Shown: positions 1 through 64,000 of the stretch, piece by piece
How the letters are laid out: the number at the start of each line of letters is the position of its first letter
Position numbering within the stretch: the stretch's first letter is position 1
NCBI GenBank assembly: GCA_024644345.1
Contig: JAHELE010000001.1
Location: 18,659 to 82,658, forward strand
Reading direction: 5' to 3'
Source of the DNA: Actinomycetes bacterium
GTDB lineage: Bacteria; Actinomycetota; Actinomycetes; JAHEKZ01
DNA: 64,000 nt
Notes under the pieces: generated by a model
Database searches by the model: none
Told to the model about the DNA's origin: nothing
The model's input: the letters and a program-made list of their open reading frames with translations, nothing else
Position numbers and translations under genes: made by a program

Positions 1-694
1 ACTCGGCGACCGCGACATCGCCACGCACATCGTGCGCACCCAGATGCTCCGTGCCGGCTGGTCCCTCACCGACGTGACAGCCGCACTGTGCGACCGGTGG
101 CAGCCGGGGGTGCGACTCCTCCCCATGAGTGACGACCCGGTCGAGACGCACGTCGTCGTAGCCGGTGACGACGCGTCACGCGAGGCGGTGCATTTTCAGG
201 AGTGGTGGGTACGTGAGCAGGCGAGGCGTCCGGCTCTGGAGTTCGTCTTCCTCGGTGCCGCCGAGGCGAAGCCGACAGCCGCTGTCCTCGACGCCATACA
301 CGGTGCCGACGTGGTCCTCCTGCCTCCGTCGAACCCGGTCGTGAGCATCGGCGCGATTCTGCAGGTCGTCGGGGTCGGCGACGCACTGCGCGCGGCCACC
401 GCCCCCATCGTCGGGGTGTCGCCCATCATCGGCGGAAGGCCCGTGCGCGGCATGGCCGACGCATGCTTGTCGGCCATCGGTGTCGAGACGGCGGCGGCTG
501 CCGTGGCCGGACACTACGGCGCGCGCATCGCCGGTGGCCTGCTCGATGGTTGGCTGGTTGCGAACCAGGATGCCTCGACGGCCGGTCCACCCGGCGTCGT
601 GCAGCGCTCCCATCCCCTGTTGATGACGACACGGGGCGAAGCCGCCGGCCTCGCCGGTGCGGCGCTCGATCTCGCTCTCGAGCTGCGCCACTGA
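1..694 (+). CDS. cofD: 2-phospho-L-lactate transferase CofD/FbiA, 5' end outside the window
   Basis: The frame is open from nt 2 (LGDRDIATHIVRTQMLRAG...). The C-terminal two thirds look CofD-like (LLPPSNPVVSIGAIL, GVSPIIGG). fbiB lies directly downstream, as in F420 biosynthesis loci. Confidence 0.85.
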   Translation, partial: LGDRDIATHIVRTQMLRAGWSLTDVTAALCDRWQPGVRLLPMSDDPVETHVVVAGDDASREAVHFQEWWVREQARRPALEFVFLGAAEAKPTAAVLDAIHGADVVLLPPSNPVVSIGAILQVVGVGDALRAATAPIVGVSPIIGGRPVRGMADACLSAIGVETAAAAVAGHYGARIAGGLLDGWLVANQDASTAGPPGVVQRSHPLLMTTRGEAAGLAGAALDLALELRH

Positions 695-698
695 CGCC

Positions 699-1979
699 AT
701 GGCCGGCTTCCAGGTAGTCGTGCTCGAGGGCTTGCCGGAGATCGCTCCCGGCGACGACCTTGCTGCCGCCATCACGGCACGTGGCATCGACCTTCAGGAC
801 GGCGACATCGTCGTGGTGTCGAGCAAGGCCGTGAGCAAGGCCGAGGGCCGCGTCGTGCCAGGCGTTGACCGAGCGGACGCGGTGGCCAGCGAGACCGTCC
901 GCGTGGTGGCCGAGCGGGGCGACCTGAAGGTCGTGGAGACCCGCCATGGCCTGGTGCTCGCCGCCGCCGGTGTGGACACGAGCAACGTGGCACCTGGCTC
1001 ACTGGTCCTCCTGCCCGAGGACGCTGATGCGTCGGCCCGCTTGCTTCGCACCGCGCTCCAGGCCCCCATCGACGGCACGATCGCGGTCATCGTCACCGAC
1101 ACGGCCGGACGCCCATGGCGCCTGGGACAGACCGACATCGCGATCGGTGCAGCGGGCATCTCACCGTTGCTCGACCTCCGCGGTTCGCACGACGCCCACG
1201 GCAACGTCCTGGAGTCGACCGTCCCGGCAGTTGCTGACGAGCTCGCAGCAGCGGCCGAGCTGGTGATGGGCAAGGCAGCCGGCACGCCGGTCGCCGTGGT
1301 GCGGGGGCTCGGTCACCTGGTTCAGTCGTCCGACGGCCCCGGCGCCGCGGCGATCGTGCGACCCCGAGACGAGGATCTGTTTCCCTCTGGCTCCGTCGAC
1401 GTCGTGCGGTCCCGTCGGACTGTTCGCACCTTCACCCAGCAACCGGTTCCACGAGCAACCATCGAGGCAGCAGTTGCCGACGCGATCACCGCCCCAGCAC
1501 CGCATCACACCGCCCCTTGGCGATTCGTTCTGGTCGCCGACGATCGGCGTGTTGCCCTGCTGGATGCGATGGCCGAGCAGTGGCGCACCGACCTTCGTGC
1601 CGACGGGCTGGACGACGCCGACATCGACCGACGGGTGGCGCGCGGTGACATCGTGCGTGCTGCACCAACGGTGGTCGTGCCCTGCCTGGTCGACGAGGGT
1701 GCCTATGCCTATCCGGACGAACGTCGGTCATCGGCTGAGGAGGCCATGTTCGTCCTGGCCATGGGGGCGGGCATCGAGAACTTCCTGCTGGGGCTGTCGG
1801 TTCGCGGTGTGGGGTCGGCGTGGGTCTCGTCGACTCTCTTCTGTCCGGACGTGGCGCGTGCCACACTGCGATTGCCCACGGGCTGGCGTCCGATGGGGGC
1901 GGTCGCCCTAGGGTTCGCGGATGCGGCGCCGCCGCCGCGTCCGCCGAGAGATGTCGGCGAGTACCTCGTCGAACGCTAG
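699..1979 (+). CDS. fbiB: F420-0:gamma-glutamyl ligase fused to a nitroreductase-like domain (FbiB/CofE)
   Basis: The N-terminal CofE-like part (MAGFQVVVLEGLPEI...GDIVVVSSKAVSKAEGRVV) is followed by a C-terminal nitroreductase-fold domain (RRTVRTFTQQPVP...). The ATG at 699 lies just after the cofD stop. The ORF-track start at 657 would overlap cofD. Confidence 0.85.
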   Translation: MAGFQVVVLEGLPEIAPGDDLAAAITARGIDLQDGDIVVVSSKAVSKAEGRVVPGVDRADAVASETVRVVAERGDLKVVETRHGLVLAAAGVDTSNVAPGSLVLLPEDADASARLLRTALQAPIDGTIAVIVTDTAGRPWRLGQTDIAIGAAGISPLLDLRGSHDAHGNVLESTVPAVADELAAAAELVMGKAAGTPVAVVRGLGHLVQSSDGPGAAAIVRPRDEDLFPSGSVDVVRSRRTVRTFTQQPVPRATIEAAVADAITAPAPHHTAPWRFVLVADDRRVALLDAMAEQWRTDLRADGLDDADIDRRVARGDIVRAAPTVVVPCLVDEGAYAYPDERRSSAEEAMFVLAMGAGIENFLLGLSVRGVGSAWVSSTLFCPDVARATLRLPTGWRPMGAVALGFADAAPPPRPPRDVGEYLVER

Positions 1980-2085
1980 AACCTGAGTGGTGACGTCCAA
2001 GGGCGAGACGAGGTATTCGGCCTCTTGAGCACGCTCGCGCACATCACCGGGCCACCCCACTCGCCTCGACGTGAGGCCGCCGCCA

Positions 2086-3015
2086 TCACGACGAACGGTG
2101 GCGCGGCACCGCCATCCGCGGCCCGCGTCTCGGTGCAGACACCCCCGACATCTCAAGCAGGCGCTGCACCCGGTAGCGATGCCCGGCATAGGGCTGCAGC
2201 AGTTCACTCATGCGGTCATCGTCGCCGCGTTGGCCAGTGAGCCACCAGCAGAGATCTTTGGCCACGTGGAAGTCACCGAAGGACACCGCATCGGGGTCAC
2301 CGTGGGCTCGCTGACGTACCTCCGCCGACGTCCAGACTCCGACACCGGGGAGGGCGCGCAGGACTCGGTCGGCGTCTGAGCCGGTGAGCTCAGCCGTCCG
2401 ATCAATCGCAGCTGCGGCGGCGGCGACGGTGCGCAGCGTGCGGGCGCGGTGCGGTGTGAGCCCGGCCCGGTGGAAGTCGGCGTCGGTGATGTCGCGCCAG
2501 ACCTTCGGAGAGGGCACCACGTTCATCCCCTCTGGAGCCGGGCCCGGCGCCCGCTCACCAAAGCGGCCGACCAGAACCTGCCAAGCACGCCACGCCTCAC
2601 GCCCGGTCACCTTCTGCTCGAACACGGCCGTCAGGCACGCCTCCAACGGACGCCGGGTGCGCATGATCCGCCAACCGCCTGCCCTGCGCCAGGCCTCAGC
2701 CACCTGTGGGTGAGCCGGCTCGAACCCCGCCGGGTCGTCGTCGGCCCCCAGAAGTGACGGGATGCCGTCACACAGCCAGCGCGCACCAGGGCCCCAGCCG
2801 GTCCCCTGAACCTGCCCATCGGCGGCCCGCACCTCCAGTCGAAGCGTGCCCGGTCCTTCCGGGGTGGACACCGCCCACCAGGCAGTGCGTCCCCCGCCGG
2901 CAGGATGCGGCCCGAAGCGAAACGACCGATGACGCGGACCGCGGCTCAGCGGGCCGAGGACGGCCACCAGGTCGACCGGGTAGCTAGGCGCCCACGTGCG
3001 CTCGACCACGAGCAC
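2086..3015 (-). CDS. HhH-GPD DNA glycosylase, AlkA-like 3-methyladenine DNA glycosylase II
   Basis: HhH-GPD motif with a catalytic Asp is present (LPGVGVWTSAEVRQRAHGDPDAVSFGDFHVAKDL). Its GTG start abuts the manC stop (TGAGTG). Confidence 0.6.
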   Translation of the reverse strand: MLVVERTWAPSYPVDLVAVLGPLSRGPRHRSFRFGPHPAGGGRTAWWAVSTPEGPGTLRLEVRAADGQVQGTGWGPGARWLCDGIPSLLGADDDPAGFEPAHPQVAEAWRRAGGWRIMRTRRPLEACLTAVFEQKVTGREAWRAWQVLVGRFGERAPGPAPEGMNVVPSPKVWRDITDADFHRAGLTPHRARTLRTVAAAAAAIDRTAELTGSDADRVLRALPGVGVWTSAEVRQRAHGDPDAVSFGDFHVAKDLCWWLTGQRGDDDRMSELLQPYAGHRYRVQRLLEMSGVSAPRRGPRMAVPRHRSS

Positions 3016-4050
3016 TCAGGTCGTCAACCCCAGTCGCGATCCACCTGGCAGGTGCGTCCCCGGACTCACCGTCGTCGAGTCGCCGAGCACCGAGTCGACC
3101 ACCACCGCGCCTGCACCAACCGAGGCGTTCGCTCCGATCACGCTGCGAGTGACGGTCGCACCCGCACCGACTGTGGCTCCCGACATCACGATCGACGCAT
3201 CAACAACTGCCCCTGGGCCTAGCACGGCGCCGGACGCGACGGCCGACCCACCGAAGACCTCGACGTCGTCAGACGCCATCTCAGGGTGGCCGAACCAGGC
3301 CGGTCCGCCCGCCTGCAGATAGGCAGCCGACGGCGCAACACCGAGCACAACGTCGGCCGAACATCGCACCAGTGCCTCGGGCGTTCCGACATCGCACCAG
3401 TAGGCCGTCTCTTTCCACGCCCGCACGTCTCGTCCGGCCGCCAGCAGTCCCGGAAAGGTCTCCCGTTCCACCGACACCACCTCGCCGGCCGGGATGGCAT
3501 CGATCACCGATCGCCGGAACACGTAGGCCCCCGCATTCACCCACGACGTCACGGGGTGGTCCATCTTCTCCAGGAACGCCGTGACGCGGCCCTCCGCGTC
3601 AGTAGGTACGCAGCCATACGCCCGGGCATCGGCAACCTCCACCAGGTGCAGGGTGACGTCGGCATCCACCTCTTGGTGGAACGCAATCTGACCCCCGAGG
3701 TCGTGACCGGAGAGGACGTCGCCGTTGAGGATCACCACCGGATCGTCCGATCCGGATGTCAGGCCCCGAGCCGCGTTCCGGATCGCCCCGCCCGTACCAA
3801 GGGGGTGATCCTCATGCACGTACGTCAGCTGCAGCCCGACAGGCGACCCGTCACCGAAGGTCTCGGTGAAGATCTCTGAGCGGTACGACGTCGCCAGCAC
3901 CACGTGTTCGACACCAGCGTGACGCAGAGCGGCCAGCTGGTGGGCCAAGAAGGGCACCCCTGCGACCGGAAGCAGCGGTTTGGGCGTCGTCAGGGTCAGC
4001 GGACGCAGTCGGGTGCCTTGGCCGCCAACCAGCAGTACCGCTTCGCGCAT
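3016..4050 (-). CDS. manC: mannose-1-phosphate guanylyltransferase (GDP-mannose pyrophosphorylase)
   Basis: N-terminal nucleotidyltransferase motif (LVGGQGTRLRPLTLTTPKPLLPV) and a C-terminal left-handed beta-helix hexapeptide repeat region. Position matches Mtb Rv3264c. Confidence 0.8.
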   Translation of the reverse strand: MREAVLLVGGQGTRLRPLTLTTPKPLLPVAGVPFLAHQLAALRHAGVEHVVLATSYRSEIFTETFGDGSPVGLQLTYVHEDHPLGTGGAIRNAARGLTSGSDDPVVILNGDVLSGHDLGGQIAFHQEVDADVTLHLVEVADARAYGCVPTDAEGRVTAFLEKMDHPVTSWVNAGAYVFRRSVIDAIPAGEVVSVERETFPGLLAAGRDVRAWKETAYWCDVGTPEALVRCSADVVLGVAPSAAYLQAGGPAWFGHPEMASDDVEVFGGSAVASGAVLGPGAVVDASIVMSGATVGAGATVTRSVIGANASVGAGAVVVDSVLGDSTTVSPGTHLPGGSRLGLTT

Positions 4051-4083
4051 GGCGTCAGCCTAGGGGCGCCACTACCCGGTCGC

Positions 4084-5181
4084 TCAGGAGTACCAGCCGA
4101 CGACCCGGAACGAGACGGCGGCAGCGCTTCCCTTCGCAGTCACCGTGATCTTGCCGTCCGCACCGACCGGCACCACCACCAACGTGCGGTGGGTGCCCTT
4201 CTTGTCGAACGCGAGCAACGGTCGAGGGGTCTTGGCGGACCCGGCCGGAAGCACCGTCAGGTATCCGCTCGCACCGTCGCCCCGGGCAATCGCCTGGACG
4301 ATCACCGACGAGGCAGCTCCGGGAACCTCGGTGTTCTTGCCGCGCACCCGAACCGTGCGCGACTCACCGGCCGACAGCGTGCCGGACGAGCCTGACTCCA
4401 GGGCGGTGAAGCCCTTGATGCTGCGGTATCGACCGGATCGGTCCCCACGCTGCGACCGGAACCAGCCGAGCACGTCAACCTGGACCTGCGCCTTCCCCTT
4501 GCTGAGTCGAAGGGGCAGTCGGCCATCGGCGTCCAGACGAGCCACCGTCGTTCCTGTGCGCCACGCACCCGCGGGCGCTCGCACCGTCAGCCCGAGTGTT
4601 CTCGGCGTGCCCCGTGGTGCGACGCTCAGGGAAGCAGTCTCAGTCGGTTTCACCAGACCGATGCTCACCACCACCGTGCGCGCGTTGTTGGGGACGCCCT
4701 CACGTCCGGCTATCCGGACGTTGCGTGTCTCGCCGGCCTGCAGTCGACCTTTGCTCCATCCGAAGCCGGTCGCGCTGTTGACCAGGCGACGGGCAGCAAC
4801 CGAACGGAGCACTTTGGTCCCCACCCCCGACGATGTGTAGTAGCCGACCAGGTCGACGTCGAGACCCGCCAGTTTCGTGGTGGCACCCAAACAGATCTTG
4901 CCGTTGGACCCAGCTCGGACGGTCGCCAGTCCGGCGTCAGCTCCCCCTGCCGAGTACGTGGCGACGACCTGTTCACGATCGGGTGCACCGCACGGCCACA
5001 CCTTGACGCGTCCGCCGTCGCGGGCGCTCGCGGCGGTGACCCGGACCGCGACCGCTCGCGTTCCTTGCTCTGGCGCACGCTTCGACCCGACGACCGACAC
5101 CGCCACCTGCCCACCGCGGGTGTCAGAAGCCGTCTCTCCTCTGTCGACGATGCGCCTGGCACTGAGCGACCGGAAGTACGA
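4084..5181 (-). repeat. three tandem ~110-aa C-terminal repeat modules inside the SpoIID-like CDS, same family as the amidase repeats
   Basis: Three protein-level units each carry R(R/S)(I/L)V(D/N)...G(V/E)P..A..V...(Y/W)P.G...V(D/V)(L/V)(V/L)G(Y/W)(Y/F). The same module occurs at 6829-7896. Confidence 0.5.
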
Positions 5182-6768
5182 GTACGAAGAGATCGGGACG
5201 AAGGCAGGGGTCGCTGTCGCCGGTCCTCGACCCGAGCGATAGACCGGGGCCACCCGCGCCCGGTACTCCTTCCCGTTTGTCAGCCCCTTGACCCGGACCT
5301 TCCGCGCAGTGGAGCCCACTCGGTAGGTCTGGTCGGTGGACGAGACGGTGATGCGGTACGCCTTCACGCGTCGGTCGGTGTTCGGCGCTCCCCACCGCAC
5401 CAACCCCGAACGGTCACCGCGCTCCACACGGACGTTTCTTGCCGGAGCCGTGATGCCACCGTCGACGTTGGTCACCGTCCACCAGGTGCTCTTCAGGCCC
5501 GCGGCCCAGCGGAAGCTGTCGGCGGACACAGTCACGGTGCTCTTGCTGCCCACGAGGCCGACGGAGAGAACCCGGCCACCCCACGGACCATTGCCGTCGC
5601 GACCCAGGACCTTGAGTTTCTTCACAGTGCCGATCTGCGGCCAGGCGCTCTCGATCCTGGTGGAGCTGACCGAGGTCGACCAGCTGTGCCCCCAGTTCGC
5701 CGCCCCGGTCACGACACCGTCGTACGGGTCCGGCTGAGCCACGAGGTAGGGGCGGCTTCCTGCAACCGAGTACCCACCGTTCGCCGAGCTGAACATGGCG
5801 AACACCGGCTGGCCGGCATGGCGGAGGTACTGATGGGCGGTGGCCCTGACGGCGGCCACCTCCACATTGCTCTCGCTGGATATCGGCCCGTACACCTGGC
5901 AGGACGTGGTGTCACAGATGTCATAGGCGCGGTGCGCCGCTCGCGCGTTCACCTGTGCGAGGAGTGCGTAGCTGCGGGCCGCCACGGCCTGCGCTCTCAG
6001 GGCTGCGTCGGTCCACGAGCTCGGCACCTCCGACGACACGACCGAGCGCAGGTAGTCCTCGAGAAGCAGCGAGTTGACCGCCAGCACCGACGAGGAGCTG
6101 GGCTTGACGTCGAGAAAACCGTGGTAGGTCCGCTTGGCTCCGGTCGACGTCTGGACGCCGATCCGGCTCTTGCCGACCGCGGAGCCGGTTCGCCACCGGA
6201 TCGACCCACTGAGGCCGCCGACCACCTTGACCGCCTTGACTGACGAGACCGCCCATACCGCGAGCCCACCGCTGCCCTTGACGGAGCGGAACGTCGAGAC
6301 CGGCTCGCCACCCGCCTTCGACGGAAGGGAGACGGAGTTGCCACGGTGACTGAGCGACAGACCCGACTTGGCGGGGACGACGACACCGGTGCCCTGCGGA
6401 GTGCTCCGCACGATGCCGGAGAGACCGACCTTGATCTGTCGGTCGGCGCCCACCTCAGCCAGGCGCGTGCCGGGGTAGTAGAACTTCACGATCTGGCGGT
6501 AGCTCTTGCCGAGTCGACCCATCCCCTCGGCACCGAACTGCGACATCCCGATGCCGTGTCCGTAGCCCAGCCCGGACAGCTGGAACACGCCGCTGGAGGG
6601 TCGTGCGTAGGCCTCGCCGGACGACCCGGCTCGGGCCGGTGCGGAGATGAGAGAGAGCAGACCCCCCACAAGCCCGGCAACCGCTGCAGCCGCCAGCACC
6701 CTTCGGAGGTGTCGCTGGCTGAGTCGGTCGGTGGGTCCGTGATTCACCACACCCGTCACACCAGTCAC
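4084..6768 (-). CDS. secreted SpoIID/LytB-domain protein with FN3 domain and three C-terminal ~110-aa repeats
   Basis: Signal peptide (RRVLAAAAVAGLVGGLLSLISAPARA). SpoIID hallmarks are present: GYGHGIGMSQFGA...IVKFYYPG, ALRAQAVAARSYAL, FAMFSSANGGYS, DSFRWAAG. Then an FN3-like segment (RNVRVERGDRSGLVRWGAPNTDRRVKAYRITVSS), then three repeats ending ...VDLVGYY / ...VDVLGWF / ...FRVVGWYS. Confidence 0.75.
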   Translation of the reverse strand: MTGVTGVVNHGPTDRLSQRHLRRVLAAAAVAGLVGGLLSLISAPARAGSSGEAYARPSSGVFQLSGLGYGHGIGMSQFGAEGMGRLGKSYRQIVKFYYPGTRLAEVGADRQIKVGLSGIVRSTPQGTGVVVPAKSGLSLSHRGNSVSLPSKAGGEPVSTFRSVKGSGGLAVWAVSSVKAVKVVGGLSGSIRWRTGSAVGKSRIGVQTSTGAKRTYHGFLDVKPSSSSVLAVNSLLLEDYLRSVVSSEVPSSWTDAALRAQAVAARSYALLAQVNARAAHRAYDICDTTSCQVYGPISSESNVEVAAVRATAHQYLRHAGQPVFAMFSSANGGYSVAGSRPYLVAQPDPYDGVVTGAANWGHSWSTSVSSTRIESAWPQIGTVKKLKVLGRDGNGPWGGRVLSVGLVGSKSTVTVSADSFRWAAGLKSTWWTVTNVDGGITAPARNVRVERGDRSGLVRWGAPNTDRRVKAYRITVSSTDQTYRVGSTARKVRVKGLTNGKEYRARVAPVYRSGRGPATATPAFVPISSYSYFRSLSARRIVDRGETASDTRGGQVAVSVVGSKRAPEQGTRAVAVRVTAASARDGGRVKVWPCGAPDREQVVATYSAGGADAGLATVRAGSNGKICLGATTKLAGLDVDLVGYYTSSGVGTKVLRSVAARRLVNSATGFGWSKGRLQAGETRNVRIAGREGVPNNARTVVVSIGLVKPTETASLSVAPRGTPRTLGLTVRAPAGAWRTGTTVARLDADGRLPLRLSKGKAQVQVDVLGWFRSQRGDRSGRYRSIKGFTALESGSSGTLSAGESRTVRVRGKNTEVPGAASSVIVQAIARGDGASGYLTVLPAGSAKTPRPLLAFDKKGTHRTLVVVPVGADGKITVTAKGSAAAVSFRVVGWYS

Positions 6769-6828
6769 AGAGTGCTCTCTCGGCAGAAGGCCGAGAAAAC
6801 CTAAGCAACTAGCGGCTGACCTGCGGTT

Positions 6829-7896
6829 TTACCGAATCCAGCCCACCACGACGACGTTGGGACGAACCGTCGCGTCGCGCGCGCGCAGACGGAGGTCGCC
6901 GCCTTTGCCGATCCGCACGACGGCAACAGTCTCCCGGGACGTGCGGGACGGGACGACCAGATCTGCCGACCCAGGCTCAGACGCCCCCCGCGGCCACATC
7001 ATGAGTCGACTCTGCTTCTTGCCTGCGCTCCCAGTGAGCTGGACGAGAACGGCGCGGGCATCGCTCGGGACACCGGCGCGTCCGCGGACGCTGACAGTCC
7101 TGGCGTCGCCTTTGCCGAGGGTCGCCCCCTTCTTGAGCAACGCGCGCGGAGCGACCGGGTGAACCGAGCCCGGTCCACCGGCCGTCACGTACCCGGCGAC
7201 GTCGAACGCCACCGAGCCGGCTCGATCCGCCGCCACCCGGATGCCGCCGCCGGCACCTAGCGGCACAACCACCTGAGAGACGCTGCCGCTTCCGCGGGGA
7301 CGTCGCCAGCTCGGGACCGCCGGCTTCTCGGCTCCACCCGGCCATGCCCATACCGCACCCACTGACGACTTCGCCGTGCGTCGAATCGCGAGCACAACGG
7401 CCTTGGCGTCGTCAGGCACGCCGGCACGCCCCGCCACATCGACCCCCACTGGTGTCGGGCCGACCGACAGCGGGCTGGCCACCCCCAACGCAGTGCGGCG
7501 CACCGGTGTGAGCTCACCCCCGGCACCATCGGTGGTGATGTAGCCGGCTACCGAGGCCTTCAGCGCAACCGCCCCTGCGGAGTTCCGGAAGCGAACCCCG
7601 CCACCGGGGCCCACCCGGACGACCACAAAGGCACGGGCCGTGCCGCTCTGCTTCAGCGAGACGGCTTGCGCGCCGGCGCCGGTGACCCGGTCGGGGCTGA
7701 CGGTGATCCGCGTCCCCGCGCTGGCACACACCGCTTCCACCGACAACGCGACCGCGGTGACGCCGCTCTGCGGCACACCCGCTCGACCCAGCACCTGGAC
7801 GTCCAGACGTCGGCCTGGCCCCAGCAGGAGACGACCCTTGATGCCCTTGCCGGACGCCGTCGACAGCAGGGTGCGGGCACGCTGGGGCACGTAGGT
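6829..7896 (-). repeat. three tandem ~110-aa C-terminal repeat modules inside the amidase CDS
   Basis: Units contain ...GRAGVP(Q/D/S)(S/D)A(K/R)AV(A/V)L...(W/V)(P/R)..G.....V(A/V)(G/V)(Y/W)(I/V). Confidence 0.5.
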
Positions 7897-9468
7897 CCCG
7901 GCCGGTGCCTTGTTCAGAGACGCCGTGGTCGAGGTCGACGACCGCCCGCCGACTCCCACGAGGACCGATCGCTCGAACGGCCAGGCACTGCTTCCGTTCC
8001 CCGAGCTGGTCAACGTCATGCGATACCGACCGGGCGAGGCGAGTTGGCCTTTCTCGTCGCGTCCGCGCCACACCGCCCGGATTGGATCACCGGGTGCCGC
8101 CGTGCCGGTGAGGCGCCGAACCAGGTCGCCGCTGCAGAAGTCGCGCACCGTCAGCGCCCAGTTCTGCTGTTGAGTGACCCGGGCCTCGGCGGCAATCGCG
8201 ACATCAGACCCCGCCGGCACACTGCGGGTCGACAGGGTCGGCTCGATCAGACTTGATCCCATGTAGCCCTTGGCGAGCCGTCGGATCTTGGGCAGTCGCT
8301 GGTAGAGGTTGTCCCCTGGGCAGGCAGTCAGCTGCGAGTCCCGATGCCCCGAGATCACCTTGAACCTGACCTTGCGGCCCGGGGAGTACTTCGACGAGCC
8401 CACCTCCGCCGTCAGCACCTTCTTGCCGAACGGGTCACGGTGATAGCGCGACAACCGGTACGCGAGAACCTTGGCGATTCCGCGCACCATGGCGTCCGAT
8501 GCGGGAGCCGTCTGGAAGTTCCCCATCGCCACCACTGCGAGTGTGTCGGTGTTGAACCCACCCGATGCCGCTGACCGCACCGGCTTGGTGATGCTGCCCG
8601 CTCGACCCTCGTAGATGGTCCCGTACTTGTCGACCAGGAAGTTGTAGCCCATGTCGGCGTACTTCAGCGTGTTCACGTAGTAGCTGTAGAGCCCGCGCAC
8701 GACGGCTGGACTCTCGCTACGCGAGTAGTTGTTGCTGCCAGCGGTGTGGTGGACGAAGGCCACCTTGAAGGTGTCGCTGTTCTCCAGATTCTTGTCACGC
8801 AGTGACTCGTCGGCGCCCCACTCGGCCCGTGTGACGATGGGCGGTCGCTCGGTGGCGGCGGTAGCTGTTGAGCCACTCCATCCGCCGGTCACCGCCGCGT
8901 CGGCGTCCGAGGTACCCGGCTCGATCAGGTCGACCCGGACGTCGGATGGTTGGGCGTCGCCCACCGCGTCGACACGGACCTGCACAGCATCGGAGTCACC
9001 AGCCCAGTAGGGAACAGTGCCGAAGCGCCCGTTGGGTGAGGGCTCAGTGCCACTGTCAACGCTCGTTGGCACCTCGAACCAGTCGGTCCACGTACCGTCG
9101 GTGCGCGTCCGGGCAGTGACCAGGACCGTTCCGTCGCCGCTCGGGGCGGCGCCCTTCCACGTGACACCCAGCATCCGGAAGGCGTCGGTCTCCAGGGGCT
9201 CCGACACCACGACGGGGGGTCGAGCAGCGGCCTTGGCTGCCGACGACCGGCTGGTGATCTTGCGCCAAATCGGCTCCAACGTGTCGGGGACTGGCGCAGC
9301 GGCCAGTGCCGCGCGATCAACTCCGACTAGCGGCACGGACTGCACCGCGGCGGCGACCGGGTGCGGGGCCGCGAGCGACACGGTGAATGCCGGTGCCACG
9401 ACAACGGTGGGGATGACAAGAACGGCGGCGAACAACGCACCAGACGGTGCCGGACGGGGGAAACGCAC
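6829..9468 (-). CDS. N-acetylmuramoyl-L-alanine amidase (PGRP/Amidase_2 domain) with three C-terminal ~110-aa repeats
   Basis: Amidase_2/PGRP zinc-site motifs are present (TRAEWGADESLR...FVHHTAGSNNY...VISGHRDSQLTACPGDNLY). Signal/TM segment (ALFAAVLVIPTVVVAPAFTVSLAA). The GTG start at 9468 is preceded by GGAGAGG. The ORF-track start at 9528 is an alternative. C-terminal repeats end ...AGYITTDG / ...AGYVTAGG / ...VVVGWIR. Confidence 0.8.
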   Translation of the reverse strand: MRFPRPAPSGALFAAVLVIPTVVVAPAFTVSLAAPHPVAAAVQSVPLVGVDRAALAAAPVPDTLEPIWRKITSRSSAAKAAARPPVVVSEPLETDAFRMLGVTWKGAAPSGDGTVLVTARTRTDGTWTDWFEVPTSVDSGTEPSPNGRFGTVPYWAGDSDAVQVRVDAVGDAQPSDVRVDLIEPGTSDADAAVTGGWSGSTATAATERPPIVTRAEWGADESLRDKNLENSDTFKVAFVHHTAGSNNYSRSESPAVVRGLYSYYVNTLKYADMGYNFLVDKYGTIYEGRAGSITKPVRSAASGGFNTDTLAVVAMGNFQTAPASDAMVRGIAKVLAYRLSRYHRDPFGKKVLTAEVGSSKYSPGRKVRFKVISGHRDSQLTACPGDNLYQRLPKIRRLAKGYMGSSLIEPTLSTRSVPAGSDVAIAAEARVTQQQNWALTVRDFCSGDLVRRLTGTAAPGDPIRAVWRGRDEKGQLASPGRYRMTLTSSGNGSSAWPFERSVLVGVGGRSSTSTTASLNKAPAGTYVPQRARTLLSTASGKGIKGRLLLGPGRRLDVQVLGRAGVPQSGVTAVALSVEAVCASAGTRITVSPDRVTGAGAQAVSLKQSGTARAFVVVRVGPGGGVRFRNSAGAVALKASVAGYITTDGAGGELTPVRRTALGVASPLSVGPTPVGVDVAGRAGVPDDAKAVVLAIRRTAKSSVGAVWAWPGGAEKPAVPSWRRPRGSGSVSQVVVPLGAGGGIRVAADRAGSVAFDVAGYVTAGGPGSVHPVAPRALLKKGATLGKGDARTVSVRGRAGVPSDARAVLVQLTGSAGKKQSRLMMWPRGASEPGSADLVVPSRTSRETVAVVRIGKGGDLRLRARDATVRPNVVVVGWIR

Positions 9469-9575
9469 AGTAAGCCTCTCCGGGGGAAGTCGGTGGTCCG
9501 ATGGGAACAAGGCGTTCCCTGGTGCCATCGGCCGGGTGCAGACCCGGCTGGAGACGAGTCCCTACCCTAGCTCGC

Positions 9576-10343
9576 GTGACCTCCACCACTGAGCACCTGA
9601 CGCGCGCGTTGTCGACCGACCCGTCCGGTCCGCGGCTGACGTTCTACGACGACCTCACCGGTGAGCGCGTCGAGCTGTCGACCACCACCCTGGCCAACTG
9701 GGTGGCCAAGACCACCAACCTGCTCGTTCTGGAGTGCGGAGTGGGGCCGGGATCGCACGTGGCGCTCCACCTGCCCCGCCATTGGACCACCGCGATCTGG
9801 GCGCTGGCCGGTGACGCCGTAGGCGCCCACGTGAGCCTCGTCGCCAACGAGGTGAGCGATGCGAGCCCAGCGATCGACGCGGTGGGGTCGGTCGACGTCG
9901 CCGTGATCGGTCCGGACTCTGTGCTCGAACCGCCAGCCGCTGACGAGATCTTTGCCGTGTCGTTGGCCCCCCTGGGGGCCCCGTTCACGACGCCATTGCC
10001 CACGTTCGTGCGCGACTTCACCGTGGAGGTCCGCACCATGCCCGACCAGCTCAGCGGTCCGGTCGGTCCCCCCGGAACCGTCGGTGAGTTGGCCGAGCAG
10101 CGCGCCCGGGCGATGGGCCTTGGCCCATCGGACCGGGTGGCCGCGTTGGGCGACCTGGGCGGGACGACGGCACTGATCGACGAGTGGCTGGCCCCGTTGG
10201 CAGTCGGGGCAAGCGTGGTGTGGGTTCGGAACCCCGACCCCGTGACATGCGTCTCACGGTGGGGGTCCGAACGGGTGACGGCGGTGGCCAGAACCCGGCC
10301 GGGCGGTGTTTCTGTCCCTGACTCGATTCGGATCCTGCCCTAG
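9576..10343 (+). CDS. actinobacterial conserved hypothetical protein, TIGR03089-like (acyl-activating-enzyme-like fold)
   Basis: Sequence HVALHLPRHWTTAIWALAGDAVGAHV. It sits beside the LCP/CpsA gene, as Rv3268 does beside Rv3267. The start is uncertain (GTG at 9576, or the ORF-track start at 9501). Confidence 0.55.
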   Translation: MTSTTEHLTRALSTDPSGPRLTFYDDLTGERVELSTTTLANWVAKTTNLLVLECGVGPGSHVALHLPRHWTTAIWALAGDAVGAHVSLVANEVSDASPAIDAVGSVDVAVIGPDSVLEPPAADEIFAVSLAPLGAPFTTPLPTFVRDFTVEVRTMPDQLSGPVGPPGTVGELAEQRARAMGLGPSDRVAALGDLGGTTALIDEWLAPLAVGASVVWVRNPDPVTCVSRWGSERVTAVARTRPGGVSVPDSIRILP

Positions 10344-10408
10344 GGAGTCCGTATCCTTCAGGGCCGGCGCTTTCCCACCGCGCGCCACCAGCTGACCACG
10401 AGGAACCC

Positions 10409-11848
10409 ATGACGCACACCGAACGGCCGGAGTCGGCTGCCTCGGGGCACCCCCGGATGCGCCGGACGCTCAGGTGGCTCGCCGTGATCGTGGTGCTGCT
10501 GCTGGTTGCCGGCGGGGCCACCGGCTTCTACCTCTACCAGCGTTTTGAGGGGAACATCGGCCAGGTCGACGTCTTCACGACCGACATCCTGGGCACCGAC
10601 CGACCGACCAAGGCAGAGCCGGTCGACAACCAGGCGGAACCCCTGAACATCCTGGTCATGGGCTCGGACACCAGAGCCGGGCAGGGCAGGGGCTACGGAC
10701 CTGAGGCAGAGATCACCGGCGCGCGGTCCGACACCACGCTGCTCGTCCACCTCCCGGCCGACCGCCAAAGCGCTCTGGTCGTGAGCATCCCTCGCGACAC
10801 CGTGCTCGACGTTCCGTCGTGCAAGACGCAGAACGGACCATCCACCCCGTACACGGACCGCTTCAACTCTGCGTTCTCCACCGGCGGGCCAGGCTGCACG
10901 ATCAAGACCGTGGAGCAGAACACCGGCGTCTTCATCGACCACTTCGTCATCGTGGACTTCTCCGGGTTCAACGACATCGTCGACGCCCTCGGTGGAGTCG
11001 ATGTGTGCCTTCCCGAGGCAGTTGTCGAGCCCAAGAGCGGGCTGGACCTTCCCGCCGGCACCAGCACCGTGACGGGCGACCAGGCGTTGGCGTTCGTGCG
11101 GGTGCGCGCGATCGGAACCGGAAGTGACATCGACCGGATCGATCGGCAGCAGGCCTTTCTGTCGTCCTTGATCAACAAGGCCAAGAGCTCCGGCACACTC
11201 CTCAACCCCGTCAAACTCGTGCGTTTTCTAGAGGCGGCGACCAAGTCGCTGACGACCGACCCCGCGCTGGCCAACCTCAACGAGATGCGGCGGATCGCCC
11301 AAGACGTCCGAGGGATCCCGCCCAAGGACATCACCTTCGTCACCACTCCGTGGCTGGTGAACCCCGACGACCCCAACACCGTTGTCTGGAACGAGAAGAA
11401 GACCGACGCCCTCTGGTCGGCCATCAGCAACGACGAGACCTATCCCCCCGCTCCCCCTGAGCCGACCACCATCGACGGCAAGCCACTGACCGTGCTCCCG
11501 AGCGCGGTTCCGCTACGGGTGCTGAACGGCAGTGGCGTGAGCGGGGCGGCCACCACAGCGGCTACCGAGCTCAAGGCGAAGGGCTACTCGACGATCGGGG
11601 TTGGCGATGCCGAAAGCCAGAACTTCATCTCGACGGTGATCCGCTACGACGAGGCCGGCGCTGACGCCGCCCGCACCGTGGCGGCATCCATCCCCGGGGC
11701 CGCTCGGGTGCTTCGGCCGGGGCTGGGGACGACGGTCGAGGTCGTGGTGGGTGATGACTGGCCAGGCGCCACACGGGTGGTCGTCAAGAAGCCCCCGAGC
11801 GTTACCGTCCGGCAAGCGACCGACAACATCTGCAAGATTCCCGGCTAA
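10409..11848 (+). CDS. LytR-CpsA-Psr (LCP) family cell-wall polymer ligase with C-terminal LytR_C domain
   Basis: N-terminal TM segment (LAVIVVLLLVAGGATGFYLY). LCP core motifs (LNILVMGSDTRAG...RSDTTLLVHL...SIPRDT...GFNDIVDALGGVDV). GAGGA RBS before the ATG. Confidence 0.85.
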   Translation: MTHTERPESAASGHPRMRRTLRWLAVIVVLLLVAGGATGFYLYQRFEGNIGQVDVFTTDILGTDRPTKAEPVDNQAEPLNILVMGSDTRAGQGRGYGPEAEITGARSDTTLLVHLPADRQSALVVSIPRDTVLDVPSCKTQNGPSTPYTDRFNSAFSTGGPGCTIKTVEQNTGVFIDHFVIVDFSGFNDIVDALGGVDVCLPEAVVEPKSGLDLPAGTSTVTGDQALAFVRVRAIGTGSDIDRIDRQQAFLSSLINKAKSSGTLLNPVKLVRFLEAATKSLTTDPALANLNEMRRIAQDVRGIPPKDITFVTTPWLVNPDDPNTVVWNEKKTDALWSAISNDETYPPAPPEPTTIDGKPLTVLPSAVPLRVLNGSGVSGAATTAATELKAKGYSTIGVGDAESQNFISTVIRYDEAGADAARTVAASIPGAARVLRPGLGTTVEVVVGDDWPGATRVVVKKPPSVTVRQATDNICKIPG

Positions 11849-13653
11849 CGGTCGGCGAAACGTCCCGAGCTCTCGGCTGCGTAGATCACCCCGAGAACGA
11901 CAGAACCGATCCCCAGCCCCCAGGCGAGCTCTCCGACTGCGGCGAGCAACACCACCAGAACAACTCGCCCGAAGGCACCCAGGCCGACAATTCCCAGCCA
12001 GGTCGGTGGGGAGGCGCCAAGGACGCGTTGTCTCGTCGCGATGTCGAGACGGTGAAAGGCCAGCACCGCGATCCACGCAATCGTGATCGCAAGGGCTGCC
12101 GGCTCGACAACTGCGGCCGCAGCCAGCACCACCGTCGACTCCACGACCCAGGTGAGCGGGGGAACCCAGGCCGCCACACGCGAGCTCAGAGCCCGACGCA
12201 GTGCCGACAGATGCGGATCCTGTTGGGAGACCAGGCGGGCCAGCGGACCAGGGTCGGCCAGCTCGAAGAGCTGCCGCCGAGCAGCGGCAAGCGGCCGCGG
12301 GGCACCCACCAGCACGAGGCAGACCACAGCACTCAGGCCCGCCAGCACCGCCAGCACCGCCAACAGCGACGTCGGCGGGAGCAGGATCAGGGCGACGACC
12401 GTGAGGACGGCTCCGTCACCACGAGAGATGCTGAACGGGAGCCACTCGGGAACGGGCCGCCCCTCTGGCGGTGGGGTGGCAGGAAGCAGCGGCTCGTCGA
12501 GGCGGTCCAGCGGCAACCGGATGGGTGTCGGGCTGCCTCCCCATCCACGCGCGGTGCGGCTCGCTGCCGCCGCAAGATGGGCCAGTGTCAGGAGGACCAG
12601 CACTGTCGATGCGAGCCCCCAGCGCGGCGATCCGGACTGAGCGGTACCTAGCCCGAGACCGATCACCACGGCAGCCTCGCGGATCCGGTCCGTGGTGACG
12701 TCGAACCAGGCGCCGAAAGCGGTGACGGTGCGACGTGCCCTGGCCAAGATCCCGTCGACCCGGTCAAGCAAGACGGAGATCAGCAGAAAGAACGCCGCCG
12801 TGATGGCACCCCCTCGGGTGCCCGTCGAGATCAGCAGCCCGGCCAGGAGTGCTGCTGCCACGCTCACGACGGTGGTTGCGTGAGCGCCCACACCGGCGCG
12901 CCAGGCCCACAGGGACACGACCTCTGCAGCCTGGCGGCCGCCGATTCGGTCCACGAGCCCTTGAGGCAAGCCAGCTGCAGCGTCGATCCGCACCCTGGTC
13001 TCGTGCTCGGGATCGAGCGGCATGGTTGCCGTTCCCCATGGCAGTCCCGGAGTGTCGACCGCGTGGACGGTGACCCCCGCCCGGACCGCTGCCACGACTG
13101 TCAATGGCCAGACCGGCCCCGACCAGTGCTGCTCGTCTGCCACATCTGCCATCACCCGCACTGCGCTGGCGACCGAGTCGGCATCGGCTGCGTCAACCCG
13201 CAGCAGGCCGGACCCGTTGTGCGTGGACTGACCGACGGTGTGGACCCCTGAACCGGCGCCCACCACAACGCCAGCAACCACCCGCAGAGGGGCGTCGGTG
13301 ACCGGTGGACGCGACCCCGGGTCGGCAGCATCGACCGGCACGGGGTCGACCAGCACGGCGGTGCGAGTGGCCGCTTCGACCTCCTCCACGGTGACGACCG
13401 AGCCGAGTGCCTCGGCCGCCAGCAGAAGGACCGGAGCCGGCACCCCTTCCATCGCATCAGCCACCGCTCGTACCGTGTCGGCCGTTCCGCCACGGGTGAC
13501 CACGTGGTGAGCCGCGCGCACCTCCGTGAGGGAGGGCGCAACCAGGTAGACGTCGTGGCCGCGTCCCTCGAGCTCGTCGACCCACTGCTGTGCCCGCCGT
13601 TGAGCCGCGGCGTCACCGGCGTCAGCGTCAGGTGCGACGAGCACCACTGTCAC
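11845..13653 (-). CDS. fusion protein: ~280-aa N-terminal cytoplasmic domain of unknown function plus a polytopic CDP-alcohol phosphatidyltransferase domain
   Basis: CDP-alcohol phosphotransferase signature D-G-x2-A-R...G...D...D (LLDRVDGILARARRTVTAFGAWFDVTTDRIREA). Multiple TM helices. Its start overlaps the wzt stop (ATGA) and its stop overlaps the LCP stop. Confidence 0.7.
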   Translation of the reverse strand: MTVVLVAPDADAGDAAAQRRAQQWVDELEGRGHDVYLVAPSLTEVRAAHHVVTRGGTADTVRAVADAMEGVPAPVLLLAAEALGSVVTVEEVEAATRTAVLVDPVPVDAADPGSRPPVTDAPLRVVAGVVVGAGSGVHTVGQSTHNGSGLLRVDAADADSVASAVRVMADVADEQHWSGPVWPLTVVAAVRAGVTVHAVDTPGLPWGTATMPLDPEHETRVRIDAAAGLPQGLVDRIGGRQAAEVVSLWAWRAGVGAHATTVVSVAAALLAGLLISTGTRGGAITAAFFLLISVLLDRVDGILARARRTVTAFGAWFDVTTDRIREAAVVIGLGLGTAQSGSPRWGLASTVLVLLTLAHLAAAASRTARGWGGSPTPIRLPLDRLDEPLLPATPPPEGRPVPEWLPFSISRGDGAVLTVVALILLPPTSLLAVLAVLAGLSAVVCLVLVGAPRPLAAARRQLFELADPGPLARLVSQQDPHLSALRRALSSRVAAWVPPLTWVVESTVVLAAAAVVEPAALAITIAWIAVLAFHRLDIATRQRVLGASPPTWLGIVGLGAFGRVVLVVLLAAVGELAWGLGIGSVVLGVIYAAESSGRFADR

Positions 13654-14624
13654 GTTCGGGCCTCGGGGGTGCCTGAGGTCTCAGGCAGGTCTTCACCCTC
13701 TTCGTCCAGATCATCACTGACCGGGAGCAACCCGCCCGCAGCGAGGCGCTCAGCTTCTCGACGACGCTGGCGCCGCTCGCGACGCGCCTTCTTCCGCTCG
13801 CCCTTCCACCCTGGGTGCCCCTCCATCTCCCGGTCGACGTTGTACTGCGCAAGCACCTCACCGATGTCGCCGTCAGCCTGGACCCGGCCTCGGCGCAGAT
13901 AGATCCCGCGGGTGCACAACCGCTGCAGCTGCCGCTCGCTGTGCGAGACCAGGAAGAGGGTCTTGCCTCCGGCCAGCATGGTGTCGAGCCGCTCATACGC
14001 CTTGCGCTTGAACGACCGGTCTCCGACCGAGAGCGTCTCGTCGATGATCACGGTGGGCTCGTTGAGGGAGGTGATCAGTGAGAAGGCCACTCTCGTTCTC
14101 ATACCGCTGGAGAGGTGGCGGAAGGGAGTATCGACGAAGTCGCCGACCTCGGCGAAGTTGATGATGTCGTCGAACCGCTCCTCGACCTCATCACGCAGCA
14201 TGCCGTGCAGGCCACCGACGATGTGCAGGTTGTCGCGCACGGTCAGGTCTGCCTTGAAGCCGCCGGAGATGTTGACCAGAGGCGCCACTCCGCCGACCAG
14301 CCGCACCCAGCCCTCGTCGGGGATCAGGGTGCCGGCGACCAGCTTGAGCAGGGTGCTCTTGCCCTGTCCGTTCGCCCCGATGATCCCGACCGACTCGCCC
14401 TGCGTGATCTGGAACGACACGTTCCGGAGGGCCCAGAACTCGCTCTTGGCCTTGCCTTTCTCCTCTTTGAACAGATCTGAGAGGCGCCGGTTGCGGATGC
14501 GGTTGCGCCGGAACTTGATTCCGAGCTTGTGCGCCTCGATGGCAACGGGGGCATCAACTGTGTCAGCCGAAGCCGTCGGCGGCGCTGACGAACCGGATGT
14601 GTCCACCGCCGTCGGAGCGTCCAT
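13650..14624 (-). CDS. ABC transporter ATP-binding protein, Wzt/TagH-like polysaccharide/teichoic-acid exporter ATPase
   Basis: Walker A (GIIGANGQGKSTLLKLVAG), signature motif (LSSGMRTRVAF) and Walker B (IIDETLSVGD). The ATG at 14624 overlaps the permease stop (TGATG). Charged C-terminal tail. Confidence 0.85.
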   Translation of the reverse strand: MDAPTAVDTSGSSAPPTASADTVDAPVAIEAHKLGIKFRRNRIRNRRLSDLFKEEKGKAKSEFWALRNVSFQITQGESVGIIGANGQGKSTLLKLVAGTLIPDEGWVRLVGGVAPLVNISGGFKADLTVRDNLHIVGGLHGMLRDEVEERFDDIINFAEVGDFVDTPFRHLSSGMRTRVAFSLITSLNEPTVIIDETLSVGDRSFKRKAYERLDTMLAGGKTLFLVSHSERQLQRLCTRGIYLRRGRVQADGDIGEVLAQYNVDREMEGHPGWKGERKKARRERRQRRREAERLAAGGLLPVSDDLDEEGEDLPETSGTPEART

Positions 14625-15541
14625 CAGAGCTCCTTCAGGACACGGGGTTCGAGCCGGCGGAAGAGCCACCAGCCGATCACAAAGATCAGCGCCGAGAGCA
14701 GCGCCGAGAGCGCCAGCAGCGCCGCGACGTCGGAGGTGTTGTCGGGGAAGAGCACCGCGTGGTACGTGTTCAAGATGCCCACGAGCGGGTTGAGCGCGTA
14801 GACCCAGAGCAGCGAGTCCGGCAGGTCGTTCCGGTCCAGCACCTCCGTCAGCAGACCGAGCCCATAGATGACCGGTGACAGGTAGCGGTAGAGCGTGGTG
14901 AAGACCTTCACGACTCGGTGCACGTCGGGGTAGAGCATGCAGAGCGGCGCCAGGGTCAGGGCCAGCCCGACGTTGAAGAGGAACTGGACGGCAAACGCGA
15001 GCGGGAGGATGACCAACCACCACGTCACGCCGACGGGACCGCTCTTGGGGGGGAAGATCATGAAGAACAGCACGAAGACCACGGTGATCGGCAGCGTGAA
15101 GAGGAACTCGATGAACCGCGACGAGACCGACCGCAGCACCCAGATCTCGCGCGGCAGGCTGGACGAGGTCACCAGCTTGGCGTCGTTACCGAGCAGCCGA
15201 CCGGAGTCTCCGAGCACGTGCGCCGTCCACTGGAAGGGCAGGATGCCGGTGAGGAGCCAGAGGATGTACGGCTGCTCATTGGTGGCACCACGCGAGACGA
15301 TCACGCCGAAGACGAACCAGTAGACGAGGGTCAGCAGCAACGGGTCGAGCAAGGTCCAGGCGAAGCCGAGCACCGAGTCGCTGTACCTGACCTTGAGGTC
15401 ACGGACGATGAGGATCCGGAGGATCCGCCGGTTGATCCAGATCGCGCGAGTGCGCGCCATGGCCGACGGGCGATGGGCCGGCGTGGCGGACGGGTCTGCC
15501 GGCTGGGGTGACGCTGCCGGCGCTGCAGAAGACGCACTCAT
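14624..15541 (-). CDS. ABC-2 type transporter permease, Wzm/TagG-like
   Basis: Six TM helices, ABC-2 permease signature (RDLKVRYSDSVLGFAWTLLDPLL). Translationally coupled to the ATPase gene. Confidence 0.8.
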   Translation of the reverse strand: MSASSAAPAASPQPADPSATPAHRPSAMARTRAIWINRRILRILIVRDLKVRYSDSVLGFAWTLLDPLLLTLVYWFVFGVIVSRGATNEQPYILWLLTGILPFQWTAHVLGDSGRLLGNDAKLVTSSSLPREIWVLRSVSSRFIEFLFTLPITVVFVLFFMIFPPKSGPVGVTWWLVILPLAFAVQFLFNVGLALTLAPLCMLYPDVHRVVKVFTTLYRYLSPVIYGLGLLTEVLDRNDLPDSLLWVYALNPLVGILNTYHAVLFPDNTSDVAALLALSALLSALIFVIGWWLFRRLEPRVLKEL

Positions 15542-15611
15542 GTGAGTGCCCCAGCCTAACGGGCGCCGCGTCGAACCCCCCGGAGGCCACCCCGCACCGT
15601 CCCCGGCAGCT

Positions 15612-15635
15612 CTGACTTCGGCGCGCCGAAGTCAG
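15612..15635. promoter_or_regulatory. 24-bp perfect palindrome in the divergent wzm / LCP2 intergenic region (candidate operator)
   Basis: CTGACTTCGGCG|CGCCGAAGTCAG, 12-bp arms with no spacer, within the 200-bp divergent region 15542-15742. Confidence 0.35.
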
Positions 15636-15742
15636 GTCAGTGTGTGGCTCCCCTACCCTCAAGTCATCGTGCCGCGGGAACCGCAACGGCTCTCACCACG
15701 TCTTACCCGCGACCCCGACCGAGCCCAGGAGACCCACAACAG

Positions 15743-17170
15743 ATGAGCGCCGCCCTTCCCCCGGAGCTCTCACCCCGCGCAGCTGGCGGTCCGCCGTCCC
15801 CGGCCAAGCGTCGGTGGGTGACGCGGGTCACGACCGCACTCGCCGCAGTGGTGTTCCTCACGAGCACCGGTGGCTGGGTGATGGCGACGTACTACGACGT
15901 CAAGCTCGCCCGAATTCCCGGCCTGTCGGGCCTCAGCGGGGACAGCACTGGCCCCCTCACCATCTTGATCGTCGGATCGGACAGCCGCGAGGGCCTGAGC
16001 CTGGCCGAGGCCAGGAAGCTGGGGACGGGCACGGCGGCAAACAGCTCGACGGGGCAGCGGTCCGACACGATGATGCTGTTGCACATCGCCGGCGACCGGA
16101 AGAGCGCCACCGTCGTCAGCCTCCCGCGTGACTCCTACGTCACGATCCCGGCCCACACCGACAGCGCCGGCAAGAAGCAGCCTGCCAGCAAGAACAAGCT
16201 CAATGCCGCGTACGCCCTCGGCGGCGCACCGTTGCTCATCGACACCGTCAAGGCCGAGACCGGACTCACCATCGACCACTACGTCGAGGTCGGATTCGCT
16301 GGGGTCGTGAACATGGTCGATGCGCTCGGCGGGGTCGACGTCTGCGTGCCAAACGCCGTCGACGACTGGCGCAGTGGCTTGAAACTGCCGGCAGGCAAGT
16401 CGCATGTCGACGGGCTGATGGGGCTCTCGTACGTGCGAGCCCGCTACATCGACCCCACCGCAGACATCGGACGTATGCAGCGCCAGCAGCGCTTCCTCGG
16501 GTCGATGTTCCAAGAGGCGACGACCGCACAGGTGCTGCTCAACCCGGTCAAGCTCAATGCGTTCCTGGCTGCGGCGCTCGACTCGGTGACTGTCGACGAC
16601 GGCATGTCACGCGACATGCTGCTCGAGCTCGCCGGCGAGATCCAAGGCCTGACCCCGAAGGACATCCGGTTCCTCACGGTCCCCTTGTCCGACGTGAACC
16701 TGGCCACACCTGTCGGCAGCGCAGTGGAGTGGGACCAGAAGAAGGCCGCACTCGTCTTCGGCTCGATCGAGAGCGACCAACCCCTGATCAAGGAGAAGAA
16801 GGGGCCGACCGTCCAGGTGGCGCCGGCCGACATCGACGTCCAGGTGCTCAACGGCAGCGAGGTCGACGGGCTGGCCACCACCGCAAGTACTCACTTGGAC
16901 AGGGCGGGGTACACGATCGCGGCTGCCCCCGGCAACGACAAGCGCGGCGATGTGACCTCCACGATCATTAGGTACGACCCGCAGTGGAACACTTCGGCAA
17001 AGACCCTGCAGGCAGCGTTCCCCGACGCCACCCTGGAGGAGGTCTCCGGTCTTGGGTCCACCTTCCAGGTGGTCGTGGGTACCGACTACGTCAAACCATT
17101 GAAGGTTCGCGTGGCCCGCAAGGACAACAAGCTCGGATCGAGTACCGCTGCCGACAGCGTGTGCGGCTGA
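15743..17170 (+). CDS. LytR-CpsA-Psr (LCP) family protein, second paralogue, with LytR_C domain
   Basis: Motifs LTILIVGSDSREG...RSDTMMLLHI...SLPRDS...GFAGVVNMVDALGGVDV. The ATG at 15743 is in frame inside the longer track ORF that starts at 15644. Confidence 0.85.
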   Translation: MSAALPPELSPRAAGGPPSPAKRRWVTRVTTALAAVVFLTSTGGWVMATYYDVKLARIPGLSGLSGDSTGPLTILIVGSDSREGLSLAEARKLGTGTAANSSTGQRSDTMMLLHIAGDRKSATVVSLPRDSYVTIPAHTDSAGKKQPASKNKLNAAYALGGAPLLIDTVKAETGLTIDHYVEVGFAGVVNMVDALGGVDVCVPNAVDDWRSGLKLPAGKSHVDGLMGLSYVRARYIDPTADIGRMQRQQRFLGSMFQEATTAQVLLNPVKLNAFLAAALDSVTVDDGMSRDMLLELAGEIQGLTPKDIRFLTVPLSDVNLATPVGSAVEWDQKKAALVFGSIESDQPLIKEKKGPTVQVAPADIDVQVLNGSEVDGLATTASTHLDRAGYTIAAAPGNDKRGDVTSTIIRYDPQWNTSAKTLQAAFPDATLEEVSGLGSTFQVVVGTDYVKPLKVRVARKDNKLGSSTAADSVCG

Positions 17171-17185
17171 CCGCTCGGACCGGAG

Positions 17186-17683
17186 TCAGCGTTCGCCGGC
17201 CCGCAGGAGGTCGATCTCGGCGCGACGCGCCAGGCGGTGCTGCCGACGGATCTCAGCCTCGGCCAGACGCCGGCGCTCCTCGTCATTTTCGGCCACCACC
17301 GCCGGAACCGATCTGGGGCGCCCGTCGTCATCAACCGCTACGAACACCAGGTAGGCCGACGCCACATGGACCGGCGGGTCGAGTTCGTTCCACCGCTCTG
17401 ACGTGACCCGGACGCCGACCTCCATCGACGTTCGGCCCGCCCAGTTGACCTGTGCGTGGGCATGGATCAGGTCACCGACCCGCACCGGGTGCAGAAAGAC
17501 CATCTCGTCCATGGACACCGTCACCGCTGGGCCACGACTGTGCCGGCCGGCGGCCGCACCGGCGACCGAGTCCACCATCCGCATGACCACGCCGCCGTGG
17601 ACCGTGCCGAGCAGGTTGACGTCGACCGACGTCATGATCTGGGTCAGGGTGGTCCGTGCCGCGCTCGCTGGGACCGGTTCCAT
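17186..17683 (-). CDS. acyl-CoA thioesterase (hotdog fold, YciA-like)
   Basis: GTVHGGVVMRMVDSVAGAAA...MDEMVFLHPVRVGDLIHAHAQV. The internal start MEPVPASA is assumed, so the 5' end is uncertain. Confidence 0.65.
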   Translation of the reverse strand: MEPVPASAARTTLTQIMTSVDVNLLGTVHGGVVMRMVDSVAGAAAGRHSRGPAVTVSMDEMVFLHPVRVGDLIHAHAQVNWAGRTSMEVGVRVTSERWNELDPPVHVASAYLVFVAVDDDGRPRSVPAVVAENDEERRRLAEAEIRRQHRLARRAEIDLLRAGER

Positions 17684-17737
17684 TCGGCCATCCAAGCACG
17701 GCTCGCTAGCCTGACCCTGACAAACACGGGGGTGCCG

Positions 17738-18475
17738 ATGCACAACCGCGCGGCCGCCCGGTTCATCCCCCCTGAACACGGCGCCTGGGCTCTTCTCCTC
17801 GTCCCCTACCTCGTGGGCACCCTGGCTGGACAGCCTTCGTGGTGGTCACTGGTTCTCCTCGTCGCCTGGTTGGCGGCATACCTCACGACGTACTTCACCC
17901 TCCGGTGGTGGAAGACACGCCGCCTACGCCATCGCGGTAGTCGGTTCCGCGTCCCGGCGCTCATGTACGCCTCGGTGCTCACGGTCACCGGGGCCGTCCT
18001 CGTGGCGTGGCGACCCTGGCTGCTGGGCGCTGCCCTCGCTTTCGTTCCCTTCGAAGCAGTGGCTGCTACTCAGTCGGTACGTGGCAAGGAGCGGTCGTGG
18101 GTGGCCGGCATAGCCTCGGCTACCGCCGCCAGCCTCATGTCACCACTTGCCTACTGGGTCGCCTCGGGTAACCGCGTTGGACTGGCTTCGGAACTGTTCA
18201 TCGTGACGTGGCTGGCCCTCGTCGGTTCGGTCCTGCACGTCAAGTCCACCATCCGCGAGCGCGACAACGTCGAAGCGCGTCGTGCGTCGATTGCATTCCA
18301 CATCGTGGCCCTGGTCATCGGCGTTCTGATCAACCCGCTCTTGTCGGTGTCGTTCGGCTTCCTGCTCGCCCGGGCGACCGTCGTGCCGCAGCGGGGATGG
18401 CGTCCGGCGCAGATCGGAACTGTCGAGATCATCGGTTCGGCACTGGTAGTCGTCGTGACAACGTTCGCACTTTGA
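17738..18475 (+). CDS. polytopic integral membrane protein of unknown function
   Basis: Six to seven predicted TM helices. ATG at 17738 (MHNRAAARFIPPEHGAWALLLVPYL...). The upstream part of the track ORF overlaps the thioesterase. Confidence 0.5.
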   Translation: MHNRAAARFIPPEHGAWALLLVPYLVGTLAGQPSWWSLVLLVAWLAAYLTTYFTLRWWKTRRLRHRGSRFRVPALMYASVLTVTGAVLVAWRPWLLGAALAFVPFEAVAATQSVRGKERSWVAGIASATAASLMSPLAYWVASGNRVGLASELFIVTWLALVGSVLHVKSTIRERDNVEARRASIAFHIVALVIGVLINPLLSVSFGFLLARATVVPQRGWRPAQIGTVEIIGSALVVVVTTFAL

Positions 18476-18488
18476 TGAGGAACCGCCG

Positions 18489-19058
18489 TCACGCGGTGAA
18501 GCCCACGTCCCCCGAGCGACGTCGACGCAGCGCGTCACCTTTCGCTGCGGACTCCACCGCCATCTGCTCCTGAAAAGCCCGGACCTTCGCCTGCAGCTCG
18601 GCGTCGGCCACAGCCAGGATCCGGATCGCGAGCAATCCTGCGTTGCGGGCATTTCCGATGGCCACGGTGGCCACCGGCACCCCGGCCGGCATCTGCACGA
18701 TGGACAGGAGCGAGTCGAGGCCGTCGAGTCGGGCGAGCGGCACCGGGACGCCGATGACCGGAAGCGGCGTCACGGACGCCAGCATGCCCGGTAGGTGCGC
18801 GGCGCCTCCAGCGCCGGCGATCACCACCTTCCGCCCCCTGGAGGCAGCCGATCGCCCGAACTCCAGCATGTCGAACGGCGTGCGGTGGGCCGACACCACA
18901 TCGACGTCGTAGTCGACGCCGAACTCACCGAGCACATCGGCGGCCGACTCCATCACCGGCCAGTCGGAGTCACTCCCCATCACGATGCTCACCACGGCGT
19001 CCATCGGTGGATGCGGGTGGGTGGCCTCATCCGCTGGGGCGTTACTCATTGATGTCAC
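18489..19058 (-). CDS. purE: N5-carboxyaminoimidazole ribonucleotide mutase
   Basis: Motifs [13 protein letters not shown]...VSAHRTP...[15 protein letters not shown]. The start could be the internal MDAVV (19004). Confidence 0.9.
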
Positions 19059-20235
19059 CTCTCAGGTACGCAATCGCGTGCCGAATCCGTTCGAGCAGGT
19101 CGTCCAGGTCAGTCCCGGTGGCCGTAACGTGGCCAACCTTGCGACCTGGCTTCACCGCCTTGCCGTACATGTGGAACTTCAGGGCCGGGTCACGCGCCAT
19201 GCAGTGCAGGTAGGCGGGGTAGAGGTCGTCCAGGTCACCACCGAGCAGGTTCACCATGACCGTCAGTGGTGCTGTCGCCGACGGATCACCGAGAGGCAGG
19301 TCGAGAACGGCCCTCAGGTGGTTCTCGAACTGGCTGGTCACGGCACCGTCGATTCCCCAGTGACCGGAGTTGTGCGGTCGCATCGCCAGCTCGTTGACGA
19401 GGACCCCGGCCGGGGTGTCGAAGAGCTCGACGGCCATCATCCCGACGACGTCGAGCTCCCCAGCGATCTGCAGGGCGACCTGCTGCGCCCGTACCGCGTG
19501 GTCCTCGTCGATCCCCGGAGCCGGGGCGTAGACCTCATGGCAGATGCCGTCGCGCTGCACGGTCTCAACCACGGGATAGGCGACCGCCTGCCCGCTCGGG
19601 CTTCTGGCCACCATGGCCGACAGCTCGCGGGTGTAGTCCACCAGCTCTTCAGCGATGAATCCCGGTACCTGGTCGTGGGAAAGCACCTCGGCTGCTTCGT
19701 GCTCGTTCCTGACGACCCACACGCCCTTGCCGTCGTAGCCGCCACGCGTGGCCTTCAGCACGAGCGGAAACGGCGTCGCCTCAGCGAAGGCCAGCACCTC
19801 GGCCACCGACCCCACCACGCGCCACCGGGGAAGCGGCGCGCCCAGCTCGGTCAGCCGCTCGCGCATCAACGACTTGTCCTGCGCGAAGACCAGCGCACTC
19901 GGCCCGGGGCGCACCAGGACGCCGGCAGCGGCCAGCGCGCGGAGGTGCTCACTTGGGACGTGTTCATGGTCGAACGTGACGACGTCGCACCCTTGGGCGA
20001 AGGCCTGCAGGGTGTCGAGGTCGCGGTAGTCCCCCACGACGACGTCCGAGATCACCTGGGCAGCACTGTCGCTGCGGGAATCGGCCAGCAGCCGGAGTCG
20101 AACTCCCAAGGCGATGGCCGGCTGCTGCATCATCCGGGCCAGCTGGCCACCGCCGACAACTCCTACGACCGGGAAGTCGGAGGGGCCGCCGAACGTCGAG
20201 GGACTCGGGGTCTGCGAGCCTGAGGCCTCAGTCAC
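19042..20235 (-). CDS. purK: N5-carboxyaminoimidazole ribonucleotide synthase
   Basis: ATP-grasp protein ([13 protein letters not shown]...). Canonical purK-purE order. Confidence 0.9.
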
Positions 20236-21157
20236 CGGACGACCCTACCGATCGAGGGATGACACGGTGCACGTCGAGGCCGAGGTCGAGAACCGCGGCC
20301 GAGTGGGTAAGCGCCCCGACAGCAACGAAGTCCACTCCTGTTGCGGCCACTGCCGCCGCGGATGCGAGCGTGAGCCCACCCGACGCCTCGAACAGGATGG
20401 GGCGCCGTTCGAGACGACCGAGAGCGACGGCCTCGCGCAGCTCGTCGACGGTCATGTTGTCCAGCAGGATCAGGTCTGCTCCGGCAGTGATCGCCTCACC
20501 GACCTGCGACACCCGGTCGCACTCGACCTCGAGCGGCATCTGCGGGGCGGCCGCTCGCACGGCCATCACTGCCTCGGCAACGCCACCAGCCGCGACCACA
20601 TGGTTGTCCTTGATGAGGGCGGCGTCGCCGAGCCCCATCCGGTGGTTCACGCCACCGCCGCAGCGCACGGCGTACTTCTCCAGAACCCGCAGACCGGGGA
20701 GGGTCTTGCGCGTATCGCGCACGCGAGCAGGAGCGACGGCCTCGGCCCAGGAGGCCGTGGCAGTTGCGACGCCCGACAGATGTCCGACGAAGTTCAACGC
20801 GGTTCGCTCAGCCGTGAGCAGCCCACGCGTCTGGGCTTGGACGGCGAGCACCTCATCACCAGGCTGAACGACCGACCCGTCATCCACCAGCGATCTCGGA
20901 CGCCAACCGCCGGCACCCATCACCAGGTCGAAGGTGGCGATGGCGAGAGGCAGCCCGGCCACGACGCCGCCGCCCCTCGCACGGATCGACGCCTCTACCC
21001 ACTGCTCGCCCGGCACCGTTGCGGCGGTGGTGACATCTGGGCCGTAGGCGAGGTCCTCGTCGAGCGCGGTGCGCACGAGTGCGGCCGTGGCTTCCGCGTC
21101 GAGCCCGGCCCGCTCGAGAAGCTGCCGGGTCGGCTCACCGAGGTCGTGGTGCTCCAC
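20228..21157 (-). CDS. nadC: nicotinate-nucleotide diphosphorylase (quinolinate phosphoribosyltransferase)
   Basis: Motifs LKDNHV, ILLDNM, GALTHS. The GTG start at 21157 lies 1 nt after the nadB stop. The ORF-track start at 21304 would overlap nadB by 146 nt. Confidence 0.85.
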   Translation of the reverse strand: MEHHDLGEPTRQLLERAGLDAEATAALVRTALDEDLAYGPDVTTAATVPGEQWVEASIRARGGGVVAGLPLAIATFDLVMGAGGWRPRSLVDDGSVVQPGDEVLAVQAQTRGLLTAERTALNFVGHLSGVATATASWAEAVAPARVRDTRKTLPGLRVLEKYAVRCGGGVNHRMGLGDAALIKDNHVVAAGGVAEAVMAVRAAAPQMPLEVECDRVSQVGEAITAGADLILLDNMTVDELREAVALGRLERRPILFEASGGLTLASAAAVAATGVDFVAVGALTHSAAVLDLGLDVHRVIPRSVGSSGD

Positions 21158-21158
21158 C

Positions 21159-22835
21159 TCACTCTCCCCCCACCGGTTCGACGTCGATCTGCACGGCAGC
21201 ACCATCCCATCGCTGCACGATCCGCTGGCGCCAGCGATCAACCGGCCCGGGGAAGTCACCCCGACGATGGCTGCCCCGACTCTCCTCGCGCAACAACGCA
21301 GCACGAGCGATCAACTGCGACACCGCACGCAGATTGGTGGCCTCGATGTCGGTCAGCGAGCGGGCCGACCCGGGCTCGTCGGACGAGCCGCTGGCCTCGA
21401 CGGCAGAGACCAGTCCGGCCTCGTCACGCAGTGGTCCCACCCATCGGCTCATGGCTGCAGACAGGACATCGCGCTCGGCTGGACTGGCGACCGGCAACGT
21501 GGGAGGGCCGAGCACGGGTGGGCCGCTGGCTGGGACGTCGGCGGCCAGTCGGGTGGCCACCAGATGACCGGCCACGAGCCCCTCTGTGACGCCGTTCGAC
21601 GCAAGTCGGTTTGCCCCGTGGACGCCCGTGTCTGCCACCTCGCCGACCGCGAAGAGGCCAGGCACCGACGTCGTGCCGTCCAGCTGTGCCCGCACCCCAC
21701 CGCAGGCAAAGTGAGCAGCTGGGGCTACCGGAATGGGCTCGCGGACCGGATCGATACCGGCAGCTCGGCAACGGGCAACGATGGTCGGGAATCGGTCGAC
21801 CATCGTGGGACCGATCCCGGTGGCGTCGAGAAAGACATGGTCCCCGATCCCACCCGGGGCTTGGCGCATGCGAAGGGAGATCGCCGTGGCGACGACGTCG
21901 CGCGGAGCGAGGTCGCCGAGGGGATGAACCCCCGCCATCACCGAGCGCCCAGCACCGTCCACCAGCGTGGCGCCCTCGCCGCGCACCGCCTCCGATACGA
22001 GCAGCTGCTGTCCGGTGGACGCCGGCTGCCAGAAGGCGGTCGGGTGGAACTGGACGAACTCCACATCCGCCACATCCGCCCCCACGCGGTAGGCAAGGGC
22101 CAACCCGTCACCGGTGGACTCAGCCGGGTTCGTCGTCACGGCATAGGCCTGTCCGAGGCCTCCGGTGGCCACCACGACAGCCGACGTGCGGACCAAGGTG
22201 ACGTCGTGGACCACACCGGTGTCACCGAGGTGCGCGACCAGAACGCCGGCCACCCGACCGTCGGCGTCGAGCACGATGTCGATCGCGATGCTCCGCTCGT
22301 GCACGGCGACTCCGAAGGCACGAAGTGAACCGTCAAGCGTGCGTTGTACCTCGGCGCCAGTGGCGTCCCCGCCGGCGTGCACAATCCGGCGTCGCTGGTG
22401 ACCCCCTTCCCGAGCCAACGCCAGGCGTCCGCCGAGGTCGCGGTCGAACTCCGCTCCCAGATCGATCAGGTCGTGCACCGCCACGGGAGCCAACCGCACG
22501 AGCTGCTCAACGACCACGCGGTCGGACAGGCCGGCGCCAGCCGTCAACGTGTCGGCGATGTGGTCATCCCACGAGTCGTCGGCGGCATCCAGCACCGCCG
22601 CCAACCCTCCCTGGGCCCAGGTCGTCGACCCCGCTCCCAGCCCGGACTTGGTCACCACCAGGACGTCTCGACCGGCTCGGGCGAGGCCTCGGGCCGCGGT
22701 AGCCCCCGCCGCGCCGGATCCCACGACGACGACCTCGGCGCGCTCCTCGTCGGTGGGGTCAACGGGAAGGCGGGGCAAGGAAGACGGGGCCGAAGGGAGC
22801 GGGGACGCCCCCCGAACTCGAGCCGGAGAGGTCAC
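21159..22835 (-). CDS. nadB: L-aspartate oxidase
   Basis: FAD-binding N-terminus ([17 protein letters not shown]...GGLAAV). Succinate dehydrogenase/fumarate reductase flavoprotein-like fold, between nadA and nadC. Confidence 0.9.
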
Positions 22836-23812
22836 GCGGGGACCGGTGCTCCGCCGAGCTCCACCATCCGCTCGACAGACCGGCGCGCCTTCGCGGCGAC
22901 ATCGGCATCGATGGTCACCTCGAAGACATTCTCCCGCAGCGACCGAAGGAGGGCTTCGGGGGTGATCATCTTCATGTACTTGCAGTCCGCCTTCGGGTTG
23001 ACCGGCTGGAAGTCGGCGAGTGGGTTGGCCTTGCGCAACTGATGCAGCATCCCGGTCTCAGTTGCTACGAGCACGGTGGACGACCCGAGTTGCCGCGCCT
23101 TTGTGAGCATGCCGCCGGTCGAGAGGATGTGCGTGTGAGACTGCGGCACTACTCCTTCGCCTGCCAGGTAGAGCGCCGACGTGGCGCACCCGCACTCTGG
23201 ATGGATCAACAGCTCGGCGTCGGGCAGCTCCTCGACCCGGCGAACCAGCTGGTCACCACTGATCGCGGCGTGCACGTGACACTCACCCATCCAGATGTGC
23301 ATGTTGGTCCGCCCCGTCTCACGCTGGACGTGTGCACCGAGGAATTGATCGGGGAGAAACAGGACCTCACGGTCGGCCGGAATCGAGTTCACGACGTCGA
23401 CGGCGTTGGACGACGTGCAACAGATGTCGGTCTCGGCCTTGACCGCTGCGGAGGTGTTGACGTACGAGACGACGACGGCCCCTGGGTGCTCGGCCTTCCA
23501 TTCCCGCAGCTGGTCGGCGTCGATCGTGTCGGCGAGCGAGCAACCCGCACCGAGGTCGGGGATCAGGACGGTTCGGTCCGGTGCCAGCAGCTTGGCCGAC
23601 TCGGCCATGAAGTGGACACCGCAGAGAATGATGGTGGAGGCGGTGCTGGCGGCCGCGAGCCGGGCCAGCTGCAGTGAGTCGCCCACGTGGTGTGCGACGT
23701 CCTGGATCTCGGGCACCTGATAGTTGTGGGCGAGGATCAGCGCATCGCGCTCGGCTGCGAGGCGCCGCACCTCTTCGGCGAAGGCTGGGTCGACCTGAGC
23801 AGTGTCGTTCAC
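22832..23812 (-). CDS. nadA: quinolinate synthase
   Basis: LAHNYQ...GVHFMAE...ECHVHAAI...HPEC. GTG start with GGAGG 7 nt upstream. 4-nt overlap with nadB. Confidence 0.9.
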
Positions 23813-23875
23813 GCCGCACCTCCGAGGCGTCGCGCCCGGACCCGTCCGAGTCCTGCTACCGTGTCGCTCACGTAG

Positions 23876-23896
23876 TTATTGACTGGCAGTCCATAA
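23876..23896. promoter_or_regulatory. candidate NrtR operator: 21-bp imperfect palindrome between divergent nadA and nrtR
   Basis: TTATTGACTGGCAGTCCATAA matches its reverse complement at 18 of 21 positions (core GACTG-G-CAGTC). It is centred about 64 bp upstream of the nadA start and about 41 bp upstream of nrtR. Confidence 0.5.
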
Positions 23897-23936
23897 CCTG
23901 ACGATCCACGCTACCACGCGACCAGGAGGGGACGCA

Positions 23937-24665
23937 GTGCCCACCGTGCCCACCGTGCCCAGCCGTACGCCCGGCTACCCGCTCGAGCACGAGGTGCTGG
24001 CCGTTGTGCTGCGGGTCGACGACGACGCCCTCCACGTGCTGCTCTGGCAGCACGGCAGGGGGCCGGCGGCCGGGGCCTGGGCACTTCCTGGCGGGCCACT
24101 CGCCGTCGGCGAGACGTTGGGTCAGTCCGTGGCCCGCCAGCTGACCGAGAAGGTCGACGTACGTCACCTGGCCCACCTCGAACAGCTCGAGACGCGCAGC
24201 GAGATCGGCCGCGCACCACGGGGAAGAGTGTTGGCCACCGCCTACCTCGGTCTCGTCCCGGCCGATGAGACCTCGCTGCTGCCCGCCGACACGCGCTGGC
24301 ATCGGGTCGACGAACTCCCGCCCATGGCGTTCGACCACGCATCGATCACCGCCAGCGGCGTGCGCAGGCTGCGGGCCAAGCTCAGCTACACCAACCTTGG
24401 CTTCGCCCTTGCACCGGCCGTCTTCACCGCCTCCGAGCTGCAGTCGGTCTACCAGGCCGCGCTTGGGCACGACGTGTCAGCAACCAACCTCAAGCGCATC
24501 CTGCTGCGCCGTCATCAGATCGTCGAGACGGGCACCGTCTCGGCCCCAGGACGCTCCGGTGGGCGCCCCGCTGCCGAGTACCGGTTCCGGGCCAGACAGA
24601 TCGAGGTCACCGACCAGTTCGCGGTGCTGCGTCCCCCTGAAGCACCCCGTACCCTCACCGGGTGA
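23937..24665 (+). CDS. nrtR: Nudix-related transcriptional regulator of NAD metabolism (NrtR): degenerate Nudix domain plus C-terminal winged-helix
   Basis: Nudix fold with a degraded Nudix box (GGPLAVGETLGQSVARQLTEKV, lacking the REUxEE glutamates). Divergent from nadABC. AGGAGG RBS before the GTG. Confidence 0.8.
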   Translation: MPTVPTVPSRTPGYPLEHEVLAVVLRVDDDALHVLLWQHGRGPAAGAWALPGGPLAVGETLGQSVARQLTEKVDVRHLAHLEQLETRSEIGRAPRGRVLATAYLGLVPADETSLLPADTRWHRVDELPPMAFDHASITASGVRRLRAKLSYTNLGFALAPAVFTASELQSVYQAALGHDVSATNLKRILLRRHQIVETGTVSAPGRSGGRPAAEYRFRARQIEVTDQFAVLRPPEAPRTLTG

Positions 24666-25189
24666 TGACCACGTCAGGGCCTCCGAGGCGGAGCACCGCC
24701 CTGGGGCAGAGGCTGCGCCGAGGCGCGGGCGAGCTCTCGCGGTTCGGCGTCGTCGGCGTCGGCGCCTTCGTGATCGATGTGGGGCTGTTCAACCTGCTCG
24801 TGCACGTCGGCAACCCCGGGATGCTCGCCGACAAGCCGCTCACCGCCAAGACGATCTCGGCAGTCGTCGCCACCGTCTTCGCGTACCAGTTGAACCGGGA
24901 GTGGACCTGGAAGCACCGCAGCCGGCGCGGCTTCTGGCGCGAGTACTCGCTCTACTTCCTGCTGAATGCGATCGGTCTGGCCATCACCCTGCTGCCGCTG
25001 GCCATTTCTCGTTACATCCTCGACCTCAACTCGGCGTTGGCCGACAACATCTCAGCCAACGTGATCGGCGTCGGCCTCGGCACGCTCTTCCGCTTCTGGT
25101 CCTACCGTCGTTGGGTCTTCCCGGTCGCCAAGGAAGAAGCGGAAGTGAGCGGGACGACGCTGCACCAGCGTGAGACGCCCCCCGACTGA
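24662..25189 (+). CDS. GtrA-family small membrane protein (polysaccharide synthesis/flippase-associated)
   Basis: Four TM helices with the GtrA signature (RFGVVGVGAFVIDVGLFNLL...NREWTWK...FRFWSYRRWVF). ATGA overlap with the nrtR stop. Confidence 0.75.
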   Translation: MMTTSGPPRRSTALGQRLRRGAGELSRFGVVGVGAFVIDVGLFNLLVHVGNPGMLADKPLTAKTISAVVATVFAYQLNREWTWKHRSRRGFWREYSLYFLLNAIGLAITLLPLAISRYILDLNSALADNISANVIGVGLGTLFRFWSYRRWVFPVAKEEAEVSGTTLHQRETPPD

Positions 25190-26341
25190 CACTGCCGCAT
25201 CCTGGGCGGCGGCCAGACCCACACCGGTGCGACCAGATCCGCTGACGTCTCGGTCGAAGACCATCGGAGCCACAGCGTCCGGGATGCCTGAACCCTCGTC
25301 GTAGACGTCGATCCACGTCGCTCCCTGGGCTCGGCGAGCCTCGACCATCGTTCGCCCGCCACCATGTACCAGGCTGTTCTCGATCAGGGTGGCAACTACC
25401 TGACCGACCGGTCCTGCGTCGACGGCCGCGGAGTCAGGCACGTCAACATGTGCCAGCAGTGTGCGGTGCGCGGCGTCGAAGGCTGGTCGCCACTCGGCCA
25501 GCTGCTGCTCGACCACCGCCGCCAGCGGAACCTTCGACCGGAGCGCATCCTGGGATCTGCGGTCGAGCAGCAGATCGTCGACCACCTGAGAGAGCCGCTC
25601 CACCTGGTCGAGGGCCTGTCGGGCCTCCGACCTGACGTCCCGGTCGTCCGGCCAGACGGCGAGCTCCTCCAGACGCAGCGACAGCGCAGTCAGCGGCGTC
25701 TTGAGATGGTGCGACGCATCCACGGTCAACCGCCGTTCCTGTGCGAGAAGGGCGGCCACCCGCACCACCGAAGCGTCCATCGACGAGGCAAGGCGGTCGA
25801 GCTCGGGGACTCCGTAACGGACGTCGGAGGTCCGCAGGTCACCGGAGGCAAGGCGATCGGCGTGCGTGGCGAGCTCGACGATCGGCCGGGTGAGTCGACG
25901 TGACGTCCGGATCGATACGGCGACCGCCACGACCGCGATCGCCAGCCCGATCCCGATGATCGAGCTCAACGCCAGCCAACGGTTCCGCCCGACCGCTCCG
26001 CTGGTGTCCTCCATCGTGAGGACCCCAAGGTCGGCAATGGTCACCGAGACCGTGGGGCCGCCCGCTGCCACCTCGCCGCCGACTACCTGTCCACCGTCAG
26101 CGGTCGCCAGCTCAAGGCGCGAATCGGGTGGCACGACATCAGCAAGGCTGCTCTCGTCCACCACTCCGCCGGAGTGGGACAGCACGTGCAGTCGCTCCGC
26201 GGCCCGCTCCGCCTGAGTCATCAGCCGCCGCTCGTTGTCGCCGGCGATACCGACCCAGTCCGACCAGGCCATGACCCCGGTCATAACGACGATGACCATC
26301 AGCGTGACCGCCAAGGATGCCGCAAGTATTCGACGCTGCAC
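25052..26341 (-). CDS. two-component sensor histidine kinase (2TM-HAMP-HisKA-HATPase)
   Basis: H-box (ASHHLKTPLTAL) and N/G boxes (LIENSLVHGG...YDEGSGIP...GRTGVGL). A GTG start at 26341 lies 1 nt after the response-regulator stop. The 3' end overlaps convergent gtrA. Confidence 0.8.
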   Translation of the reverse strand: MQRRILAASLAVTLMVIVVMTGVMAWSDWVGIAGDNERRLMTQAERAAERLHVLSHSGGVVDESSLADVVPPDSRLELATADGGQVVGGEVAAGGPTVSVTIADLGVLTMEDTSGAVGRNRWLALSSIIGIGLAIAVVAVAVSIRTSRRLTRPIVELATHADRLASGDLRTSDVRYGVPELDRLASSMDASVVRVAALLAQERRLTVDASHHLKTPLTALSLRLEELAVWPDDRDVRSEARQALDQVERLSQVVDDLLLDRRSQDALRSKVPLAAVVEQQLAEWRPAFDAAHRTLLAHVDVPDSAAVDAGPVGQVVATLIENSLVHGGGRTMVEARRAQGATWIDVYDEGSGIPDAVAPMVFDRDVSGSGRTGVGLAAAQDAAVSVGGRLTLVQRRPAHFRFFLGDREDPTTVGPEAEERAEADADHVG

Positions 26342-26342
26342 G

Positions 26343-27014
26343 TCAGGCCTCGTCGAACCGGAAGCCGACACCACGAACCGTCGAGATGTAGGACGTACGC
26401 GTCGCCCGTTCAGCCATGAGCGCTCTGCGTAACCACGAAATGTGCATGTCGACGGTTTTGGTCGACCCGATCCAGGTGGTCTGCCACACCTGTCTCATCA
26501 GCTCTTCCCTTGTGACCACCATCCCCTTACGACGCACCAGGTGCACCAGCACGTCGAACTGACGGCCGGTGACCGGGACCCGTCGATCTCCTTGCCACAC
26601 CAGCCGACCGGCCACGTCGATCCGCAGGTCCTGGCCCTGAAGATATTCCGACTCGGCGTGCCCACGCCGCAGCAAGGCACGGATGCGGGCCATCAGCTCT
26701 TCGGCGCGGAAGGGCTTGACCACGTAGTCGTCAGCCCCGGCATCCAGGCCGACGATGGCATCGATCTCAGATGCCCGGGCCGTCAGCATCAGGACGGGCA
26801 CCGGAGATCCTTCCGCTCGCAGCGTGCGGCAGACCTCGAGTCCGTCAAGCCCGGGAAGTCCGAGATCCAGCAGCAGCAGATCGCTGCCCCTCGCCGCACT
26901 CACGGCCTCGACACCGTTCTCGGCGAGCACTACGTCATACCCCTGACGGCGCAACGCCCGCGTGAGCGGTTCGCTGATGGCGGCGTCGTCCTCGGCCAGA
27001 AGCACAGTGGTCAC
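26343..27014 (-). CDS. OmpR-family response regulator
   Basis: Receiver domain (VLLAEDD...LLLLDLGLPGLDG...MLTAR...KPF) plus winged-helix (TVDMHISWLRRAL...VRGVGFRF). The GTG start at 27014 avoids overlap with the upstream PH-domain gene. Confidence 0.85.
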   Translation of the reverse strand: MTTVLLAEDDAAISEPLTRALRRQGYDVVLAENGVEAVSAARGSDLLLLDLGLPGLDGLEVCRTLRAEGSPVPVLMLTARASEIDAIVGLDAGADDYVVKPFRAEELMARIRALLRRGHAESEYLQGQDLRIDVAGRLVWQGDRRVPVTGRQFDVLVHLVRRKGMVVTREELMRQVWQTTWIGSTKTVDMHISWLRRALMAERATRTSYISTVRGVGFRFDEA

Positions 27015-27054
27015 GGACCGAGAGTAGACGTCCCCCGGTCCGACGCGGTCACCG

Positions 27055-27570
27055 TCAGTCGCCTTCCTGCCGGCGCCGCCGGTCATCTTCCTCGTGCAGT
27101 CGGAAGATCTCGCGCTGAATCAGCTCGACATCCGGGACCGAGGCGATCAACAACCGACCGGTCTCACCAGCGGACTCCACGATCAGGTCGCCGCAGCCGA
27201 GCATGCGGTCGACGACCCCGTAGTTGAAGTGGACATCGTTCACCCGGGCGAGGGGCATGTCGCGCCCCTGCCGCGCGACGATTCCAGAACGAATGATGAC
27301 GCGACGGTTGGTCAGGACGTACTGCGACGTCGCCCACTGGATGACCGGTTTGATCACCCAGATCACCAGCAGGACGACTGCCACCGCCAGAAGGACCCAG
27401 CGCGTCCAGCCCCATCCGTCAGGCACCTGTGCGAGCAGGAACACCGTGCCGAAGACCAACAGCACCAGCGCGACCGCCGGAAAGAACAGGATCCGCCAGT
27501 GGGGGCGCATGTCGTAGACGACGGTCTCACCGTCGGTGAGCAGCTTGTCTGGGTAGGCCATGGAGAGCAT
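27055..27570 (-). CDS. bacterial PH-domain (bPH_2/DUF304, YdbS-like) membrane protein
   Basis: Two TM helices (ILFFPAVALVLLVFGTVFLL; VLLAVAVVLLVIWVI) followed by a PH-like domain (YVLTNRRVIIRSGIVARQG). Position resembles Mtb Rv3278c. Confidence 0.7.
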   Translation of the reverse strand: MLSMAYPDKLLTDGETVVYDMRPHWRILFFPAVALVLLVFGTVFLLAQVPDGWGWTRWVLLAVAVVLLVIWVIKPVIQWATSQYVLTNRRVIIRSGIVARQGRDMPLARVNDVHFNYGVVDRMLGCGDLIVESAGETGRLLIASVPDVELIQREIFRLHEEDDRRRRQEGD

Positions 27571-27602
27571 GGTGACAGACCACGACCGGTAGGACGAGCC
27601 GT

Positions 27603-28421
27603 TCAGTCCGTCGCCGGACGCAGGTGCACGACATCGGCAGATGCAACTTCGCGCTCGCGGCCGTCAACGCGAAGCACGAGCTCACCACCATCACCCAGGC
27701 GAACCGCCCGCCCCTCGAGCACCGACCCATCCGGCAGGTGAGCGCGCACATCTTCGCCCAGAGTGCTCGAGTGCTGCTCGTAGCTCGATCGCACATCCGC
27801 GGCGTCGCCCACCCAGGCGAAGTACCAGGACTGCCATGCCGAGAGAACCCCGGTCAACAGCCCGGGGCGATCGACGGTACCTCCCGACAGCCGCACCGAC
27901 GTCGCTGTGGCGACCGGAAGCTCGGACCGGGACTGATCGACGTTGATCCCCCACCCGGCGACCACCGCGTTGCCCTGTGGAGTCGGCACGACTTCGCACA
28001 GCACCCCGGACAGCTTGCGGCCACCGACGAGCACGTCGTTCGGCCACTTCAGGGTGGCCGACACCCCCAGTGCCTCAACCGCCTCGACAATCGCCAGCCC
28101 GGTCAGCAGCGGGATCCACCCCCACCGGACCGCGGGCACGTCGGGACGCACCAGCACACTGATCATCACCGATGAGTGCCGAGGCGCGGACCATCCGCGC
28201 TCTCGGCGTCCGCGGCCCGACGTCTGCTCCTCCGCCACAAGCACGGCGCCATGTCCAGCGCCGTCTCTGGCCCGTTGCGCCATCGTCAGGTTCGTCGACT
28301 CGAGCGACTCGACCACGTCGAGGGCGCTCCACATGCTGCGGGGGGTGACGACCTCCTGTCGCAGGGCCACCGCGTCAAGGGCGGTGCGCCCGGTGGGTGC
28401 GCTCGCCCCGCTGTCCGTCAC
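27603..28421 (-). CDS. birA: biotin--[acetyl-CoA-carboxylase] ligase (group I, no DNA-binding domain)
   Basis: Motifs EQTSGRGRRERGWSAP...KWPNDVLVGGRKLSGVL. Located just upstream of the acyl-CoA carboxylase genes, as Mtb Rv3279c. Confidence 0.8.
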   Translation of the reverse strand: MTDSGASAPTGRTALDAVALRQEVVTPRSMWSALDVVESLESTNLTMAQRARDGAGHGAVLVAEEQTSGRGRRERGWSAPRHSSVMISVLVRPDVPAVRWGWIPLLTGLAIVEAVEALGVSATLKWPNDVLVGGRKLSGVLCEVVPTPQGNAVVAGWGINVDQSRSELPVATATSVRLSGGTVDRPGLLTGVLSAWQSWYFAWVGDAADVRSSYEQHSSTLGEDVRAHLPDGSVLEGRAVRLGDGGELVLRVDGREREVASADVVHLRPATD

Positions 28422-28460
28422 CCCGACAATCTACTGAGGGCAGTCTGCGAGCGACGCGCC

Positions 28461-30113
28461 TCAGCGGCCGTGGAAAGCTTCCAGAGCCGCAATCGCCATG
28501 AGTGACCGGAGTGACAGCTCGTAGTCCCCCATGGGGGCGCTCATCGCATCCCCGATGATCTCCAGCAGCCACGACTGACCCTGCCCATCGGTCACTCCCG
28601 CCATCAGCAGGGTGGACGCCCCGATCCCGTCGAGGACGGCGAGCTCAGCCGGGTCCGTCTCCGCATCACCCGCACCCAGCGACACGACGTTCCCCTTCAG
28701 GGCATGCACTGTCTGCGGATAGCTCGCCAGCGGGTACTCGTTACCGATGTCCGAGCCGATCTCCTCCCCCGGCCGCGACGGGTCCCGGTGGATGGCATGA
28801 CGCACCGTCCGCACCACGCCCTTCTCCGGGTCGGCACGAGAGATCCACCAGCCGAGCGGCTGACATTGTTCGGCGACCTGCTCGGCGACCAGGACCAGTC
28901 GGTCCTCGACACCGCGGTCGCGCGCATCGTCCAGTGCGGTGATCCCCGCCCGCAGCAGCCGAGCGGTGTCTGACAGGTCCCGTCCGCGGAACATCCGGCG
29001 ATCGATCGCCGCGATGGAGGTCTGCGCAGCCTGGTGCCCCGCGACACCCGCCGGCATCCCCCGACCCGCAACGACCGGAACAGTGGCGCGGCCCCGTTTG
29101 GCCCGATACTGGGCGGCGTCGGCAAGACGAAAGAGGCGTCCGGCGGTGTCCACCTCCCCTACGTCGTCGTCGGTGGAGGCCACTCCGCACGAGACGCCTT
29201 CGAGCGGAGAACGAAGAACCAGTCGGCAGAGCTCGGTCGCTGCCTCGACCACCGAGTCGGCGGACACGTCTGGGGCGACGATGCAGAACTCGTCGCCTCC
29301 CAGGCGGGCTGCCATCGAGCCATTGAGCGTCGCGGCCGTGGCGCTGAGCATGGATGCAAAGCGCACCAGTGCGCGGTCCCCTGCCTCATGCCCCTGTTCG
29401 TCGTTGATCCGTTTGAGCCCATTCAGGTCGCACACGACCAGACTCACAGCCGCACCTTCCGATCGGTGCCGGCTCAAGGCGATGTCGAGACTCTCGTCGA
29501 CGGCTCGACGGTTGCCGATCCCGGTGAGCGGATCGGTGTGCGCCATCCGATCGACGTTGTCGAGGTGGTCCGCGGTCGCCAGCGCCGCACCGATCTGGGC
29601 TCCGACCACGAGAGCCAGGTCGACGTCGGACTCCTGAAAGCAGGGCTGGTCGGCGCTGCGGGAGAAGAAGAGTTCGCCCCAGATGCGGCCGTCCAGTGGG
29701 ATGGGGGCTCCCACGCAGCAGTGCTTGTGGAGCGAGTGCAGCAGGGCGACGTCGAACTCATCCTGTCCGTCCTGGTCGACGTTGGCCGACCATCCGGTGA
29801 GCTGGTCGGCCATGACCTGCAGGTGCTGCGAGATGTCCTCGGTATAGATCTCGTCCGTCGGCTCCGACACCTCGTCCGGCCCGAGCTCGCCATGGTTCAG
29901 GAGCACCTGTAGCTGGCCGATGTCGGCCTCCCACCGCGAGATCGACACCGATGCCGCTCCGAGCGCCTCCCTGGCCGAGATGGCAGAGCTCTGCAGCAGC
30001 TCTCTCTGGCTGCCGGCCCACGCCGCTCGGGCGATCTCGGCCAGCGCTCCAAGACGCGTCGCGACATGCTCGCGACGCGCCGGATCAAGGCGTGGCTCAT
30101 GGCCGACGGTCAT
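28461..30113 (-). CDS. GAF-GGDEF-GAF diguanylate cyclase, paralogue 1
   Basis: N-terminal GAF (PIPLDGRIWGELFFSR), GGDEF domain with intact active site (RLGGDEF; LTGIGNRRA), C-terminal GAF-like domain. The ATG at 30113 is preceded by GGGGAGGAGGG. The ORF-track TTG at 30170 is less likely. Confidence 0.8.
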   Translation of the reverse strand: MTVGHEPRLDPARREHVATRLGALAEIARAAWAGSQRELLQSSAISAREALGAASVSISRWEADIGQLQVLLNHGELGPDEVSEPTDEIYTEDISQHLQVMADQLTGWSANVDQDGQDEFDVALLHSLHKHCCVGAPIPLDGRIWGELFFSRSADQPCFQESDVDLALVVGAQIGAALATADHLDNVDRMAHTDPLTGIGNRRAVDESLDIALSRHRSEGAAVSLVVCDLNGLKRINDEQGHEAGDRALVRFASMLSATAATLNGSMAARLGGDEFCIVAPDVSADSVVEAATELCRLVLRSPLEGVSCGVASTDDDVGEVDTAGRLFRLADAAQYRAKRGRATVPVVAGRGMPAGVAGHQAAQTSIAAIDRRMFRGRDLSDTARLLRAGITALDDARDRGVEDRLVLVAEQVAEQCQPLGWWISRADPEKGVVRTVRHAIHRDPSRPGEEIGSDIGNEYPLASYPQTVHALKGNVVSLGAGDAETDPAELAVLDGIGASTLLMAGVTDGQGQSWLLEIIGDAMSAPMGDYELSLRSLMAIAALEAFHGR

Positions 30114-30220
30114 CAATTCCCTCCTCCCCGGTTCTATCGGCCCCCAACGCTCCCTCCCTTGAGGGCTCAAGGGGCTCGGACTGGGGAAGTGAGGTGCCGG
30201 TCAGGAGGCGGTTGGACGCC

Positions 30221-31867
30221 TCAGACGCCGCTCAGGGCGGCAGCCACCAGCACCCGCAGCAGCGTGACGAGGTCGCGCTCAGAGCCACTGAGTGAGTCCG
30301 TGTACACCTCGACCAGCCAGCGATCCCCATGGGCGTCCTCACCCCCGGCGCCGACGACGGCCAACGCAGAGAGGTCATCGAGGATTGCCAGCTCTGCAGA
30401 GTCCGATCCCGGATCGTCGGCCCGCACCGTGAAGGCCCCTCCTCGGAGCGCCTGCTCGGTCGAGGGGTAGTCGGCGACCGAGAATCGCTCACCCACCTCC
30501 GTGGACAGCTCCTGCTGGTTGAGACCGGGGAGTGCTCGATAAATGGCGTACTCGACGGTGGTGACGGCATCGTCCCCGTTGGCCATCCGCGAGAGCCACC
30601 AGCCGACCGCGTCGTGGTGGTGGCAGACGAGGTCTGCCACCAGGCCGAGTTTGGCGCGAGGTGGCTCGCCCGTTGCATCATCCAGCGCCCGAAGTGCCGC
30701 GTCGAGCAGGCGCAGCGGCTCAGGATGTTGCGCGCCCCGCCGTAGGCGCCGGTCGGACGTCGCTGTCGAAGGGGGGACGGCCAAGGTCACCGAAGCCTCG
30801 ACCGGCAACGCACGGCCGGCAACGACCGGGCGATGAGAGCCGGTGCGCTTGGCGCGGTACTGGGCAGCATCGGCCAGCCGGAAGAGCCGCTTGTCGTTGT
30901 CGATGGAACCGATCGCGTCCCCCGTGCTGGCCAGACCGACGGCGACGCCATGTGGCAACTCCCGCCAGGCCCGGGAGCAGACACCTTCGGCGAAGGCAAC
31001 CAGGTCATCGGGTGGACATCCGGCAACCGCGACGGCGAACTCGTCACCACCGAGTCGGGCGAGCATGGCGTCCGGCAACGACCGAGCTCCCTCATCGGCG
31101 AGGATCTGCGCCATCGACCGGAGGACCCGGTCACCGGCGTCATGGCCATGCTGGTCGTTCACGCTCTTGAGGCCGTTGATGTCACAGACCACAAGCCCCA
31201 CAGCGATGCCCTCGTTACGGTGCCGCTCCATCACGTGGTCGAACCACTCCTCGACCGCCAGGCGGTTGGCCAGTCCGGTGAGGGAGTCGGAGTGTGCCTG
31301 GGCCGTCGCCCGGCCCAGGTGCTCGGCGGTGGCGATGGCAGCACCCACCTGTGCGGCGACGGCTACTGCGAAGTCGACGTCGTCGTGGCCGTAGGGCTCT
31401 TGGATCACCGACCTGGTGACGAACAGCTCGCCCCACACCCGACCGTCGAGCGGGATGGGAGCCACGACGCAGCTTCCCTTGCCCAGCTTCTGGACCAGGA
31501 CACTGTAGGAGTCGGAACCGTCCGCCGTCGCCGTGAAGGCGCGCTGCTGCTCCATGACCGTGACGAGGGCTGCGTAGTCCGACATCCGGTAGTACTCGTT
31601 CTCTGGCTGGAGGACCTCCCCCTGCCCCAGAGCGCCATCGTTAAGCACGCAGCGCACGCGCGACTGCTCGGGTTCCCAGATGCTCAGAGAGACCGAGGCG
31701 CCATCGAGTGCCCGCATCGCCGCCAGCGACACCCGGCGCAGGAGGTCAGCACCCTCTGTCGTCGTCGCCACCCGCGCGACGTCGGCGAGCGCTTTGAAGC
31801 GCGCGGAGACCGCCGACTGTGCCGCTGGCACATCCGGACCTGGCCAGCTCGCGGTGTCGATCACCAT
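30221..31867 (-). CDS. GAF-GGDEF-GAF diguanylate cyclase, paralogue 2
   Basis: Same architecture (PIPLDGRVWGELFVTR; RLGGDEFAVAVAG; LTGLANRLA). Strong RBS (AAGGGGGGAGG) before the ATG. Confidence 0.8.
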   Translation of the reverse strand: MVIDTASWPGPDVPAAQSAVSARFKALADVARVATTTEGADLLRRVSLAAMRALDGASVSLSIWEPEQSRVRCVLNDGALGQGEVLQPENEYYRMSDYAALVTVMEQQRAFTATADGSDSYSVLVQKLGKGSCVVAPIPLDGRVWGELFVTRSVIQEPYGHDDVDFAVAVAAQVGAAIATAEHLGRATAQAHSDSLTGLANRLAVEEWFDHVMERHRNEGIAVGLVVCDINGLKSVNDQHGHDAGDRVLRSMAQILADEGARSLPDAMLARLGGDEFAVAVAGCPPDDLVAFAEGVCSRAWRELPHGVAVGLASTGDAIGSIDNDKRLFRLADAAQYRAKRTGSHRPVVAGRALPVEASVTLAVPPSTATSDRRLRRGAQHPEPLRLLDAALRALDDATGEPPRAKLGLVADLVCHHHDAVGWWLSRMANGDDAVTTVEYAIYRALPGLNQQELSTEVGERFSVADYPSTEQALRGGAFTVRADDPGSDSAELAILDDLSALAVVGAGGEDAHGDRWLVEVYTDSLSGSERDLVTLLRVLVAAALSGV

Positions 31868-31925
31868 GCCTCCCCCCTTGAGATCGGAGTGAAGGGGCGG
31901 GGTCTTGAGCCTGCACCTGGTCCGC

Positions 31926-33590
31926 TCAGGAGCGGGTCAGCGGGTGCAGGGCCGCCAGCACCAGCAGGCGGAGAACGCCGGCCAGCTCCTGCCCCAGGGT
32001 GCTCAGCTCGTCCAGAAAGATCTCGACCAGCCAGCTGTCCCCGTACTGGTCGGTGCCCCCCGCGGCGATGACTGCGCTGGCGTCCAATCCGTCGAGGATG
32101 GCCAGTTCCGCAGGGTCCGCCGTCGGGTCGCCGGCTGTCACGGCGTAACCGCCTCCGCCCAGGGCGTACCGAGTCTGCGGGTACGTGTCCAGGGCGAAGC
32201 CCTCACCGAGCTCCGACAGCGGCTCGTCGGCACCGAGCCCAGGCGGCCGGCGGTAGAGCGAGAGGTCGACGGTGTGCAGGGCATCGGACCCCTGCGGGCT
32301 CAGCGATAACCACCAGCCCAAGCCGTCCACATGGTGGGTGAGCAGGTCGGCGACCAGACCAAGGCGCGTCCGGGGAGCCTCGCTAGCCGCCTGGTCGAGC
32401 GCGCGCAGGGCGGCGTCCGACAGCTGACCGAGGCTGGAGCTGTCTCGACCCCGGAAGACCCGACGGTCCGGCGCCAGCAGGTCGTCCTGGTCGCCCAGTG
32501 ACACCGCCAGCTCCGGCGGCAGGGGTCGACCCGCCACCACCGGCACGCGTGACCGGATGCGCTTGGCGCGGTACTGCGCTGCATCGGCCAGACGAAGCAG
32601 CCGAGCCGGGTTCTCGATCGGGCCAACGGCATCGCTGGTCACGACCACGCCGCAGGCGACACCGTGCGGCAGACGCGCCCAGCCGGTTCGGCACACGGTC
32701 TGCACGGCTTCGACGACCCGAGGGGCGTCCTGCCCACTCACGGCCAAACAGAACTCGTCCCCCCCAAGCCGCGCCACGAGCGAGTGCTCGAAGTCACGGG
32801 CGGAGTCGAACAAGATGTGGGCGAGCTGCCGAAGAACGCGGTCACCGGCATCGTGCCCCTGGTCGTCATTGATTCGCTTCAGGCCGTTGAGGTCGAGCAC
32901 CGCCAGGCCGATGGGCTCCTGGTTGTCGCGCCATCTAAGCATCGCAGCATCGAGCCACTGGTCGAGCGCCCGACGATTGGCCAGACCCGTCATCGAGTCG
33001 GTCTGGGCCAGGCGCTCGACGCTCTCCACATGATCGGCGCTTTCCAGCGCAGCACTCACCTGGGCGGCCACTGCCGATACCCAGTCCAGGTCGGCTTCGC
33101 CGAAGGGCTCTCGTTCGGAGTTGCGCGCCACGAAGAGCTCGCCCCACCACTCTCCGGCATAGAGCAGCGGCACACTGATCGAGCTCCGCTTGTCGAGCAG
33201 AATCAGGTAGTCGCGGTCATCTTCGGCAATGGTCGGGTCGTCCAGGCTCAGCACCGATCCGAGGAGGCCATCGGCCATCCCGGCGAGCCATGTGCTCTGG
33301 TCGGCCTCGTACACCTCGTCCTCGGGCTCCTCCTCCTCCCACTCGGCGAGATCGCCCACGTTGAGGACCGCCCGAAGCACCTGACGATCGGGCAGCCACA
33401 CGCCCAGAGAACCCGAATCAGCCTCCGCGGCCCGCATGGCGGCCAGCATGATCTGTTTGGTGGCCTGTGACTTGGGCAGTCCGACTCCCGCGCGGCCGAC
33501 ATCGCTGAGGGCACGGAGGCGCGCCTCACTCCGGTCACGCGCGCGACGCATGACCGCCCGAGAGGTGTCCTCTGCCACCTGATCCACCAT
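31926..33590 (-). CDS. GAF-GGDEF-GAF diguanylate cyclase, paralogue 3
   Basis: Same architecture (VPLLYAGEWWGELFVAR; RLGGDEFCLAVSG; MTGLANRRA). Confidence 0.8.
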   Translation of the reverse strand: MVDQVAEDTSRAVMRRARDRSEARLRALSDVGRAGVGLPKSQATKQIMLAAMRAAEADSGSLGVWLPDRQVLRAVLNVGDLAEWEEEEPEDEVYEADQSTWLAGMADGLLGSVLSLDDPTIAEDDRDYLILLDKRSSISVPLLYAGEWWGELFVARNSEREPFGEADLDWVSAVAAQVSAALESADHVESVERLAQTDSMTGLANRRALDQWLDAAMLRWRDNQEPIGLAVLDLNGLKRINDDQGHDAGDRVLRQLAHILFDSARDFEHSLVARLGGDEFCLAVSGQDAPRVVEAVQTVCRTGWARLPHGVACGVVVTSDAVGPIENPARLLRLADAAQYRAKRIRSRVPVVAGRPLPPELAVSLGDQDDLLAPDRRVFRGRDSSSLGQLSDAALRALDQAASEAPRTRLGLVADLLTHHVDGLGWWLSLSPQGSDALHTVDLSLYRRPPGLGADEPLSELGEGFALDTYPQTRYALGGGGYAVTAGDPTADPAELAILDGLDASAVIAAGGTDQYGDSWLVEIFLDELSTLGQELAGVLRLLVLAALHPLTRS

Positions 33591-33725
33591 CCGCCCTTGT
33601 CCCTCTCACACTCGGCATCGCGACCCCACCACTGAAACACGCCAGCACCGGCTCCCATCGTGTTCCTGCGCGTCGATACGCTGACCGCCACCTGACCAAA
33701 CGTCACCCACGAGCCGGAGCTGAGC

Positions 33726-35354
33726 ATGGCCGCAGATTCCAGTGACTCAACGCCCCAGCCGACGACAGGGTCGGCAGGTGTTGACCTGCACACCACCGCC
33801 GGCAAGCTCGCCCAGCTGCGCCACAAGTACGACGAGGCGGTGCATGCCGGCTCCGAACGGGCCGTCGAGGCCCAGCACGGGCGGGGGAAGCTCACGGCGC
33901 GTGAGCGCGTCGAGACGTTCTTGGACGACGGCTCGTTCGTGGAGTTCGACGAGCTGGCTCGGCACCGCTCACACAACTTCGGTCTTCAGGACAAGCGCCC
34001 GTACGGCGACGGAGTCGTGACCGGGTACGGAACCGTAGACGGCCGACAGGTATTCGTCTTCGCGCAGGACTTCACGGTGTTCGGCGGATCTCTGGGCGAA
34101 GTGTTCGGCGAGAAGATCGTCAAGGTCATGGACATGGCCTTGAAGACCGGCGCGCCCGTCGTCGGCATCAACGACTCGGGTGGGGCCAGGATCCAGGAGG
34201 GCGTCACATCCCTTGCCCAGTACGGTGAGATCTTCTACAGGAACGTGCAGGCCTCGGGCGTCATCCCCCAGATCTCACTGATCATGGGCCCGTGCGCAGG
34301 TGGGGCGGTCTACTCACCGGCAATCACCGACTTCATCATCATGGTCGACAAGACTTCGCACATGTTCATCACCGGCCCCGAAGTGATCAAGACAGTCACC
34401 GGTGAGGACGTCGCGTTCGAAGAGCTCGGCGGAGCCCGGTCGCACCAGGCCAAGAGCGGCGTCGCCCACTTCATGGCCGCCAGCGAGCAGGAGGCACTCG
34501 AGCTGACCCAGCAGCTACTCTCGTTCCTGCCCAGCAACAACCTCGACGAGCCACCCACGTTCGAGTCCGCCTCCACCGACGACGTCACCCCCGACGACCT
34601 CGTTCTCGACACCCTCATCCCCGACTCTGCGAACCAGCCATACGACATGCACCAGGTGATCGAGTCGATCGTCGACGACGGCGACTTCCTCGAGGTCCAG
34701 GCGCTCTTCGCCCCGAACCTGCTGACCGGTTTCGGACGCGTCGAGGGCCGCTCGGTGGGCGTTGTCGCCAACCAACCGATGCAATTCGCCGGAACGCTCG
34801 ACATCGACGCGTCCGAGAAGGCTGCCCGGTTCGTGCGTACCTGTGATGCATTCAACGTTCCTGTGTTGACGCTGGTCGATGTCCCCGGCTTCCTCCCCGG
34901 CACCGACCAGGAGTGGGGCGGCATCATTCGGCGCGGCGCCAAGCTCATCTACGCCTATGCCGAGGCCACCGTTCCGCTGGTCACGATCATCACGCGCAAG
35001 GCATACGGCGGTGCCTACGACGTCATGGGGTCAAAGCACCTCGGCGCCGACATCAACCTCGCCTGGCCCACCGCACAGATCGCGGTCATGGGGGCCCAGG
35101 GCGCGGTGAACATCTTGCACCGTAAAGAGATCCAGGCCGCAACCGAGCGCGGCGACCTGGACGCCACCAGGGCCCAGCTCATCGAGAGCTACGAGGACGC
35201 ACTTCTCAACCCCTACCTGGCCGCCGAACGCGGCTACATCGACGCGGTGATCGAGCCGTCGGCCACCCGGGTGCAGGTGACTCGAGCCCTTCGGATGCTG
35301 CGGACGAAACGGGCGAACCGACCACCCAAGAAGCACGGGAACATCCCGCTGTGA
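33726..35354 (+). CDS. accD5: acyl-CoA carboxylase carboxyltransferase beta subunit (propionyl/acetyl-CoA carboxylase)
   Basis: Carboxyltransferase N and C domains (GGARIQEG...[13 protein letters not shown]...). GGAG RBS. Synteny birA-accD5-accE5-maf-accA3. Confidence 0.9.
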
Positions 35355-35563
35355 GCGAGCCGGAGCCGGACATCACCGTGGTTTCCGGCGACCCCGATCC
35401 CATCGAACTCGCCGCCGTCGTGGCGGTGTTGGCGATGCGCCGCACCGGTGGCGTACCCACGGCTGCGCCGAGGCGATCACTATGGGCCTCACGCTCACGC
35501 CAGGTCCGACCGACGCTGGGCGCCGGTCCGGGTTCGTGGCGTGCATCGACACTCCCACGGTGA
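35351..35563 (+). CDS. accE5: acyl-CoA carboxylase epsilon subunit
   Basis: Small protein ([24 protein letters not shown]). Its GTG overlaps the accD5 stop (GTGA). Typical position immediately after accD5. Confidence 0.6.
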
Positions 35564-35579
35564 GCGTCAGGTACCCGCG

Positions 35580-36212
35580 ATGAGATTCGTCCTGGCCTCC
35601 GCCTCGCCGGCAAGACGGGCCTTGCTGCGCGCAGCCGGAGTCGATCCCGAGGTCATCGTGAGCGGAGTCGACGAGGACCAGGCAGCTGGTCCTCCCGGCG
35701 AGCTGGCACTCATCCTCGCCGAGCACAAGGCGCAGGCGGTGGCCGAGCGACTGGCCCTGGGCGCCCCGACGGCAGCTCGCGAACCCACGGTCGTTCTTGG
35801 CTGTGATTCGGTCCTGGAGCGCGCGGGAGTGGCGTTCGGAAAGCCCACCAGCTCACAGGATGCCGTCGCCAGGTGGCGGGACATGCGCGGGCGAGAGGGC
35901 GTCCTGCACACCGGTCACTGCCTCATCGCCCTGGACGCCCCCGGCGCCCAGCCAGCTGGCCACCGCAGCGTCAGCGCGCTGGCTTCGGCGACTGTACGGT
36001 TCGGTACCCCGAGCGACGCCGAGATCGACTCCTACGTCGCCACGGGCGAACCTCTTCAGGTCGCGGGAGGCTTCACCCTGGATCGGCTCGGGGGGTGGTT
36101 CGTCGACGGGATCGAAGGAGATCCCGGCACTGTTCTGGGCTTGTCGCTGCCCCTTCTGCGACGACTGCTCGCCCAACTGGACATCAGCGTTCCCTCCCTC
36201 TGGACGCGGTAG
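35580..36212 (+). CDS. maf: Maf-like nucleoside triphosphate pyrophosphatase (septum formation protein Maf)
   Basis: [16 protein letters not shown]...GCDSVLE...GKP...GF. The internal ATG at 35580 is used because the ORF-track N-terminal extension overlaps accE5. Confidence 0.8.
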
Positions 36213-36292
36213 GGCCTCGGGCTCAATAGACTGCGCCGGAACCGGGTCCGGTCACCGCCGGGGCCCTCGGCTGAACCTCACGTGGAGTCGAT

Positions 36293-38053
36293 GTGCGCAA
36301 GGTCCTGATCGCCAACCGTGGCGAGATCGCTGTCCGCGTCGCGCGGGCTTGCCGAGATGCCGGAATCAGCTCCGTGGCGGTCTACGCCGACTCCGACCGA
36401 GATGCCCCGCACGCGCGAGCCGCCGACGAGGCGTACGCGCTCGGCGGTGACACGCCGGCGACGACCTATCTCGACATGGGCAAGGTGCTCGACGTCGCAG
36501 CCCGATCCGACGCCGACGCCGTCCACCCCGGATACGGATTCCTGTCCGAGAACGCCGACTTCGCCCAGGCGGTCATGGACGCCGGGCTGACCTGGATCGG
36601 CCCGCCGCCCGCGGCGATCCGCTCCCTCGGCGACAAGGTGCAGGCACGCCACATTGCTCAGGCGGTGGACGCGCCGCAGGTGGCGGGTACGGCCGATCCG
36701 GTCACGGGGTCCGACGAGGTCGTCACCTTCGCGAAGGAGCACGGGCTTCCCGTCGCCATCAAGGCGGCGTTCGGGGGCGGGGGCAGGGGCCTGAAGGTGG
36801 CCAGGACGATCGACGAGATCCCTGAGCTCTACGACTCGGCGGTGCGTGAGGCCGTCACGGCGTTCGGCCGCGGGGAGTGTTTCGTCGAGCGCTACCTCGA
36901 CCGCCCACGACACGTCGAGACACAGTGCCTGGCCGACCAGCACGGCAACGTGGTGGTGGTCTCCACCCGCGACTGCTCGCTGCAGCGCCGTCACCAGAAG
37001 CTTGTCGAGGAGGCCCCGGCTCCCTTCCTGTCGGAGGCGCAGAACGCCGAGCTCTACCGCGCGTCCAAAGCCATCCTGCGCAAGGCGGGTTACGTCGGGG
37101 CCGGCACATGCGAGTTCCTCGTCGGTCAGGACGGCACCATCTCCTTCCTCGAGGTGAACACCCGACTGCAGGTCGAGCACCCCGTCACCGAAGAGGTCAC
37201 CGGCATCGACCTCGTACGTGAAATGTTCCGGATCGCCGACGGTGAAGAGCTCGGCTACGACGACCCGGCCGTCCGGGGTCACTCGTTCGAGTTCCGGATC
37301 AATGGCGAGGACCCCGGCCGGGGCTTCCTTCCGGCTCCCGGCCAGGTGACCGTCTGGCGTCCAGCGGCGGGGCCGGGCGTTCGACTGGACTCCGGGGTCG
37401 AGCAGGGCTCAGTCATCGGGCAGAACTTCGACTCGTTGCTGGCCAAGCTGATCGTGACCGGTTCGACTCGTCAGCACGCGGTGGAGCGAGCGCGGCGGGC
37501 GCTCGACGAGTTCACGGTCGAAGGGATGGCGACGGCGCTGACGTTCGACCGGGCCGTCATGCACGACCGGGCGTTCACCCCGGACGACCCAGAGCAGCCG
37601 TTTGCGGTGCACACGCGATGGATCGAGACCGAATTCGACAACACCATCGAGCCGCACACAGGCAGTGAGGTGGCCGCTGACGGCGAAGAACGCGAGTCCG
37701 TCACCGTCGAGGTCGGAGGAAAGCGCCTCGAGGTCACCCTTCCGGCCGGGTTTGGTGGGGCTGCCCCGGCAACCGCAGGCGCGGGCCGAGCGGCGCCTCG
37801 TCGTTCGGCCAAGCGTGGCTCAGCAGCTGCGTCCGGCGGCGATGCGCTCACCAGTCCCATGCAGGGCACGATCGTGAAGATCGCTGTTGCAGACGGTCAG
37901 GTGGTCGAGGCGGGGGAACTCGTCGTCGTGCTGGAAGCCATGAAGATGGAGCAGCCGCTGAACGCTCACAAGGCAGGAACCGTCACCGAACTTTCAGCAG
38001 AGATCGGCCAGACCCTGACTGCCGGCGCCAGCATCTGCACGATCGTGGGATGA
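36293..38053 (+). CDS. accA3: biotin-dependent acyl-CoA carboxylase alpha subunit (biotin carboxylase + BCCP)
   Basis: ATP-grasp biotin carboxylase ([14 protein letters not shown]...) and a C-terminal biotinyl domain (EAMKME). Confidence 0.9.
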
Positions 38054-38285
38054 GACGCACGTGGGCCTAGCGTGACGCCTCTCCGCCGGCGCCCGACGAC
38101 TCAGCAGGCGTAGACCTCTCAGCGAGAACGTGCTCGATCGCCGCCAGGCGCATCTCCAGCCGGTCGAGGGTCTCCAGTGCCGCTTGCGCGAGCTTCTCGC
38201 TAGTCGTCGGCTGCTGCGCTTGCTCACCGTCCGACTCTACGCGTCAATACGGTGACGAGAGTCGATCCGATGCCGTTGGGGAAGG

Positions 38286-39071
38286 ATGGCCACGATGACC
38301 GCCCCCGCTCAGGTTCCCCCGCTGGTCGCCGACTACTCGCGTCAGCTTGCGCAGCTCATCGAGACGCGATGCCCCGGCCAGCTGGTCGGTGCCTATCTGC
38401 ATGGCTCGGCAGCCCTAGGGGGCTGGGAGCCGACGCGGAGCGACGTGGACCTCGTCATCGTGCTCGACACTTTGCCGACGCGAACGGCTCTCGCAGCGGT
38501 GGAACAGGTGCTCGTAGACCGTGGCCCAAGCAGTCCCGGGACAGGGCTTGAGTGCAGCGTCGTGACCGCAGAAGCCGCGGCTACCCCATGCGATCCGTGG
38601 CCCTTCCTGCTTCACGTCCAGGCATTCCGGGACCAGGAAGCGACGCGGGTGCCCGGGGACTTGTTGCCGGGTGACCGGGACCTCCTGATGCACTACGCCG
38701 TCTGCCGGGCCGCGGGTGTCCGGCTGTGTGGCCCTGATGCCCGGGACATCTTTGGTCCCGTTCCACGCTCCGTGGTGCTCCCCTACCTGGTTGACGAACT
38801 GCGCTGGGGGATGGGCCACACGTCTGCGGCCTACGCGGTTCTGAACGCATGCCGCGCACTCACGTTCATGTCCCGCGGTGAGCTGGTCTCGAAGATCGAG
38901 GGTGGGCAGCTCGCCGTCGAAGAGGGTCTCGGCCCGGTCGAAGTGATCACCCGCGCCCTCGCTGAACAACGAGGACTGGCTGAGCCAGGTCCGCTGACCC
39001 TCGAAGCAACCGCCTTCGTGGATCGGGTCGTCACGACCCTTGATTCGGAGGCTCGTCTGGCTGAAGGTTAG
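38286..39071 (+). CDS. aminoglycoside nucleotidyltransferase-like protein (AadA/ANT(9) family: NTase domain + DUF4111)
   Basis: Pol-beta-type NTase motif (HGSAALGGWEPTRSDVDLVIVL). The C-terminal helical domain resembles the AadA C-domain. RBS GGGGAAGG. Confidence 0.55.
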   Translation: MATMTAPAQVPPLVADYSRQLAQLIETRCPGQLVGAYLHGSAALGGWEPTRSDVDLVIVLDTLPTRTALAAVEQVLVDRGPSSPGTGLECSVVTAEAAATPCDPWPFLLHVQAFRDQEATRVPGDLLPGDRDLLMHYAVCRAAGVRLCGPDARDIFGPVPRSVVLPYLVDELRWGMGHTSAAYAVLNACRALTFMSRGELVSKIEGGQLAVEEGLGPVEVITRALAEQRGLAEPGPLTLEATAFVDRVVTTLDSEARLAEG

Positions 39072-39105
39072 GCGGTACCGGGCACGACCGGTCGAAGGAG
39101 TTCTG

Positions 39106-39483
39106 ATGGCTGTTCAGCTGAACCACACAATCGTGTGGGCCAACGACAAGCATGAGTCGGCCGCCTTTCTGACAGATGTTCTCGGTCTCGCCGAACCGAG
39201 CCGATACGGGTCGTTCGTCGTCGTCCAGGTCGACAACGGTGTCTCCTTGGACTTCCTCGACGTCGACGACGTCGTCCATCCGCAGCACTATGCCTTCATC
39301 GTCGATGAGCAGGCGTTCGACGAGATCTTCGAACGGATCCGCGGGCGGGGGCTGTCGTACTGGGCCGATCCGGGCCAGCAGCAGCTCGGCGAGATCAACA
39401 CCAGGGACGGCGGACGAGGCGTGTACTGGGAGGACCCCAACGGCCACCTTCTCGAGATCATCACCCGCCCGTACGGCGGCTGA
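39106..39483 (+). CDS. VOC family protein (glyoxalase/bleomycin-resistance/dioxygenase fold)
   Basis: LNHTIVWANDKHESAAFLTDVLGL...HYAFIV. The ATG at 39106 is preceded by GAAGGAG. Confidence 0.7.
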   Translation: MAVQLNHTIVWANDKHESAAFLTDVLGLAEPSRYGSFVVVQVDNGVSLDFLDVDDVVHPQHYAFIVDEQAFDEIFERIRGRGLSYWADPGQQQLGEINTRDGGRGVYWEDPNGHLLEIITRPYGG

Positions 39484-39516
39484 GGCCGACCAGCGCCGGA
39501 CCCCGCGCATCGCCCC

Positions 39517-40752
39517 CTAGGGGCGAGCAAGCACCTCGTCGGCGGCTCGCTCGCCCGAACGTAGGGCCCCTTCCATCAGTCCGGCCCAGTCACCTGCGGT
39601 GTGCTCGCCCGCGAAGTACAGCGGGCCGACGGGGCGCTGCAGCAGCGCATCGTCGTCCGCCCCTGTCTCGACAGTCAGCGCCGTGTAGGCCTCTCGCGAG
39701 AACGGTTCGTCGGCCCAAGTCGTCACGACGGCACGTTCGATGTCGAGCGGAAGGTCCTCACGCATGGTTGCGGCCCGCTGAGCCCACGTACGTGGCCCCG
39801 CCTCGACCTGAAGCCGATCCAAGGCAGGTCCGGACCCGGAGAAGCAATGCAGCATCGGCTGCACGCCGCCAGTCTCGTCGGTGGCGGTCCACGTCCAGAA
39901 TCTCTCGCGGACGTTCTGCACCGCGGACCAGTCAACTGGCGGCGCGTGCTGGGCGAACGGAATGTGCAGCTTGGCGGCGTGACCGACACCCGCCCTGCCC
40001 CAGGCGTCGAGCTTCCACTGCGGCAGCGGCGGGTCGAACGTCATTTCCCGTGTCACGGCCATGGGGGTCGCCAGCACAACGACGTCTGCCGCGACTTCGC
40101 CGGCGTCTGTCATGACGCGGCACGACTCTTCGTCCCAGCTGATGCTGCGCACCACCTCGCCGAGCCGCACAGCATCGCCAAGCCTGCCGCTGAGCTCGAT
40201 CGCCACTCGTTGGTTGCCCCCGGCCACCCGAAAGGAGGGCCTCGGTTCGAACGCGAGAGCAACATCTGCGGCAGCGGCAGCTGAGAGTCGCTCGGCAGGG
40301 CATGCATTCGTGACTTCCAGGCGCGAACGGAACGCCGCCAAGGCATCGGAATCGGCGGCACCGGATCGGTCGAGCTCGTCGATCAGGTCAGCGAGCGACG
40401 AGCTCGGCGGAGCAGTCGCTGCTGCCGCGGACACCACGCCTGCGGCCACTGCGACCGCGTCATGCGTAGTGTCGACACCGTGGGGCTCACGGACGTAGTA
40501 CGACATGCCCATCGGGGCCAGCGACAGTCCGAAGCCTGCCATCAGCGACTCCATCAGGTCGTACCCGCTCAGGACGAACTCAGCTCCACGCTCAATACGC
40601 GTCTGGGGATTGCCCGGCTCGATCTCGTACGACCACACCCGTCCGCCGACCCGATCGCGTGCCTCCAGCACGACGACGTCGTGCCCGGAATCCTGCAGAT
40701 GCCAGGCAGCCATCAGGCCTGCAAAGCCGGCACCAACCACCACGACCCTCAT
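39517..40752 (-). CDS. flavin-containing amine oxidase family protein
   Basis: Rossmann FAD motif (MRVVVVGAGFAGLMAAWHL...VLEARDRVGGRV) and a C-terminal amine-oxidase region (YFAGEHTAGDWAGLMEGALRSGERAA). Confidence 0.7.
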   Translation of the reverse strand: MRVVVVGAGFAGLMAAWHLQDSGHDVVVLEARDRVGGRVWSYEIEPGNPQTRIERGAEFVLSGYDLMESLMAGFGLSLAPMGMSYYVREPHGVDTTHDAVAVAAGVVSAAAATAPPSSSLADLIDELDRSGAADSDALAAFRSRLEVTNACPAERLSAAAAADVALAFEPRPSFRVAGGNQRVAIELSGRLGDAVRLGEVVRSISWDEESCRVMTDAGEVAADVVVLATPMAVTREMTFDPPLPQWKLDAWGRAGVGHAAKLHIPFAQHAPPVDWSAVQNVRERFWTWTATDETGGVQPMLHCFSGSGPALDRLQVEAGPRTWAQRAATMREDLPLDIERAVVTTWADEPFSREAYTALTVETGADDDALLQRPVGPLYFAGEHTAGDWAGLMEGALRSGERAADEVLARP

Positions 40753-40811
40753 GACTGCTCCGCCCTTCCCCGATCCCGCCCCGCACCATTGTTGTCTGCC
40801 AGAGTGAGGCC

Positions 40812-42287
40812 ATGACGGTGCCACTCCCATCGGCTGAGCTCTTCAGCGACGCCGAGCTCGCCCAGCGACGGCTCTCCGCCGCCGAGCAAGTCGACCACCA
40901 ACTCGCCCGACGGGGGGCCGTCGACCACTCCGGACCGGAGCTCCGAACGTTGATCGAGCTCAACACCGATGCGATGTCGATTGCCATGGAGCGCGACGCC
41001 GAAGCCCGCGACGGCCAGCTGCGCGGACCGTTGCACGGGCTGGCCATCGTGCTCAAGGACAACGTCGACACCGCTGACGGGATGCTGACCACGGCCGGCT
41101 CCCTGGCGCTGGCCTCGACTCGTCCACGTGAGGACGCCCCACTGGTCGCACGCCTGCGCGACGCCGGGCTCGTGGTGCTCGGCAAGTCGAACATGAGCGA
41201 GTGGGCCAACATGCGCTCACCGCACTCGACAAGCGGCTGGAGCGCGCGGGGAGGCCTCACCAGAAATCCCTGGAATCCCCTGCGCAATGCAGGAGGATCC
41301 TCGTCAGGATCAGCTGCGGCAGTCTCAGTCGGCATCGCACCACTGGCCGTGGGCACCGAGACCGATGGGTCGATCATCTGCCCCGCCAGCTTCAACGGGG
41401 TCGTGGGACTCAAGCCCACCGTTGGCCTGCTGCCGACCGATGGGATCGTTCCGATCTCCCACAGCCAGGACGCGCCAGGGCCGATGGCCCGCTCGGTTCG
41501 CATGGCGGCAGCGCTCCTGGATGCAATGGCCGGGACCGACCAGTACCTCACAGCCTGCAGCGACCCGAACCTGTCCGGCGTGCGCATCGGGGTGGTGCGT
41601 GATCAATTCGGCGACAACGCCCCGACCGATGCCGCCGCAGAGGCAGCTGTGTCGTTGCTGGCGATGGAAGGCGCGAGCATCATCGATCCCGTACCCGCGG
41701 TGTCGTTGCCCGTACCCGCTGGCGACGAGGATGACGAGGGGCTGTGCGTCCTGCTCCACGAGTTCCAGCACGGCGTTACCCGCTACCTGGCGAGCCGCCC
41801 GGCCGGAGGTCCCCGCACCATCGCGGACGTCGTGGCGTTCAACCAGGATCACGCCGGCGACGAGCTGGCCTGGTTCGGCCAGGAGTACCTCGAGCAGGCC
41901 ATGGTCCTACCCGGGATCGACAGCGACGCCTACCGCCGGGCCCTAGCGAGCATCCAGAGTCAGGCGCGCGACGACGGACTCGACTCCGTCTTCGGCTCCC
42001 AGGGCGTCGACGTCCTCGTGGCCCCGGCGTTCCTCCCGGCGTCGATGAACGACCTGGTGCTCGGCGACTACGGGGATGGCGGCGACTGCACTTCCGCCCC
42101 CGCCATCGCCGGGTACCCGATCCTCAGCGTCCCCATGGGTTTCGTCCACGGACTCCCCGTGGGCCTGGCGCTCACCGGGCCGGCGTATAGCGAGGCACTC
42201 CTGCTCCGCGTGGCCAGCGCCCTGGAGGCGCGCCTCGGGCTGCTCGCGGACGGCGCTCTGACCCCACCGACCAGCGCCGGCGGCTAG
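40812..42287 (+). CDS. amidase-signature (AS) family amidase
   Basis: Catalytic Lys (IVLKDN), Ser-cis-Ser-Lys triad region (GGSSSGSAAAVSVG). RBS GAGTGAGG. Confidence 0.8.
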   Translation: MTVPLPSAELFSDAELAQRRLSAAEQVDHQLARRGAVDHSGPELRTLIELNTDAMSIAMERDAEARDGQLRGPLHGLAIVLKDNVDTADGMLTTAGSLALASTRPREDAPLVARLRDAGLVVLGKSNMSEWANMRSPHSTSGWSARGGLTRNPWNPLRNAGGSSSGSAAAVSVGIAPLAVGTETDGSIICPASFNGVVGLKPTVGLLPTDGIVPISHSQDAPGPMARSVRMAAALLDAMAGTDQYLTACSDPNLSGVRIGVVRDQFGDNAPTDAAAEAAVSLLAMEGASIIDPVPAVSLPVPAGDEDDEGLCVLLHEFQHGVTRYLASRPAGGPRTIADVVAFNQDHAGDELAWFGQEYLEQAMVLPGIDSDAYRRALASIQSQARDDGLDSVFGSQGVDVLVAPAFLPASMNDLVLGDYGDGGDCTSAPAIAGYPILSVPMGFVHGLPVGLALTGPAYSEALLLRVASALEARLGLLADGALTPPTSAGG

Positions 42288-43648
42288 CCGCGCATGTGCA
42301 GCTGGCGGGCCGCCTCCGACACCGATCCAGAGAGAGACGGATACACGGTGAACGCGTCGGCCACCTGGTCGACGTTGAGCCCGAGGCGTACCGCCAGCGA
42401 GACGGGGTAGATCAGCTCGCTGGCCCGCGGGGCAACGACCACGCCGCCGAGCACGATCCCCGTCCCTACCCGGCAGTAGAGCTTGACGAAGCCGTCGTGG
42501 AACTCCTGCATCTTCGCTCGAGCATTGGTCGCCAGAGGAAGCTTCACCTGCGCTGCCGCAACCTCACCGGAGTCGATCTGACGTTGGGTCACACCCACGG
42601 TGGCGATCTCGGGGTCGGTGAACACGTTGCTCGAGACGACCGACAGGTCGAGGGGGTTGACCGCCTCGCCGAGCGCGTGTTTCATCGCGATCCGTCCCTG
42701 CATCGCCGCCACCGACGCCAGCATGAGGACTCCGGTGCAGTCACCGGCCGCGTAGACGCCTCGGACACTTGTCCGCGACACGCGGTCCACCTCGACGAAA
42801 CCCCGGTCGTCCAACGCCACGCCAGACTCCTCGAGGCCGACCCCATCGGTGTTCGGTACCGAGCCGACGGCCAGCAGGACGTGCGAACCGGTCACGGTGC
42901 GACCGTCCTCCAGCTCGACCGACACCCCGTCGGGCGTGCGAGACGCCGAGATCGCACGTGAGCGCGAGAGCACGGTCATCCCGCGTCGCTCGAAGACCTC
43001 CTCCAGCACGGCGGCGGCATCGGCGTCCTCCCCCGGAAGCACGCGGTCGCGGGAGGACACCAGCGTCACCTGAGACCCCAGGGCCTGGTAGGCGCCGGCG
43101 AACTCGGCACCGGTCACACCTGACCCCACCACGATCAGCTCAGGCGGCAGCTCGGCCAGGTCGTACAGCTGCGTCCACGACAAGATGCGCTCGCCGTCGG
43201 GTCTGGCCGACTCCAGCTCGCGGGGGTGGGCACCGGTGGCGACCAGGACGGCGTCAGCCTCCAGCTCCTCAGTCCCACCTGCAGCAAGGTCGGCGACCAC
43301 TCGGTCGGCACCCTCAAGGCGACCGGTGCCGCGCAGCACCCGGACCCCGTCACGTGCCAGATGCGACTCGACGTCGGCCGACTGCGCAGTCGCCAGCGAC
43401 TTCAGCCGGGAGTTGACCACACCGAGGTCGACGCCCACCTGACCGTCGAACCGAACGCCCAGAGCACGGGAGTCGGTGACCTCGTCCATCACGTCGGCGA
43501 CCGTGATCAGCGCCTTGCTCGGGACCACATCGGTCAGGACCGCCGACCCCCCGAGGCCGTCACGGTCGATGAGCGTGACCTCGGCACCGACTTGCGCCGC
43601 CACCAGGGCGGCCTCGTACCCGCCGGGACCGCCGCCGATGATCACCAT
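42284..43648 (-). CDS. lpdA: flavoprotein disulfide-reductase-fold NAD(P)H oxidoreductase lacking the redox-active cysteine pair (LpdA/Rv3303c-like)
   Basis: FAD/NAD Rossmann motifs (MVIIGGGPGGYEAA...; IVVGSGVTGAEFA). The CxxxxC site is replaced by VLTDVVPSK. Confidence 0.7.
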   Translation of the reverse strand: MVIIGGGPGGYEAALVAAQVGAEVTLIDRDGLGGSAVLTDVVPSKALITVADVMDEVTDSRALGVRFDGQVGVDLGVVNSRLKSLATAQSADVESHLARDGVRVLRGTGRLEGADRVVADLAAGGTEELEADAVLVATGAHPRELESARPDGERILSWTQLYDLAELPPELIVVGSGVTGAEFAGAYQALGSQVTLVSSRDRVLPGEDADAAAVLEEVFERRGMTVLSRSRAISASRTPDGVSVELEDGRTVTGSHVLLAVGSVPNTDGVGLEESGVALDDRGFVEVDRVSRTSVRGVYAAGDCTGVLMLASVAAMQGRIAMKHALGEAVNPLDLSVVSSNVFTDPEIATVGVTQRQIDSGEVAAAQVKLPLATNARAKMQEFHDGFVKLYCRVGTGIVLGGVVVAPRASELIYPVSLAVRLGLNVDQVADAFTVYPSLSGSVSEAARQLHMRG

Positions 43649-43712
43649 TCGCGCCACGGCCCACATTCTGGCGCACAGTTCACCGGAACCGTCCGGCGCG
43701 GCCCCTACGCTC

Positions 43713-44168
43713 ATGGCCATGGCCCTCTACGCCGCCTATGGCAGCAACATGGATCCGCGGCAGATGGCCGAACGAGCACCCCACTCCCCCATCGCCGGCA
43801 CCGGCTGGCTCGACGGCTGGCGGCTCACTTTCGGCGGCGAGGACCTGGGCTGGGAGGGTGCCCTGGCGACCGTCGTGGAGGAAGCCGGCTCTCAGGTCTT
43901 CGCTGTTCTCTACGACCTCACCGACCTCGACGAGCACGCGCTCGACGCGTGGGAGGGCGCCCTCGGCGTCTACGACAAGATCCGGGTCCGGATCCACACC
44001 CTCGAGGGCGACAAGCTCGCCTGGCTCTACGTGCTCAACGCCTACGAGGGCGGCCTGCCGTCGGCCCGGTACCTCGGGATCATGGCCGATGCCGCCGAGC
44101 GGGCGGGGGCGCCGGACGACTACGTGCGCGACCTGCGTACCCGCCCCTGCAGGAACATCGGGCCGTGA
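43713..44168 (+). CDS. gamma-glutamylcyclotransferase-like (AIG2/GGCT fold) protein
   Basis: YAAYGSNMDPRQM...E active-site context. The ATG at 43713 lies in the divergent intergenic region with lpdA. The ORF-track start at 43476 would overlap lpdA. Confidence 0.6.
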   Translation: MAMALYAAYGSNMDPRQMAERAPHSPIAGTGWLDGWRLTFGGEDLGWEGALATVVEEAGSQVFAVLYDLTDLDEHALDAWEGALGVYDKIRVRIHTLEGDKLAWLYVLNAYEGGLPSARYLGIMADAAERAGAPDDYVRDLRTRPCRNIGP

Positions 44169-44220
44169 TCGGCTGGAAAAGGGGCTCAACCTTCGTCCGG
44201 TTTCGCCCGATAGGCACTCC

Positions 44221-44685
44221 ATGGGTGTAGCACCGCGTGACGACGTCCGCATCATCAGGCCAGCAGCGATCCTTGACGAGCGCGCAGCCAACCGCGTCCT
44301 CGACGAGCTGAAGCGACTCGACATCAGCTCAGGTGGCGTCTGGAACGCCACCTCATCGCTGTGGCAGCGCTACGACACGCCGTGGGACGGCATGGGCGGC
44401 ACCCGCGGTAACGCGCGCCTGCTCGGCTCCATCGCTGTCATGTACGACGCGCCCAACCGCCACCAGATCACCATCTACAAGGTCACTGTGACGCCCTACG
44501 GCCTCGAGAGCACCTGGAGCGTCGAGTCGCTCGTCGACGACGCCCTTACCTGGGCCGGCCTCACCTTGGACACCTGTCCTCGGGCCGAGCTCGGCGACCC
44601 CCCTCGGCGCGACCCGTTCAAGTCGGCCGGCATGGTCGGAGCGCCACCAACGATCGCGGCCGCCGACGAGATCCCGGCCAGCTAG
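44221..44685 (+). CDS. hypothetical protein
   Basis: Coding-like codon usage and a continuous ORF. No recognisable motif. The start is uncertain. Its 3' end overlaps the convergent M20 amidohydrolase gene by 4 nt. Confidence 0.35.
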   Translation: MGVAPRDDVRIIRPAAILDERAANRVLDELKRLDISSGGVWNATSSLWQRYDTPWDGMGGTRGNARLLGSIAVMYDAPNRHQITIYKVTVTPYGLESTWSVESLVDDALTWAGLTLDTCPRAELGDPPRRDPFKSAGMVGAPPTIAAADEIPAS

Positions 44686-45932
44686 CGTCGGGCTTGGGCA
44701 AGATCGAGCAACGCAACAGCTGCCAGTAGCAGGACCCCCACGTCGATTGCGCGCTCATCCACGTCGAAGGTCCCCTGGTGAAGATCTCCACCCTCATGCG
44801 TTCCCGGTGCCTGCACCCCTAGCCGGAACAGCGCACCGGGAACGTGGGCCAGGTACCAGGCGAAGTCCTCGCCACCCAGACTTTGCTCGACCGTCTCGAC
44901 GCGACCGTCCCCGAGCAGAGTTCTGGCGACCGACTCGATCAGCCGCACCGAGGCGGCGTCATTGATTACCGGTGGCACACCCCTGGTGTAGTCGACCGTG
45001 ACGTCGACGCCGTAGGCGACCGCCACGTCGTTGACTGCCCGGGACACCACCGCTTCGGCGTTCTCCCACACCCGCGCGTCGAGTGAGCGAACGGTGCCAG
45101 CGATCTCGCCGGACTGCGGGATGGCGTTGGCGGCGCCGCCAGCGCGCACCGTGCCCCACACCACCGACAGCCCGGCTCGCGGATCGACCCGGCGAGACAG
45201 GATCGACGGTACATCGGTGACGATCTTGGCCATCGCGTACACCAGGTCTCCGGTCAAGTGCGGCCGGGCCGTGTGACCGCCATCGCTGTTGAGCACCACT
45301 CGCACGTGGTCGCTGCTGCCGGTGATCGGACCGACCCGCACGCCGATGCCGCCCACGTCCTGCCGAGGGTCGCAGTGCAGGGCGAGGATGCGGTCGACGC
45401 CGTCAAGGGCCCCGGACTCAATGACGTCGATCGCGCCACCCGGCATCGACTCCTCAGCAGGCTGGAAGATCAACCGCACCCGACCGTCGAACTCGCGCCG
45501 CTGCACCAGCTGGGCGAGCACCACCCCCACCCCGATCAGGATGGCGGTGTGGACGTCGTGGCCGCAGGCGTGGCAGACCCCAGGAACGGTCGATCGATAG
45601 CCGACCGACTCCTTCTCGTCGTCGATCGGCAGGGCATCGATGTCTGCGCGCAAGGCGACCGTGCGGTCTCCCTGACCGATGTCGCAGACGACTCCAGAGC
45701 CACCGGGCAGCACCGTGGGCGTCAACCCGGCCGCCGCGAGCCGCTCATGGATCACCGCGGTCGTGCGCACCTCCTGGCGACCAAGCTCTGGGTGCGCATG
45801 GAGGTCGCGGCGAATCTCGATCAGCTCGTCGGAGATCTTGGCCACCAGGTCGGCCAGCTCGTCGCCCAACAGGCCGAGGTCGAGTCGCTGATTCACCACA
45901 GAACCGAGGCTAGACGGTCTGACGTCGGTCAT
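44682..45932 (-). CDS. M20D-family amidohydrolase (N-acyl-L-amino-acid amidohydrolase, AmiA/AmiB-like)
   Basis: Metal ligands of the M20 family (HACGHDVH...; D/E-rich dimetal motifs). Syntenic with Mtb amiA1/amiB1 next to lpdA. Confidence 0.8.
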   Translation of the reverse strand: MTDVRPSSLGSVVNQRLDLGLLGDELADLVAKISDELIEIRRDLHAHPELGRQEVRTTAVIHERLAAAGLTPTVLPGGSGVVCDIGQGDRTVALRADIDALPIDDEKESVGYRSTVPGVCHACGHDVHTAILIGVGVVLAQLVQRREFDGRVRLIFQPAEESMPGGAIDVIESGALDGVDRILALHCDPRQDVGGIGVRVGPITGSSDHVRVVLNSDGGHTARPHLTGDLVYAMAKIVTDVPSILSRRVDPRAGLSVVWGTVRAGGAANAIPQSGEIAGTVRSLDARVWENAEAVVSRAVNDVAVAYGVDVTVDYTRGVPPVINDAASVRLIESVARTLLGDGRVETVEQSLGGEDFAWYLAHVPGALFRLGVQAPGTHEGGDLHQGTFDVDERAIDVGVLLLAAVALLDLAQARR

Positions 45933-45949
45933 GGTTCAGATCGTCGCCT

Positions 45950-47623
45950 TCAGAAGGCATCAACTGGCTGGTAGACGCCCCACACCGCACGCAACGCGTC
46001 GCTGACCTCACCGACCGTTGCCCTGGCGCGCAGCGCCTCTCGCATCGGGTAGAGGACGTTCGCGTCGCCTTCCGCAGCACGAGAGACCTCGGCCAGCCAG
46101 CGGTCCACCTCTGGCTGGTCCCGTTCGGCCCTCAGGCGCCCCAGACGCGCGCGCTGCTCGGCCTCGATCGAAGGGTCGACCCGCAAGGGTTCGTACGGGT
46201 CCTCGGTCTCGGCCACGTACCTGTTGACGCCGACCACGACCCGGTCACCCGCGTCGATCTGCAGTGCCACGTCGTAGGCGCTCCGCTCGATCTCTGACTT
46301 CTGGAAGCCCTTCTCGATCGCTGCCACAGCACCGCCCAGGCGCTGCACCTGGTCCATCAGCTCGACGGCCGTGGCTTCGACGGCGTCGGTCATCGACTCG
46401 ACGACGTACGAACCGGCGAACGGGTCGACGGTAGCCGTCACGTCGGTCTCGAAGGCGAGTACCTGCTGGGTACGCAATGCCAGTCTGGCGGCCTTCTCCG
46501 TGGGGAGGGCGATCGCCTCGTCGTAGCTGTTGGTGTGCAGCGACTGCGTTCCACCGAGCACCGCTGCGAGCCCCTGCACCGCCACCCGCACAAGGTTGAC
46601 CTCGGGCTGCTGAGCGGTCAGCTGCACCCCCGCCGTCTGCGTGTGGAAGCGCAGCATCATCGACTTGGGGTTCGTGGCGCCGAACTCGTCGCGCATGATC
46701 CGCGCCCACAGTCGACGCGCCGCACGGAACTTGGCGACCTCCTCGAGAATCGTCGTCCGCGACACGAAAAAGAACGCCAGACGCGGGGCAAAGTCGTCGA
46801 CATGCTGTCCGCTGGCGATAGCCGCTCGCACGTACTCGACGCCGTTAGCCAGGGTGAAGGCGATCTCCTGCGCGGGCGTGGCACCCGCCTCTGCCATGTG
46901 ATATCCGGAGATCGAGATGGTGTTCCAGCGCGGGATCTCAGCCTGGCAGTACTGAAAGATGTCGGTGATCAGACGCAGCGATGCCGCCGGCGGGTAGATG
47001 TACGTTCCACGGGCGATGTACTCCTTGAGCACGTCGTTCTGGATCGTGCCACCAAGCGTGGCCGCATCGACTCCCTGCTCCTCAGCCACCAGTTGATACA
47101 GCAGAAGGAGGACCGACGCCGGAGCGTTGATCGTCATGGACGTCGTCACCTGGTCGAGCGGGATCTGGTCGAACAGCACCCGCATGTCGTCGATCGAGTC
47201 GATGGCGACACCGACCTTGCCGACCTCGCCGGACGCCACCGGGTGGTCGGAGTCGTACCCCATCTGGGTCGGAAGGTCGAACGCCACTGACAGTCCAGTC
47301 GTTCCGGCGGCCAACAGCTGGTGATAGCGCTCGTTCGACTCCTTCGCCGTACCGAACCCCGCATATTGGCGCATCGTCCACGGACGGCCCGTGTACATGC
47401 TGGGGTAGACACCGCGCGTGAAGGGATAGTCGCCGGGAAGGCCGAGCTGAGTGCTGGCGTCCCAGTCGTCTAGGGCATCCGGGCCGTAGACCGGCTGGAT
47501 CGCAAACCCCGACTCGGAAGGACGTGCATCGCTCACTGCCATCTCCTCAACGTGTGCCGCCCCGATCCGGGTGCGCCCGACGTCAGGGTACCGATCTGGT
47601 CGGCCAACGACGTCGGGGCTCAC
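45950..47623 (-). CDS. methylmalonyl-CoA mutase-family large (substrate-binding TIM-barrel) subunit without B12-binding domain, IcmA-like
   Basis: MCM N-terminal barrel motifs ([21 protein letters not shown]...[17 protein letters not shown]). About 557 aa, with no C-terminal cobalamin-binding domain. Confidence 0.8.
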
Positions 47624-47863
47624 TCCTCACAGCGGGATGCCAAACCTCCGGACAGCATCGGCGGCCGGGTCGAAGCCAGCTTCCGCGGGTGGCGGTTCCG
47701 ATACCGACTCGACCATGTCGTCAACGCTGACCGGTTCGGGAAGGCGACCGAAGCGCCGCTTGCGCTCGGCGTCAGACGAATCCTGGGGGTTCCCGCGCAA
47801 AGCCATGGGAGCACGGTACGCCCACGGGACCGACGGGGCTGCTCGACAGGGCAGACTGTCCGC

Positions 47864-48565
47864 GTGCGCATCCTCGTGGCCGACGACGACCAAGCCGTTC
47901 GTGAGTCGCTCCGCCGATCGCTCACCTTCAACGGCTACGACGTGGTGCTGGCGTGCGACGGGATCGAGGCCTTGGATGTCGTCGCCTCCTCGCCCGACCT
48001 GGTCCTGCTCGACGTGAACATGCCGGGGATCGACGTTCTGGAAGTGTGCCGGCGCATCCGCGCATCGGGCGACGAGGTGCCGGTGCTCATGCTCACCGCT
48101 CGTGTTGAGATCGGTGACCGGGTGCTGGGACTCGACGCGGGCGCCGACGACTACCTTCCCAAGCCGTTCGCCCTCGAGGAGCTGCTGGCCCGTGTGCGGG
48201 CCCTGCTTCGACGAGGGCGGAGGCCACCCCGCGACGCCGATGGCTCCGACGAGGTATCGGAGGAGTCACGCACCTTCGCAGACCTCACCGTCGACCCGGC
48301 GACCCGGATGGTGCGGCGCGGCGAACGCAGTATCACCCTCACCCGCACCGAGTTCGAGCTGCTGTGGGTGTTGATCCAGCGCCCACGCCGCGTTCTGTCA
48401 CGCGAGCTGATCCTCGACGAGGTGTGGGGATACGACTTCCCCACGACCGCAAACTCGCTCGAGGTCTACATCGGATACCTGCGGCGCAAGACCGAAGCCG
48501 ACGGCGAGCCGCGGTTGATCCACACCGTGCGCGGCGTCGGATACGTACTGCGGGAGCAGGAATGA
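47864..48565 (+). CDS. mprA: OmpR-family response regulator (MprA-like)
   Basis: VRILVADDD...[10 protein letters not shown]...MLTAR...KPF plus a winged helix. GTG at 47864. Followed by an HK and an HtrA-like protease, as in mprAB-pepD. Confidence 0.85.
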
Positions 48566-49923
48566 GCGCCAGACCTCGACATGTCTCACTGCGCGCCAGG
48601 GTTGCTCTCCTGGCCGGTGTCGCAGTGGCCGTCGCTGTCGCCCTCACCACCCTCGGGATCTACCTGACCGTGCGCGCACAGCTCTACAACCAGCTCGACG
48701 ACGATCTCTTGGCCAGGGCCCAAGCGGCCACTCGAGCGCTTGCCGACCCCGACGTGGTGGCCGTCCTGCCGGCCGACGCACTGGGTGATGCGCGGATCGG
48801 GCTCGTGACCGCGGACCGGCGAGCAGTCGCAGCGCGAGGTGGGGCTCTGCCTCCACTCGACGACCCGGAGTTCGCTGTCGCGGCGGGGGACAGCCCCGAG
48901 TCCGTCCGTGGGGTGACCGAGGACGGGGACAGCTTCCGCGTCGCCGCTGTGCCGGCCGGCCCCGGCAGCGCCCTGGTCTTCGCGGCGTCGACCGACAGCG
49001 TGGACTCGACACTGGCCTATGTCGGATTCGTCTCACTGATCGTCGGGTTCCTCGGTGTCGTGGGCGCAGCCACGGCGGGGTACGGCGTCGCCAGGGCCGG
49101 CCTGGCACCGCTGCGCTCGCTGACGGCGGCGACCGAGCGTGTCGCCGACACGATGGACCTCACCCCGATCGAGTCGGTGAGCGACGACGAGATCGGACGG
49201 CTGGCCGCCAGCTTCAACGTCATGCTCGCCTCGCTGGCCGCGTCCCGCGAACGCGAACGACAGCTCGTTGCCGATGCCGGTCACGAGCTCCGAACGCCGC
49301 TGACCTCGCTGCGCACCAACCTCGACCTCCTGGCGCAGGAAGGCTCTACCGGGCGCTCGCTCGACCCCGACGACCGGGCCGGGCTGCTGGCCGACGTCCG
49401 CGACCAGATCGGAGAGCTCAACGACCTCGTGGATGATCTGGTGCAGCTCTCACGTGGTGTGGAGCCGGCAAGCTCCTGGGAGACGATCGACGTCGTCGAG
49501 CTCGTGGAGTCCTCCCTCGACCGCGTTCGACGCCGGGCTCGCGACCTGACCTTCGAGGTGGCGCTGTCACCGTGGTGGGTCGAGGGTGACTCCATGGCAC
49601 TGGGCCGAGCCGTGACGAACCTGCTCGACAACGCGGTGAAGTGGAGCCCCCCGGGATCGGCCGTCATCGTGCAGCTGCACGAAGGCGTGCTCAGCGTTGC
49701 CGACAGCGGACCGGGGATAGACGACGAGGACCGGCCGCACATCTTCGAGAGGTTCTACCGGGCTGACGGGGCTCGGTCTGAGCCCGGCTCAGGTCTTGGG
49801 CTGGCGATCGTCGCCCAAGCGGTGGCGCAGCACAAGGGAGCGATCAGCGTCAGCGACTCGCCGACGGGAGGAGCCCGGTTCGACGTCGCGATCCCGGGGA
49901 GGCCCACGATCGCACAGTCCTGA
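48562..49923 (+). CDS. mprB: sensor histidine kinase (MprB-like; 2TM-HAMP-HisKA-HATPase)
   Basis: H-box ([13 protein letters not shown]), N-box ([10 protein letters not shown]) and G-boxes (DSGPGI...GSGLGLAIV). The ATG overlaps the mprA stop (ATGA). Confidence 0.85.
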
Positions 49924-50000
49924 AGCACGTATCGCACGGTCTTAGTCGGCTCTGTGCCTGCTCTCAGGTGACTCTCAGGTGGTGGCCTCACGATGGAGTC

Positions 50001-51230
50001 ATGACCGACTCATACCCCACCACGCCCCTGCCCGAACGCCCCGACGAGGGCGAGAACGTCTCCCACACCGAAGAGGTGCCACTGCCCCCACAGAACCCGT
50101 GGGCGCCACCGGCGCCGCCGGTAGCCACCTCGGCCGCGAAGGCTGGCTCTCGGCGGACCGGTCTCGGCGTCGTGCTGGCGACCAGCCTGCTGGCAGGCAC
50201 ACTCGGCGCCGGGATCGGTGCTGCCGCCGTTATCGCGACCGACGACAACCTGTCGACCTCGCCGACAACGACCGCGAGCGACATCGGCGACGTCTCGACA
50301 GCAGCCCTGCCCGACGGCAGCGTCGCCCGCGTTGCCGACCAGGTACTCCCGAGCGTGGTGTCGATCCAGTTCAGCGGCTCGCAGGGCGGCGGCTCGGGTT
50401 CGGGCATCGTGATCGACGAGTCCGGACTGATCCTGACCAACAACCACGTCGTCGAGGGCGCAGCCGACGGCGGGTCACTCACGGTCGCCTTCCAGGACGG
50501 CACATCCACCAGTGCCGAGATCGTCGGACGCGACCCCAGCTCAGACCTTGCGGTGATTCGAGTTGACGGAGTCGACGGACTCAAGGCCGTCGCCCTCGGG
50601 TCGTCTGACTCTCTGCGGGTCGGCGAGACCGTCGTTGCGATCGGTTCACCGCTCGGACTGAACGGAACGGTCACCACCGGGATCGTCAGTGCCAAGAACC
50701 GGCCGGTTCTGCCCGGTGACTCAGCAGGAGACCAGTCAGTGCTGAACGCCATCCAGACCGACGCGGCCATCAACCCAGGAAACTCCGGGGGCGCCCTGGT
50801 CAACCTCAAGGGTGAGCTGGTCGGAGTCAACTCCGCCATCGCCACTCTTGGGGCCTCACCCGGCAGTCAGGCAGGAAGCATCGGTCTCGGCTTCGCCATC
50901 CCGATCGACGAGGCGAAGTGGATCTCCGACCAGCTGATCAAGAACGGGTCGGTGCAGCATGCCCGACTCGGCGTCTCGGTCGAGAGCGCAGCGGGCGACG
51001 TGCGGGGAGCAGTGGTCAAGACGGTTGAACCCGGCAGCACCGCCGATGACCTTGGTATCCAGGTCGACGACGTGATCACCGGTTTCGGCGCCCAGGGGAT
51101 CGACTCGGCCGACGCACTCGTGGCCGCGGTTCGTTCCGCAGAGCCCGGTACGACAGTGACCGTGACGCTGGTACGCGGAGGCGACACCAAGAGCTTCGAC
51201 GTCACCTTGGCGGCTGAGCAGACCAGCTGA
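50001..51230 (+). CDS. pepD: HtrA/DegP-family trypsin-like serine protease with PDZ domain (PepD-like)
   Basis: TM anchor. Catalytic triad context (TNNHVV...D...GNSGGALV). C-terminal PDZ domain. Confidence 0.85.
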   Translation: MTDSYPTTPLPERPDEGENVSHTEEVPLPPQNPWAPPAPPVATSAAKAGSRRTGLGVVLATSLLAGTLGAGIGAAAVIATDDNLSTSPTTTASDIGDVSTAALPDGSVARVADQVLPSVVSIQFSGSQGGGSGSGIVIDESGLILTNNHVVEGAADGGSLTVAFQDGTSTSAEIVGRDPSSDLAVIRVDGVDGLKAVALGSSDSLRVGETVVAIGSPLGLNGTVTTGIVSAKNRPVLPGDSAGDQSVLNAIQTDAAINPGNSGGALVNLKGELVGVNSAIATLGASPGSQAGSIGLGFAIPIDEAKWISDQLIKNGSVQHARLGVSVESAAGDVRGAVVKTVEPGSTADDLGIQVDDVITGFGAQGIDSADALVAAVRSAEPGTTVTVTLVRGGDTKSFDVTLAAEQTS

Positions 51231-51244
51231 CCCCAGTCCCTCGT

Positions 51245-51284
51245 CCGGAGCGGCGCCCCCTCCCCTCGACAGGCGCCGCTCCGG
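51245..51284 (+). terminator. GC-rich hairpin (13-bp perfect stem, 14-nt loop) downstream of pepD, candidate intrinsic terminator
   Basis: CCGGAGCGGCGCC-N14-GGCGCCGCTCCGG, 15 nt after the pepD stop. No U-tract, which is common for actinobacterial terminators. Confidence 0.35.
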
Positions 51285-51320
51285 ACGTGGCTTGTCGGAT
51301 ACCCGTCCTAGGCTCACGCC

Positions 51321-51977
51321 ATGACGACCCTCTGGCTGATCCGCCACGGCGAAGCGCACGTCAACCAGCCGAACGACGACGGCACCTACTCACTGATCGA
51401 CCGCCACGGCCTTACCGAACAGGGGGTCGAGCAGGCCACCAAGCTGCGCGACCGCCTGGTTCGCGAGCAGGTCCGTCCCGATGTGGTCGTCAGCAGCAGC
51501 TTCCGGCGGGCGCTGCAGACGGCGATGATCGTATGCGCGGGGCTCGACGTCGAGCCCGTGGTCAACGACGAAATCCAGGAATGGCGACCCGGGGACGACG
51601 CCGAGGTGATCCCCGTCGCCGACGCACTCGGATCATGGAGCCGAATCCTCGCCGGGCACGATCACGACGTCCGCATCACACCTGGCTCCGAGTCGCACAA
51701 CGAGTTCCTCGGCAGGGCCGACCGTGCGCTGCTGCAACTAGCCGACGACTATCCCGACCATACGGTGCTCGTCTTCACCCACGGCGGCGTCATCGGCCGG
51801 TCGTTCGTCACCTTCCTCGGTCTTCCCCCGCGCAGCTCACTGGTAGGCATTCGCAGCCAGCACACATCGATCACCGAGTGGCGCCGCTCGCCACTACAGC
51901 CAGAGCACGAGCACCCCGAACCGATCTGGCAGCTCAACCGCTACAACGACGTCTCGCACCTCGGTGACGCCTACTGA
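51321..51977 (+). CDS. histidine phosphatase family protein (phosphoglycerate mutase-like)
   Basis: RHGE catalytic motif (LWLIRHGEAHVN) and a second His (FTHGGVIG). Confidence 0.75.
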   Translation: MTTLWLIRHGEAHVNQPNDDGTYSLIDRHGLTEQGVEQATKLRDRLVREQVRPDVVVSSSFRRALQTAMIVCAGLDVEPVVNDEIQEWRPGDDAEVIPVADALGSWSRILAGHDHDVRITPGSESHNEFLGRADRALLQLADDYPDHTVLVFTHGGVIGRSFVTFLGLPPRSSLVGIRSQHTSITEWRRSPLQPEHEHPEPIWQLNRYNDVSHLGDAY

Positions 51978-51981
51978 TACT

Positions 51982-53388
51982 TCAGGCGGTCGGCATGCCC
52001 TTCTGCACCTGGTCGGAGGCGTACTGCACCGCCTCACCGACGATGTCGACGATCCGACCGAGCATCTGCTCATCGGCGATCAGCGGTGGAGAGAGCTGCA
52101 CCACCGGGTCTCCCCTGTCATCCAGACGGCAGAGCAGGCCGTCGTCGTAGAGCCGCGCCGACAGCACCTGGCGGAGCAGCCAGTCGGCCTCGTCACCCTC
52201 GAAGGTCTGCTTGGTGTCACGGTCCTTGACCATCTCAAGCGCCCAGAAGTAGCCGACGCCGCGTACGTCTCCGACGAGCGGGATCGAGCGCAGCTCGTTC
52301 AGCCGCTTCTCGAGGTAGGCCTCGTTCGACCGGACGTTCTCCACCACTCCCTCGCGGTCGTAGATGTCAAGCACCTTGAGGCCGATCGCTGCTGAGACCG
52401 GGTGTCCGCTGTAGGTGGTGCCGTGGTTGTAGAAGGCCTTACCCGTGACGAACGGCTCGGCCACGCGGTCGTGCACGATGACTCCGCCGAGGGGAGCCAT
52501 GCCCGCGGTCGCACCCTTGGCGAACACGATGAAGTCGGGCTGAATGTCGTACCGAATGGAACCGAACCACTCGCCGGTGCGCCCGAATCCGGTGATGACC
52601 TCGTCGGCGGTCAGCAGCGCCCCGTACTTGTCGGCGAGCGCTCGCAGTCCCGCCCAGTAGCCCTCGGGCGGTGTGAAACAGCCACCGGAGTTCTGCACCG
52701 GCTCGGCGATGATCAGCGCCACCTCGTCCGGACCGGCGTCGATGATCGCCTGCTCCATCTCCTCCAGCAGTGCCTGGGTGAAGGCCGCCGGGTCATCGCC
52801 CTTGGGGTGTCGGTAGGCGTTGGTCTCGCTGACGTGCGTGACGTCGATCGGCAGTGGGGCGAATTCGACACGGCACGACTCAATGCCGGTGAAGGAGAGC
52901 GCTCCAAGACTCGTGCCGTGGTAGGCGGTGTTGCGCGCAATGGCCTTCGTACGCTGAGGCTGTCCGTTTGCCTGGTGCCAGTTGCGCACCATCTTCCACA
53001 TCGACTCGTTGGCCTCACCGCCGCCGGTCGTGAAGTAGACGCGGTTGAGCCCCTCCGGGGCGAGGTTTGCGATCCGCTCGGCCAGCTCAGCGGCGCGGGG
53101 GTGGGCGACGTACCACGTGGAGGTGTAGGCGAGCTCCTCCATCTGGGCCTTGGCCGCATCGCCGACCTCACTGCCGAAGTCGTGGCCGATGTTGGCGCAG
53201 TAGAGGCCCGAGAGCCCGTCGATGAACCGGCGTCCATGGACGTCGATCAGCTCGCACCCCTCGCCTCTGACGAAGACCGGGATGTCGGTGTCCTTGTAGT
53301 TACCCATGTCGGTGAAGTTGAGGAACAGGTGGTCACGTACCTGCCGCTGGACCACCGCCGCGTCGACGGGCTGACCTGGACCTGACAT
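51982..53388 (-). CDS. class-III pyridoxal-phosphate-dependent aminotransferase (omega-amino acid/diamine aminotransferase family)
   Basis: PLP-lysine region (DEVITGFGRTGEWFG...FAKGATAG). The ATG at 53388 has a GGGAG RBS. The 671-aa track ORF is an in-frame upstream extension. Confidence 0.85.
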   Translation of the reverse strand: MSGPGQPVDAAVVQRQVRDHLFLNFTDMGNYKDTDIPVFVRGEGCELIDVHGRRFIDGLSGLYCANIGHDFGSEVGDAAKAQMEELAYTSTWYVAHPRAAELAERIANLAPEGLNRVYFTTGGGEANESMWKMVRNWHQANGQPQRTKAIARNTAYHGTSLGALSFTGIESCRVEFAPLPIDVTHVSETNAYRHPKGDDPAAFTQALLEEMEQAIIDAGPDEVALIIAEPVQNSGGCFTPPEGYWAGLRALADKYGALLTADEVITGFGRTGEWFGSIRYDIQPDFIVFAKGATAGMAPLGGVIVHDRVAEPFVTGKAFYNHGTTYSGHPVSAAIGLKVLDIYDREGVVENVRSNEAYLEKRLNELRSIPLVGDVRGVGYFWALEMVKDRDTKQTFEGDEADWLLRQVLSARLYDDGLLCRLDDRGDPVVQLSPPLIADEQMLGRIVDIVGEAVQYASDQVQKGMPTA

Positions 53389-53434
53389 GACTCCCACTTT
53401 CCCGACCGCCGAGCGGCGATCTGTTTGACCATTG

Positions 53435-53452
53435 CCTGACTGTTCAGTCAGG
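53435..53452. promoter_or_regulatory. perfect palindrome CCTGACTG-TT-CAGTCAGG in the divergent aminotransferase / acyl-CoA dehydrogenase intergenic region
   Basis: 8-bp arms with a 2-bp centre. A TTGACC hexamer lies just upstream. Confidence 0.35.
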
Positions 53453-53503
53453 ATACCCCCGCTGATATTCTCGGCATCCCACCACGCCAGATTGAGGATT
53501 CCC

Positions 53504-54694
53504 GTGACCCACGCCGCGTCGGCCAGGGCCGACCTGCCCCCTACCCTCCGTGACCTGCAGGAACGGGCCAGACGGTACGTCGACGAGGTCCTGATCCCGC
53601 TGGAGGAAAAGGCTGAGCGCGCCGGGGGGCCGCTTCCGGCGGAGGACGTCCAGCGCATCCGCCAGACCGCCCTCGACGCCGGTCTGGCTGGCGGTCTGCA
53701 CAGCCCCGAGCACGGTGGCCAGGGGTGGTCCACCACCGAGTGGCTTCTGGTCGAGGAGCAGTTCGGGCGCAACACCAACGGCATCAGCTGGTACATGCCC
53801 ACCGCGTACAACGTCTGGAAGTCGGCCAGCCCAGAGCTGATCGACCGCTGGCTGCGTCCCGCTCTCAAGGGCGAGCTGCACGACGCGTACGCCGTCACCG
53901 AGGCCGAGGCCGGGTCAGATCCCTCCGGGATCTCCACGGTCGCGCACCGCACCGACGACGGCGGGTTCGTGCTCAACGGCGAGAAGTGGTTCGTCACCTA
54001 CGGCTCGGTGGCTGCGGTCATCATCGTGATGGCCAACGTCGTCGACGGGGACCAACGGCTTCCCACCCTCTTCGCAGTGCCGGCTGACGCCCCTGGGGTC
54101 TCGATCGTCGACGATCCCCCCTTCACCCACGCGTACCCGCACGGACACCCCACGATGCTCTTTGCCGACGTCAAGGTCGAAGCCGAGGACGTGATTGGTG
54201 GCGTCGGCGAGGGCAACAACCTGCAGCGCATGTGGTTCACCGAGGAGCGCATCGGCATCGCGGCCCGCTGCGTCGGAGCGATGCAGCGACTGATCACCGA
54301 GACAACGGACTGGGCGATCAACCGCGAGCAGGGCGGTGCCCGGCTGATCGACCACCAGGGCGTGTCGTTCCCGCTCGCCGATTCAGCGGCCGACGCCGCG
54401 GCGGGGCGCCTGATGGTCTTCGACATCGCAGCCCTCAAAGAGTCCGGCGCCGACTCCAAGCTGATCCATGGCAAGGCCTCCATGGCCAAGCTGTTCTGCT
54501 CGGAGGCGGCCAACCGGTGCGCGGACCGGTCGGTCCAGATCTTCGGCGGACGCGGCTACATGCGCACCAACGTCGCCGAGCGGTTCTGGCGCGAGCTGCG
54601 CGTCGACCGCATCTGGGAGGGCACGAGCGAGATCCAGCGCCTCATCGTCGCCCGTAGTCTCGAGCGGCGCGGCGTCGACGCGATGCTCAGTTGA
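53504..54694 (+). CDS. acyl-CoA dehydrogenase family protein
   Basis: ACAD N, middle and C domains (AYAVTEAEAGSD...; catalytic-base region IWEGTSEIQRLIVARSL). GTG at 53504 with a GAGGA RBS. Confidence 0.85.
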   Translation: MTHAASARADLPPTLRDLQERARRYVDEVLIPLEEKAERAGGPLPAEDVQRIRQTALDAGLAGGLHSPEHGGQGWSTTEWLLVEEQFGRNTNGISWYMPTAYNVWKSASPELIDRWLRPALKGELHDAYAVTEAEAGSDPSGISTVAHRTDDGGFVLNGEKWFVTYGSVAAVIIVMANVVDGDQRLPTLFAVPADAPGVSIVDDPPFTHAYPHGHPTMLFADVKVEAEDVIGGVGEGNNLQRMWFTEERIGIAARCVGAMQRLITETTDWAINREQGGARLIDHQGVSFPLADSAADAAAGRLMVFDIAALKESGADSKLIHGKASMAKLFCSEAANRCADRSVQIFGGRGYMRTNVAERFWRELRVDRIWEGTSEIQRLIVARSLERRGVDAMLS

Positions 54695-56739
54695 GTCAGA
54701 CCATGCAGCTCGACCGCCTCTTCCGACCGACGTCCATCGCTGTCGTGGGCGCCACCGACCGCCCCGGCTCGTACGGCAACGCGGCGGTGAGCAACCTCGT
54801 CGCCGCTGGATTCACCGGCCGCTTGGTCGGCGTCCATCCCACCCGGCGCGAGGTCCACGGAGTCGCCTGCGTGCCTTCGCTGGACGAGCTCGGTGGTCCC
54901 GTGGACGCTGTCGTCGTCGCCACCCCCGCCGACACGGTTCCCGATCTGCTGGACACCGCCGGACGCATGGGATGCGGTGGTGCCGTCGTGTTCGCGGCCG
55001 ACTTCGCCGAGACCGGTCGCACGGACCGACAAGAGGCACTGGTCGCCGCGGCCGCACGCCACGACCTGCCGGTGATCGGCCCGAACGGCAACGGGATCGT
55101 GGCGCTGAGCAGCCGCGCGCCCATGTGGGGTGACAAGGTCGTCCCGAAACCAGCCGGCGCCGTGGCTCTCATCACCCAGAGCGGCAACGTCGGCGTGATC
55201 GGGCTTGCCAGCGACCGGGGGATCAGCTGGCACACCGTCGTCAGTGTGGGCAACAGCGCCGTCGTGGACGCCGCCGAGTGCCTCTCCTACCTCGCCGGCG
55301 CCGATGGCGTCCGGTCAGTCGCCCTCTACCTGGAGGGCGATGGGGATGGCGCACGATGGGCGGAGGCCTTCGCACGGTGCGCCGAGAACGACGTTCGGAT
55401 CGCCGTCCTGAAGGCGGGGCGAAGCGCCGCCGGAGCGGTAGCAGGTGGCGCACACACCGCCGCGGTCGCCGGTGACCACCGGATCTTCGCGTCGCTGGTG
55501 GCCGAGGCAGGTGGTGCGTGGTGCCACGACCCGCACGAACTTCTGGAGACCGCCAAGCTGCTGGCGACACCGCGCCCCGCCACGTCCGGTGGTCTCGCGG
55601 TCGTGACGTGTTCCGGTGGGGACTCGGTGATCACTGCGGACGAGGCGGACCGGCTCGACGTCCCGCTCGCCACCTTCTCGCCGGCAACGCAGGCAGCCCT
55701 TGCCGAGCTGTTGCCGGACGGCGTGCAGCCCACCAACCCACTCGACCACACCAACATGCTCTGGGCCGACATTCCGCGTGTTCGGGCGCTCGTCGAGACC
55801 GTGGCATCAGACCCCGGCGTCAACCAGGTTCTCTACGTGCAGGACACCCCACCGGATCTCGACGACAGCGACGCTGCCGAGTGGAAGGCCACCCGTGACG
55901 GAATGGTCACCGCACACATCCCCGGGGTCGGGAAGGCGCTGGCTTCCGGGCTCCCCGAGATGCTCCCCTCACCGGCCGGCCAGTCGTGGGGCGAGCACGG
56001 GGTGACCGCCCTGGCGGGCATTCCTACTGCCCTGGCAGCGCTGCGCGCGCACACCTTGACATCCTGCTCGGCTGAGCACTTGCGGGCGATCGCCACCGCA
56101 ACGGTGCCGACCGCACCAGGCGCCTGGTTCTCCGAGCATGAGGGCAAGGCCCTTTTGGCGTCCCACGGCGTCACTGTTCCGGTCGGGCGAACGGCCGCCT
56201 CGGCCGACGACGCCGTTTCCGCGGCGGCCGAGCTCGAGGGTGCGGTGGCGATGAAGATCAGCCATGCGGAGATCCAGCACAAGACCGACATCGGCGGTGT
56301 GGTTCTTGGCCTCACCGATCCCCAACGCATGCACGTTGCGGCCGAACAGCTCTTGGCACTTCGACCTGACGGCACGGTCTTGGTCGAGCAGATGGCATCG
56401 CCTGGAACGGAGATGCTGGTCTCGGCGACCCGGGACGGTGTCGTCCCAGCGCTCGTCATCGGAACCGGCGGCATCTGGACCGAGCTGATGCAGGACGTCG
56501 TCGTGATCCCCCTCCCGGCCGATGCTGCCCGCATCGGTGACGCACTGCAGACCCTGACGAGCTACCCGTTGCTGGCCGGTGGTCGCGGAAGGACGCCACT
56601 TGCCGTTGATGCACTGTGCGAGCTGGCCGCTGCGGTCGGCAGGGCCCTGCTTGGGGAAGGTCTGACCCTCGTCGAGCTCAATCCAGTGATCGTCACGGAG
56701 ACGTCTGCCGTCGCAGTCGACGCCGTCGTGCGTCGCTAG
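54691..56739 (+). CDS. ADP-forming acyl-CoA synthetase (NDP-forming; CoA-binding + succinyl-CoA-synthetase-like + ATP-grasp domains)
   Basis: SIAVVGATDRPGSYG...VIGPNGNGIV...ITQSGNVG followed by a C-terminal ATP-grasp domain. The TTG at 54691 overlaps the ACAD stop. An alternative ATG lies at 54703. Confidence 0.75.
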   Translation: MSQTMQLDRLFRPTSIAVVGATDRPGSYGNAAVSNLVAAGFTGRLVGVHPTRREVHGVACVPSLDELGGPVDAVVVATPADTVPDLLDTAGRMGCGGAVVFAADFAETGRTDRQEALVAAAARHDLPVIGPNGNGIVALSSRAPMWGDKVVPKPAGAVALITQSGNVGVIGLASDRGISWHTVVSVGNSAVVDAAECLSYLAGADGVRSVALYLEGDGDGARWAEAFARCAENDVRIAVLKAGRSAAGAVAGGAHTAAVAGDHRIFASLVAEAGGAWCHDPHELLETAKLLATPRPATSGGLAVVTCSGGDSVITADEADRLDVPLATFSPATQAALAELLPDGVQPTNPLDHTNMLWADIPRVRALVETVASDPGVNQVLYVQDTPPDLDDSDAAEWKATRDGMVTAHIPGVGKALASGLPEMLPSPAGQSWGEHGVTALAGIPTALAALRAHTLTSCSAEHLRAIATATVPTAPGAWFSEHEGKALLASHGVTVPVGRTAASADDAVSAAAELEGAVAMKISHAEIQHKTDIGGVVLGLTDPQRMHVAAEQLLALRPDGTVLVEQMASPGTEMLVSATRDGVVPALVIGTGGIWTELMQDVVVIPLPADAARIGDALQTLTSYPLLAGGRGRTPLAVDALCELAAAVGRALLGEGLTLVELNPVIVTETSAVAVDAVVRR

Positions 56740-56813
56740 AGGCCGGTGCATCCTCGTCACAGATGCCGGTCGATCGAATGAGAGTTGTCAGTGGTGGATG
56801 GGACTGTGGGCGC

Positions 56814-58070
56814 ATGACTTCACCAGCCACGACCATCGGCGACCAGGCCACCGACCTGCTCGCTGGAATCTTCCCCATCCGGCCGTGGAGCGACTCAGAC
56901 CTCGCTGAGCTGTTGAGCCAGCTTGAGCGCGTCGCCCACGCAGCCCAGGCGATTCAGGCCGAGGTGATGGGTGAGATCGCGCACCGCGCGGAGCAAGCGG
57001 ATCGGCAGGAAGAGCAGCGTAGGGGTCGGCCCCTGATGCCCCAGGAGTCACGGTCGGAGTACGTAGCGGACGAGATCGCGGCAACGCTCGCCATCACCAA
57101 GGTTGATGCGTCGCGTCGATACGGTCTGGCACTGTCCGCGGCTGACCATCCCGCCGTCCTCACCCGGTGGCGCGGTGGAGCCCTCAGCGCCCGCAAGGTG
57201 CAGACCATCTGCGAGGGACTCATCGACGTATCGGCGCCAGCGGTTGAGGCGCTAGCCGATCAGGCCGCCAGGTATGCCGAGACACACACTGCTCCCGAGC
57301 TTCGACGCTGGCTCTCACGCCGAGTCATTGCGGCCGACCCCGGAATGGCCGAGATCCGACGAGCGAGGGCGGTGGCCGACCGCAGGGTGACGGTCACGCC
57401 GCTCCCCGATGGTGTCTCCGAGCTCTATGCGCTGCTCCCAAGCGTTCAGGCCCGGCAGGTGTACGACAGCGTGAACGCCCTCGCCCGGGCCAGCGAAGAG
57501 GGCGACGTCCGAACGATGGATCAGCGACGCGCAGACGCACTGATCGACCTCTTGGTGGGCAGGGTCGAACCGCCCCCGGTCGCCATTCAGGTGGTCATGA
57601 CGTCCGACACCCTTCTGGGCGAGAGCGCCGGGCCGGCAGAGGTCGCCGGCGTGGGTCCGATCACCAGCGCCGAAGCTCTCGACCTGGCAGGCACAACCGA
57701 TCACGACGTCGCCTTCCGCCGGATGGTCACCGACCCCGACACCGGCTACCTGCTCCATATCGCTGAAAGGCAGTACCGCCCGTCCGCCGGGTTGGACCGA
57801 GCTGTCCGCGCACGCGATCGCGTCTGCCGATTCCCAGGCTGCTCCCGACCGGCGACCAGACATCAGGGCACCGACCTTGACCACACGACCCCATGGCCCC
57901 GCGGCCAGACCGTCGCGTCGAACCTTGCCGTTCTCTGCCGGCACCATCATCTGCTCAAACACTCTCCGGGGTGGACAGCCGAGCTTTATGCAGACGGCGT
58001 GATGAAGTGGACGTCGCCCAGTGGAAAGACGTTCCGGACAGAACCTTGGGTGTACACCGACACCGGATAG
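56814..58070 (+). CDS. DUF222-HNH endonuclease (REP13E12-family-like)
   Basis: C-terminal HNH motif (CRFPGCSRPATRHQGTDLDHTTPWPRGQTVASNLAVLCRHHHLLKH). The N-terminal DUF222 region is typical of mycobacterial 13E12 repeat proteins. An alternative start lies at 56763. Confidence 0.75.
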   Translation: MTSPATTIGDQATDLLAGIFPIRPWSDSDLAELLSQLERVAHAAQAIQAEVMGEIAHRAEQADRQEEQRRGRPLMPQESRSEYVADEIAATLAITKVDASRRYGLALSAADHPAVLTRWRGGALSARKVQTICEGLIDVSAPAVEALADQAARYAETHTAPELRRWLSRRVIAADPGMAEIRRARAVADRRVTVTPLPDGVSELYALLPSVQARQVYDSVNALARASEEGDVRTMDQRRADALIDLLVGRVEPPPVAIQVVMTSDTLLGESAGPAEVAGVGPITSAEALDLAGTTDHDVAFRRMVTDPDTGYLLHIAERQYRPSAGLDRAVRARDRVCRFPGCSRPATRHQGTDLDHTTPWPRGQTVASNLAVLCRHHHLLKHSPGWTAELYADGVMKWTSPSGKTFRTEPWVYTDTG

Positions 58071-58081
58071 TGCGTCGACCT

Positions 58082-59542
58082 CTAACCCAACCGCTTCATG
58101 ACCAACTGTGCGGCGCTGCGGCCACACATGCCATGCACGCCCCCGCCCGGAGGTGTGGACGACGAACAGATGAAGAGGCTCGGATCCGGCGTGGCCCAAG
58201 GGGCCAACGACAGGCGCGGACGCGCCGCCATCTGGCGCCAGTCCGAGACGCCACCGGCGATGTCACCACCGACCTCGTTCGCGTTGTGGGCCTCCAGCGC
58301 GGCGGGGCCCATGACGTGCCGCGCGAGCACACGGTCACCGAATCCTGGGGCGAACCGCTCAATCTGCCGCTCGATGGCGTCGGTCATGTCGACGTCGCAT
58401 CCGTTCGGCACGTGGCAGTAGGCCCAGAGCGTGTGTCGCCCGGCCGGAGCACGAGACGGGTCTGCCGCTGAGGCCTGGGCCACGAGGACATAGGGCCGCT
58501 CGGGCACTCTCCCCTGGGCAACATCACGCTCCGAAGCGGCCATCTCGGCGAAACTCGCTCCGAGGTGCACCGTGCCGGCTCCTGCAAGCCGCTCGTCAGC
58601 CCAGGGCACCGGGGCATCTAGCGCCCAGTCCACCTTGAACACTCCGCTGCCGTAGCGCCACTCAGCCAGGCGCCTCCGGTAGGCCTGCGGGAAGCGCTCC
58701 CCAGCAATCCGGAGGACCTGGCGTGGGGTGAGGTCGAAGAGCACGGCCCGGGCGGCGGGCACGTCCGCCATGGAGGCAACGGGGTGCCCCGTGCGTACCT
58801 CGCCGCCCAGCGACTCCAGCCGACGAACGAGCGCATCCGCGATCGACTGGGACCCGCCCACAGCAACGGGCCATCCCACACCATGCGCCAGACCCCCCAG
58901 CAACAGCCCTACTGCCGACGTCAGGGGCGCTGCGAGGTCGAGCGTGGCGTGCGCCGCCAGTCCCCCGAAGAGCGCACGCGCCGGTTCATCGCGAAAGATG
59001 GTCTTGACGAACCAACTGCTCGGCCAGAGACCGGCCGCACCGAACAGGCCGGTCGTCACAGGAGCCCGGGGGGGTACTGCCAACGGCTCCAGCACGCCAT
59101 CGGACACCGCCACCCATCGCCTCCCGGCGCTGCCGACCGTACGTGCCCAGGCGGCACCATCACGTCCGAGCTGGGCCGCCGTGGCATCGACGTCTTGATG
59201 CAGCAGCAACGAGCGACCCAAGTCCAGGGGGTGCCCCAGCGGAATTTTCGGGTGGACCAGGCGTAGCCCCTCGCGTTCAAGTCCCAGTTCGCGAAACGCC
59301 GGCGACGCCAGAGCCAATGGGTGGGCGGTCGAGCAGACATCGTGGTGGAAGCCCGGCAAGGTCAGCTGCTCGGTACGCGTTCCGCCGCCGTACTGTTCAG
59401 CGGCCTCGAGGACCAGCACCTTCCATCCGGCCTCGGCCAGTGTGACGGCCGCCACAAGCCCGTTCGGCCCCGAACCCACGACGACCGCGTCCACGTCAGG
59501 GGTGGGGAGGCGGCCCGGTGTTGGCGCGGCATTGGATGTCAC
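58082..59542 (-). CDS. FAD-dependent oxidoreductase of the phytoene-desaturase (CrtI-like) family
   Basis: N-terminal FAD Rossmann motif (DAVVVGSGPNGLVAAVTLAEAGWKVLVLEA...GG). Confidence 0.7.
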   Translation of the reverse strand: MTSNAAPTPGRLPTPDVDAVVVGSGPNGLVAAVTLAEAGWKVLVLEAAEQYGGGTRTEQLTLPGFHHDVCSTAHPLALASPAFRELGLEREGLRLVHPKIPLGHPLDLGRSLLLHQDVDATAAQLGRDGAAWARTVGSAGRRWVAVSDGVLEPLAVPPRAPVTTGLFGAAGLWPSSWFVKTIFRDEPARALFGGLAAHATLDLAAPLTSAVGLLLGGLAHGVGWPVAVGGSQSIADALVRRLESLGGEVRTGHPVASMADVPAARAVLFDLTPRQVLRIAGERFPQAYRRRLAEWRYGSGVFKVDWALDAPVPWADERLAGAGTVHLGASFAEMAASERDVAQGRVPERPYVLVAQASAADPSRAPAGRHTLWAYCHVPNGCDVDMTDAIERQIERFAPGFGDRVLARHVMGPAALEAHNANEVGGDIAGGVSDWRQMAARPRLSLAPWATPDPSLFICSSSTPPGGGVHGMCGRSAAQLVMKRLG

Positions 59543-59599
59543 GCCTCCACTCTCTCAGGTACCACAGATTCCGTCAGGGCCGAGAGGCGATCATGGTGA

Positions 59600-59624
59600 C
59601 ACCGCCGGTAACATCAAGGCGGTG
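59600..59624 (+). promoter_or_regulatory. stem-loop (CACCGCC-N11-GGCGGTG) in the sdhC 5' leader / divergent region
   Basis: 7-bp perfect stem about 85 nt upstream of sdhC. Confidence 0.25.
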
Positions 59625-59707
59625 CGGTCAGACACTCGCACCGGTCGTCATCGCCGCTCAGGCGACACCAGGCAGCGGCCCGAGCAACTCGACAACGGAG
59701 GCGTCAG

Positions 59708-60100
59708 GTGCCAACCGCACCCGCTGGCACGCTCTACCGCGGCCGTGAAGGCATGTGGTCCTGGGTGGCCCATCGGATCACCGGTGCCCTCACCTTCTTC
59801 TTCCTCTTCGCGCACGTGCTCGACACCGCGCTGGTGCGGGTCTCCCCGGAGGCCTACGACACGGTGATCGCCACCTACAAGAACCCGATCGTGAACCTTC
59901 TCGAAGTGGCGTTGGTGGGGGCCGTCCTCTACCACGCCCTGAACGGCGTTCGCGTGATCCTCATCGACTTCTGGAGCAAAGGCCCCAAGTACCAGCAGGC
60001 GATGCTGTGGTCGATCGTCGCCGTGTGGATGCTGCTGATGATTCCTGGTGTCTACTTCATGCTCGAACACACCGTCAGCGCCATCTTTGGGGGGTCCTGA
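59708..60100 (+). CDS. sdhC: succinate dehydrogenase cytochrome b556 subunit
   Basis: Three TM helices with a heme-ligand His (FFFLFAHVLD). First gene of sdhCDAB. The start could be the internal MWSW. Confidence 0.75.
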   Translation: MPTAPAGTLYRGREGMWSWVAHRITGALTFFFLFAHVLDTALVRVSPEAYDTVIATYKNPIVNLLEVALVGAVLYHALNGVRVILIDFWSKGPKYQQAMLWSIVAVWMLLMIPGVYFMLEHTVSAIFGGS

Positions 60101-60101
60101 C

Positions 60102-60521
60102 ATGACATCGGCCGAAGCACCCGACATCCGAGCACCGCGCACCCAGCGCACCTTCGGGTCGAGCGGACGCTCGAACTTCGAGCTCTACTCGTGGCTGTTC
60201 ATGCGAATCTCGGGCCTCGTGCTCATCTTCTTGGTCCTCGGCCACCTGTTCATCATGAACGTGCTCGACGGCGGCGTACAGCGGATCAACTTCGCATTCG
60301 TCGCCGGCCGCTGGTCCTCTCCGTTCTGGCAGGTATGGGATCTGCTGATGCTCTGGCTCGCCCAGCTGCACGGCGGTAACGGACTGCGGGTCATCATCAA
60401 CGACTACGCCGAGCGCGACTCCAGCAGAATGTGGCTGAAGGCAGCGCTCTACGCATCGATGGTTCTCGTTCTCGTCACCGGAACCCTGGTGATCTTCACC
60501 TTCGACCCGAACATCAGCTGA
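60102..60521 (+). CDS. sdhD: succinate dehydrogenase hydrophobic membrane anchor subunit
   Basis: Three TM helices. The ATG at 60102 lies 1 nt after the sdhC stop. Confidence 0.75.
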   Translation: MTSAEAPDIRAPRTQRTFGSSGRSNFELYSWLFMRISGLVLIFLVLGHLFIMNVLDGGVQRINFAFVAGRWSSPFWQVWDLLMLWLAQLHGGNGLRVIINDYAERDSSRMWLKAALYASMVLVLVTGTLVIFTFDPNIS

Positions 60522-60534
60522 GGAGCGCGACCTC

Positions 60535-62279
<1,745 letters not shown>

Positions 62280-62280
<1 letters not shown>

Positions 62281-63050
62281 TGACAGCCACCATCGACCCA
62301 CCCCTCGACCACGCGCCCGAGAGCGGATCGGCGCTGCAGCGTCGCACCGTCACACTGCGGATCCGTCGATTCAACCCCGAGGCCGGCGACACCGAGCCCG
62401 CCTGGCACGACTACCCGGTCGAGGTGCTGCCGACCGACCGCGTCCTCGACGCGCTCAACAAGATCAAGGCGGAGCAGGACGGCACCCTCACGTACCGACG
62501 GTCCTGCGCTCACGGCATCTGTGGCTCAGACGCGATGCGGATCAACGGCCGCAACCGACTGGCCTGCAAGACCCTGATCAAAGATCTCAACATGGATGCC
62601 GCCATCATGGTCGAGGCGATCAAGGGGCTGCCTCTCGAGAAAGACCTCATCGTCGACATGGAGCCGTTCTTCCAGGCCTACCGCGACGTCAAGCCCTTCC
62701 TGATCACCGAGGGCCACGAACCGACGCGTGAGCGGCTGCAGAGCCAACATGACCGGGAGCGGTTCGATGACACCACCAAGTGCATCCTCTGTGCGGCGTG
62801 CACCACGTCGTGTCCGGTCTTCTGGTCCGATGGACAGTACTTCGGGCCGGCTGCCATTGTGGGCGCTCACCGCTTCATCTTCGACAGCCGCGATGAGGGG
62901 GCGTCCCAGCGCCTCGACATCCTCAACGACCGTGAAGGCGTGTGGCGGTGCCGCACGACGTTCAACTGCACGGAGGCCTGCCCCCGCGGAATCGAGATCA
63001 CCCAGGCAATTCAAGAGGTCAAGCGCGCTCTGATCTCCCGAAGGGTCTGA
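62280..63050 (+). CDS. sdhB: succinate dehydrogenase iron-sulfur subunit
   Basis: 2Fe-2S cysteines (CAHGICGSD...C), 4Fe-4S/3Fe-4S cysteines (CILCAACTTSCP; CTEACPRGI). The start overlaps the sdhA stop. Confidence 0.9.
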
Positions 63051-63083
63051 CCCGCGCCGCATGCGAGTAGCCTCTTGGACGTC

Positions 63084-64000
63084 ATGATCATCTCGCTGCG
63101 CCTTGTCGCTGCCATCGTCCTGGCCGCCACGATGACCGCCCCCGGCCTTGCTGCGGCATCCCCTTCGGACCCCCTCAACTCCCGTGGGGTCGTGGTCGAC
63201 GGACGTGAACCGCCTAAGGTGCGCGCAGAGTCATGGGTGGTTGCCGACGCCGATACCGGTGACGTTCTGGCCGCCAAAGGCGCTCACGAACGGCTCAGGC
63301 CGGCCAGCACCCTCAAGACCCTGACCGCGGTCACCCTGCTCCCCCGGCTGAACCTCGAGGACCGGTATCGAGTCCAGTGGGAGGACGCACACACAGTCGG
63401 CAGCGCCGTGGGGATCGTCCCGGGCTCCCGCTACACGATCGACGAACTGTTCTACGGCATGCTGCTGCCGAGCGGCAACGACGCGGCACAGGCACTTGCA
63501 TCAGCCGCCGGAAGCAAGCGCAAGACCGTCCGTGCCATGAACCGCCGGGCGGTCGCCCTCGGTGCTCTCGACACGACTGCAGTCAATCCCACCGGGCTTG
63601 ATGCCAAAGGACAGTTCTCCTCCGCGTTCGATCTCGCGATCTTTGCCAGGGAGGGGCTCACCGACAAGGACTTCCGTCGCTACGTCTCCACGGTCTCCAC
63701 ATCGTTCCCCGCCCAAGAACCCAAACGTGACAAGCGTCGCGACAGCTACATGATCTACAACCAGAATCCACTGCTGCTCGATGGGTACCGCGGCATCCTC
63801 GGGGTGAAGACCGGGTACACGACCTTGGCTGGTCGCACCTTTGTCGGCGCGGTTGAACGCGGGGGGCGCACGCTGATCGTCACACTGATGGGCCTGGTCG
63901 ACCCCACCGACACATCAGCTGAGCGCCTGTTGAAGTGGGGATTTGACCATGGCGACGACGTAAGCCCCGTTGGGTCTCTTGACGCCGTCAGCACCACCGC
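63084..64000 (+). CDS. D-alanyl-D-alanine carboxypeptidase (S11 penicillin-binding peptidase), 3' end outside the window
   Basis: Signal peptide. SxxK (ASTLK), SxN (SGND) and KTG (KTGYT) motifs. Confidence 0.75.
   Translation, partial: MIISLRLVAAIVLAATMTAPGLAAASPSDPLNSRGVVVDGREPPKVRAESWVVADADTGDVLAAKGAHERLRPASTLKTLTAVTLLPRLNLEDRYRVQWEDAHTVGSAVGIVPGSRYTIDELFYGMLLPSGNDAAQALASAAGSKRKTVRAMNRRAVALGALDTTAVNPTGLDAKGQFSSAFDLAIFAREGLTDKDFRRYVSTVSTSFPAQEPKRDKRRDSYMIYNQNPLLLDGYRGILGVKTGYTTLAGRTFVGAVERGGRTLIVTLMGLVDPTDTSAERLLKWGFDHGDDVSPVGSLDAVSTT

Follow-up and report, generated by a model that had tools for sequence, protein, structure and literature searches.

Two adjacent genes for predicted secreted wall enzymes

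The window, a stretch of 64,000 nt from an Actinomycetes bacterium, contains two adjacent minus-strand genes (here called A and B) that encode a SpoIID/LytB-domain protein and an amidase, respectively. The locus raises the question of whether the two proteins work together on the cell wall and, if so, what links them: the repeats at their C-termini or the enzymes themselves. The two genes are:

4084..6768, minus strand: gene A, secreted SpoIID/LytB-domain protein of 894 aa, putative lytic transglycosylase and/or amidase enhancer
6829..9468, minus strand: gene B, predicted secreted N-acetylmuramoyl-L-alanine amidase of the Rv3811/Ami3 type (based on ORF, Pfam, PDB matches and orthologues)

An earlier note on this DNA had assigned SpoIID/LytB and fn3 domains to A and an Amidase_2/PGRP domain with zinc motifs to B, and the results of the Pfam, NCBIfam, PDB and motif searches all agree with these assignments.

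The amidase encoded by gene B

In B, a signal or membrane segment precedes a region that resembles Rv3811_N, and this is followed by the Amidase_2 domain, a domain of the Ig type and, finally, a triple jelly-roll module. The longest open reading frame of B spans 6829-9528, and residues are numbered on its 899 aa. The start at 9468 yields a protein of 879 aa, and most close homologues have lengths of 879-881 aa. The catalytic domain is located at:

8314..8766, minus strand: Amidase_2 (PGRP-type) domain of B, residues 255-405 in the 899-aa numbering (Pfam, PDB, motifs)

This region matched Pfam PF01510 with 47.7 bits (cutoff 26), whereas the match of the Ig domain, which is FlgD_ig-like, was sub-threshold. 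Animal PGRPs were the best PDB matches in a sequence search (E=2.6e-15). In PGRP/Amidase_2 enzymes the zinc ligands are His, His and Cys and the catalytic residue is a Tyr, and a Cys rather than a Ser at the last position is the mark of catalytic members such as T7 lysozyme and PGRP-LB. The motifs VHHT(259), GYNF(294), GHRD(394) and CPG(403) were all found in B. With residue roles set by motif position, the zinc-ligand and Tyr/Cys motifs of PF01510 amidases are intact as judged from the sequence. Precomputed hits revealed PF01510 together with PF27503 (Rv3811_N) in the 879-881 aa orthologues of B, including one with 90% identity (P0189). Neither PF04122 nor PF01520 matched A or B at E<=0.1, and an Rfam scan of the window found nothing and thus no riboswitch upstream of B.

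The SpoIID domain of gene A

In A, the signal peptide is followed by a permuted GHG motif and a beta insert, after which come the catalytic region of the SpoIID type, fn3 and, at the C-terminus, a triple jelly-roll module. Three parts were localized as follows:

6454..6615, minus strand: permuted segment GYGHGIGMSQFGAEGM...YYPGT of A, residues 52-105, aligning to the C-terminal end of SpoIID crystal structures
5464..6081, minus strand: SpoIID catalytic region of A, residues 230-435 (Pfam, NCBIfam, alignments)
5215..5445, minus strand: fn3 domain of A, residues 442-518

The SpoIID domain was recognized by Pfam PF08486 (residues 226-316, 86.6 bits, cutoff 23) and by the NCBIfam model TIGR02669 SpoIID_LytB (178.5 bits, cutoff 83.3), and the fn3 domain scored 35.1 bits (Pfam, cutoff 25). 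In contrast, the score for TIGR02870, the equivalog model for sporulation SpoIID, was far below the cutoff (101.9 versus 234.75 bits). The order of the conserved elements is not the canonical one: the G-x-GHG-x-GMSQ-x-GA motif lies at residues 63-105, N-terminal to the catalytic region, and residues 106-229 form a beta insert in the full-length model. Residues 63-105 align to residues 279-318 of 4rwr and 286-328 of 5i1t, and the segment also matches positions 296-337 of TIGR02870. Because residues 52-105 match the C-terminal end of SpoIID structures, the alignments indicate that the domain is circularly permuted.

In the alignment with 5i1t, Glu247 of A is matched by the Glu equivalent to Glu101, the catalytic residue of SpoIID from C. 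difficile, an enzyme that is inactive on peptidoglycan unless an amidase acts first (PMC6221140). Cys285 and Cys290 of the catalytic region are invariant. A search for records identical to A retrieved no public entry, and the nearest species representative, the metagenome-assembled genome CAN_BIN24, has 74% identity.

A could be catalytically silent and only enhance the amidase allosterically or serve as its scaffold, so that the locus would encode one enzyme and its modifier. The precedent is LytB (CwbA) of B. subtilis, which contains three CWB repeats and a SpoIID-type enhancer domain, stimulates amidases and is listed as a protein that does not hydrolyse peptidoglycan (Lazarevic 1992, Kuroda 1992). 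A may therefore be an enhancer only, and both the low TIGR02870 score and the circular permutation would fit such a role. However, Glu247 is invariant in 12 homologues, and this residue, the motif around it and the GHG motif are conserved without exception across the aligned homologues, down to 34% identity to A. Furthermore, the SpoIID homologue of Waddlia chondrophila, a non-sporulating relative of Chlamydia, is an active enzyme that digests denuded glycans (PMC6635528). A purely non-catalytic role of A is thus rated as unlikely.

The triple repeats of A and B

Both proteins end with three copies of one module:

4087..5187, minus strand: triple repeat of A, units 528-650, 651-778 and 779-894, net charge +32, pI 11.3
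6832..7899, minus strand: triple repeat of B, units 544-670, 671-787 and 788-899, net charge +32, pI 11.8

A single unit of B, used as the query, recovered all three units in both proteins; the i-Evalues of the other five ranged between 9e-5 and 5.5e-10. This bore out the three copies that the earlier note had described. The repeat length of about 110 aa given there was slightly too short, as the units comprise 112-128 aa. The C-terminal regions are homologous (A 552-892 versus B 572-897, E=5e-26), and weaker out-of-register matches in the same comparison reveal the internal repeats. The identity between the two regions is only 26%, and the six units share 23-27% in pairwise comparisons. On the basis of these alignments, the targeting regions of A and B are members of one family, but they are not identical, as had been supposed. 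There was no sign of a recent exchange between the two triplets.

No Pfam or NCBIfam model, those of CW_binding_2, SLH and LGFP included, matched the repeat in A or B. Pfam searches with 121 canonical triplet members retrieved no single family more than 5 times among the approximately 60 proteins scanned per batch, and NCBIfam found nothing over the repeats of 6 canonical members. On this basis, the repeat is covered by no Pfam or NCBIfam model. Profile searches and the fold ruled out that it is CW_binding_2, SLH or a plain Ig domain.

The charge sets the window copies apart from the family: the canonical units have a median net charge of 0 and neighbouring proteins have a pI of about 5, whereas the two triplets of the window are strongly cationic. 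They also do not contain the conserved polar motifs of the family (DTR, NxT, SNLN), and therefore, the binding site of the A and B triplets may differ or be lost.

Predicted fold of the repeat

AlphaFold2 predicted an all-beta structure for residues 570-899 of B (pLDDT 89.9, pTM 0.85), and in the full-length model of A the repeats reached pLDDT values of about 88-95. In these models the unit is a CBM-like jelly-roll that resembles CBM6/35/36 in fold, at 9-14% sequence identity. The pTM of the triplet model (0.85) points to units in fixed positions relative to one another, and the three probably pack into one rigid body, a single-chain pseudo-trimer. A search of the PDB with the sequence profile of the triplet gave chance-level matches only. 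Foldseek with the whole triplet against the PDB retrieved triple jelly-roll and single-chain C1q structures with TM values of just 0.24-0.27, and thus no solved equivalent of the whole triplet was found in this search.

The closest solved fold to the single unit was the prey-adhesion fibre tip Bd2133 of Bdellovibrio bacteriovorus (PDB 8OK3/8OND, 10% sequence identity); carbohydrate-binding modules from glycoside hydrolases came next. In Bd2133, three separate chains form a homotrimer at the fibre end, whereas A and B contain three units in each chain. The structural neighbours of the unit fit the binding of foreign glycans as well.

Distribution of the repeat family

An exhaustive search of representatives yielded 21,656 cluster representatives, and the repeat is thus very common and generic. 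A search with the alignment of the six repeats in a word-indexed protein database had returned only short fragments without domain context. The repeats occur in contiguous sets of 3, 6 or 9, either directly behind the signal peptide or at the very C-terminal end of the protein, and this triplet rule holds family-wide. An LPxTG motif was not found in proteins of the repeat family. The units of one canonical protein are about 63% identical to one another, and position-specific identity is weak (74/121 for position 1, 73/121 for position 2 and none for position 3).

Most partner domains are not wall hydrolases and are typical of surface or secreted proteins; they include Peptidase_S8, M10, GH18 and GH43, and one plasmid-borne gene is annotated as a cutinase-family protein. 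The earlier note had taken the repeat to be the link between A and B, and had named a common generic domain in unrelated proteins without a hydrolase association as an outcome that would count against its view. The latter is in part what was found: the repeat is indeed common to both proteins, but it is a generic one. Triplet proteins adjoin peptidoglycan hydrolases in conjugation regions, and in Cellulomonas fimi a triplet-bearing amidase is encoded beside a second triplet protein within a wall-polysaccharide gene cluster. Two randomly chosen canonical triplet proteins lie outside wall-polymer clusters, showing that such a linkage is not general in the family. A tblastn search of 50,697 phage genomes with one canonical triplet (P0334) gave no match. 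As phage endolysins often borrow general wall-binding modules, this result was unexpected for a module of that kind.

Coupling of the amidase and the SpoIID-like enzyme

The association of the two enzymes was quantified at 80 actinomycete SpoIID-like loci, in which an amidase of the B type was sought within 10 kb. Such an amidase was present at 33 loci and absent from 47. The amidase hits were strongly biased in orientation and order, with 35 of 38 on the same strand as the SpoIID-like gene and 29 of 38 upstream of it. Amidase and SpoIID were fused in a single ORF at 18 of the 80 loci, and about 10 more had both genes next to each other. The fusion proteins of approximately 1360 aa contain Amidase_2, Rv3811_N, an Ig domain, SpoIID, fn3 and the triplet. 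Because the repeat is generic, the link between the two enzymes rests on the fusion and adjacency of the catalytic domains and not on the common repeat. The pattern makes it probable that the two enzymes are functionally coupled, and to this extent the two-enzyme system proposed earlier appears likely.

A and B might instead be independent housekeeping hydrolases that are neighbours by chance, with a repeat that is merely common in the secreted proteins of the organism. The size of the repeat family with its mostly non-hydrolase partners, the low identity of the two triplets and the majority of SpoIID-like loci without a nearby amidase would all be compatible with this. However, chance would hardly account for the fusions and adjacent pairs with their strand and order bias, or for a fusion that stands in for the pair at a syntenic locus (L002, see below). 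In addition, both triplets have shifted in parallel to high positive charge in the clade with the split pair. Chance proximity is thus considered very improbable, and coupled enzymes remain the favoured interpretation.

The locus lies among genes for wall biogenesis

The genes around A and B are:

3016..4050, minus strand: manC-type mannose-1-phosphate guanylyltransferase (NF052502, 449.5 bits, cutoff 440)
9501..10343, plus strand: TIGR03089-family gene (203.2 bits, cutoff 85), divergent from B
10409..11848, plus strand: LCP (LytR-CpsA-Psr) glycopolymer-to-peptidoglycan transferase, divergent to B and A
11845..15541, minus strand: CDP-alcohol phosphatidyltransferase-family/DUF5941 protein, then a TagH/Wzt-like ABC ATPase and an ABC-2 permease
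15644..17170, plus strand: second LCP-family transferase

The manC-type gene follows A on the same strand at a distance of 33 nt, and the two may form one operon. The genes at 11845..15541 are candidates for the synthesis and export of a wall glycopolymer. The position between manC and an LCP gene noted earlier was thus confirmed, with the TIGR03089 gene as an additional neighbour in between, and the proposed synteny with the mycobacterial slot fits the manC model match and the published Rv3264c-Rv3266c operon (PMC9366312). The split pair is retained at a second locus (L001), whereas at L002 (LCP...LCP...[fusion]...manC, unk309, fbiB, cofD) the fusion occupies the slot of the window pair. In summary, the pair or its fused form is found between manC and LCP genes, in a conserved core wall-biogenesis locus, in three lineages.

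A putative two-step autolysin

We propose, as the reading that we consider fairly likely, that B and A are an exported two-step autolysin pair that is held on the cell's own wall. B, as a zinc amidase of the PGRP/Amidase_2 fold like M. tuberculosis Ami3 (Rv3811), would detach the stem peptides from MurNAc. In a second step, A would act as a lytic transglycosylase on the glycan strands denuded in this way, or stimulate the amidase like B. subtilis LytB/CwbA, or do both. The cationic triplets probably bind an anionic wall-linked glycopolymer that the neighbouring LCP, ABC-exporter, CDP-alcohol-transferase and manC genes would produce, and this common ligand would place A and B at the same wall sites. 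More generally, the triplet would serve the secreted proteins of actinomycetes as a lectin-like device or as a means of retention at the surface. From the gene and protein sequences we infer the activities of the two enzymes, the sequence in which they act, their attachment to the wall and the nature of the ligand.

The suggestion of the earlier note that the repeat binds the wall or a glycopolymer is plausible in view of the CBM-like fold, the positive charge, the wall-polymer cluster and the exchange of accessory domains. In amidases and fusions homologous to B, the accessory slot is filled by CW_binding_2, LGFP or FG-GAP instead of the triplet, and in the scanned fusions this slot is C-terminal.

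The pair could also be directed outwards, as an exported bacteriolytic weapon or a scavenger of the walls of other bacteria, with the triplet as a lectin or CBM for foreign surface glycans. The resemblance to the prey-adhesion fibre tip and to the modules of glycoside hydrolases points in this direction, as do the degradative enzymes among the partners of the family and the triplet proteins beside hydrolases of conjugation regions, which act on the wall of the recipient. Against this stand the conserved position of the pair or fusion in the manC-LCP locus, the possible co-transcription with manC, the wall anchors CW_binding_2 and LGFP in the accessory position of relatives, and the LytB/LytC precedent, which is an autolysin. 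A role against other cells is therefore rated as quite unlikely.

Comparison with known systems

The earlier note had used SpoIID/SpoIIP as the analogue, but the closest known system turned out to be the lytRABC divergon of B. subtilis, which encodes LytB/CwbA and LytC/CwlB, the major autolysin amidase, together with the LCP gene lytR. LytC has three CWB repeats of its own and an Amidase_3 domain, in line with the title of Kuroda 1992. The window locus is laid out in the same way but built from parts that are not homologous. In both cases, adjacent and co-directional genes for an amidase and a SpoIID/LytB-domain protein encode secreted products with three tandem repeats of the wall-binding type each, and a divergent LCP-family gene is close by, separated from the pair in the window by the TIGR03089 gene. 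In B. subtilis the SpoIID-type protein works with the amidase, and the window pair probably does so too. The parts differ in several respects. B is an Amidase_2/PGRP enzyme of the Rv3811 type and LytC an Amidase_3 enzyme; the repeats of A and B are C-terminal jelly-rolls of approximately 120 aa without a CW_binding_2 match, whereas those of LytB and LytC are N-terminal; and the SpoIID domain of A, unlike that of LytB, is permuted and has a beta insert. Furthermore, the amidase gene comes first in the window, unlike in lytRABC, and no lytA-like gene was seen.

The likeness to the SpoIID-SpoIIP (DMP) system, where SpoIID is said, by Morlot and colleagues in 2010, to stimulate SpoIIP, consists of the combination of a SpoIID-family domain with an amidase and of the conserved catalytic Glu. 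The order of action, with the amidase first and SpoIID then cleaving the denuded glycan, is the one established for that system (PMC6221140). In contrast, B does not belong to the SpoIIP amidases, the score of A is below the cutoff of the SpoIID equivalog, and no SpoIIM-like scaffold was seen beside the pair. Instead of a membrane scaffold, wall-binding repeats or fusion would bring about co-localization in the window, and the pair lies in a setting of vegetative wall biogenesis.

Rv3811 of Mycobacterium tuberculosis, listed as the amidase_2 enzyme Ami3 (PMC3987819), shares the combination of Rv3811_N and Amidase_2 (PF27503, PF01510) with the B orthologues. B differs by the additional Ig-like domain, the triple jelly-roll and the SpoIID-like gene partner; a pairing of Rv3811 with a SpoIID-like gene was not found in the literature.

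CWB2 (PF04122) and SLH anchors bind wall-linked secondary polymers (PMC4973711; PMC6081394). Like the triplet, they are used in threes and stand at either terminus of secreted proteins that have little else in common, and CW_binding_2 replaces the triplet in amidase and amidase-SpoIID homologues. The triplet has no sequence relationship to them, it is an all-beta jelly-roll, and its wall binding is predicted. The units of CWB2 are non-interchangeable, whereas the position-specific identity of canonical triplet units is weak.

Implications for actinomycete cell walls

A more far-reaching view, which we offer tentatively and regard as possible rather than probable, is that the triple jelly-roll is a major, so far unrecognized non-covalent wall anchor of the Actinomycetota. 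As a single-chain pseudo-trimer with the role that SLH and CWB2 triplets have in Firmicutes, it would be present on thousands of surface proteins and would read the wall glycopolymer of the respective lineage, with a cationic version in the clade of the window. Together with it, amidase-SpoIID "denude-and-cut" enzymes, split or fused, would be a widespread class of actinomycete autolysins. If so, many actinomycetes would use a Firmicute-like autolysin design, an amidase with a SpoIID/LytB partner and a tripled anchor or a fusion, that is built from different parts, and little-studied lineages would have a concrete candidate for the machinery that separates cells or turns over the wall. An abundant domain without a model would gain a testable function, and the annotation of "hypothetical" actinobacterial surface proteins would improve. 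At the window locus itself, both triplets have shifted in parallel to a cationic form beside genes for a wall polymer that is probably anionic, and this would help to find the ligand.

Adjacent genes A and B and their catalytic domains

The two adjacent minus-strand genes described in the earlier note were present according to ORF, Pfam and NCBIfam data, and the three repeat units proposed for each C-terminus were supported by homology and by out-of-register matches. Since ORFs, domains and three-unit regions were all found, the underlying observation was confirmed. The features of the pair and its immediate surroundings are as follows.

2086-3015, minus strand: basic 309-aa protein, pI 10.4, directly downstream of manC
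4084-6768, minus strand: gene A, 894 aa, SpoIID/LytB-domain protein
6829-9528, minus strand: gene B as longest ORF, putative amidase
9501-10343, plus strand: TIGR03089-family gene, divergent from B, upstream of an LCP gene

Protein A has a predicted N-terminal signal helix, and Pfam matches were obtained for SpoIID (residues 226-316) and fn3 (residues 442-518). It passed the cutoff of the TIGR02669 SpoIID_LytB model and fell outside the sporulation SpoIID equivalog; its partner amidase B is not a SpoIIP. E247 is retained and aligns to the catalytic Glu, and the counterparts of two invariant cysteines in the C. difficile zinc site are C140 and C146.

The SpoIID-like domain of A (window 5464-6615, residues 52-435) is circularly permuted. 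The GHGxGMSQxGA...YYPGT segment, C-terminal in canonical SpoIID (4rwr 279-318), is N-terminal in A. Behind it come an all-beta insert of roughly 125 aa (residues 106-229, pLDDT about 90) and, after that, the catalytic part of the domain. Across 80 related actinomycete loci, most tblastn matches start at or before the GHGxGMSQxGA motif, as they do in the fusions.

For gene B, the start at 9468 given in the earlier note yields a protein of 879 aa, and most close homologues have this length. In the 899-aa numbering of the longest ORF, the Amidase_2 domain covers residues 255-405 (Pfam); the VHHT, GYNF, GHRD and CPG motifs are all present, with His395 of GHRD as a putative zinc ligand, and a FlgD_ig-like Ig domain was matched below the Pfam threshold. 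The best solved relatives are animal PGRPs.

Genomic neighborhood

The pair is located inside a conserved actinobacterial wall-biogenesis region. On one side, toward the pair, cofD and fbiB are followed by the gene for the 309-aa protein, a manC-type guanylyltransferase gene, the product of which passes the Rv-type model, and then A and B. Beyond B lie the divergent TIGR03089 gene, an LCP transferase gene, a gene for a CDP-alcohol-transferase-family/DUF5941 protein, a TagH/Wzt-like ABC exporter and a second LCP gene; still further out are unrelated genes of purine and NAD biosynthesis. From B through A and manC to the 309-aa gene, all four genes point the same way, with gaps of 60, 33 and 0 nt, and could therefore be transcribed as a single operon. 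The parallel to the mycobacterial manB-wbbL1-rmlD operon drawn in the earlier note is consistent with the literature (PMC9366312).

The 309-aa protein did not match any Pfam or NCBIfam model. Its gene also follows manC in the compared loci L001 and L002, and homologues were found in four further loci (L057, L062, L065, L079). At first sight a spurious overlap that carries a weak AMP-binding match, the ORF at 9501-10343 is clearly a TIGR03089-family gene (203 bits versus a cutoff of 85). The longest ORFs of the ABC ATPase (13650-15023) and the ABC-2 permease (14624-15541), both on the minus strand, overlap by 400 nt; the true start of the ATPase is probably well downstream of 15023 because the ABC_tran domain begins only at residue 199. 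A scan of the whole 64-kb window with Rfam gave no family at gathering score.

Probable coupling of the amidase and the SpoIID-like enzyme

Close orthologues of A and B were found in uncultured Actinomycetes only. More distant homologues include chains of about 1360 aa in which Amidase_2, Rv3811_N, an Ig domain, SpoIID, fn3 and the triplet of repeat units are united. The co-occurrence of both enzyme types was examined in 80 SpoIID-like loci from species-representative genomes: an Rv3811-type amidase module was present within 10 kb in 33 of them, as a single-ORF fusion in 18 and as an adjacent gene in about 10 more. Eight fusions were verified by Pfam. Species of Aeromicrobium and Terrabacter have such fusions. 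The amidase matches were mostly on the same strand as the SpoIID-like gene (35 of 38) and upstream of it (29 of 38). At L002, a fusion occupies the slot of the window pair, between LCP genes and manC-unk309-fbiB-cofD, while at L001 the pair is still split. The fusion in the very slot of the pair, together with the recurrent fusions elsewhere, is classical gene-fusion evidence for a functional link between the two enzymes.

Such a link also fits the biochemistry of SpoIID, which cleaves glycan strands only once an amidase has stripped the stem peptides (PMC6221140). Glycan cleavage is likewise on record for the SpoIID homologue of Waddlia chondrophila, which does not sporulate (PMC6635528).

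In four Aeromicrobium loci (L004, L005, L016, L036) and one locus of an unclassified Actinomycetota MAG (L023), a second Rv3811-type amidase gene directly follows the amidase-SpoIID fusion, and thus, amidase modules lie on both sides of the SpoIID domain.

Comparison with known systems

The closest known system is the lytRABC divergon of B. subtilis. LytB/CwbA comprises a SpoIID-type "amidase enhancer" domain in addition to a signal peptide and three CWB repeats. LytC combines three CWB repeats with an Amidase_3 domain. LytB and LytC are encoded side by side, with the LCP-family gene lytR running divergently. The lytRABC plan recurs at the window locus, but it is built there from non-homologous parts. 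The amidase is an Amidase_2 enzyme of the M. tuberculosis Ami3/Rv3811 type instead of an Amidase_3, jelly-roll triplets take the place of CWB2, the repeats are C-terminal instead of N-terminal, the gene order is reversed, and the SpoIID domain of A is circularly permuted. A and B are a variant of a known autolysin-pair type, with putative activities and binding.

The C-terminal triplet is a generic module

Over about 350 C-terminal residues, A and B are homologous (E=5e-26). However, identity there is only 26%, and thus, the "identical targeting domain" of the earlier note is a related domain that is far from identical. Out-of-register matches between A and B exposed the internal repeats, which amount to three units of 112-128 aa in each protein. 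For structure prediction, residues 570-899 of B, a stretch without the initial 26 residues of unit 1, were modelled with an alignment of 21 sequences. The resulting fold is all-beta (pLDDT 89.9, pTM 0.85), and its high pTM favors a single rigid body formed by the three units.

Searched against representatives of 50%-identity clusters, a profile of the six units matched 21,656 of them at E<=1e-3 and 13,117 at the stricter E<=1e-10. Copy number and placement were counted in the best 146 new representative matches. The units directly adjoin one another (median gap 2 aa), and most proteins have three copies (124 proteins), followed by six (11), five (9), four (1) and nine (1). In 86 proteins, the block forms the extreme C-terminus, in 45 it directly follows the N-terminal signal, and none of the 146 has an LPxTG motif. 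Per unit, the family consensus reads P.R.LDTR...GRGGVP..AVV.NVTAT...LTVWP.G..RP.ASNLN...NLV.V.VG..G.V...N..G...V..DV.GYF. The repeat is covered by no Pfam or NCBIfam model, and its database names read "hypothetical protein".

The partner domains of 121 members are highly varied and include RCC1, NHL, PKD, fn3, subtilases, matrixin, CHAP, Amidase_2, SpoIID, GH18, GH43, HtaA, CAP and RHS. Therefore, the triplet is a generic module and no signature of the A/B pair. The interpretation in the earlier note was right in outline. With a generic repeat, the case for coupling depends on the catalytic domains, through their fusion and synteny. The triplet, abundant and lacking a Pfam or NCBIfam model, is of more interest than the enzyme pair.

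The units of A and B are mutually 23-27% identical, versus a median of 63% between units in canonical proteins. In the canonical members (P0304-P0449), the three units of one protein share about 63% identity and position-specific identity across proteins is weak, a pattern indicative of concerted evolution or recurrent re-triplication, in contrast to the diverged units of A and B.

Does the triplet anchor proteins to the wall?

The evidence on an anchor role was not uniform. Three results count against it. The conserved polar motifs of the family are lost in the window copies, whose units are also less alike (23-27% identity) than canonical ones (median 63%), a canonical triplet had no tblastn match in 50,697 phage genomes, and the genes of two randomly picked triplet proteins lie outside wall-polymer clusters.

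Other results count in favor of it. In homologous amidases and amidase-SpoIID fusions, the triplet is replaced by CW_binding_2, LGFP, FG-GAP or nothing, C-terminally in the scanned fusions. In Cellulomonas fimi ATCC 484 (CP002666.1; L081, 7494-12784), two neighboring genes each end in a triplet, one encoding a 794-aa CarboxypepD_reg/SdrD_B-like protein and the other an Rv3811_N/Amidase_2 protein, and they lie within a wall-polysaccharide cluster with LCP, an ABC-2/Wzt exporter, glycosyltransferases, RmlC/RmlD (rhamnose) and DUF2142. Lastly, both window triplets have a net charge of +32 (A, 4087-5187, pI 11.3; B, 6832-7899, pI 11.8); the median net charge of canonical units is 0, and neighboring cytoplasmic proteins have a pI of about 5. 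The positive shift is common to the A- and B-orthologues of the clade (medians +22.5 and +21.5); in more distant amidase homologues the median is +5.5. This shared shift suggests that both triplets were retuned in parallel toward an anionic ligand.

Triplet proteins on plasmids and in conjugation-type regions

Triplet proteins are also encoded in the conjugation-type regions L085 (3608-6817, Curtobacterium plasmid pW21) and L084 (6392-9575). One of these genes (1069 aa, annotated as cutinase-family) is located two genes downstream of a TraM-recognition/T4CP gene, and another follows immediately after a Peptidase_M23 gene, with a TrwC relaxase gene a few kb away. Furthermore, triplet proteins are encoded on 18 Streptomyces plasmids.

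Follow-up and report, generated by a model that had tools for sequence, protein, structure and literature searches.

A Wzm/Wzt exporter operon of an actinomycete encodes a three-part predicted CDP-alcohol phosphotransferase with a degenerate C-terminal copy

Results

Genes and intergenic elements of the locus

The window analyzed here is the whole 64-kb stretch (64,000 nucleotides) of an actinomycete contig. Five ORFs, encoding LCP_A, a 602-aa CDP-alcohol phosphotransferase (CDP-AP) protein (hereafter X), Wzt, Wzm and LCP_B, were verified at the positions called in an earlier sequence-only reading of this DNA, and the translational coupling which it described was confirmed. LCP_A (10409-11848, plus strand) is a LytR-CpsA-Psr glycopolymer ligase of 479 aa containing LytR_cpsA_psr (PF03816, E 9e-48) and LytR_C (PF13399) domains. 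Its neighbor encodes a TIGR03089-family protein (9501-10343, plus strand; NCBIfam TIGR03089, 203 bits against a cutoff of 85), and this synteny is kept in loci L001, L002, L004 and L005. LCP_B (15743-17170, plus strand), 475 aa from the ATG at 15743, is assigned by Pfam as a second LCP and LytR_C ligase paralogue. The two LCP proteins score 161 and 147 bits with TIGR00350 (cutoff 62) and 66 and 55 bits with PF13399, and their orthologues share 76-91% (LCP_A, at the same position) and 78-92% (LCP_B) identity. The mechanical ORF of LCP_B opens at GTG 15644, but the previously proposed ATG 15743 is better supported, having an AGGAGA Shine-Dalgarno sequence 11 nt upstream which, together with ATGAGCGCC, is kept in L004 and L009.

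Between the LCP genes, three genes lie on the minus strand. Wzm (14624-15541, 305 aa) is a TagG-type ABC-2 permease (ABC2_membrane PF01061, 28.6 bits against a cutoff of 26.9; NCBIfam galactan_ABC_perm), and Wzt (13650-14624, 324 aa) is a Wzt/TagH-type ABC exporter ATPase with an ABC_tran domain and a charged C-terminal tail, whose orthologues share 85-97% identity. The best NCBIfam matches of Wzt are teichoic-acid and galactan export ATPases (PRK13545, 189 bits; galactan_ABC_ATP, 162 bits; TagH, 152 bits), all below the equivalog cutoffs, so that the assignment holds at the family level; at that level, the pair is a TagGH/Wzm-Wzt ABC-2 glycopolymer exporter. The stop codon of wzm and the ATG start of wzt share TGATG, as had been noted, and wzt has an AAGGAG ribosome-binding site. 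The overlap between wzt and the X gene (11845-13653) had been read as ATGA but is GTGA, the start codon of X being GTG; homologues of X keep the N-terminus M/V-TVVLVA that this start gives. At its other end, the X gene is convergent with LCP_A, and their stop codons overlap each other.

The divergent wzm/LCP_B promoter region contains a perfect 24-bp palindrome, CTGACTTCGGCGCGCCGAAGTCAG (15612-15635), which is a candidate operator. Its core CGGCGCGCCG is unchanged across six loci, and the changes in its arms are symmetric. A second element, CTCCCCTACCCTC (15648-15660, plus strand), forms an invariant block in the intergenic alignment; the TACCCT within it fits a TANNNT -10 hexamer and may serve as part of the LCP_B promoter.

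X consists of an IPCT-like domain, a CDP-AP domain and DUF5941

The 602-aa protein had been described as a CDP-alcohol phosphotransferase fusion with a long N-terminal domain. It is a fusion of three parts; Pfam places CDP-OH_P_transf at residues 261-373 (E 1e-10) and DUF5941 at residues 484-595. The AF2 model of X (pLDDT 81, pTM 0.78) has as its top Foldseek match the IPCT-DIPPS structure 4MND, over 483 columns.

Residues 1-228 (12970-13653, minus strand) form a cytoplasmic alpha/beta domain, which on Foldseek evidence has an IPCT-like nucleotidyltransferase (NT) fold (2XME/2XMH, TMt about 0.55). The earlier suggestion of such a fold was thus borne out, whereas the description of this domain as novel was not. 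In alignments, the GxGxR(L) CTP loop is missing from every family member examined; in X, strand 1 (TVVLVAP) is followed by a variable, gapped stretch in its place. The family members gave no Pfam NT match (E < 0.1) and carry a family-specific AGSxxH motif, and a phmmer search with the domain retrieved only 9 clusters from 1.84 billion representatives. Judged from its sequence, this domain is a decayed cytidylyltransferase that is unlikely to synthesize a CDP-alcohol; without the loop, X is probably not the maker of its own donor.

The central domain, residues 229-452 (12298-12969, minus strand), aligns in hhalign with the IPCT-DIPPS P0042 (columns 189-445), the alignment covering TM1-6. It matches PF01066 with 42.6 bits against a cutoff of 22, and its PDB sequence matches include AF2299 (5e-14) and PgsA1 (1e-12). 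The six-TM fold is also found by Foldseek in 4MND, 4Q7C, 4O6M and 5D92 (E 2e-8 to 6e-4). Among solved structures, AF2299, PIPS and IPCT-DIPPS are nearest to X in both sequence and fold, and the loop between TM4 and TM5 (residues 372-400) is long and Pro-rich. Alignments reveal a complete catalytic signature, D297-x2-D300-G301-x2-A304-R305-x8-G314-x3-D318-x3-D322 (12688-12765, minus strand), in which roles are assigned to D1-D4 following PMC6506517. The full signature is present in all eight related loci of the window clade, in the 14 loci whose family gene has a recognizable motif, and in 78 of 80 metagenome loci. R323, the basic residue following D4, is invariant; the residue at this position is important for acceptor binding in PgsA1 (PMC6506517). 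X is hence a predicted CDP-alcohol phosphotransferase. Among 28 full-length homologues compared, however, D4, the presumed catalytic base, is replaced in five, and P0039 and P0056 have lost the whole motif yet still lie inside a glycopolymer cluster, suggesting that catalysis may not be the sole or essential role of the family.

The C-terminal part, residues 453-602 (11848-12297, minus strand), matches DUF5941 (Pfam PF19365) with 32.5 bits against a cutoff of 27, over positions 73-188 of the 208 in the model. It is a degenerate second CDP-AP copy: hhalign aligns it to the first copy over 163 columns with a score of 37.7, compared with 8.6-14.4 for reversed and shuffled controls, and the two copies share a repeat motif (WLDxxxDRxKEY / WLVPxxLRxxEY). 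The domain model has a pLDDT of 87, and CDP-APs dominate its weak Foldseek matches. In the window clade, DUF5941 is cut back to the equivalents of TM3-TM6; CDP-AP dimers form via TM3/TM4 (PMC6506517). At least 15 metagenomic loci encode DUF5941 in an adjacent, overlapping ORF of its own, which suggests a catalytic/pseudo-protomer pair. The literature searched contained no mention of DUF5941.

Conserved gene order and chromosomal setting

The sequence-only reading had proposed mapping neighborhood conservation, and a shared gene order was indeed found. The order LCP_B-Wzm-Wzt-X-LCP_A-TIGR03089-amidase-SpoIID is kept in eight related loci; it recurs in five loci from GTDB MAGs and on two more metagenome contigs, where the proteins are 64-97% identical, and this recurrence indicates that the arrangement is not due to chance. 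The clade is narrowly distributed, its X being found in only 5 loci among 185,579 GTDB species genomes. X diverges faster than its neighbors (64-83% identity, versus 85-97% for Wzt), and its gene has a lower GC3 (0.77, versus 0.83-0.92 for the neighbors).

The locus is part of the fbiAB–purEK wall region that actinobacteria conserve, with fbiA/fbiB upstream, a ManC-like NTP transferase gene, and purE/purK downstream. These genes confirm the proposed mycobacterial-type region, but neither wbbL nor rmlD, which had been associated with it, was found in the 64-kb window. Likewise, both flanking LCP paralogues are present as claimed, but they fall in a conserved LCP hot-spot that is general in actinobacteria (PMC11481543), so their position is weak evidence for a dedicated module. 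No glycosyltransferase (GT), TagF-like, TagO, TagD or glycerol-1-phosphate (G1P) dehydrogenase gene was detected among the ORFs scanned in the window, nor were other genes for polymer or CDP-alcohol synthesis; the phosphate content of the window's polymer is consequently inferred. The window therefore lacks the TagO/TagA, TagB/TagF-type polymerase and CDP-polyol synthase of a canonical wall teichoic acid (WTA) cluster, genes which may sit elsewhere in the genome.

Relatives of X occur in teichoic-acid-type clusters

More than 436 relatives of X were found in one metagenome scan; cultured hosts include Micromonospora, Actinoplanes and Glycomyces, and many soil contigs carry relatives as well. 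The proposed link of the phosphotransferase to teichoic-acid-type assembly is supported at the family level, as distant homologues adjoin Wzm/Wzt, GT2+Glyphos_transf (TagF-like) polymerases, LCP genes and CDP-alcohol supply genes. Exporter and/or glycopolymer-synthesis genes are adjacent in the window, in L010, L011, L012, L013 and L014, and in metagenome loci, and of the 18 loci that span at least 14 kb, 14 have an ABC exporter gene no more than 8 kb away. Separate NT genes adjoin relatives in L013, L092 and 8 of 63 context-informative metagenome loci. The L092 cluster comprises GT4, X, DUF5941, NT, G1P dehydrogenase, small CDP-AP, GT2, Wzm and Wzt genes, in agreement with the tagG/tagH/araM synteny of Streptomyces (PMC13118837). 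The intact CDP-AP domain in an exporter operon, together with these relatives, suggests that X probably performs a step, not described before, in the assembly of wall polymers that contain phosphate.

Discussion

We favor, with modest confidence, the reading that wzm-wzt-X encodes an exporter of a lipid-linked wall glycopolymer together with a dedicated CDP-alcohol phosphotransferase. The di-metal Asp motif of X would face the cytoplasm on the six-TM domain and move a polyol- or alcohol-phosphate to a hydroxyl of the polyprenyl-linked polymer as primer, decoration or cap, CMP being released. Judging by analogy to the relatives, the transferred group would most likely be glycerol phosphate from CDP-glycerol. 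The product may then be passed to Wzm/Wzt, transfer being presumably coupled to export, and the flanking LCP ligases would attach the exported polymer to peptidoglycan. With the CTP-binding loop lost from the N-terminal domain, the CDP-alcohol would have to come from elsewhere, made in trans, and this domain probably now binds a ligand or acts in docking. DUF5941 most likely takes the place of the second protomer in the usual CDP-AP homodimer, which would give an intramolecular pseudo-dimer.

Two of the three domains of X are degenerate, and the stop/start coupling to wzt is tight enough to suggest stoichiometric co-production. X may therefore be mainly a non-catalytic adaptor or regulator of Wzm/Wzt, a pseudo-enzyme scaffold which recruits polymerases or senses either CDP-alcohol or a lipid-linked substrate; the homologues without D4, and P0039 and P0056, which remain translationally coupled to a GT2 in an LCP-containing cluster without any motif, point the same way. 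Nevertheless, the window protein, its clade and nearly all the metagenome loci keep the eight signature residues, indicating purifying selection on the active site, and R323 does not vary, so that we regard an adaptor as rather unlikely. Less probable still is that X makes a lipid anchor or primer, with CDP-diacylglycerol as donor or diacylglycerol/glycolipid as acceptor, for an LTA-like polymer or lipoglycan exported via Wzm/Wzt. Its best sequence relatives do include PIP and archaetidylinositol-phosphate synthases, which use lipid CDP-donors, and the G1P dehydrogenase of related clusters would fit LTA-type stereochemistry; moreover, actinobacteria make LTA-like polymers without an obvious LtaS route, a point based in part on PMC3196553. 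X scores far under every phospholipid-synthase cutoff, however, and the LCP flanks and the LCP and TagF-like genes near its relatives point to peptidoglycan-attached, polyprenyl-linked polymers. The substrates of IPCT-DIPPS and AF2299 are soluble, which also counts against a lipid anchor.

The structural match to 4MND and a collinear NCBIfam IPCT/DIPPS match raise the question of whether X instead synthesizes di-myo-inositol phosphate or a similar compatible solute and is linked to the exporter only incidentally. We consider this very improbable, because the linkage to Wzm/Wzt and TagF-like genes is kept across orders and X has DUF5941 in addition. As a bifunctional IPCT-DIPPS equivalog (NF041135) X was rejected, scoring 29 bits against a cutoff of 580 and missing the cytidylyltransferase loop, although the fold is retained. 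X also belongs to Pfam PF01066, and some sources label its homologues phosphatidylglycerophosphate synthase, but that it is a housekeeping phospholipid synthase (PgsA, PssA or PIP synthase), the alternative which the sequence-only reading had named as fatal to its proposal, is hardly credible. The scores of X are about 20-54 bits against cutoffs of about 107-180 (pgsA 20.4 versus 109, pssA 22.5 versus 107, PIPSynth 42.6 versus 170, archaetidylinositol-P synthase 53.7 versus 180), its 602 aa include two extra domains, its distribution is narrow and patchy, and the genomic context of the family is glycopolymer clusters.

Going beyond an exporter-linked phosphotransferase, DUF5941 proteins, in which a catalytic CDP-AP is paired with a pseudo-CDP-AP either fused or separate, might constitute a third class of teichoic-acid synthase in Actinobacteria, one embedded in the membrane, beside the TagF-like and LtaS-type enzymes, although we hold this broader idea to be unlikely as it stands. 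Such a synthase would use CDP-glycerol to prime, polymerize or cap a polymer of glycerol phosphate, possibly sn-glycerol-1-phosphate, and pass this polymer directly to Wzm/Wzt; if true, this would explain the LTA/WTA-like polymers of LtaS-less actinobacteria and the role of the clustered bacterial G1P dehydrogenase. In sister clusters, that dehydrogenase suggests where bacterial wall polymers might obtain glycerol phosphate of unusual stereochemistry. Wall-glycopolymer biosynthesis in actinobacteria is poorly understood outside mycobacteria, and a widespread exporter-linked membrane enzyme such as X is an obvious missing component. The window organism belongs to an uncultured high-GC actinomycete lineage, and its locus predicts a polymer linked to peptidoglycan and bearing an alcohol-phosphate group. 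The decayed CDP-AP copy, fused or separate, and the dead cytidylyltransferase domain make the DUF5941 family experimentally tractable, and they lead us to predict an asymmetric pair of catalytic protomer and pseudo-protomer, a rare arrangement among CDP-alcohol phosphotransferases.

The mycobacterial galactan exporter Wzm-Wzt is a further point of comparison, as Wzt and Wzm of the window match the galactan-export NCBIfam models, below the cutoffs (162/400 and 35/380, respectively). The mycobacterial wzm-wzt genes are located elsewhere, beside glfT1, and no DUF5941 protein is known to be associated with them; the window region itself (fbiAB, manC-like, LCP, TIGR03089, purEK) is presumably syntenic with the mycobacterial Rv3261-Rv3276c, Lcp1 (CpsA) region. 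The WTA pathway of Bacillus and Staphylococcus (TagB/TagF/TarL, TagGH, TagTUV) likewise combines ABC-2 export with LCP attachment, and its chemistry is that proposed for X, with an alcohol-phosphate taken from a CDP-alcohol and CMP released. TagB and TagF, however, are peripheral GT-B-like proteins (PF04464), whereas X is an integral CDP-AP (PF01066), and no homologue of TagO, TagA, TagB, TagD or TagF was found in the 64-kb window. The Streptomyces block of tagG, tagH, araM, nucleotidyltransferase, CDP-alcohol phosphatidyltransferase and GT2 genes (PMC13118837) matches L092 in gene set, but the window locus is without its araM-like, NT, small CDP-AP and GT2 genes; that source treats the block purely as synteny among orphan clusters.

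In domain order, X resembles IPCT-DIPPS of Archaeoglobus fulgidus (4MND) and AF2299 (4O6M), which have a cytoplasmic NT-type domain followed by a six-TM CDP-AP domain with the same motif. Unlike these, X is without GxGxR and a Pfam NT match, possesses the DUF5941 copy and the Pro-rich TM4-TM5 loop, and has its gene in an ABC-exporter operon flanked by LCP genes rather than in a compatible-solute context. The three-part architecture also occurs, with an intact CDP-AP motif, in the DUF5941 domain-containing proteins of Micromonospora, Actinoplanes and Glycomyces, which are encoded directly 3' of wzm-wzt and/or before a GT2+TagF-like gene. Their identity to the window protein is only 23-33%, and the window clade is without the adjoining TagF-like gene. 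Their DUF5941 is full-length with roughly six TMs, in contrast to the shortened copy of the window clade, and the motif reads DCVDGQLAR in these proteins and DRVDGILAR in the window clade.

Organization and conservation of the locus

All ORFs named in the sequence-only reading are present in the high-GC (~68%) window, with families as claimed. Gene calls, each based on an ORF and a family match, place the ABC-2 permease gene wzm (14624-15541), the gene for the Wzt/TagH-type ATPase (13650-14624) and that for X, a 602-aa CDP-OH_P_transf/DUF5941 protein (11845-13653), on the minus strand. LCP_A (10409-11848) and LCP_B (15743-17170), which encode LytR-CpsA-Psr (LCP) glycopolymer ligases, and a TIGR03089 gene (9501-10343) lie on the plus strand. 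The operon wzm-wzt-X is coupled by overlaps: the TGATG reported at the Wzm/Wzt junction is seen in the sequence, and the Wzt/X overlap, claimed as ATGA, reads GTGA, with GTG as the start codon of X. For LCP_B, the start proposed earlier, ATG 15743, was preferred over the maximal ORF start GTG 15644, which was dropped, because relatives conserve both an AGGAGA Shine-Dalgarno sequence and the ATGAGCGCC start.

The window contains fbiA/fbiB and genes for a ManC-like NTP transferase, a SpoIID-domain protein and an amidase upstream, and a thioesterase gene, a YwiC-like gene, purE/purK, nadCBA, an NrtR-like regulator and a GtrA-like gene downstream, a wider context that matches the conserved actinobacterial wall region. 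Genes for a glycosyltransferase, a TagF-like protein, TagO, TagD or a polyol-phosphate (G1P) dehydrogenase were absent among the scanned window ORFs. The exporter and the LCP ligases are ordinary; since the LCP pair is part of an LCP hot-spot that is conserved and also seen around cglA in Streptomyces (PMC11481543), LCP adjacency is weak evidence for a dedicated module.

A protein search found at least 28 full-length homologues of X (48-82% identity), nearly all metagenomic. A GTDB scan with one genome per species yielded five X-clade loci, a number that is no measure of the wider family because the peptide patterns were specific to the window clade; all five lie in MAGs labelled Actinomycetes bacterium or Candidatus Nanopelagicales. 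The gene order LCP_B-Wzm-Wzt-X-LCP_A-TIGR03089-amidase-SpoIID is kept in these five loci and in two further contigs. Within this syntenic block, X is the fastest-evolving and least conserved gene (64-83% identity versus 85-97% for Wzt), and its third-position GC is the lowest of the set (0.77 versus 0.83 and 0.92 in its operon partners).

A candidate operator between wzm and LCP_B

The region between the divergent wzm and LCP_B contains a perfect 24-bp palindrome, CTGACTTCGGCGCGCCGAAGTCAG, at 15612-15635. Its core CGGCGCGCCG is unchanged in six related loci, while its arms vary symmetrically. Beside it, an invariant block CTCCCCTACCCTC (15648-15660) includes TACCCT, a -10-like hexamer for LCP_B. 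Because its centre lies ~41 nt upstream of the predicted transcription start of LCP_B, the palindrome is likely an operator. No Rfam family reached its gathering threshold anywhere in the window, and thus the palindrome is not a known riboswitch.

Domain architecture of X

The AlphaFold2 model of X (pLDDT 81, pTM 0.78) comprises an N-terminal alpha/beta domain (1 to ~228), a helical membrane domain broken by a disordered Pro-rich loop (372-398), and further C-terminal helices. In Foldseek searches against the PDB, the first match was the bifunctional A. fulgidus protein IPCT-DIPPS (4MND, E 2e-8, 483 columns), followed by AF2299 and PIP synthases; the N-terminal domain matched the structures of the isolated IPCT cytidylyltransferase, 2XME/2XMH. 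Indeed, an IPCT-like N-terminal fold had been raised earlier as a point to check, and these matches bear it out. Profile searches were concordant for the membrane part: hhalign placed residues 189-445 on TM1-6 of an IPCT-DIPPS, and therefore the Pro-rich segment is an insertion in the TM4-TM5 loop. The signature of CDP-alcohol phosphotransferases (CDP-APs) is complete in X (D297xxD300G301xxA304R305x8G314xxxD318xxxD322). In PgsA1 of M. tuberculosis, the four motif Asp residues (D1-D4) bind the pair of metal ions, and D4 presumably acts as the catalytic base (PMC6506517).

The N-terminal domain has diverged from active cytidylyltransferases. In the alignment of the window clade, the GxGxR(L) site expected after strand 1 (TVVLVAP) is variable and gapped, and in the N-termini of the wider family only traces of it remain, for example AIVLAAGA and AVILPAGGG. 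No family member had a Pfam nucleotidyltransferase match at E < 0.1, and a phmmer search with residues 1-250 against 1.84 billion representatives returned nine clusters, none containing a nucleotidyltransferase. The domain bears a family-specific AGSxxH motif, whose position presumably corresponds to the substrate-phosphate lysine region of IPCT. An hhalign comparison of the N-terminal profile with single nucleotidyltransferase sequences was discarded as evidence because reversed-sequence controls scored the same; the assignment is based on Foldseek and the visible motif remnants. Because GxGxR(L) is lost, a Pfam nucleotidyltransferase match is absent and AGSxxH stands in place of the lysine region, we read this domain as a putative pseudo-cytidylyltransferase, which keeps the nucleotidyltransferase fold and would have lost its chemistry.

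DUF5941 as a decayed second CDP-AP copy

That the C-terminal DUF5941 is a second, decayed copy of the CDP-AP domain is supported in several ways. With columns of one 76-sequence family alignment as input, hhalign aligned DUF5941 collinearly with the CDP-AP columns over 163 columns (score 37.7, P 6e-5), whereas two reversed and 23 column-shuffled controls scored 8.6-14.4. In Micromonospora, the repeat is visible as GGWLDTMADRAKEY in copy 1 (CDP-AP) and LDWLVPAALRAGEY in copy 2 (DUF5941), in which D3 and D4 are replaced. A model of DUF5941 alone (AlphaFold2, pLDDT 87) gave only non-significant Foldseek matches, 15 of the 24 listed being CDP-APs. Copy 2 of the window clade is shortened to the equivalents of TM3-TM6 (Pfam positions 73-188 of 208).

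Scanning metagenomes for relatives yielded at least 436. Eighty loci were retrieved, and at least 15 of them, from soil metagenomes, have a CDP-AP ORF that ends ~190 residues past the motif, with DUF5941 (~208 aa) following directly as a separate ORF in another frame (L092, 7182-9592; L056, L063, L066, L070, L076, L077, L081, L083-L087, L089 and L090); in L092 it overlaps the CDP-AP stop. The family thus exists in fused and split (adjacent-gene) forms, and this speaks for an interaction between the two parts. CDP-APs form dimers via TM3/TM4 (PMC6506517). Given this dimerization and the fused and split forms, the simplest reading is an asymmetric pair of a catalytic and a pseudo-protomer.

Genomic neighbours of the wider family

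Word-indexed protein searches reached few distant relatives, and cultured genera were reached by a third search, which used an alignment of a distant clade. Distant homologues (23-33% identical), named 'DUF5941 domain-containing protein' by NCBI, occur in Micromonospora, Actinoplanes, Jidongwangia and Glycomyces. The gene order is Wzm-Wzt-X-[GT2+Glyphos_transf] in Micromonospora and X-[GT2+Glyphos_transf]-ABC ATPase in Actinoplanes; in Glycomyces, four GT2 genes precede Wzt-X, with UDP-glucose dehydrogenases nearby. One MAG carries genes for a nucleotidyltransferase, Wzm, Wzt, X, a small CDP-AP and GT4; a GT2+TagF-like gene and one for a UDP-GlcNAc 2-epimerase are close by. An ABC exporter gene lies within 8 kb of X in 14 of the 18 metagenome loci of at least 14 kb.

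The cluster of L092 (9055-14829) contains GT4, X, DUF5941, a nucleotidyltransferase, Fe-ADH_2, a small CDP-AP, GT2, Wzm and Wzt, and recurs in L086, L089, L067 and others. NAD(P)-dependent glycerol-1-phosphate dehydrogenase is by far the best NCBIfam match of its Fe-ADH_2 protein (229 bits), making this a probable glycerol-1-phosphate dehydrogenase. Glycerol-1-phosphate has archaeal-type stereochemistry. The gene set of L092 matches a syntenic Streptomyces block of tagG, tagH, araM, a sugar-phosphate nucleotidyltransferase, a CDP-alcohol phosphatidyltransferase and GT2, reported without a function (PMC13118837). These data show that, across the family, X is linked to genes for ABC-2 exporters, TagF-like polymerases, LCP ligases and the supply of CDP-alcohols.

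Proposed function of X

X belongs to a divergent, truncated clade of the uncharacterised DUF5941 family and, judged by its sequence and model, appears to work like a CDP-AP, with one predicted intact active site between two dead domains, a cytidylyltransferase and a second CDP-AP copy. We propose that a CDP-alcohol made in trans would supply X, which would move the alcohol-phosphate, on the cytoplasmic side of the membrane, to a lipid-linked wall polymer. The transferred group would, by analogy, most likely be glycerol phosphate, and X may serve in priming, decoration, capping or polymerization. Wzm/Wzt would export the product, and LCP_A/LCP_B would then join the exported polymer to peptidoglycan.

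X matched CDP-APs in sequence, motif and fold, and did not match the IPCT-DIPPS and phospholipid-synthase equivalogs. Scores far below the curated cutoffs contradict both a DIP synthase, a highly improbable identity, and a housekeeping phospholipid synthase (PgsA/PIPS), the least probable of all, as do architecture and context; the two readings were rejected. That X makes the lipid anchor of an LTA-like polymer is improbable. A role as scaffold or regulator is unlikely, though less so, and motif loss in some family members speaks for it. Of 80 metagenome loci, 78 carry the full Asp motif, as do 14 of the 15 loci retrieved before the metagenome scan; the motif is entirely gone in the distant members P0039 and P0056 (L015, 6440-8395), yet these are still coupled to GT2 in an LCP/GT4 cluster (LCP-GT2-X-GT4). 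In addition, D4 is changed to A, T or S in five of 28 close orthologues (P0009, P0015, P0019, P0022 and P0028). The D4 substitutions and motif loss hint at a non-catalytic role in some lineages.

The literature searched contained no mention of DUF5941, and its mentions of CDP-APs in actinobacterial wall or teichoic-acid clusters were at annotation level only. X as a putative pseudo-/active/pseudo-enzyme of three parts is undescribed and testable, and so is its conserved coupling to Wzm/Wzt.

Other genes in the window

The SpoIID/LytB+fn3 protein (4084-6768, minus strand, 894 aa) adjoins the Amidase_2 protein (6829-9528, minus strand, 899 aa). Both are giant and wall-hydrolase-like, with a common C-terminal region of ~260-370 aa (27-29% identity) that has no Pfam assignment; the amidase in the relative L009 bears an Rv3811_N domain. 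The maximal YwiC-like ORF (17456-18475, plus strand) overlaps the thioesterase gene (17186-17779, minus strand) by ~320 nt, and its true start is probably near 17720, because homologue alignments and the Pfam match begin near residue 90-104. Three tandem paralogous GAF-GGDEF diguanylate-cyclase-type genes (28461-33590, minus strand; 569, 548 and 554 aa) adjoin genes for a biotin ligase and a bPH_2-domain protein. Amid core metabolism genes (acyl-CoA synthetase-like, sdhCDAB) lies a gene for a DUF222 protein (56616-58070, plus strand). As DUF222 usually goes with HNH endonucleases, this protein may be a mobile-element remnant.

Follow-up and report, generated by a model that had tools for sequence, protein, structure and literature searches.

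Three consecutive minus-strand genes (G1 to G3) in the 64-kb stretch of DNA analyzed here (the window), from an uncultured actinobacterium, are best explained, with a probability of about 0.75 for this reading as a whole, as old duplicates that encode cytoplasmic, catalytically competent diguanylate cyclases (DGCs) with sensor domains, of the actinobacterial CdgE lineage, each apparently under its own promoter. They are diverged copies of a known enzyme type and not a new system. In each protein, a long helix connects an N-terminal GAF sensor with the GGDEF domain, which would condense two GTP into c-di-GMP; next come a linker with the motif (D/E)RRxFRGR and, at the C-terminal end, a sequence-cryptic GAF-fold domain.

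Gene neighborhood and domain architecture

The preliminary description of this DNA placed three DGC genes of 550, 548, and 554 amino acids between birA and accD5, and open reading frames (ORFs) of these lengths lie there (Table 1). Beyond the accD5-type gene follow accE and then maf and accA3. G1 likely starts at the ATG at 30113; a longer ORF with a TTG start reaches up to 30170, and G1 orthologues (68 to 93% identity) share the start ATGAC(C/G), preceded by GGAGGAGG. G3 is identical in sequence to database protein P0055. No ORF for an EAL, HD-GYP, PilZ, or sigma-factor protein was found among the ∼55 ORFs scanned in the 64-kb window, bearing out the earlier remark that no EAL or HD-GYP partner is visible there.

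TABLE 1 Features of the G1-G3 locus, in window coordinates
Feature	Position	Strand	Basis or detail
birA (biotin-protein ligase)	27603-28421	−	Pfam BPL_LplA_LipB; 39 nt downstream of G1
G1, DGC paralogue, 550 aa	28461-30113	−	ORF; Pfam GAF + GGDEF
Arg-rich motif of G1, DRRMFRG	28983-29003	−	
GGDEF active-site motif of G1, aa 272-276	29286-29300	−	
Candidate sigma-28/WhiG-type promoter of G1	30134-30163	−	CTCAAG 30163-30158, 16 nt, GCCGATAG 30141-30134
Inverted repeat CCCTTGAG-GG-CTCAAGGG	30156-30173		CTCAAG box of G1 forms the right arm
G2, DGC paralogue, 548 aa	30221-31867	−	ORF; Pfam; AF2. N-terminal GAF aa 42-178; GGDEF aa 191-345; C-terminal GAF-fold aa ∼381-548
C-terminal GAF-fold domain of G2	30224-30727	−	AF2 + Foldseek; G1/G3 equivalents in 3′ thirds
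Arg-rich motif of G2, DRRLRRG, aa 372-378	30734-30754	−	Linker GGDEF/C-terminal GAF
GGDEF active-site motif of G2	31037-31051	−	
Candidate sigma-28/WhiG-type promoter of G2	31881-31909	−	CTCAAG 31909-31904, then TCCGATCT 31888-31881
G3, DGC paralogue, 554 aa	31926-33590	−	ORF; Pfam
Arg-rich motif of G3, DRRVFRG	∼32448-32468	−	
GGDEF active-site motif of G3	32751-32765	−	
Weaker candidate promoter of G3	33609-33637	−	TTTCAG 33637-33632, then GCCGAGTG 33616-33609
accD5-type carboxyltransferase	33726-35354	+	Pfam Carboxyl_trans, 685 bits; divergent from G3
accE	35351-35560	+	ACC_epsilon

The three paralogues share the GAF-GGDEF-(GAF-like) architecture that had been read from the sequence, the first two domains by Pfam and the third by structure prediction. 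Across the three proteins, GAF (PF01590) scores 26.9, 34.6, and 37.2 bits (Pfam cutoff, 22.4), and all three far exceed the thresholds for GGDEF (PF00990, 90.5 to 100.6 bits; Pfam cutoff, 23.8) and TIGR00254 (86.8 to 93.7 bits; cutoff, 37.4). A profile of the N-terminal GAF matched GAF chains in the PDB (E 4e-6); for ligand class, the same database returned just generic GAF, phytochrome, and DevS matches, with a cNMP-type GAF at E 0.27. Full-length G2 was modeled with AF2 at a pLDDT of 88.4, and among the best full-length structural matches of the model is the GAF-GGDEF cyclase Dcsbis/PA2771 (PDB 4zmu). Both this protein and Leptospira Lcd1, a cAMP-activated GAF-GGDEF cyclase, have sensors that were solved or studied and show the same order of GAF, helix, and GGDEF as G1 to G3, but they lack the C-terminal GAF and are only ∼20% identical in sequence. 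The mycobacterial GAF-GGDEF-EAL proteins DcpA/MSDGC-1 and Rv1354c share with G1 to G3 the actinobacterial GAF-GGDEF core and the presence of a third domain, which is an EAL phosphodiesterase in the former and a GAF fold in the window proteins.

This third domain (∼170 aa in each of G1 to G3) is cryptic at the sequence level. Pfam found no family at E ≤ 10 in the C-terminal ∼200 aa except one spurious match, and a PDB sequence/profile search with the domain found nothing at E < 0.39. The AF2 model of the domain from G2 (pLDDT 88.7, pTM 0.81) retrieved phytochrome and cyanobacteriochrome GAFs and the TraR ligand-binding domain among its top 50 Foldseek matches in the PDB (E 1e-6 to 1e-5; TMq 0.44 to 0.62), and by this model, not by sequence match, the C-terminal region of G1 to G3 is a GAF fold. 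The family of this domain comprises 531 clusters, in which it always follows GAF-GGDEF. EAL or HD-GYP domains do occur in a few of its distant members, but N-terminally.

Relationship to CdgE

Few c-di-GMP enzymes are as highly conserved in Streptomyces as CdgE, whose deletion, to our knowledge, causes no phenotype. Judged by GAF-GGDEF core, neighborhood, and tail, G1 to G3 belong to the orthologous group of this protein (SCO4931/Vnz_22740/SSFG_02707), not one to one but as three co-orthologues with an additional C-terminal domain. We identify the Streptomyces members of the family as CdgE because their length (382 to 387 aa) and the position of GGDEF (271-274) match those published, for instance in the sco4931 orthologue of Streptomyces ghanaensis (382 aa, G271/G272), which makes c-di-GMP in vitro (PMC7911125); the S. 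venezuelae enzyme is an active, product-inhibited DGC (bioRxiv 10.1101/2020.04.24.060822). CdgE is 45 to 49% identical to G1 over the shared ∼60% of G1 and, like G1 to G3, combines an N-terminal GAF with an active-type GGDEF, sits in the accD5-birA neighborhood, carries a PVVAGR...(D/E)RRxFRGR tail, and lacks an RxxD I-site. The differences lie in domain content, copy number, and control: the Streptomyces CdgE-type proteins terminate at the Arg-rich motif (382 aa in CdgE), whereas the window proteins add the GAF-fold domain; CdgE is single-copy and downstream of birA and cya, whereas the three window copies lie on the other side of birA with no adjoining cya; and CdgE is controlled by BldD, MtrA, and BldC, whereas sigma-28-like motifs precede the window genes.

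Catalytic residues and the missing I-site

The catalytic motifs are intact in all three paralogues, as had been claimed. RLGGDEF is identical across G1, G2, and G3; D(S/P)(L/M)TG, K234, N237, and D246 (G1 numbering) are invariant among them; and GGDEF, DxLT, and the substrate- and metal-binding K, N, and D are invariant when 49 homologues are added. Alignment with the solved DGC 5euh retains DxLT, K, N, D, and RxGG(D/E)EF, and the GGDEF part of the model superimposes on active DGC structures with TM scores of 0.75 to 0.81. The proteins therefore appear catalytically competent and would be expected to synthesize c-di-GMP.

An RxxD I-site, typical of GGDEF cyclases though not obligatory, had been proposed as a feature to look for, and it is absent: the corresponding position, five residues upstream of GGDEF, reads LNGS in G1, LPDA in G2, and FEHS in G3, and RxxD is likewise missing at this position from all 72 full-length family representatives. 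What the family does conserve, after the GGDEF domain in the linker to the C-terminal GAF, is (D/E)RRxFRGR, whose arginines R373, R374, and R377 (G2 numbering) are invariant among the 49 homologues.

It is quite improbable that one or more of the paralogues has ceased to be an enzyme and serves as a c-di-GMP/GTP receptor or scaffold, like many degenerate GGDEF proteins. The invariance of the catalytic residues argues against it, as do the activity of a Streptomyces orthologue with the same residues (PMC7911125) and the lack of an I-site that could bind c-di-GMP as in PelD-type receptors. Such a loss would nevertheless fit a C-terminal GAF and an Arg-rich motif without known role, a GRN-type arginine after the conserved AK that is not strictly retained in G2 and G3, and the two-hybrid interactions of CdgE with RmdB and with sigma-WhiG (PMC13232838). 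We retain the reading of G1 to G3 as active cyclases, in which any function of the Arg-rich motif or the C-terminal GAF is putative.

Age and origin of the triplication

The pairwise identities and phylogeny that the preliminary description called for point to an old duplication. G1 to G3 are 40 to 45% identical in protein and 54 to 57% in DNA, far from the identical nucleotide copies expected of an assembly artifact, and direct repeats across the genes (periods of 1751 and 1714 nt) are only 60 to 75% identical. Each paralogue has its own orthologues (68 to 93% identity) in several MAG lineages. These identities and separate orthologue groups show the triplication to be ancient and not an artifact of assembly. 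A neighbor-joining tree without support values puts the copies at the old position (see below) at the base, followed by G1 and then a G2-G3 pair, and implies several losses of G2; it is consistent with two duplications, the first of which would have separated G1 from the ancestor of G2 and G3 and the later one G2 from G3. MAGs related to the window's lineage are labeled Actinomycetes or Candidatus Nanopelagicales.

Synteny across 81 loci modifies the earlier view of an expansion inserted into a conserved birA-accD5 block. The expansion is indeed lineage-specific, but the gene was not inserted from outside: in ∼70 other actinomycete loci (Streptomycetaceae, Catenulisporales-type genera, and MAGs), a single-copy homologue is a conserved neighbor at the opposite flank of birA. 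This copy is directly downstream of birA in Streptomyces, Kitasatospora, Actinospica, and many MAGs, mostly after an adenylate-cyclase-like gene, and some relatives of the window's lineage (L005, L007, and L084) retain an extra copy at this old position. On this comparison, the lineage is set apart by the location of the gene between accD5 and birA and by its amplification to two or three copies. The family is an old resident of the accA3-maf-accE-accD5 <> birA neighborhood whose gene, in the window's uncultured lineage, lies between accD5 and birA instead of downstream of birA. A tandem array between two divergently transcribed housekeeping genes could also suggest a recent foreign island or an assembly duplication, but the low DNA identity of the copies and the conserved place of the family beside birA across the class refute this. 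In addition, the G+C content and skew of G1 to G3 are those of the flanks, a scan of the window ORFs found no mobile-element genes near them, and the three-gene locus recurs in at least four independent assemblies (L001, L003, L007, and L082).

The duplicates have not diverged evenly. Identity among G1 to G3 is 33 to 41% in the N-terminal GAF and 38 to 52% in the C-terminal GAF, compared with 52 to 56% in GGDEF, in agreement with the earlier suggestion that the paralogues respond to different small molecules. Because divergence was faster in the sensor domains than in the catalytic one, G1 to G3 most likely report different signals to a common c-di-GMP pool, with ligands that would differ accordingly among the GAFs.

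Promoter-like motifs upstream of G1 to G3

A bipartite motif resembling sigma-28/WhiG promoters precedes each gene (Table 1). A shared leader element had been described, CTCAAGGG(G)GGAG; it is present upstream of G1 and G2, while G3 has CAAGGG only, and it is not simply a ribosome-binding leader, as its CTCAAG is the upstream box of CTCAAG-N16-GCCGATAG. The Shine-Dalgarno sequence of G1, GGAGGAGG, follows ∼10 nt after the GCCGATAG box. In 10 of 10 G1-type loci we found CTCAAG-N16-(G/T)CCGATA(G/A/C) with the spacing kept and a spacer just 38% identical; motifs related to that of G2 also occur upstream of the G2 orthologues in L001 and L003, and G3 orthologues conserve GCCGA and a (T/C)TCA(A/G) box.

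The published WhiG consensus is T(A/C)AA-N16-GCCGATAA or CTCA-N16-17-GCCGAACT (PMC12871210), and the published criteria demand an exact T(A/C)AA-N16 or CTCA-N16-17 followed by NNCGA, with at most one mismatch to GC and at most 200 nt to the start codon. G2 fits these criteria (TCAA-N16-TCCGA, one mismatch), which derive from other lineages; G1 matches 7 of 8 positions of GCCGATAA with a spacer 1 nt too long (TCAA-N17 or CTCA-N18), and G3 has an imperfect −35 box. WhiG-dependent DGC and PDE genes, mapped as targets in Rubrobacter (PMC8325347) and more widespread than any others among the WhiG targets predicted for Actinomycetota (PMC12871210), show the same layout as here: no more than 200 nt before the start codon, a box reading T(A/C)AA or CTCA is followed after ∼16 nt by GCCGA(TAA). 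The window departs from this layout in its G1 spacer and G3 −35 box; those studies covered other lineages. The loose published pattern has 36 matches in the window, compared with 13 in shuffles of this GC-rich DNA, and the strict criteria were matched by 6 of 32 genes of the clade versus 5 of 71 elsewhere. Because the one is frequent and the other barely discriminates, it is the phylogenetic footprint that carries the promoter case. A relaxed motif (TCAA/TCAG, 14 to 21 nt, CCGAT) was absent upstream of all 71 single-copy genes from other lineages.

We also considered that the CTCAAG...GCCGATAG motif is the site of another factor (an alternative sigma factor or a repressor) or a terminator or attenuator between cotranscribed genes. 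This is possible but doubtful. The gaps between these genes and birA (39 to 107 nt) are so short that an operon with birA is possible, the spacing at G1 falls outside the published N16(-17), G3 has no exact −35 box, and the inverted repeat overlaps the G1 box; however, two short invariant boxes that keep their distance while the sequence between them varies, ∼20 nt before the start codon, have the anatomy of a promoter and not of a palindromic operator, and a −10 element reading GCCGATA(A/G) is characteristic of sigma-28-class promoters (PMC8325347, PMC12871210). Scans for sigma-70 promoters and T-tract terminators found none. The inverted repeat itself is located exactly where the preliminary description put it, at a level expected by chance: perfect inverted repeats with arms of 8 bp separated by 0 to 10 nt occur 52 times in the window (8 with a gap of 2), this one was not seen in orthologous loci, and the intergenic RNA fold is no better than shuffles (z = −0.28). 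We therefore reject the hairpin as a functional element. Our preferred interpretation is that each of G1 to G3 probably has its own promoter, of a type that its boxes suggest to be sigma-28/WhiG. With sigma-28-like promoters of their own, the three cyclases would depend on a sigma factor that is itself c-di-GMP-controlled in other Actinomycetota.

Implications

Streptomyces CdgE emerges as the short version within a broader actinobacterial family. Most members of this family have a second, unannotated GAF-fold domain, and their gene has long been kept beside birA, genes for acyl-CoA carboxylase, and usually one for an adenylate cyclase. As the whole family is without a canonical I-site yet has an Arg-rich tail, the tail is a candidate for the unexplained product inhibition of CdgE. 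A more speculative extension, which we think unlikely, is that CdgE-type cyclases form a distinct I-site-less class in which the (D/E)RRxFRGR tail, with the cryptic GAF in most lineages, gives noncanonical control by product or a second signal; here, three enzymes with WhiG-type promoters and a c-di-GMP-armed anti-sigma factor would form a three-input homeostat. If true, this would join the three cyclases and the anti-sigma factor in c-di-GMP negative feedback. The locus sharpens testable hypotheses and does not overturn current ideas. The three-copy lineage offers a natural experiment in sensor divergence, and its conserved sigma-28-like motifs tie it to the recently proposed feedback loops between WhiG and c-di-GMP.

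Tandem cyclase genes and their active site

Three consecutive minus-strand ORFs together span 28461-33590 and encode tandem diguanylate cyclase (DGC) paralogues, here called G1, G2, and G3; on these genes and on their birA and accD5 flanks, ORFs and Pfam domains agree with the preliminary description. In each protein, Pfam places an N-terminal GAF domain (N-GAF) at about residues 40 to 180 and a GGDEF domain at about residues 190 to 345, all of these matches exceeding curated cutoffs, and NCBIfam returns a generic diguanylate-cyclase domain and no named equivalog. The RLGGDEF active site, described earlier as intact, is invariant across G1 to G3, as are the DxLT turn and the Lys/Asn/Asp substrate- and metal-binding positions, and the catalytic residues align residue for residue with the solved cyclase 5euh. 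An RxxD product-inhibition site (I-site), which the preliminary description had suggested looking for, is not present: the position reads LNGS, LPDA, and FEHS in G1, G2, and G3, and all three therefore lack the canonical product-inhibition site.

Coordinates of the cyclase genes and other features in the window and in homologous loci of other actinomycete genomes or MAGs (L numbers)
Feature	Location	Strand	Remarks
SpoIID/fn3 and Amidase_2 proteins	4087-9528	minus	adjacent pair
LytR-CpsA-Psr genes	10409-11845, 15644-17167		near 4087-9528 pair
bPH_2 small membrane protein	27055-27570	minus	equivalents in most loci
birA	27603-28421	minus	flank of G1
G1	28461-30113	minus	550 aa, from the ATG common to orthologues
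Inverted repeat	30156-30173		right arm is CTCAAG box of G1
G2	30221-31867	minus	548-aa ORF
G3	31926-33590	minus	554-aa ORF
GGTCAGGTGGCGGTCAGCGTATCGACGCG block	33655-33690	minus	accD5/G3 divergent intergenic region
AccD5-type carboxyltransferase	33726-35354	plus	flank of G3; then accE, maf, accA3
DUF222-domain ORF	56616-58067	plus	amid housekeeping genes
Adenylate-cyclase-like gene (PF00211), examples	L022:3293-4270, L037:7624-8853, L073:5828-6922		within 62-locus set
Second AccD-like gene	L005:12482-13915, L007:6960-8465, L012:10736-12277, L083:13553-15070, L084:13479-15035		not in window

A cryptic C-terminal GAF fold

Residues ~350 to 550 of G1 to G3 have no Pfam match, even at an E value of 10, and no sequence match in the PDB. 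An AlphaFold2 model of G2 residues 352 to 548, built from 49 homologues, is nevertheless confident (pLDDT, 88.7; pTM, 0.81), and in the PDB, Foldseek matches it best to cyanobacteriochrome and phytochrome GAF domains and to the TraR ligand-binding domain (E value of about 1e-6, TMq of about 0.6). Because of this model and these matches, the earlier reading of a C-terminal GAF-like domain is right at the level of predicted fold (C-GAF). A profile search of 1.84 billion representatives retrieved just 531 clusters with C-GAF; in these the domain is almost always C-terminal, in proteins of ~520 to 620 aa. All sampled variants carry a GAF-GGDEF core ahead of it, and in some the protein is extended by an HD-GYP-type HD domain at the N terminus, by an EAL domain, or by another GAF. 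Among distant members from the databases, P0186, P0189, P0239, and P0246 have an HD-GYP-type HD_5 domain and P0218 an EAL domain at the N terminus, in each case a c-di-GMP phosphodiesterase-type domain placed before the GAF-GGDEF and cryptic GAF domains; such fusions could be bifunctional, both making and breaking c-di-GMP. In no solved structure do the domains run GAF-GGDEF-GAF; over the full length, IsPadC, a cyclase linked to a phytochrome, and Dcsbis, of GAF-GGDEF type, come nearest. C-GAF could be a second sensor, a dimerization module, or a feedback site.

A close known counterpart is CdgE, the Streptomyces GAF-GGDEF cyclase. The Streptomyces family member (382 to 387 aa, GGDEF at 271 to 274) agrees in length and GGDEF position with published CdgE, the sco4931 orthologue, which has 382 aa and G271/G272 and is active in vitro (PMC7911125). 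CdgE occurs in at least 91 of 93 Streptomyces genomes (PMC6205966), and the S. venezuelae enzyme is active and product-inhibited (bioRxiv 10.1101/2020.04.24.060822). Behind GGDEF, all members have a tail of PVVAGR, a variable stretch of ~20 residues, and (D/E)RRxFRGR, whose three arginines never vary among 49 homologues. CdgE ends within 1 to 7 residues of this Arg-rich motif, whereas G1 to G3 continue into C-GAF; the full-length AlphaFold2 model (pLDDT, 88.4) shows the motif as a short helix, predicted with intermediate confidence, that lies between GGDEF and C-GAF. The strict motif is confined to a closer subfamily (21 of 72 full-length family representatives), and RxxD occurs in none of the 72. 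Since CdgE is reported to be product-inhibited, we infer that the Arg-rich tail is a candidate noncanonical feedback site.

Age and origin of the triplication

The triplication is old. The pairwise identities called for in the preliminary description are 40 to 45% for protein and 54 to 57% for DNA, and repeat analysis gives periods of 1751 and 1714 nt with stretches only 60 to 75% identical. In database searches, each paralogue has separate orthologues (68 to 93% identity), which come from MAGs labelled Actinomycetes, Actinomycetota, or Candidatus Nanopelagicales, and the accD5-(three genes)-birA arrangement recurs in independent assemblies (L001, L003, L007, and L082). An assembly duplication artefact, for which identical nucleotide sequence would be the sign, is ruled out by the low DNA identity, the separate orthologues, and the identical arrangement in those assemblies. 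G+C content and skew of the region are in line with those of its flanks.

A genome scan (80 loci) followed by tblastn with the window proteins found one homologue each in Kitasatospora, Streptacidiphilus, Streptomyces, Yinghuangia, Embleya, Actinospica, Actinocrinis, and many MAGs. This single-copy homologue sits across birA from the window position, with accA3-maf-accD5 on one strand and birA-(bPH)-...-DGC on the other. Birth A/bPH and the single-copy DGC are separated by a class III adenylate-cyclase-like gene in 62 of 81 actinomycete loci, including Streptomyces; this gene is absent from the locus in the window and its clade (L001 to L007, L012, L015, and L082 to L084). This clade has one to three cyclase genes in the accD5-birA interval, and L005, L007, and L084 have kept another behind bPH, the old position. 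In a neighbor-joining tree, which has no support values and whose topology implies repeated loss of G2, old-position copies are basal, followed by G1 versus the ancestor of G2 and G3. The triplication had been described as a lineage-specific expansion inserted into the birA-accD5 block; multiplication between accD5 and birA in this clade holds, but because the single-copy homologue is a neighbor of birA across many actinomycete genera, the cyclase is an old resident of this neighborhood and no insertion from outside.

In several relatives, the stretch from the cyclase genes to birA also encodes another, divergent AccD-like carboxyltransferase that shares 36 to 41% identity with AccD5; in some of them a small ORF comes after it. 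Downstream of the window birA, the minus strand encodes the bPH_2 (bacterial PH domain) protein, a constant companion of birA in all lineages examined, and then a response regulator/histidine kinase pair; the bPH_2 gene overlaps the response-regulator start by about 30 nt. Elsewhere in the window, two adjacent secreted-looking proteins of ~895 aa, one with SpoIID and fn3 domains and the other with Amidase_2, have long C-terminal regions that look alike by eye and lack Pfam matches. Only one ORF in the window suggests a possible mobile or repeated element: it has a domain of the DUF222 family, that of mycobacterial 13E12-type HNH-endonuclease-associated repeats.

Candidate promoters

The shared leader element noted earlier, CTCAAGGG(G)GGAG, does occur upstream of G1 and G2, but the conserved part is a two-box motif. 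Before G1-type genes of ten lineages, CTCAAG is followed after exactly 16 nt by GCCGATAG (GCCGATAA in L005 and TCCGATAC in L007), and in most by GGAGGAGG about 10 nt further on and then ATG; the spacer and upstream flank are only 38 to 39% identical. G2-type genes have CTCAAG-N14-16-(G/C/T)CCGAT and G3-type genes (T/C)TCA(A/G)-N15-16-GCCGA, and the relaxed motif precedes none of 71 single-copy genes from other lineages. A pair of invariant boxes whose spacing is constant while the sequence between them varies, placed immediately 5′ of the ribosome-binding site, is built like a promoter. Sigma-28 (FliA/WhiG) promoters have GCCGATAA as their −10 consensus and, in actinobacteria, T(A/C)AA or CTCA at −35, and DGC/PDE genes are mapped WhiG targets in Rubrobacter and the most widespread predicted ones across Actinomycetota (PMC8325347, PMC12871210). 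By the published WhiG criteria, G2 passes, the G1 spacer is 1 nt too long, and the G3 −35 box is imperfect; a loose WhiG pattern is frequent in window DNA (36 matches versus 13 in shuffles). We assign the motifs only tentatively, at slightly less than even odds, to sigma-28/WhiG-type promoters. Scans of the cyclase region for sigma-70-type promoters and T-tract terminators found none. The inverted repeat pointed out in the preliminary description exists but lacks significance: the window holds 52 comparable repeats, orthologous loci lack it, and folding gives its RNA no greater stability than shuffled sequence.

A block of ~30 nt in the divergent accD5/G3 intergenic region (GGTCAGGTGGCGGTCAGCGTATCGACGCG; TACGCT on the accD5 strand) is kept in L001, L003, L004, L006, and L082 while adjoining DNA diverges, and is probably an accD5 promoter or leader, or an operator.

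Proposed function

Each of G1 to G3 would be a soluble sensor cyclase. In the full-length model, a long continuous helix (H161-193, H195-219) joins N-GAF to GGDEF, the usual register-setting device in GAF-, PAS-, and phytochrome-linked cyclases; through it, a dimeric sensor would control how two GGDEF domains are aligned and so bring two GTP molecules together. Identity among the paralogues is 52 to 56% in GGDEF, 38 to 52% in C-GAF, and 33 to 41% in N-GAF. This greater divergence of the sensor domains than of the catalytic domain, and the retention of all three paralogues across several lineages, argue for responses to different inputs and against redundancy. A profile search with N-GAF gave generic GAF matches only. 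Among about 55 ORFs scanned in the 64-kb window, there is no EAL or HD-GYP gene, as had been remarked, and no PilZ or sigma-factor gene; the genes for degrading enzymes and effectors must thus lie outside it.

With origin, age, leader element, and inverted repeat corrected, the preliminary interpretation largely stands. At this locus, one uncultured lineage has triplicated a CdgE-type GAF-GGDEF cyclase that ends in an unannotated GAF fold; the finding yields several concrete hypotheses and no categorically new system. In the wider family, a cAMP synthase gene has long been kept beside the GAF-GGDEF gene, a hint of cross-talk from cAMP to c-di-GMP.
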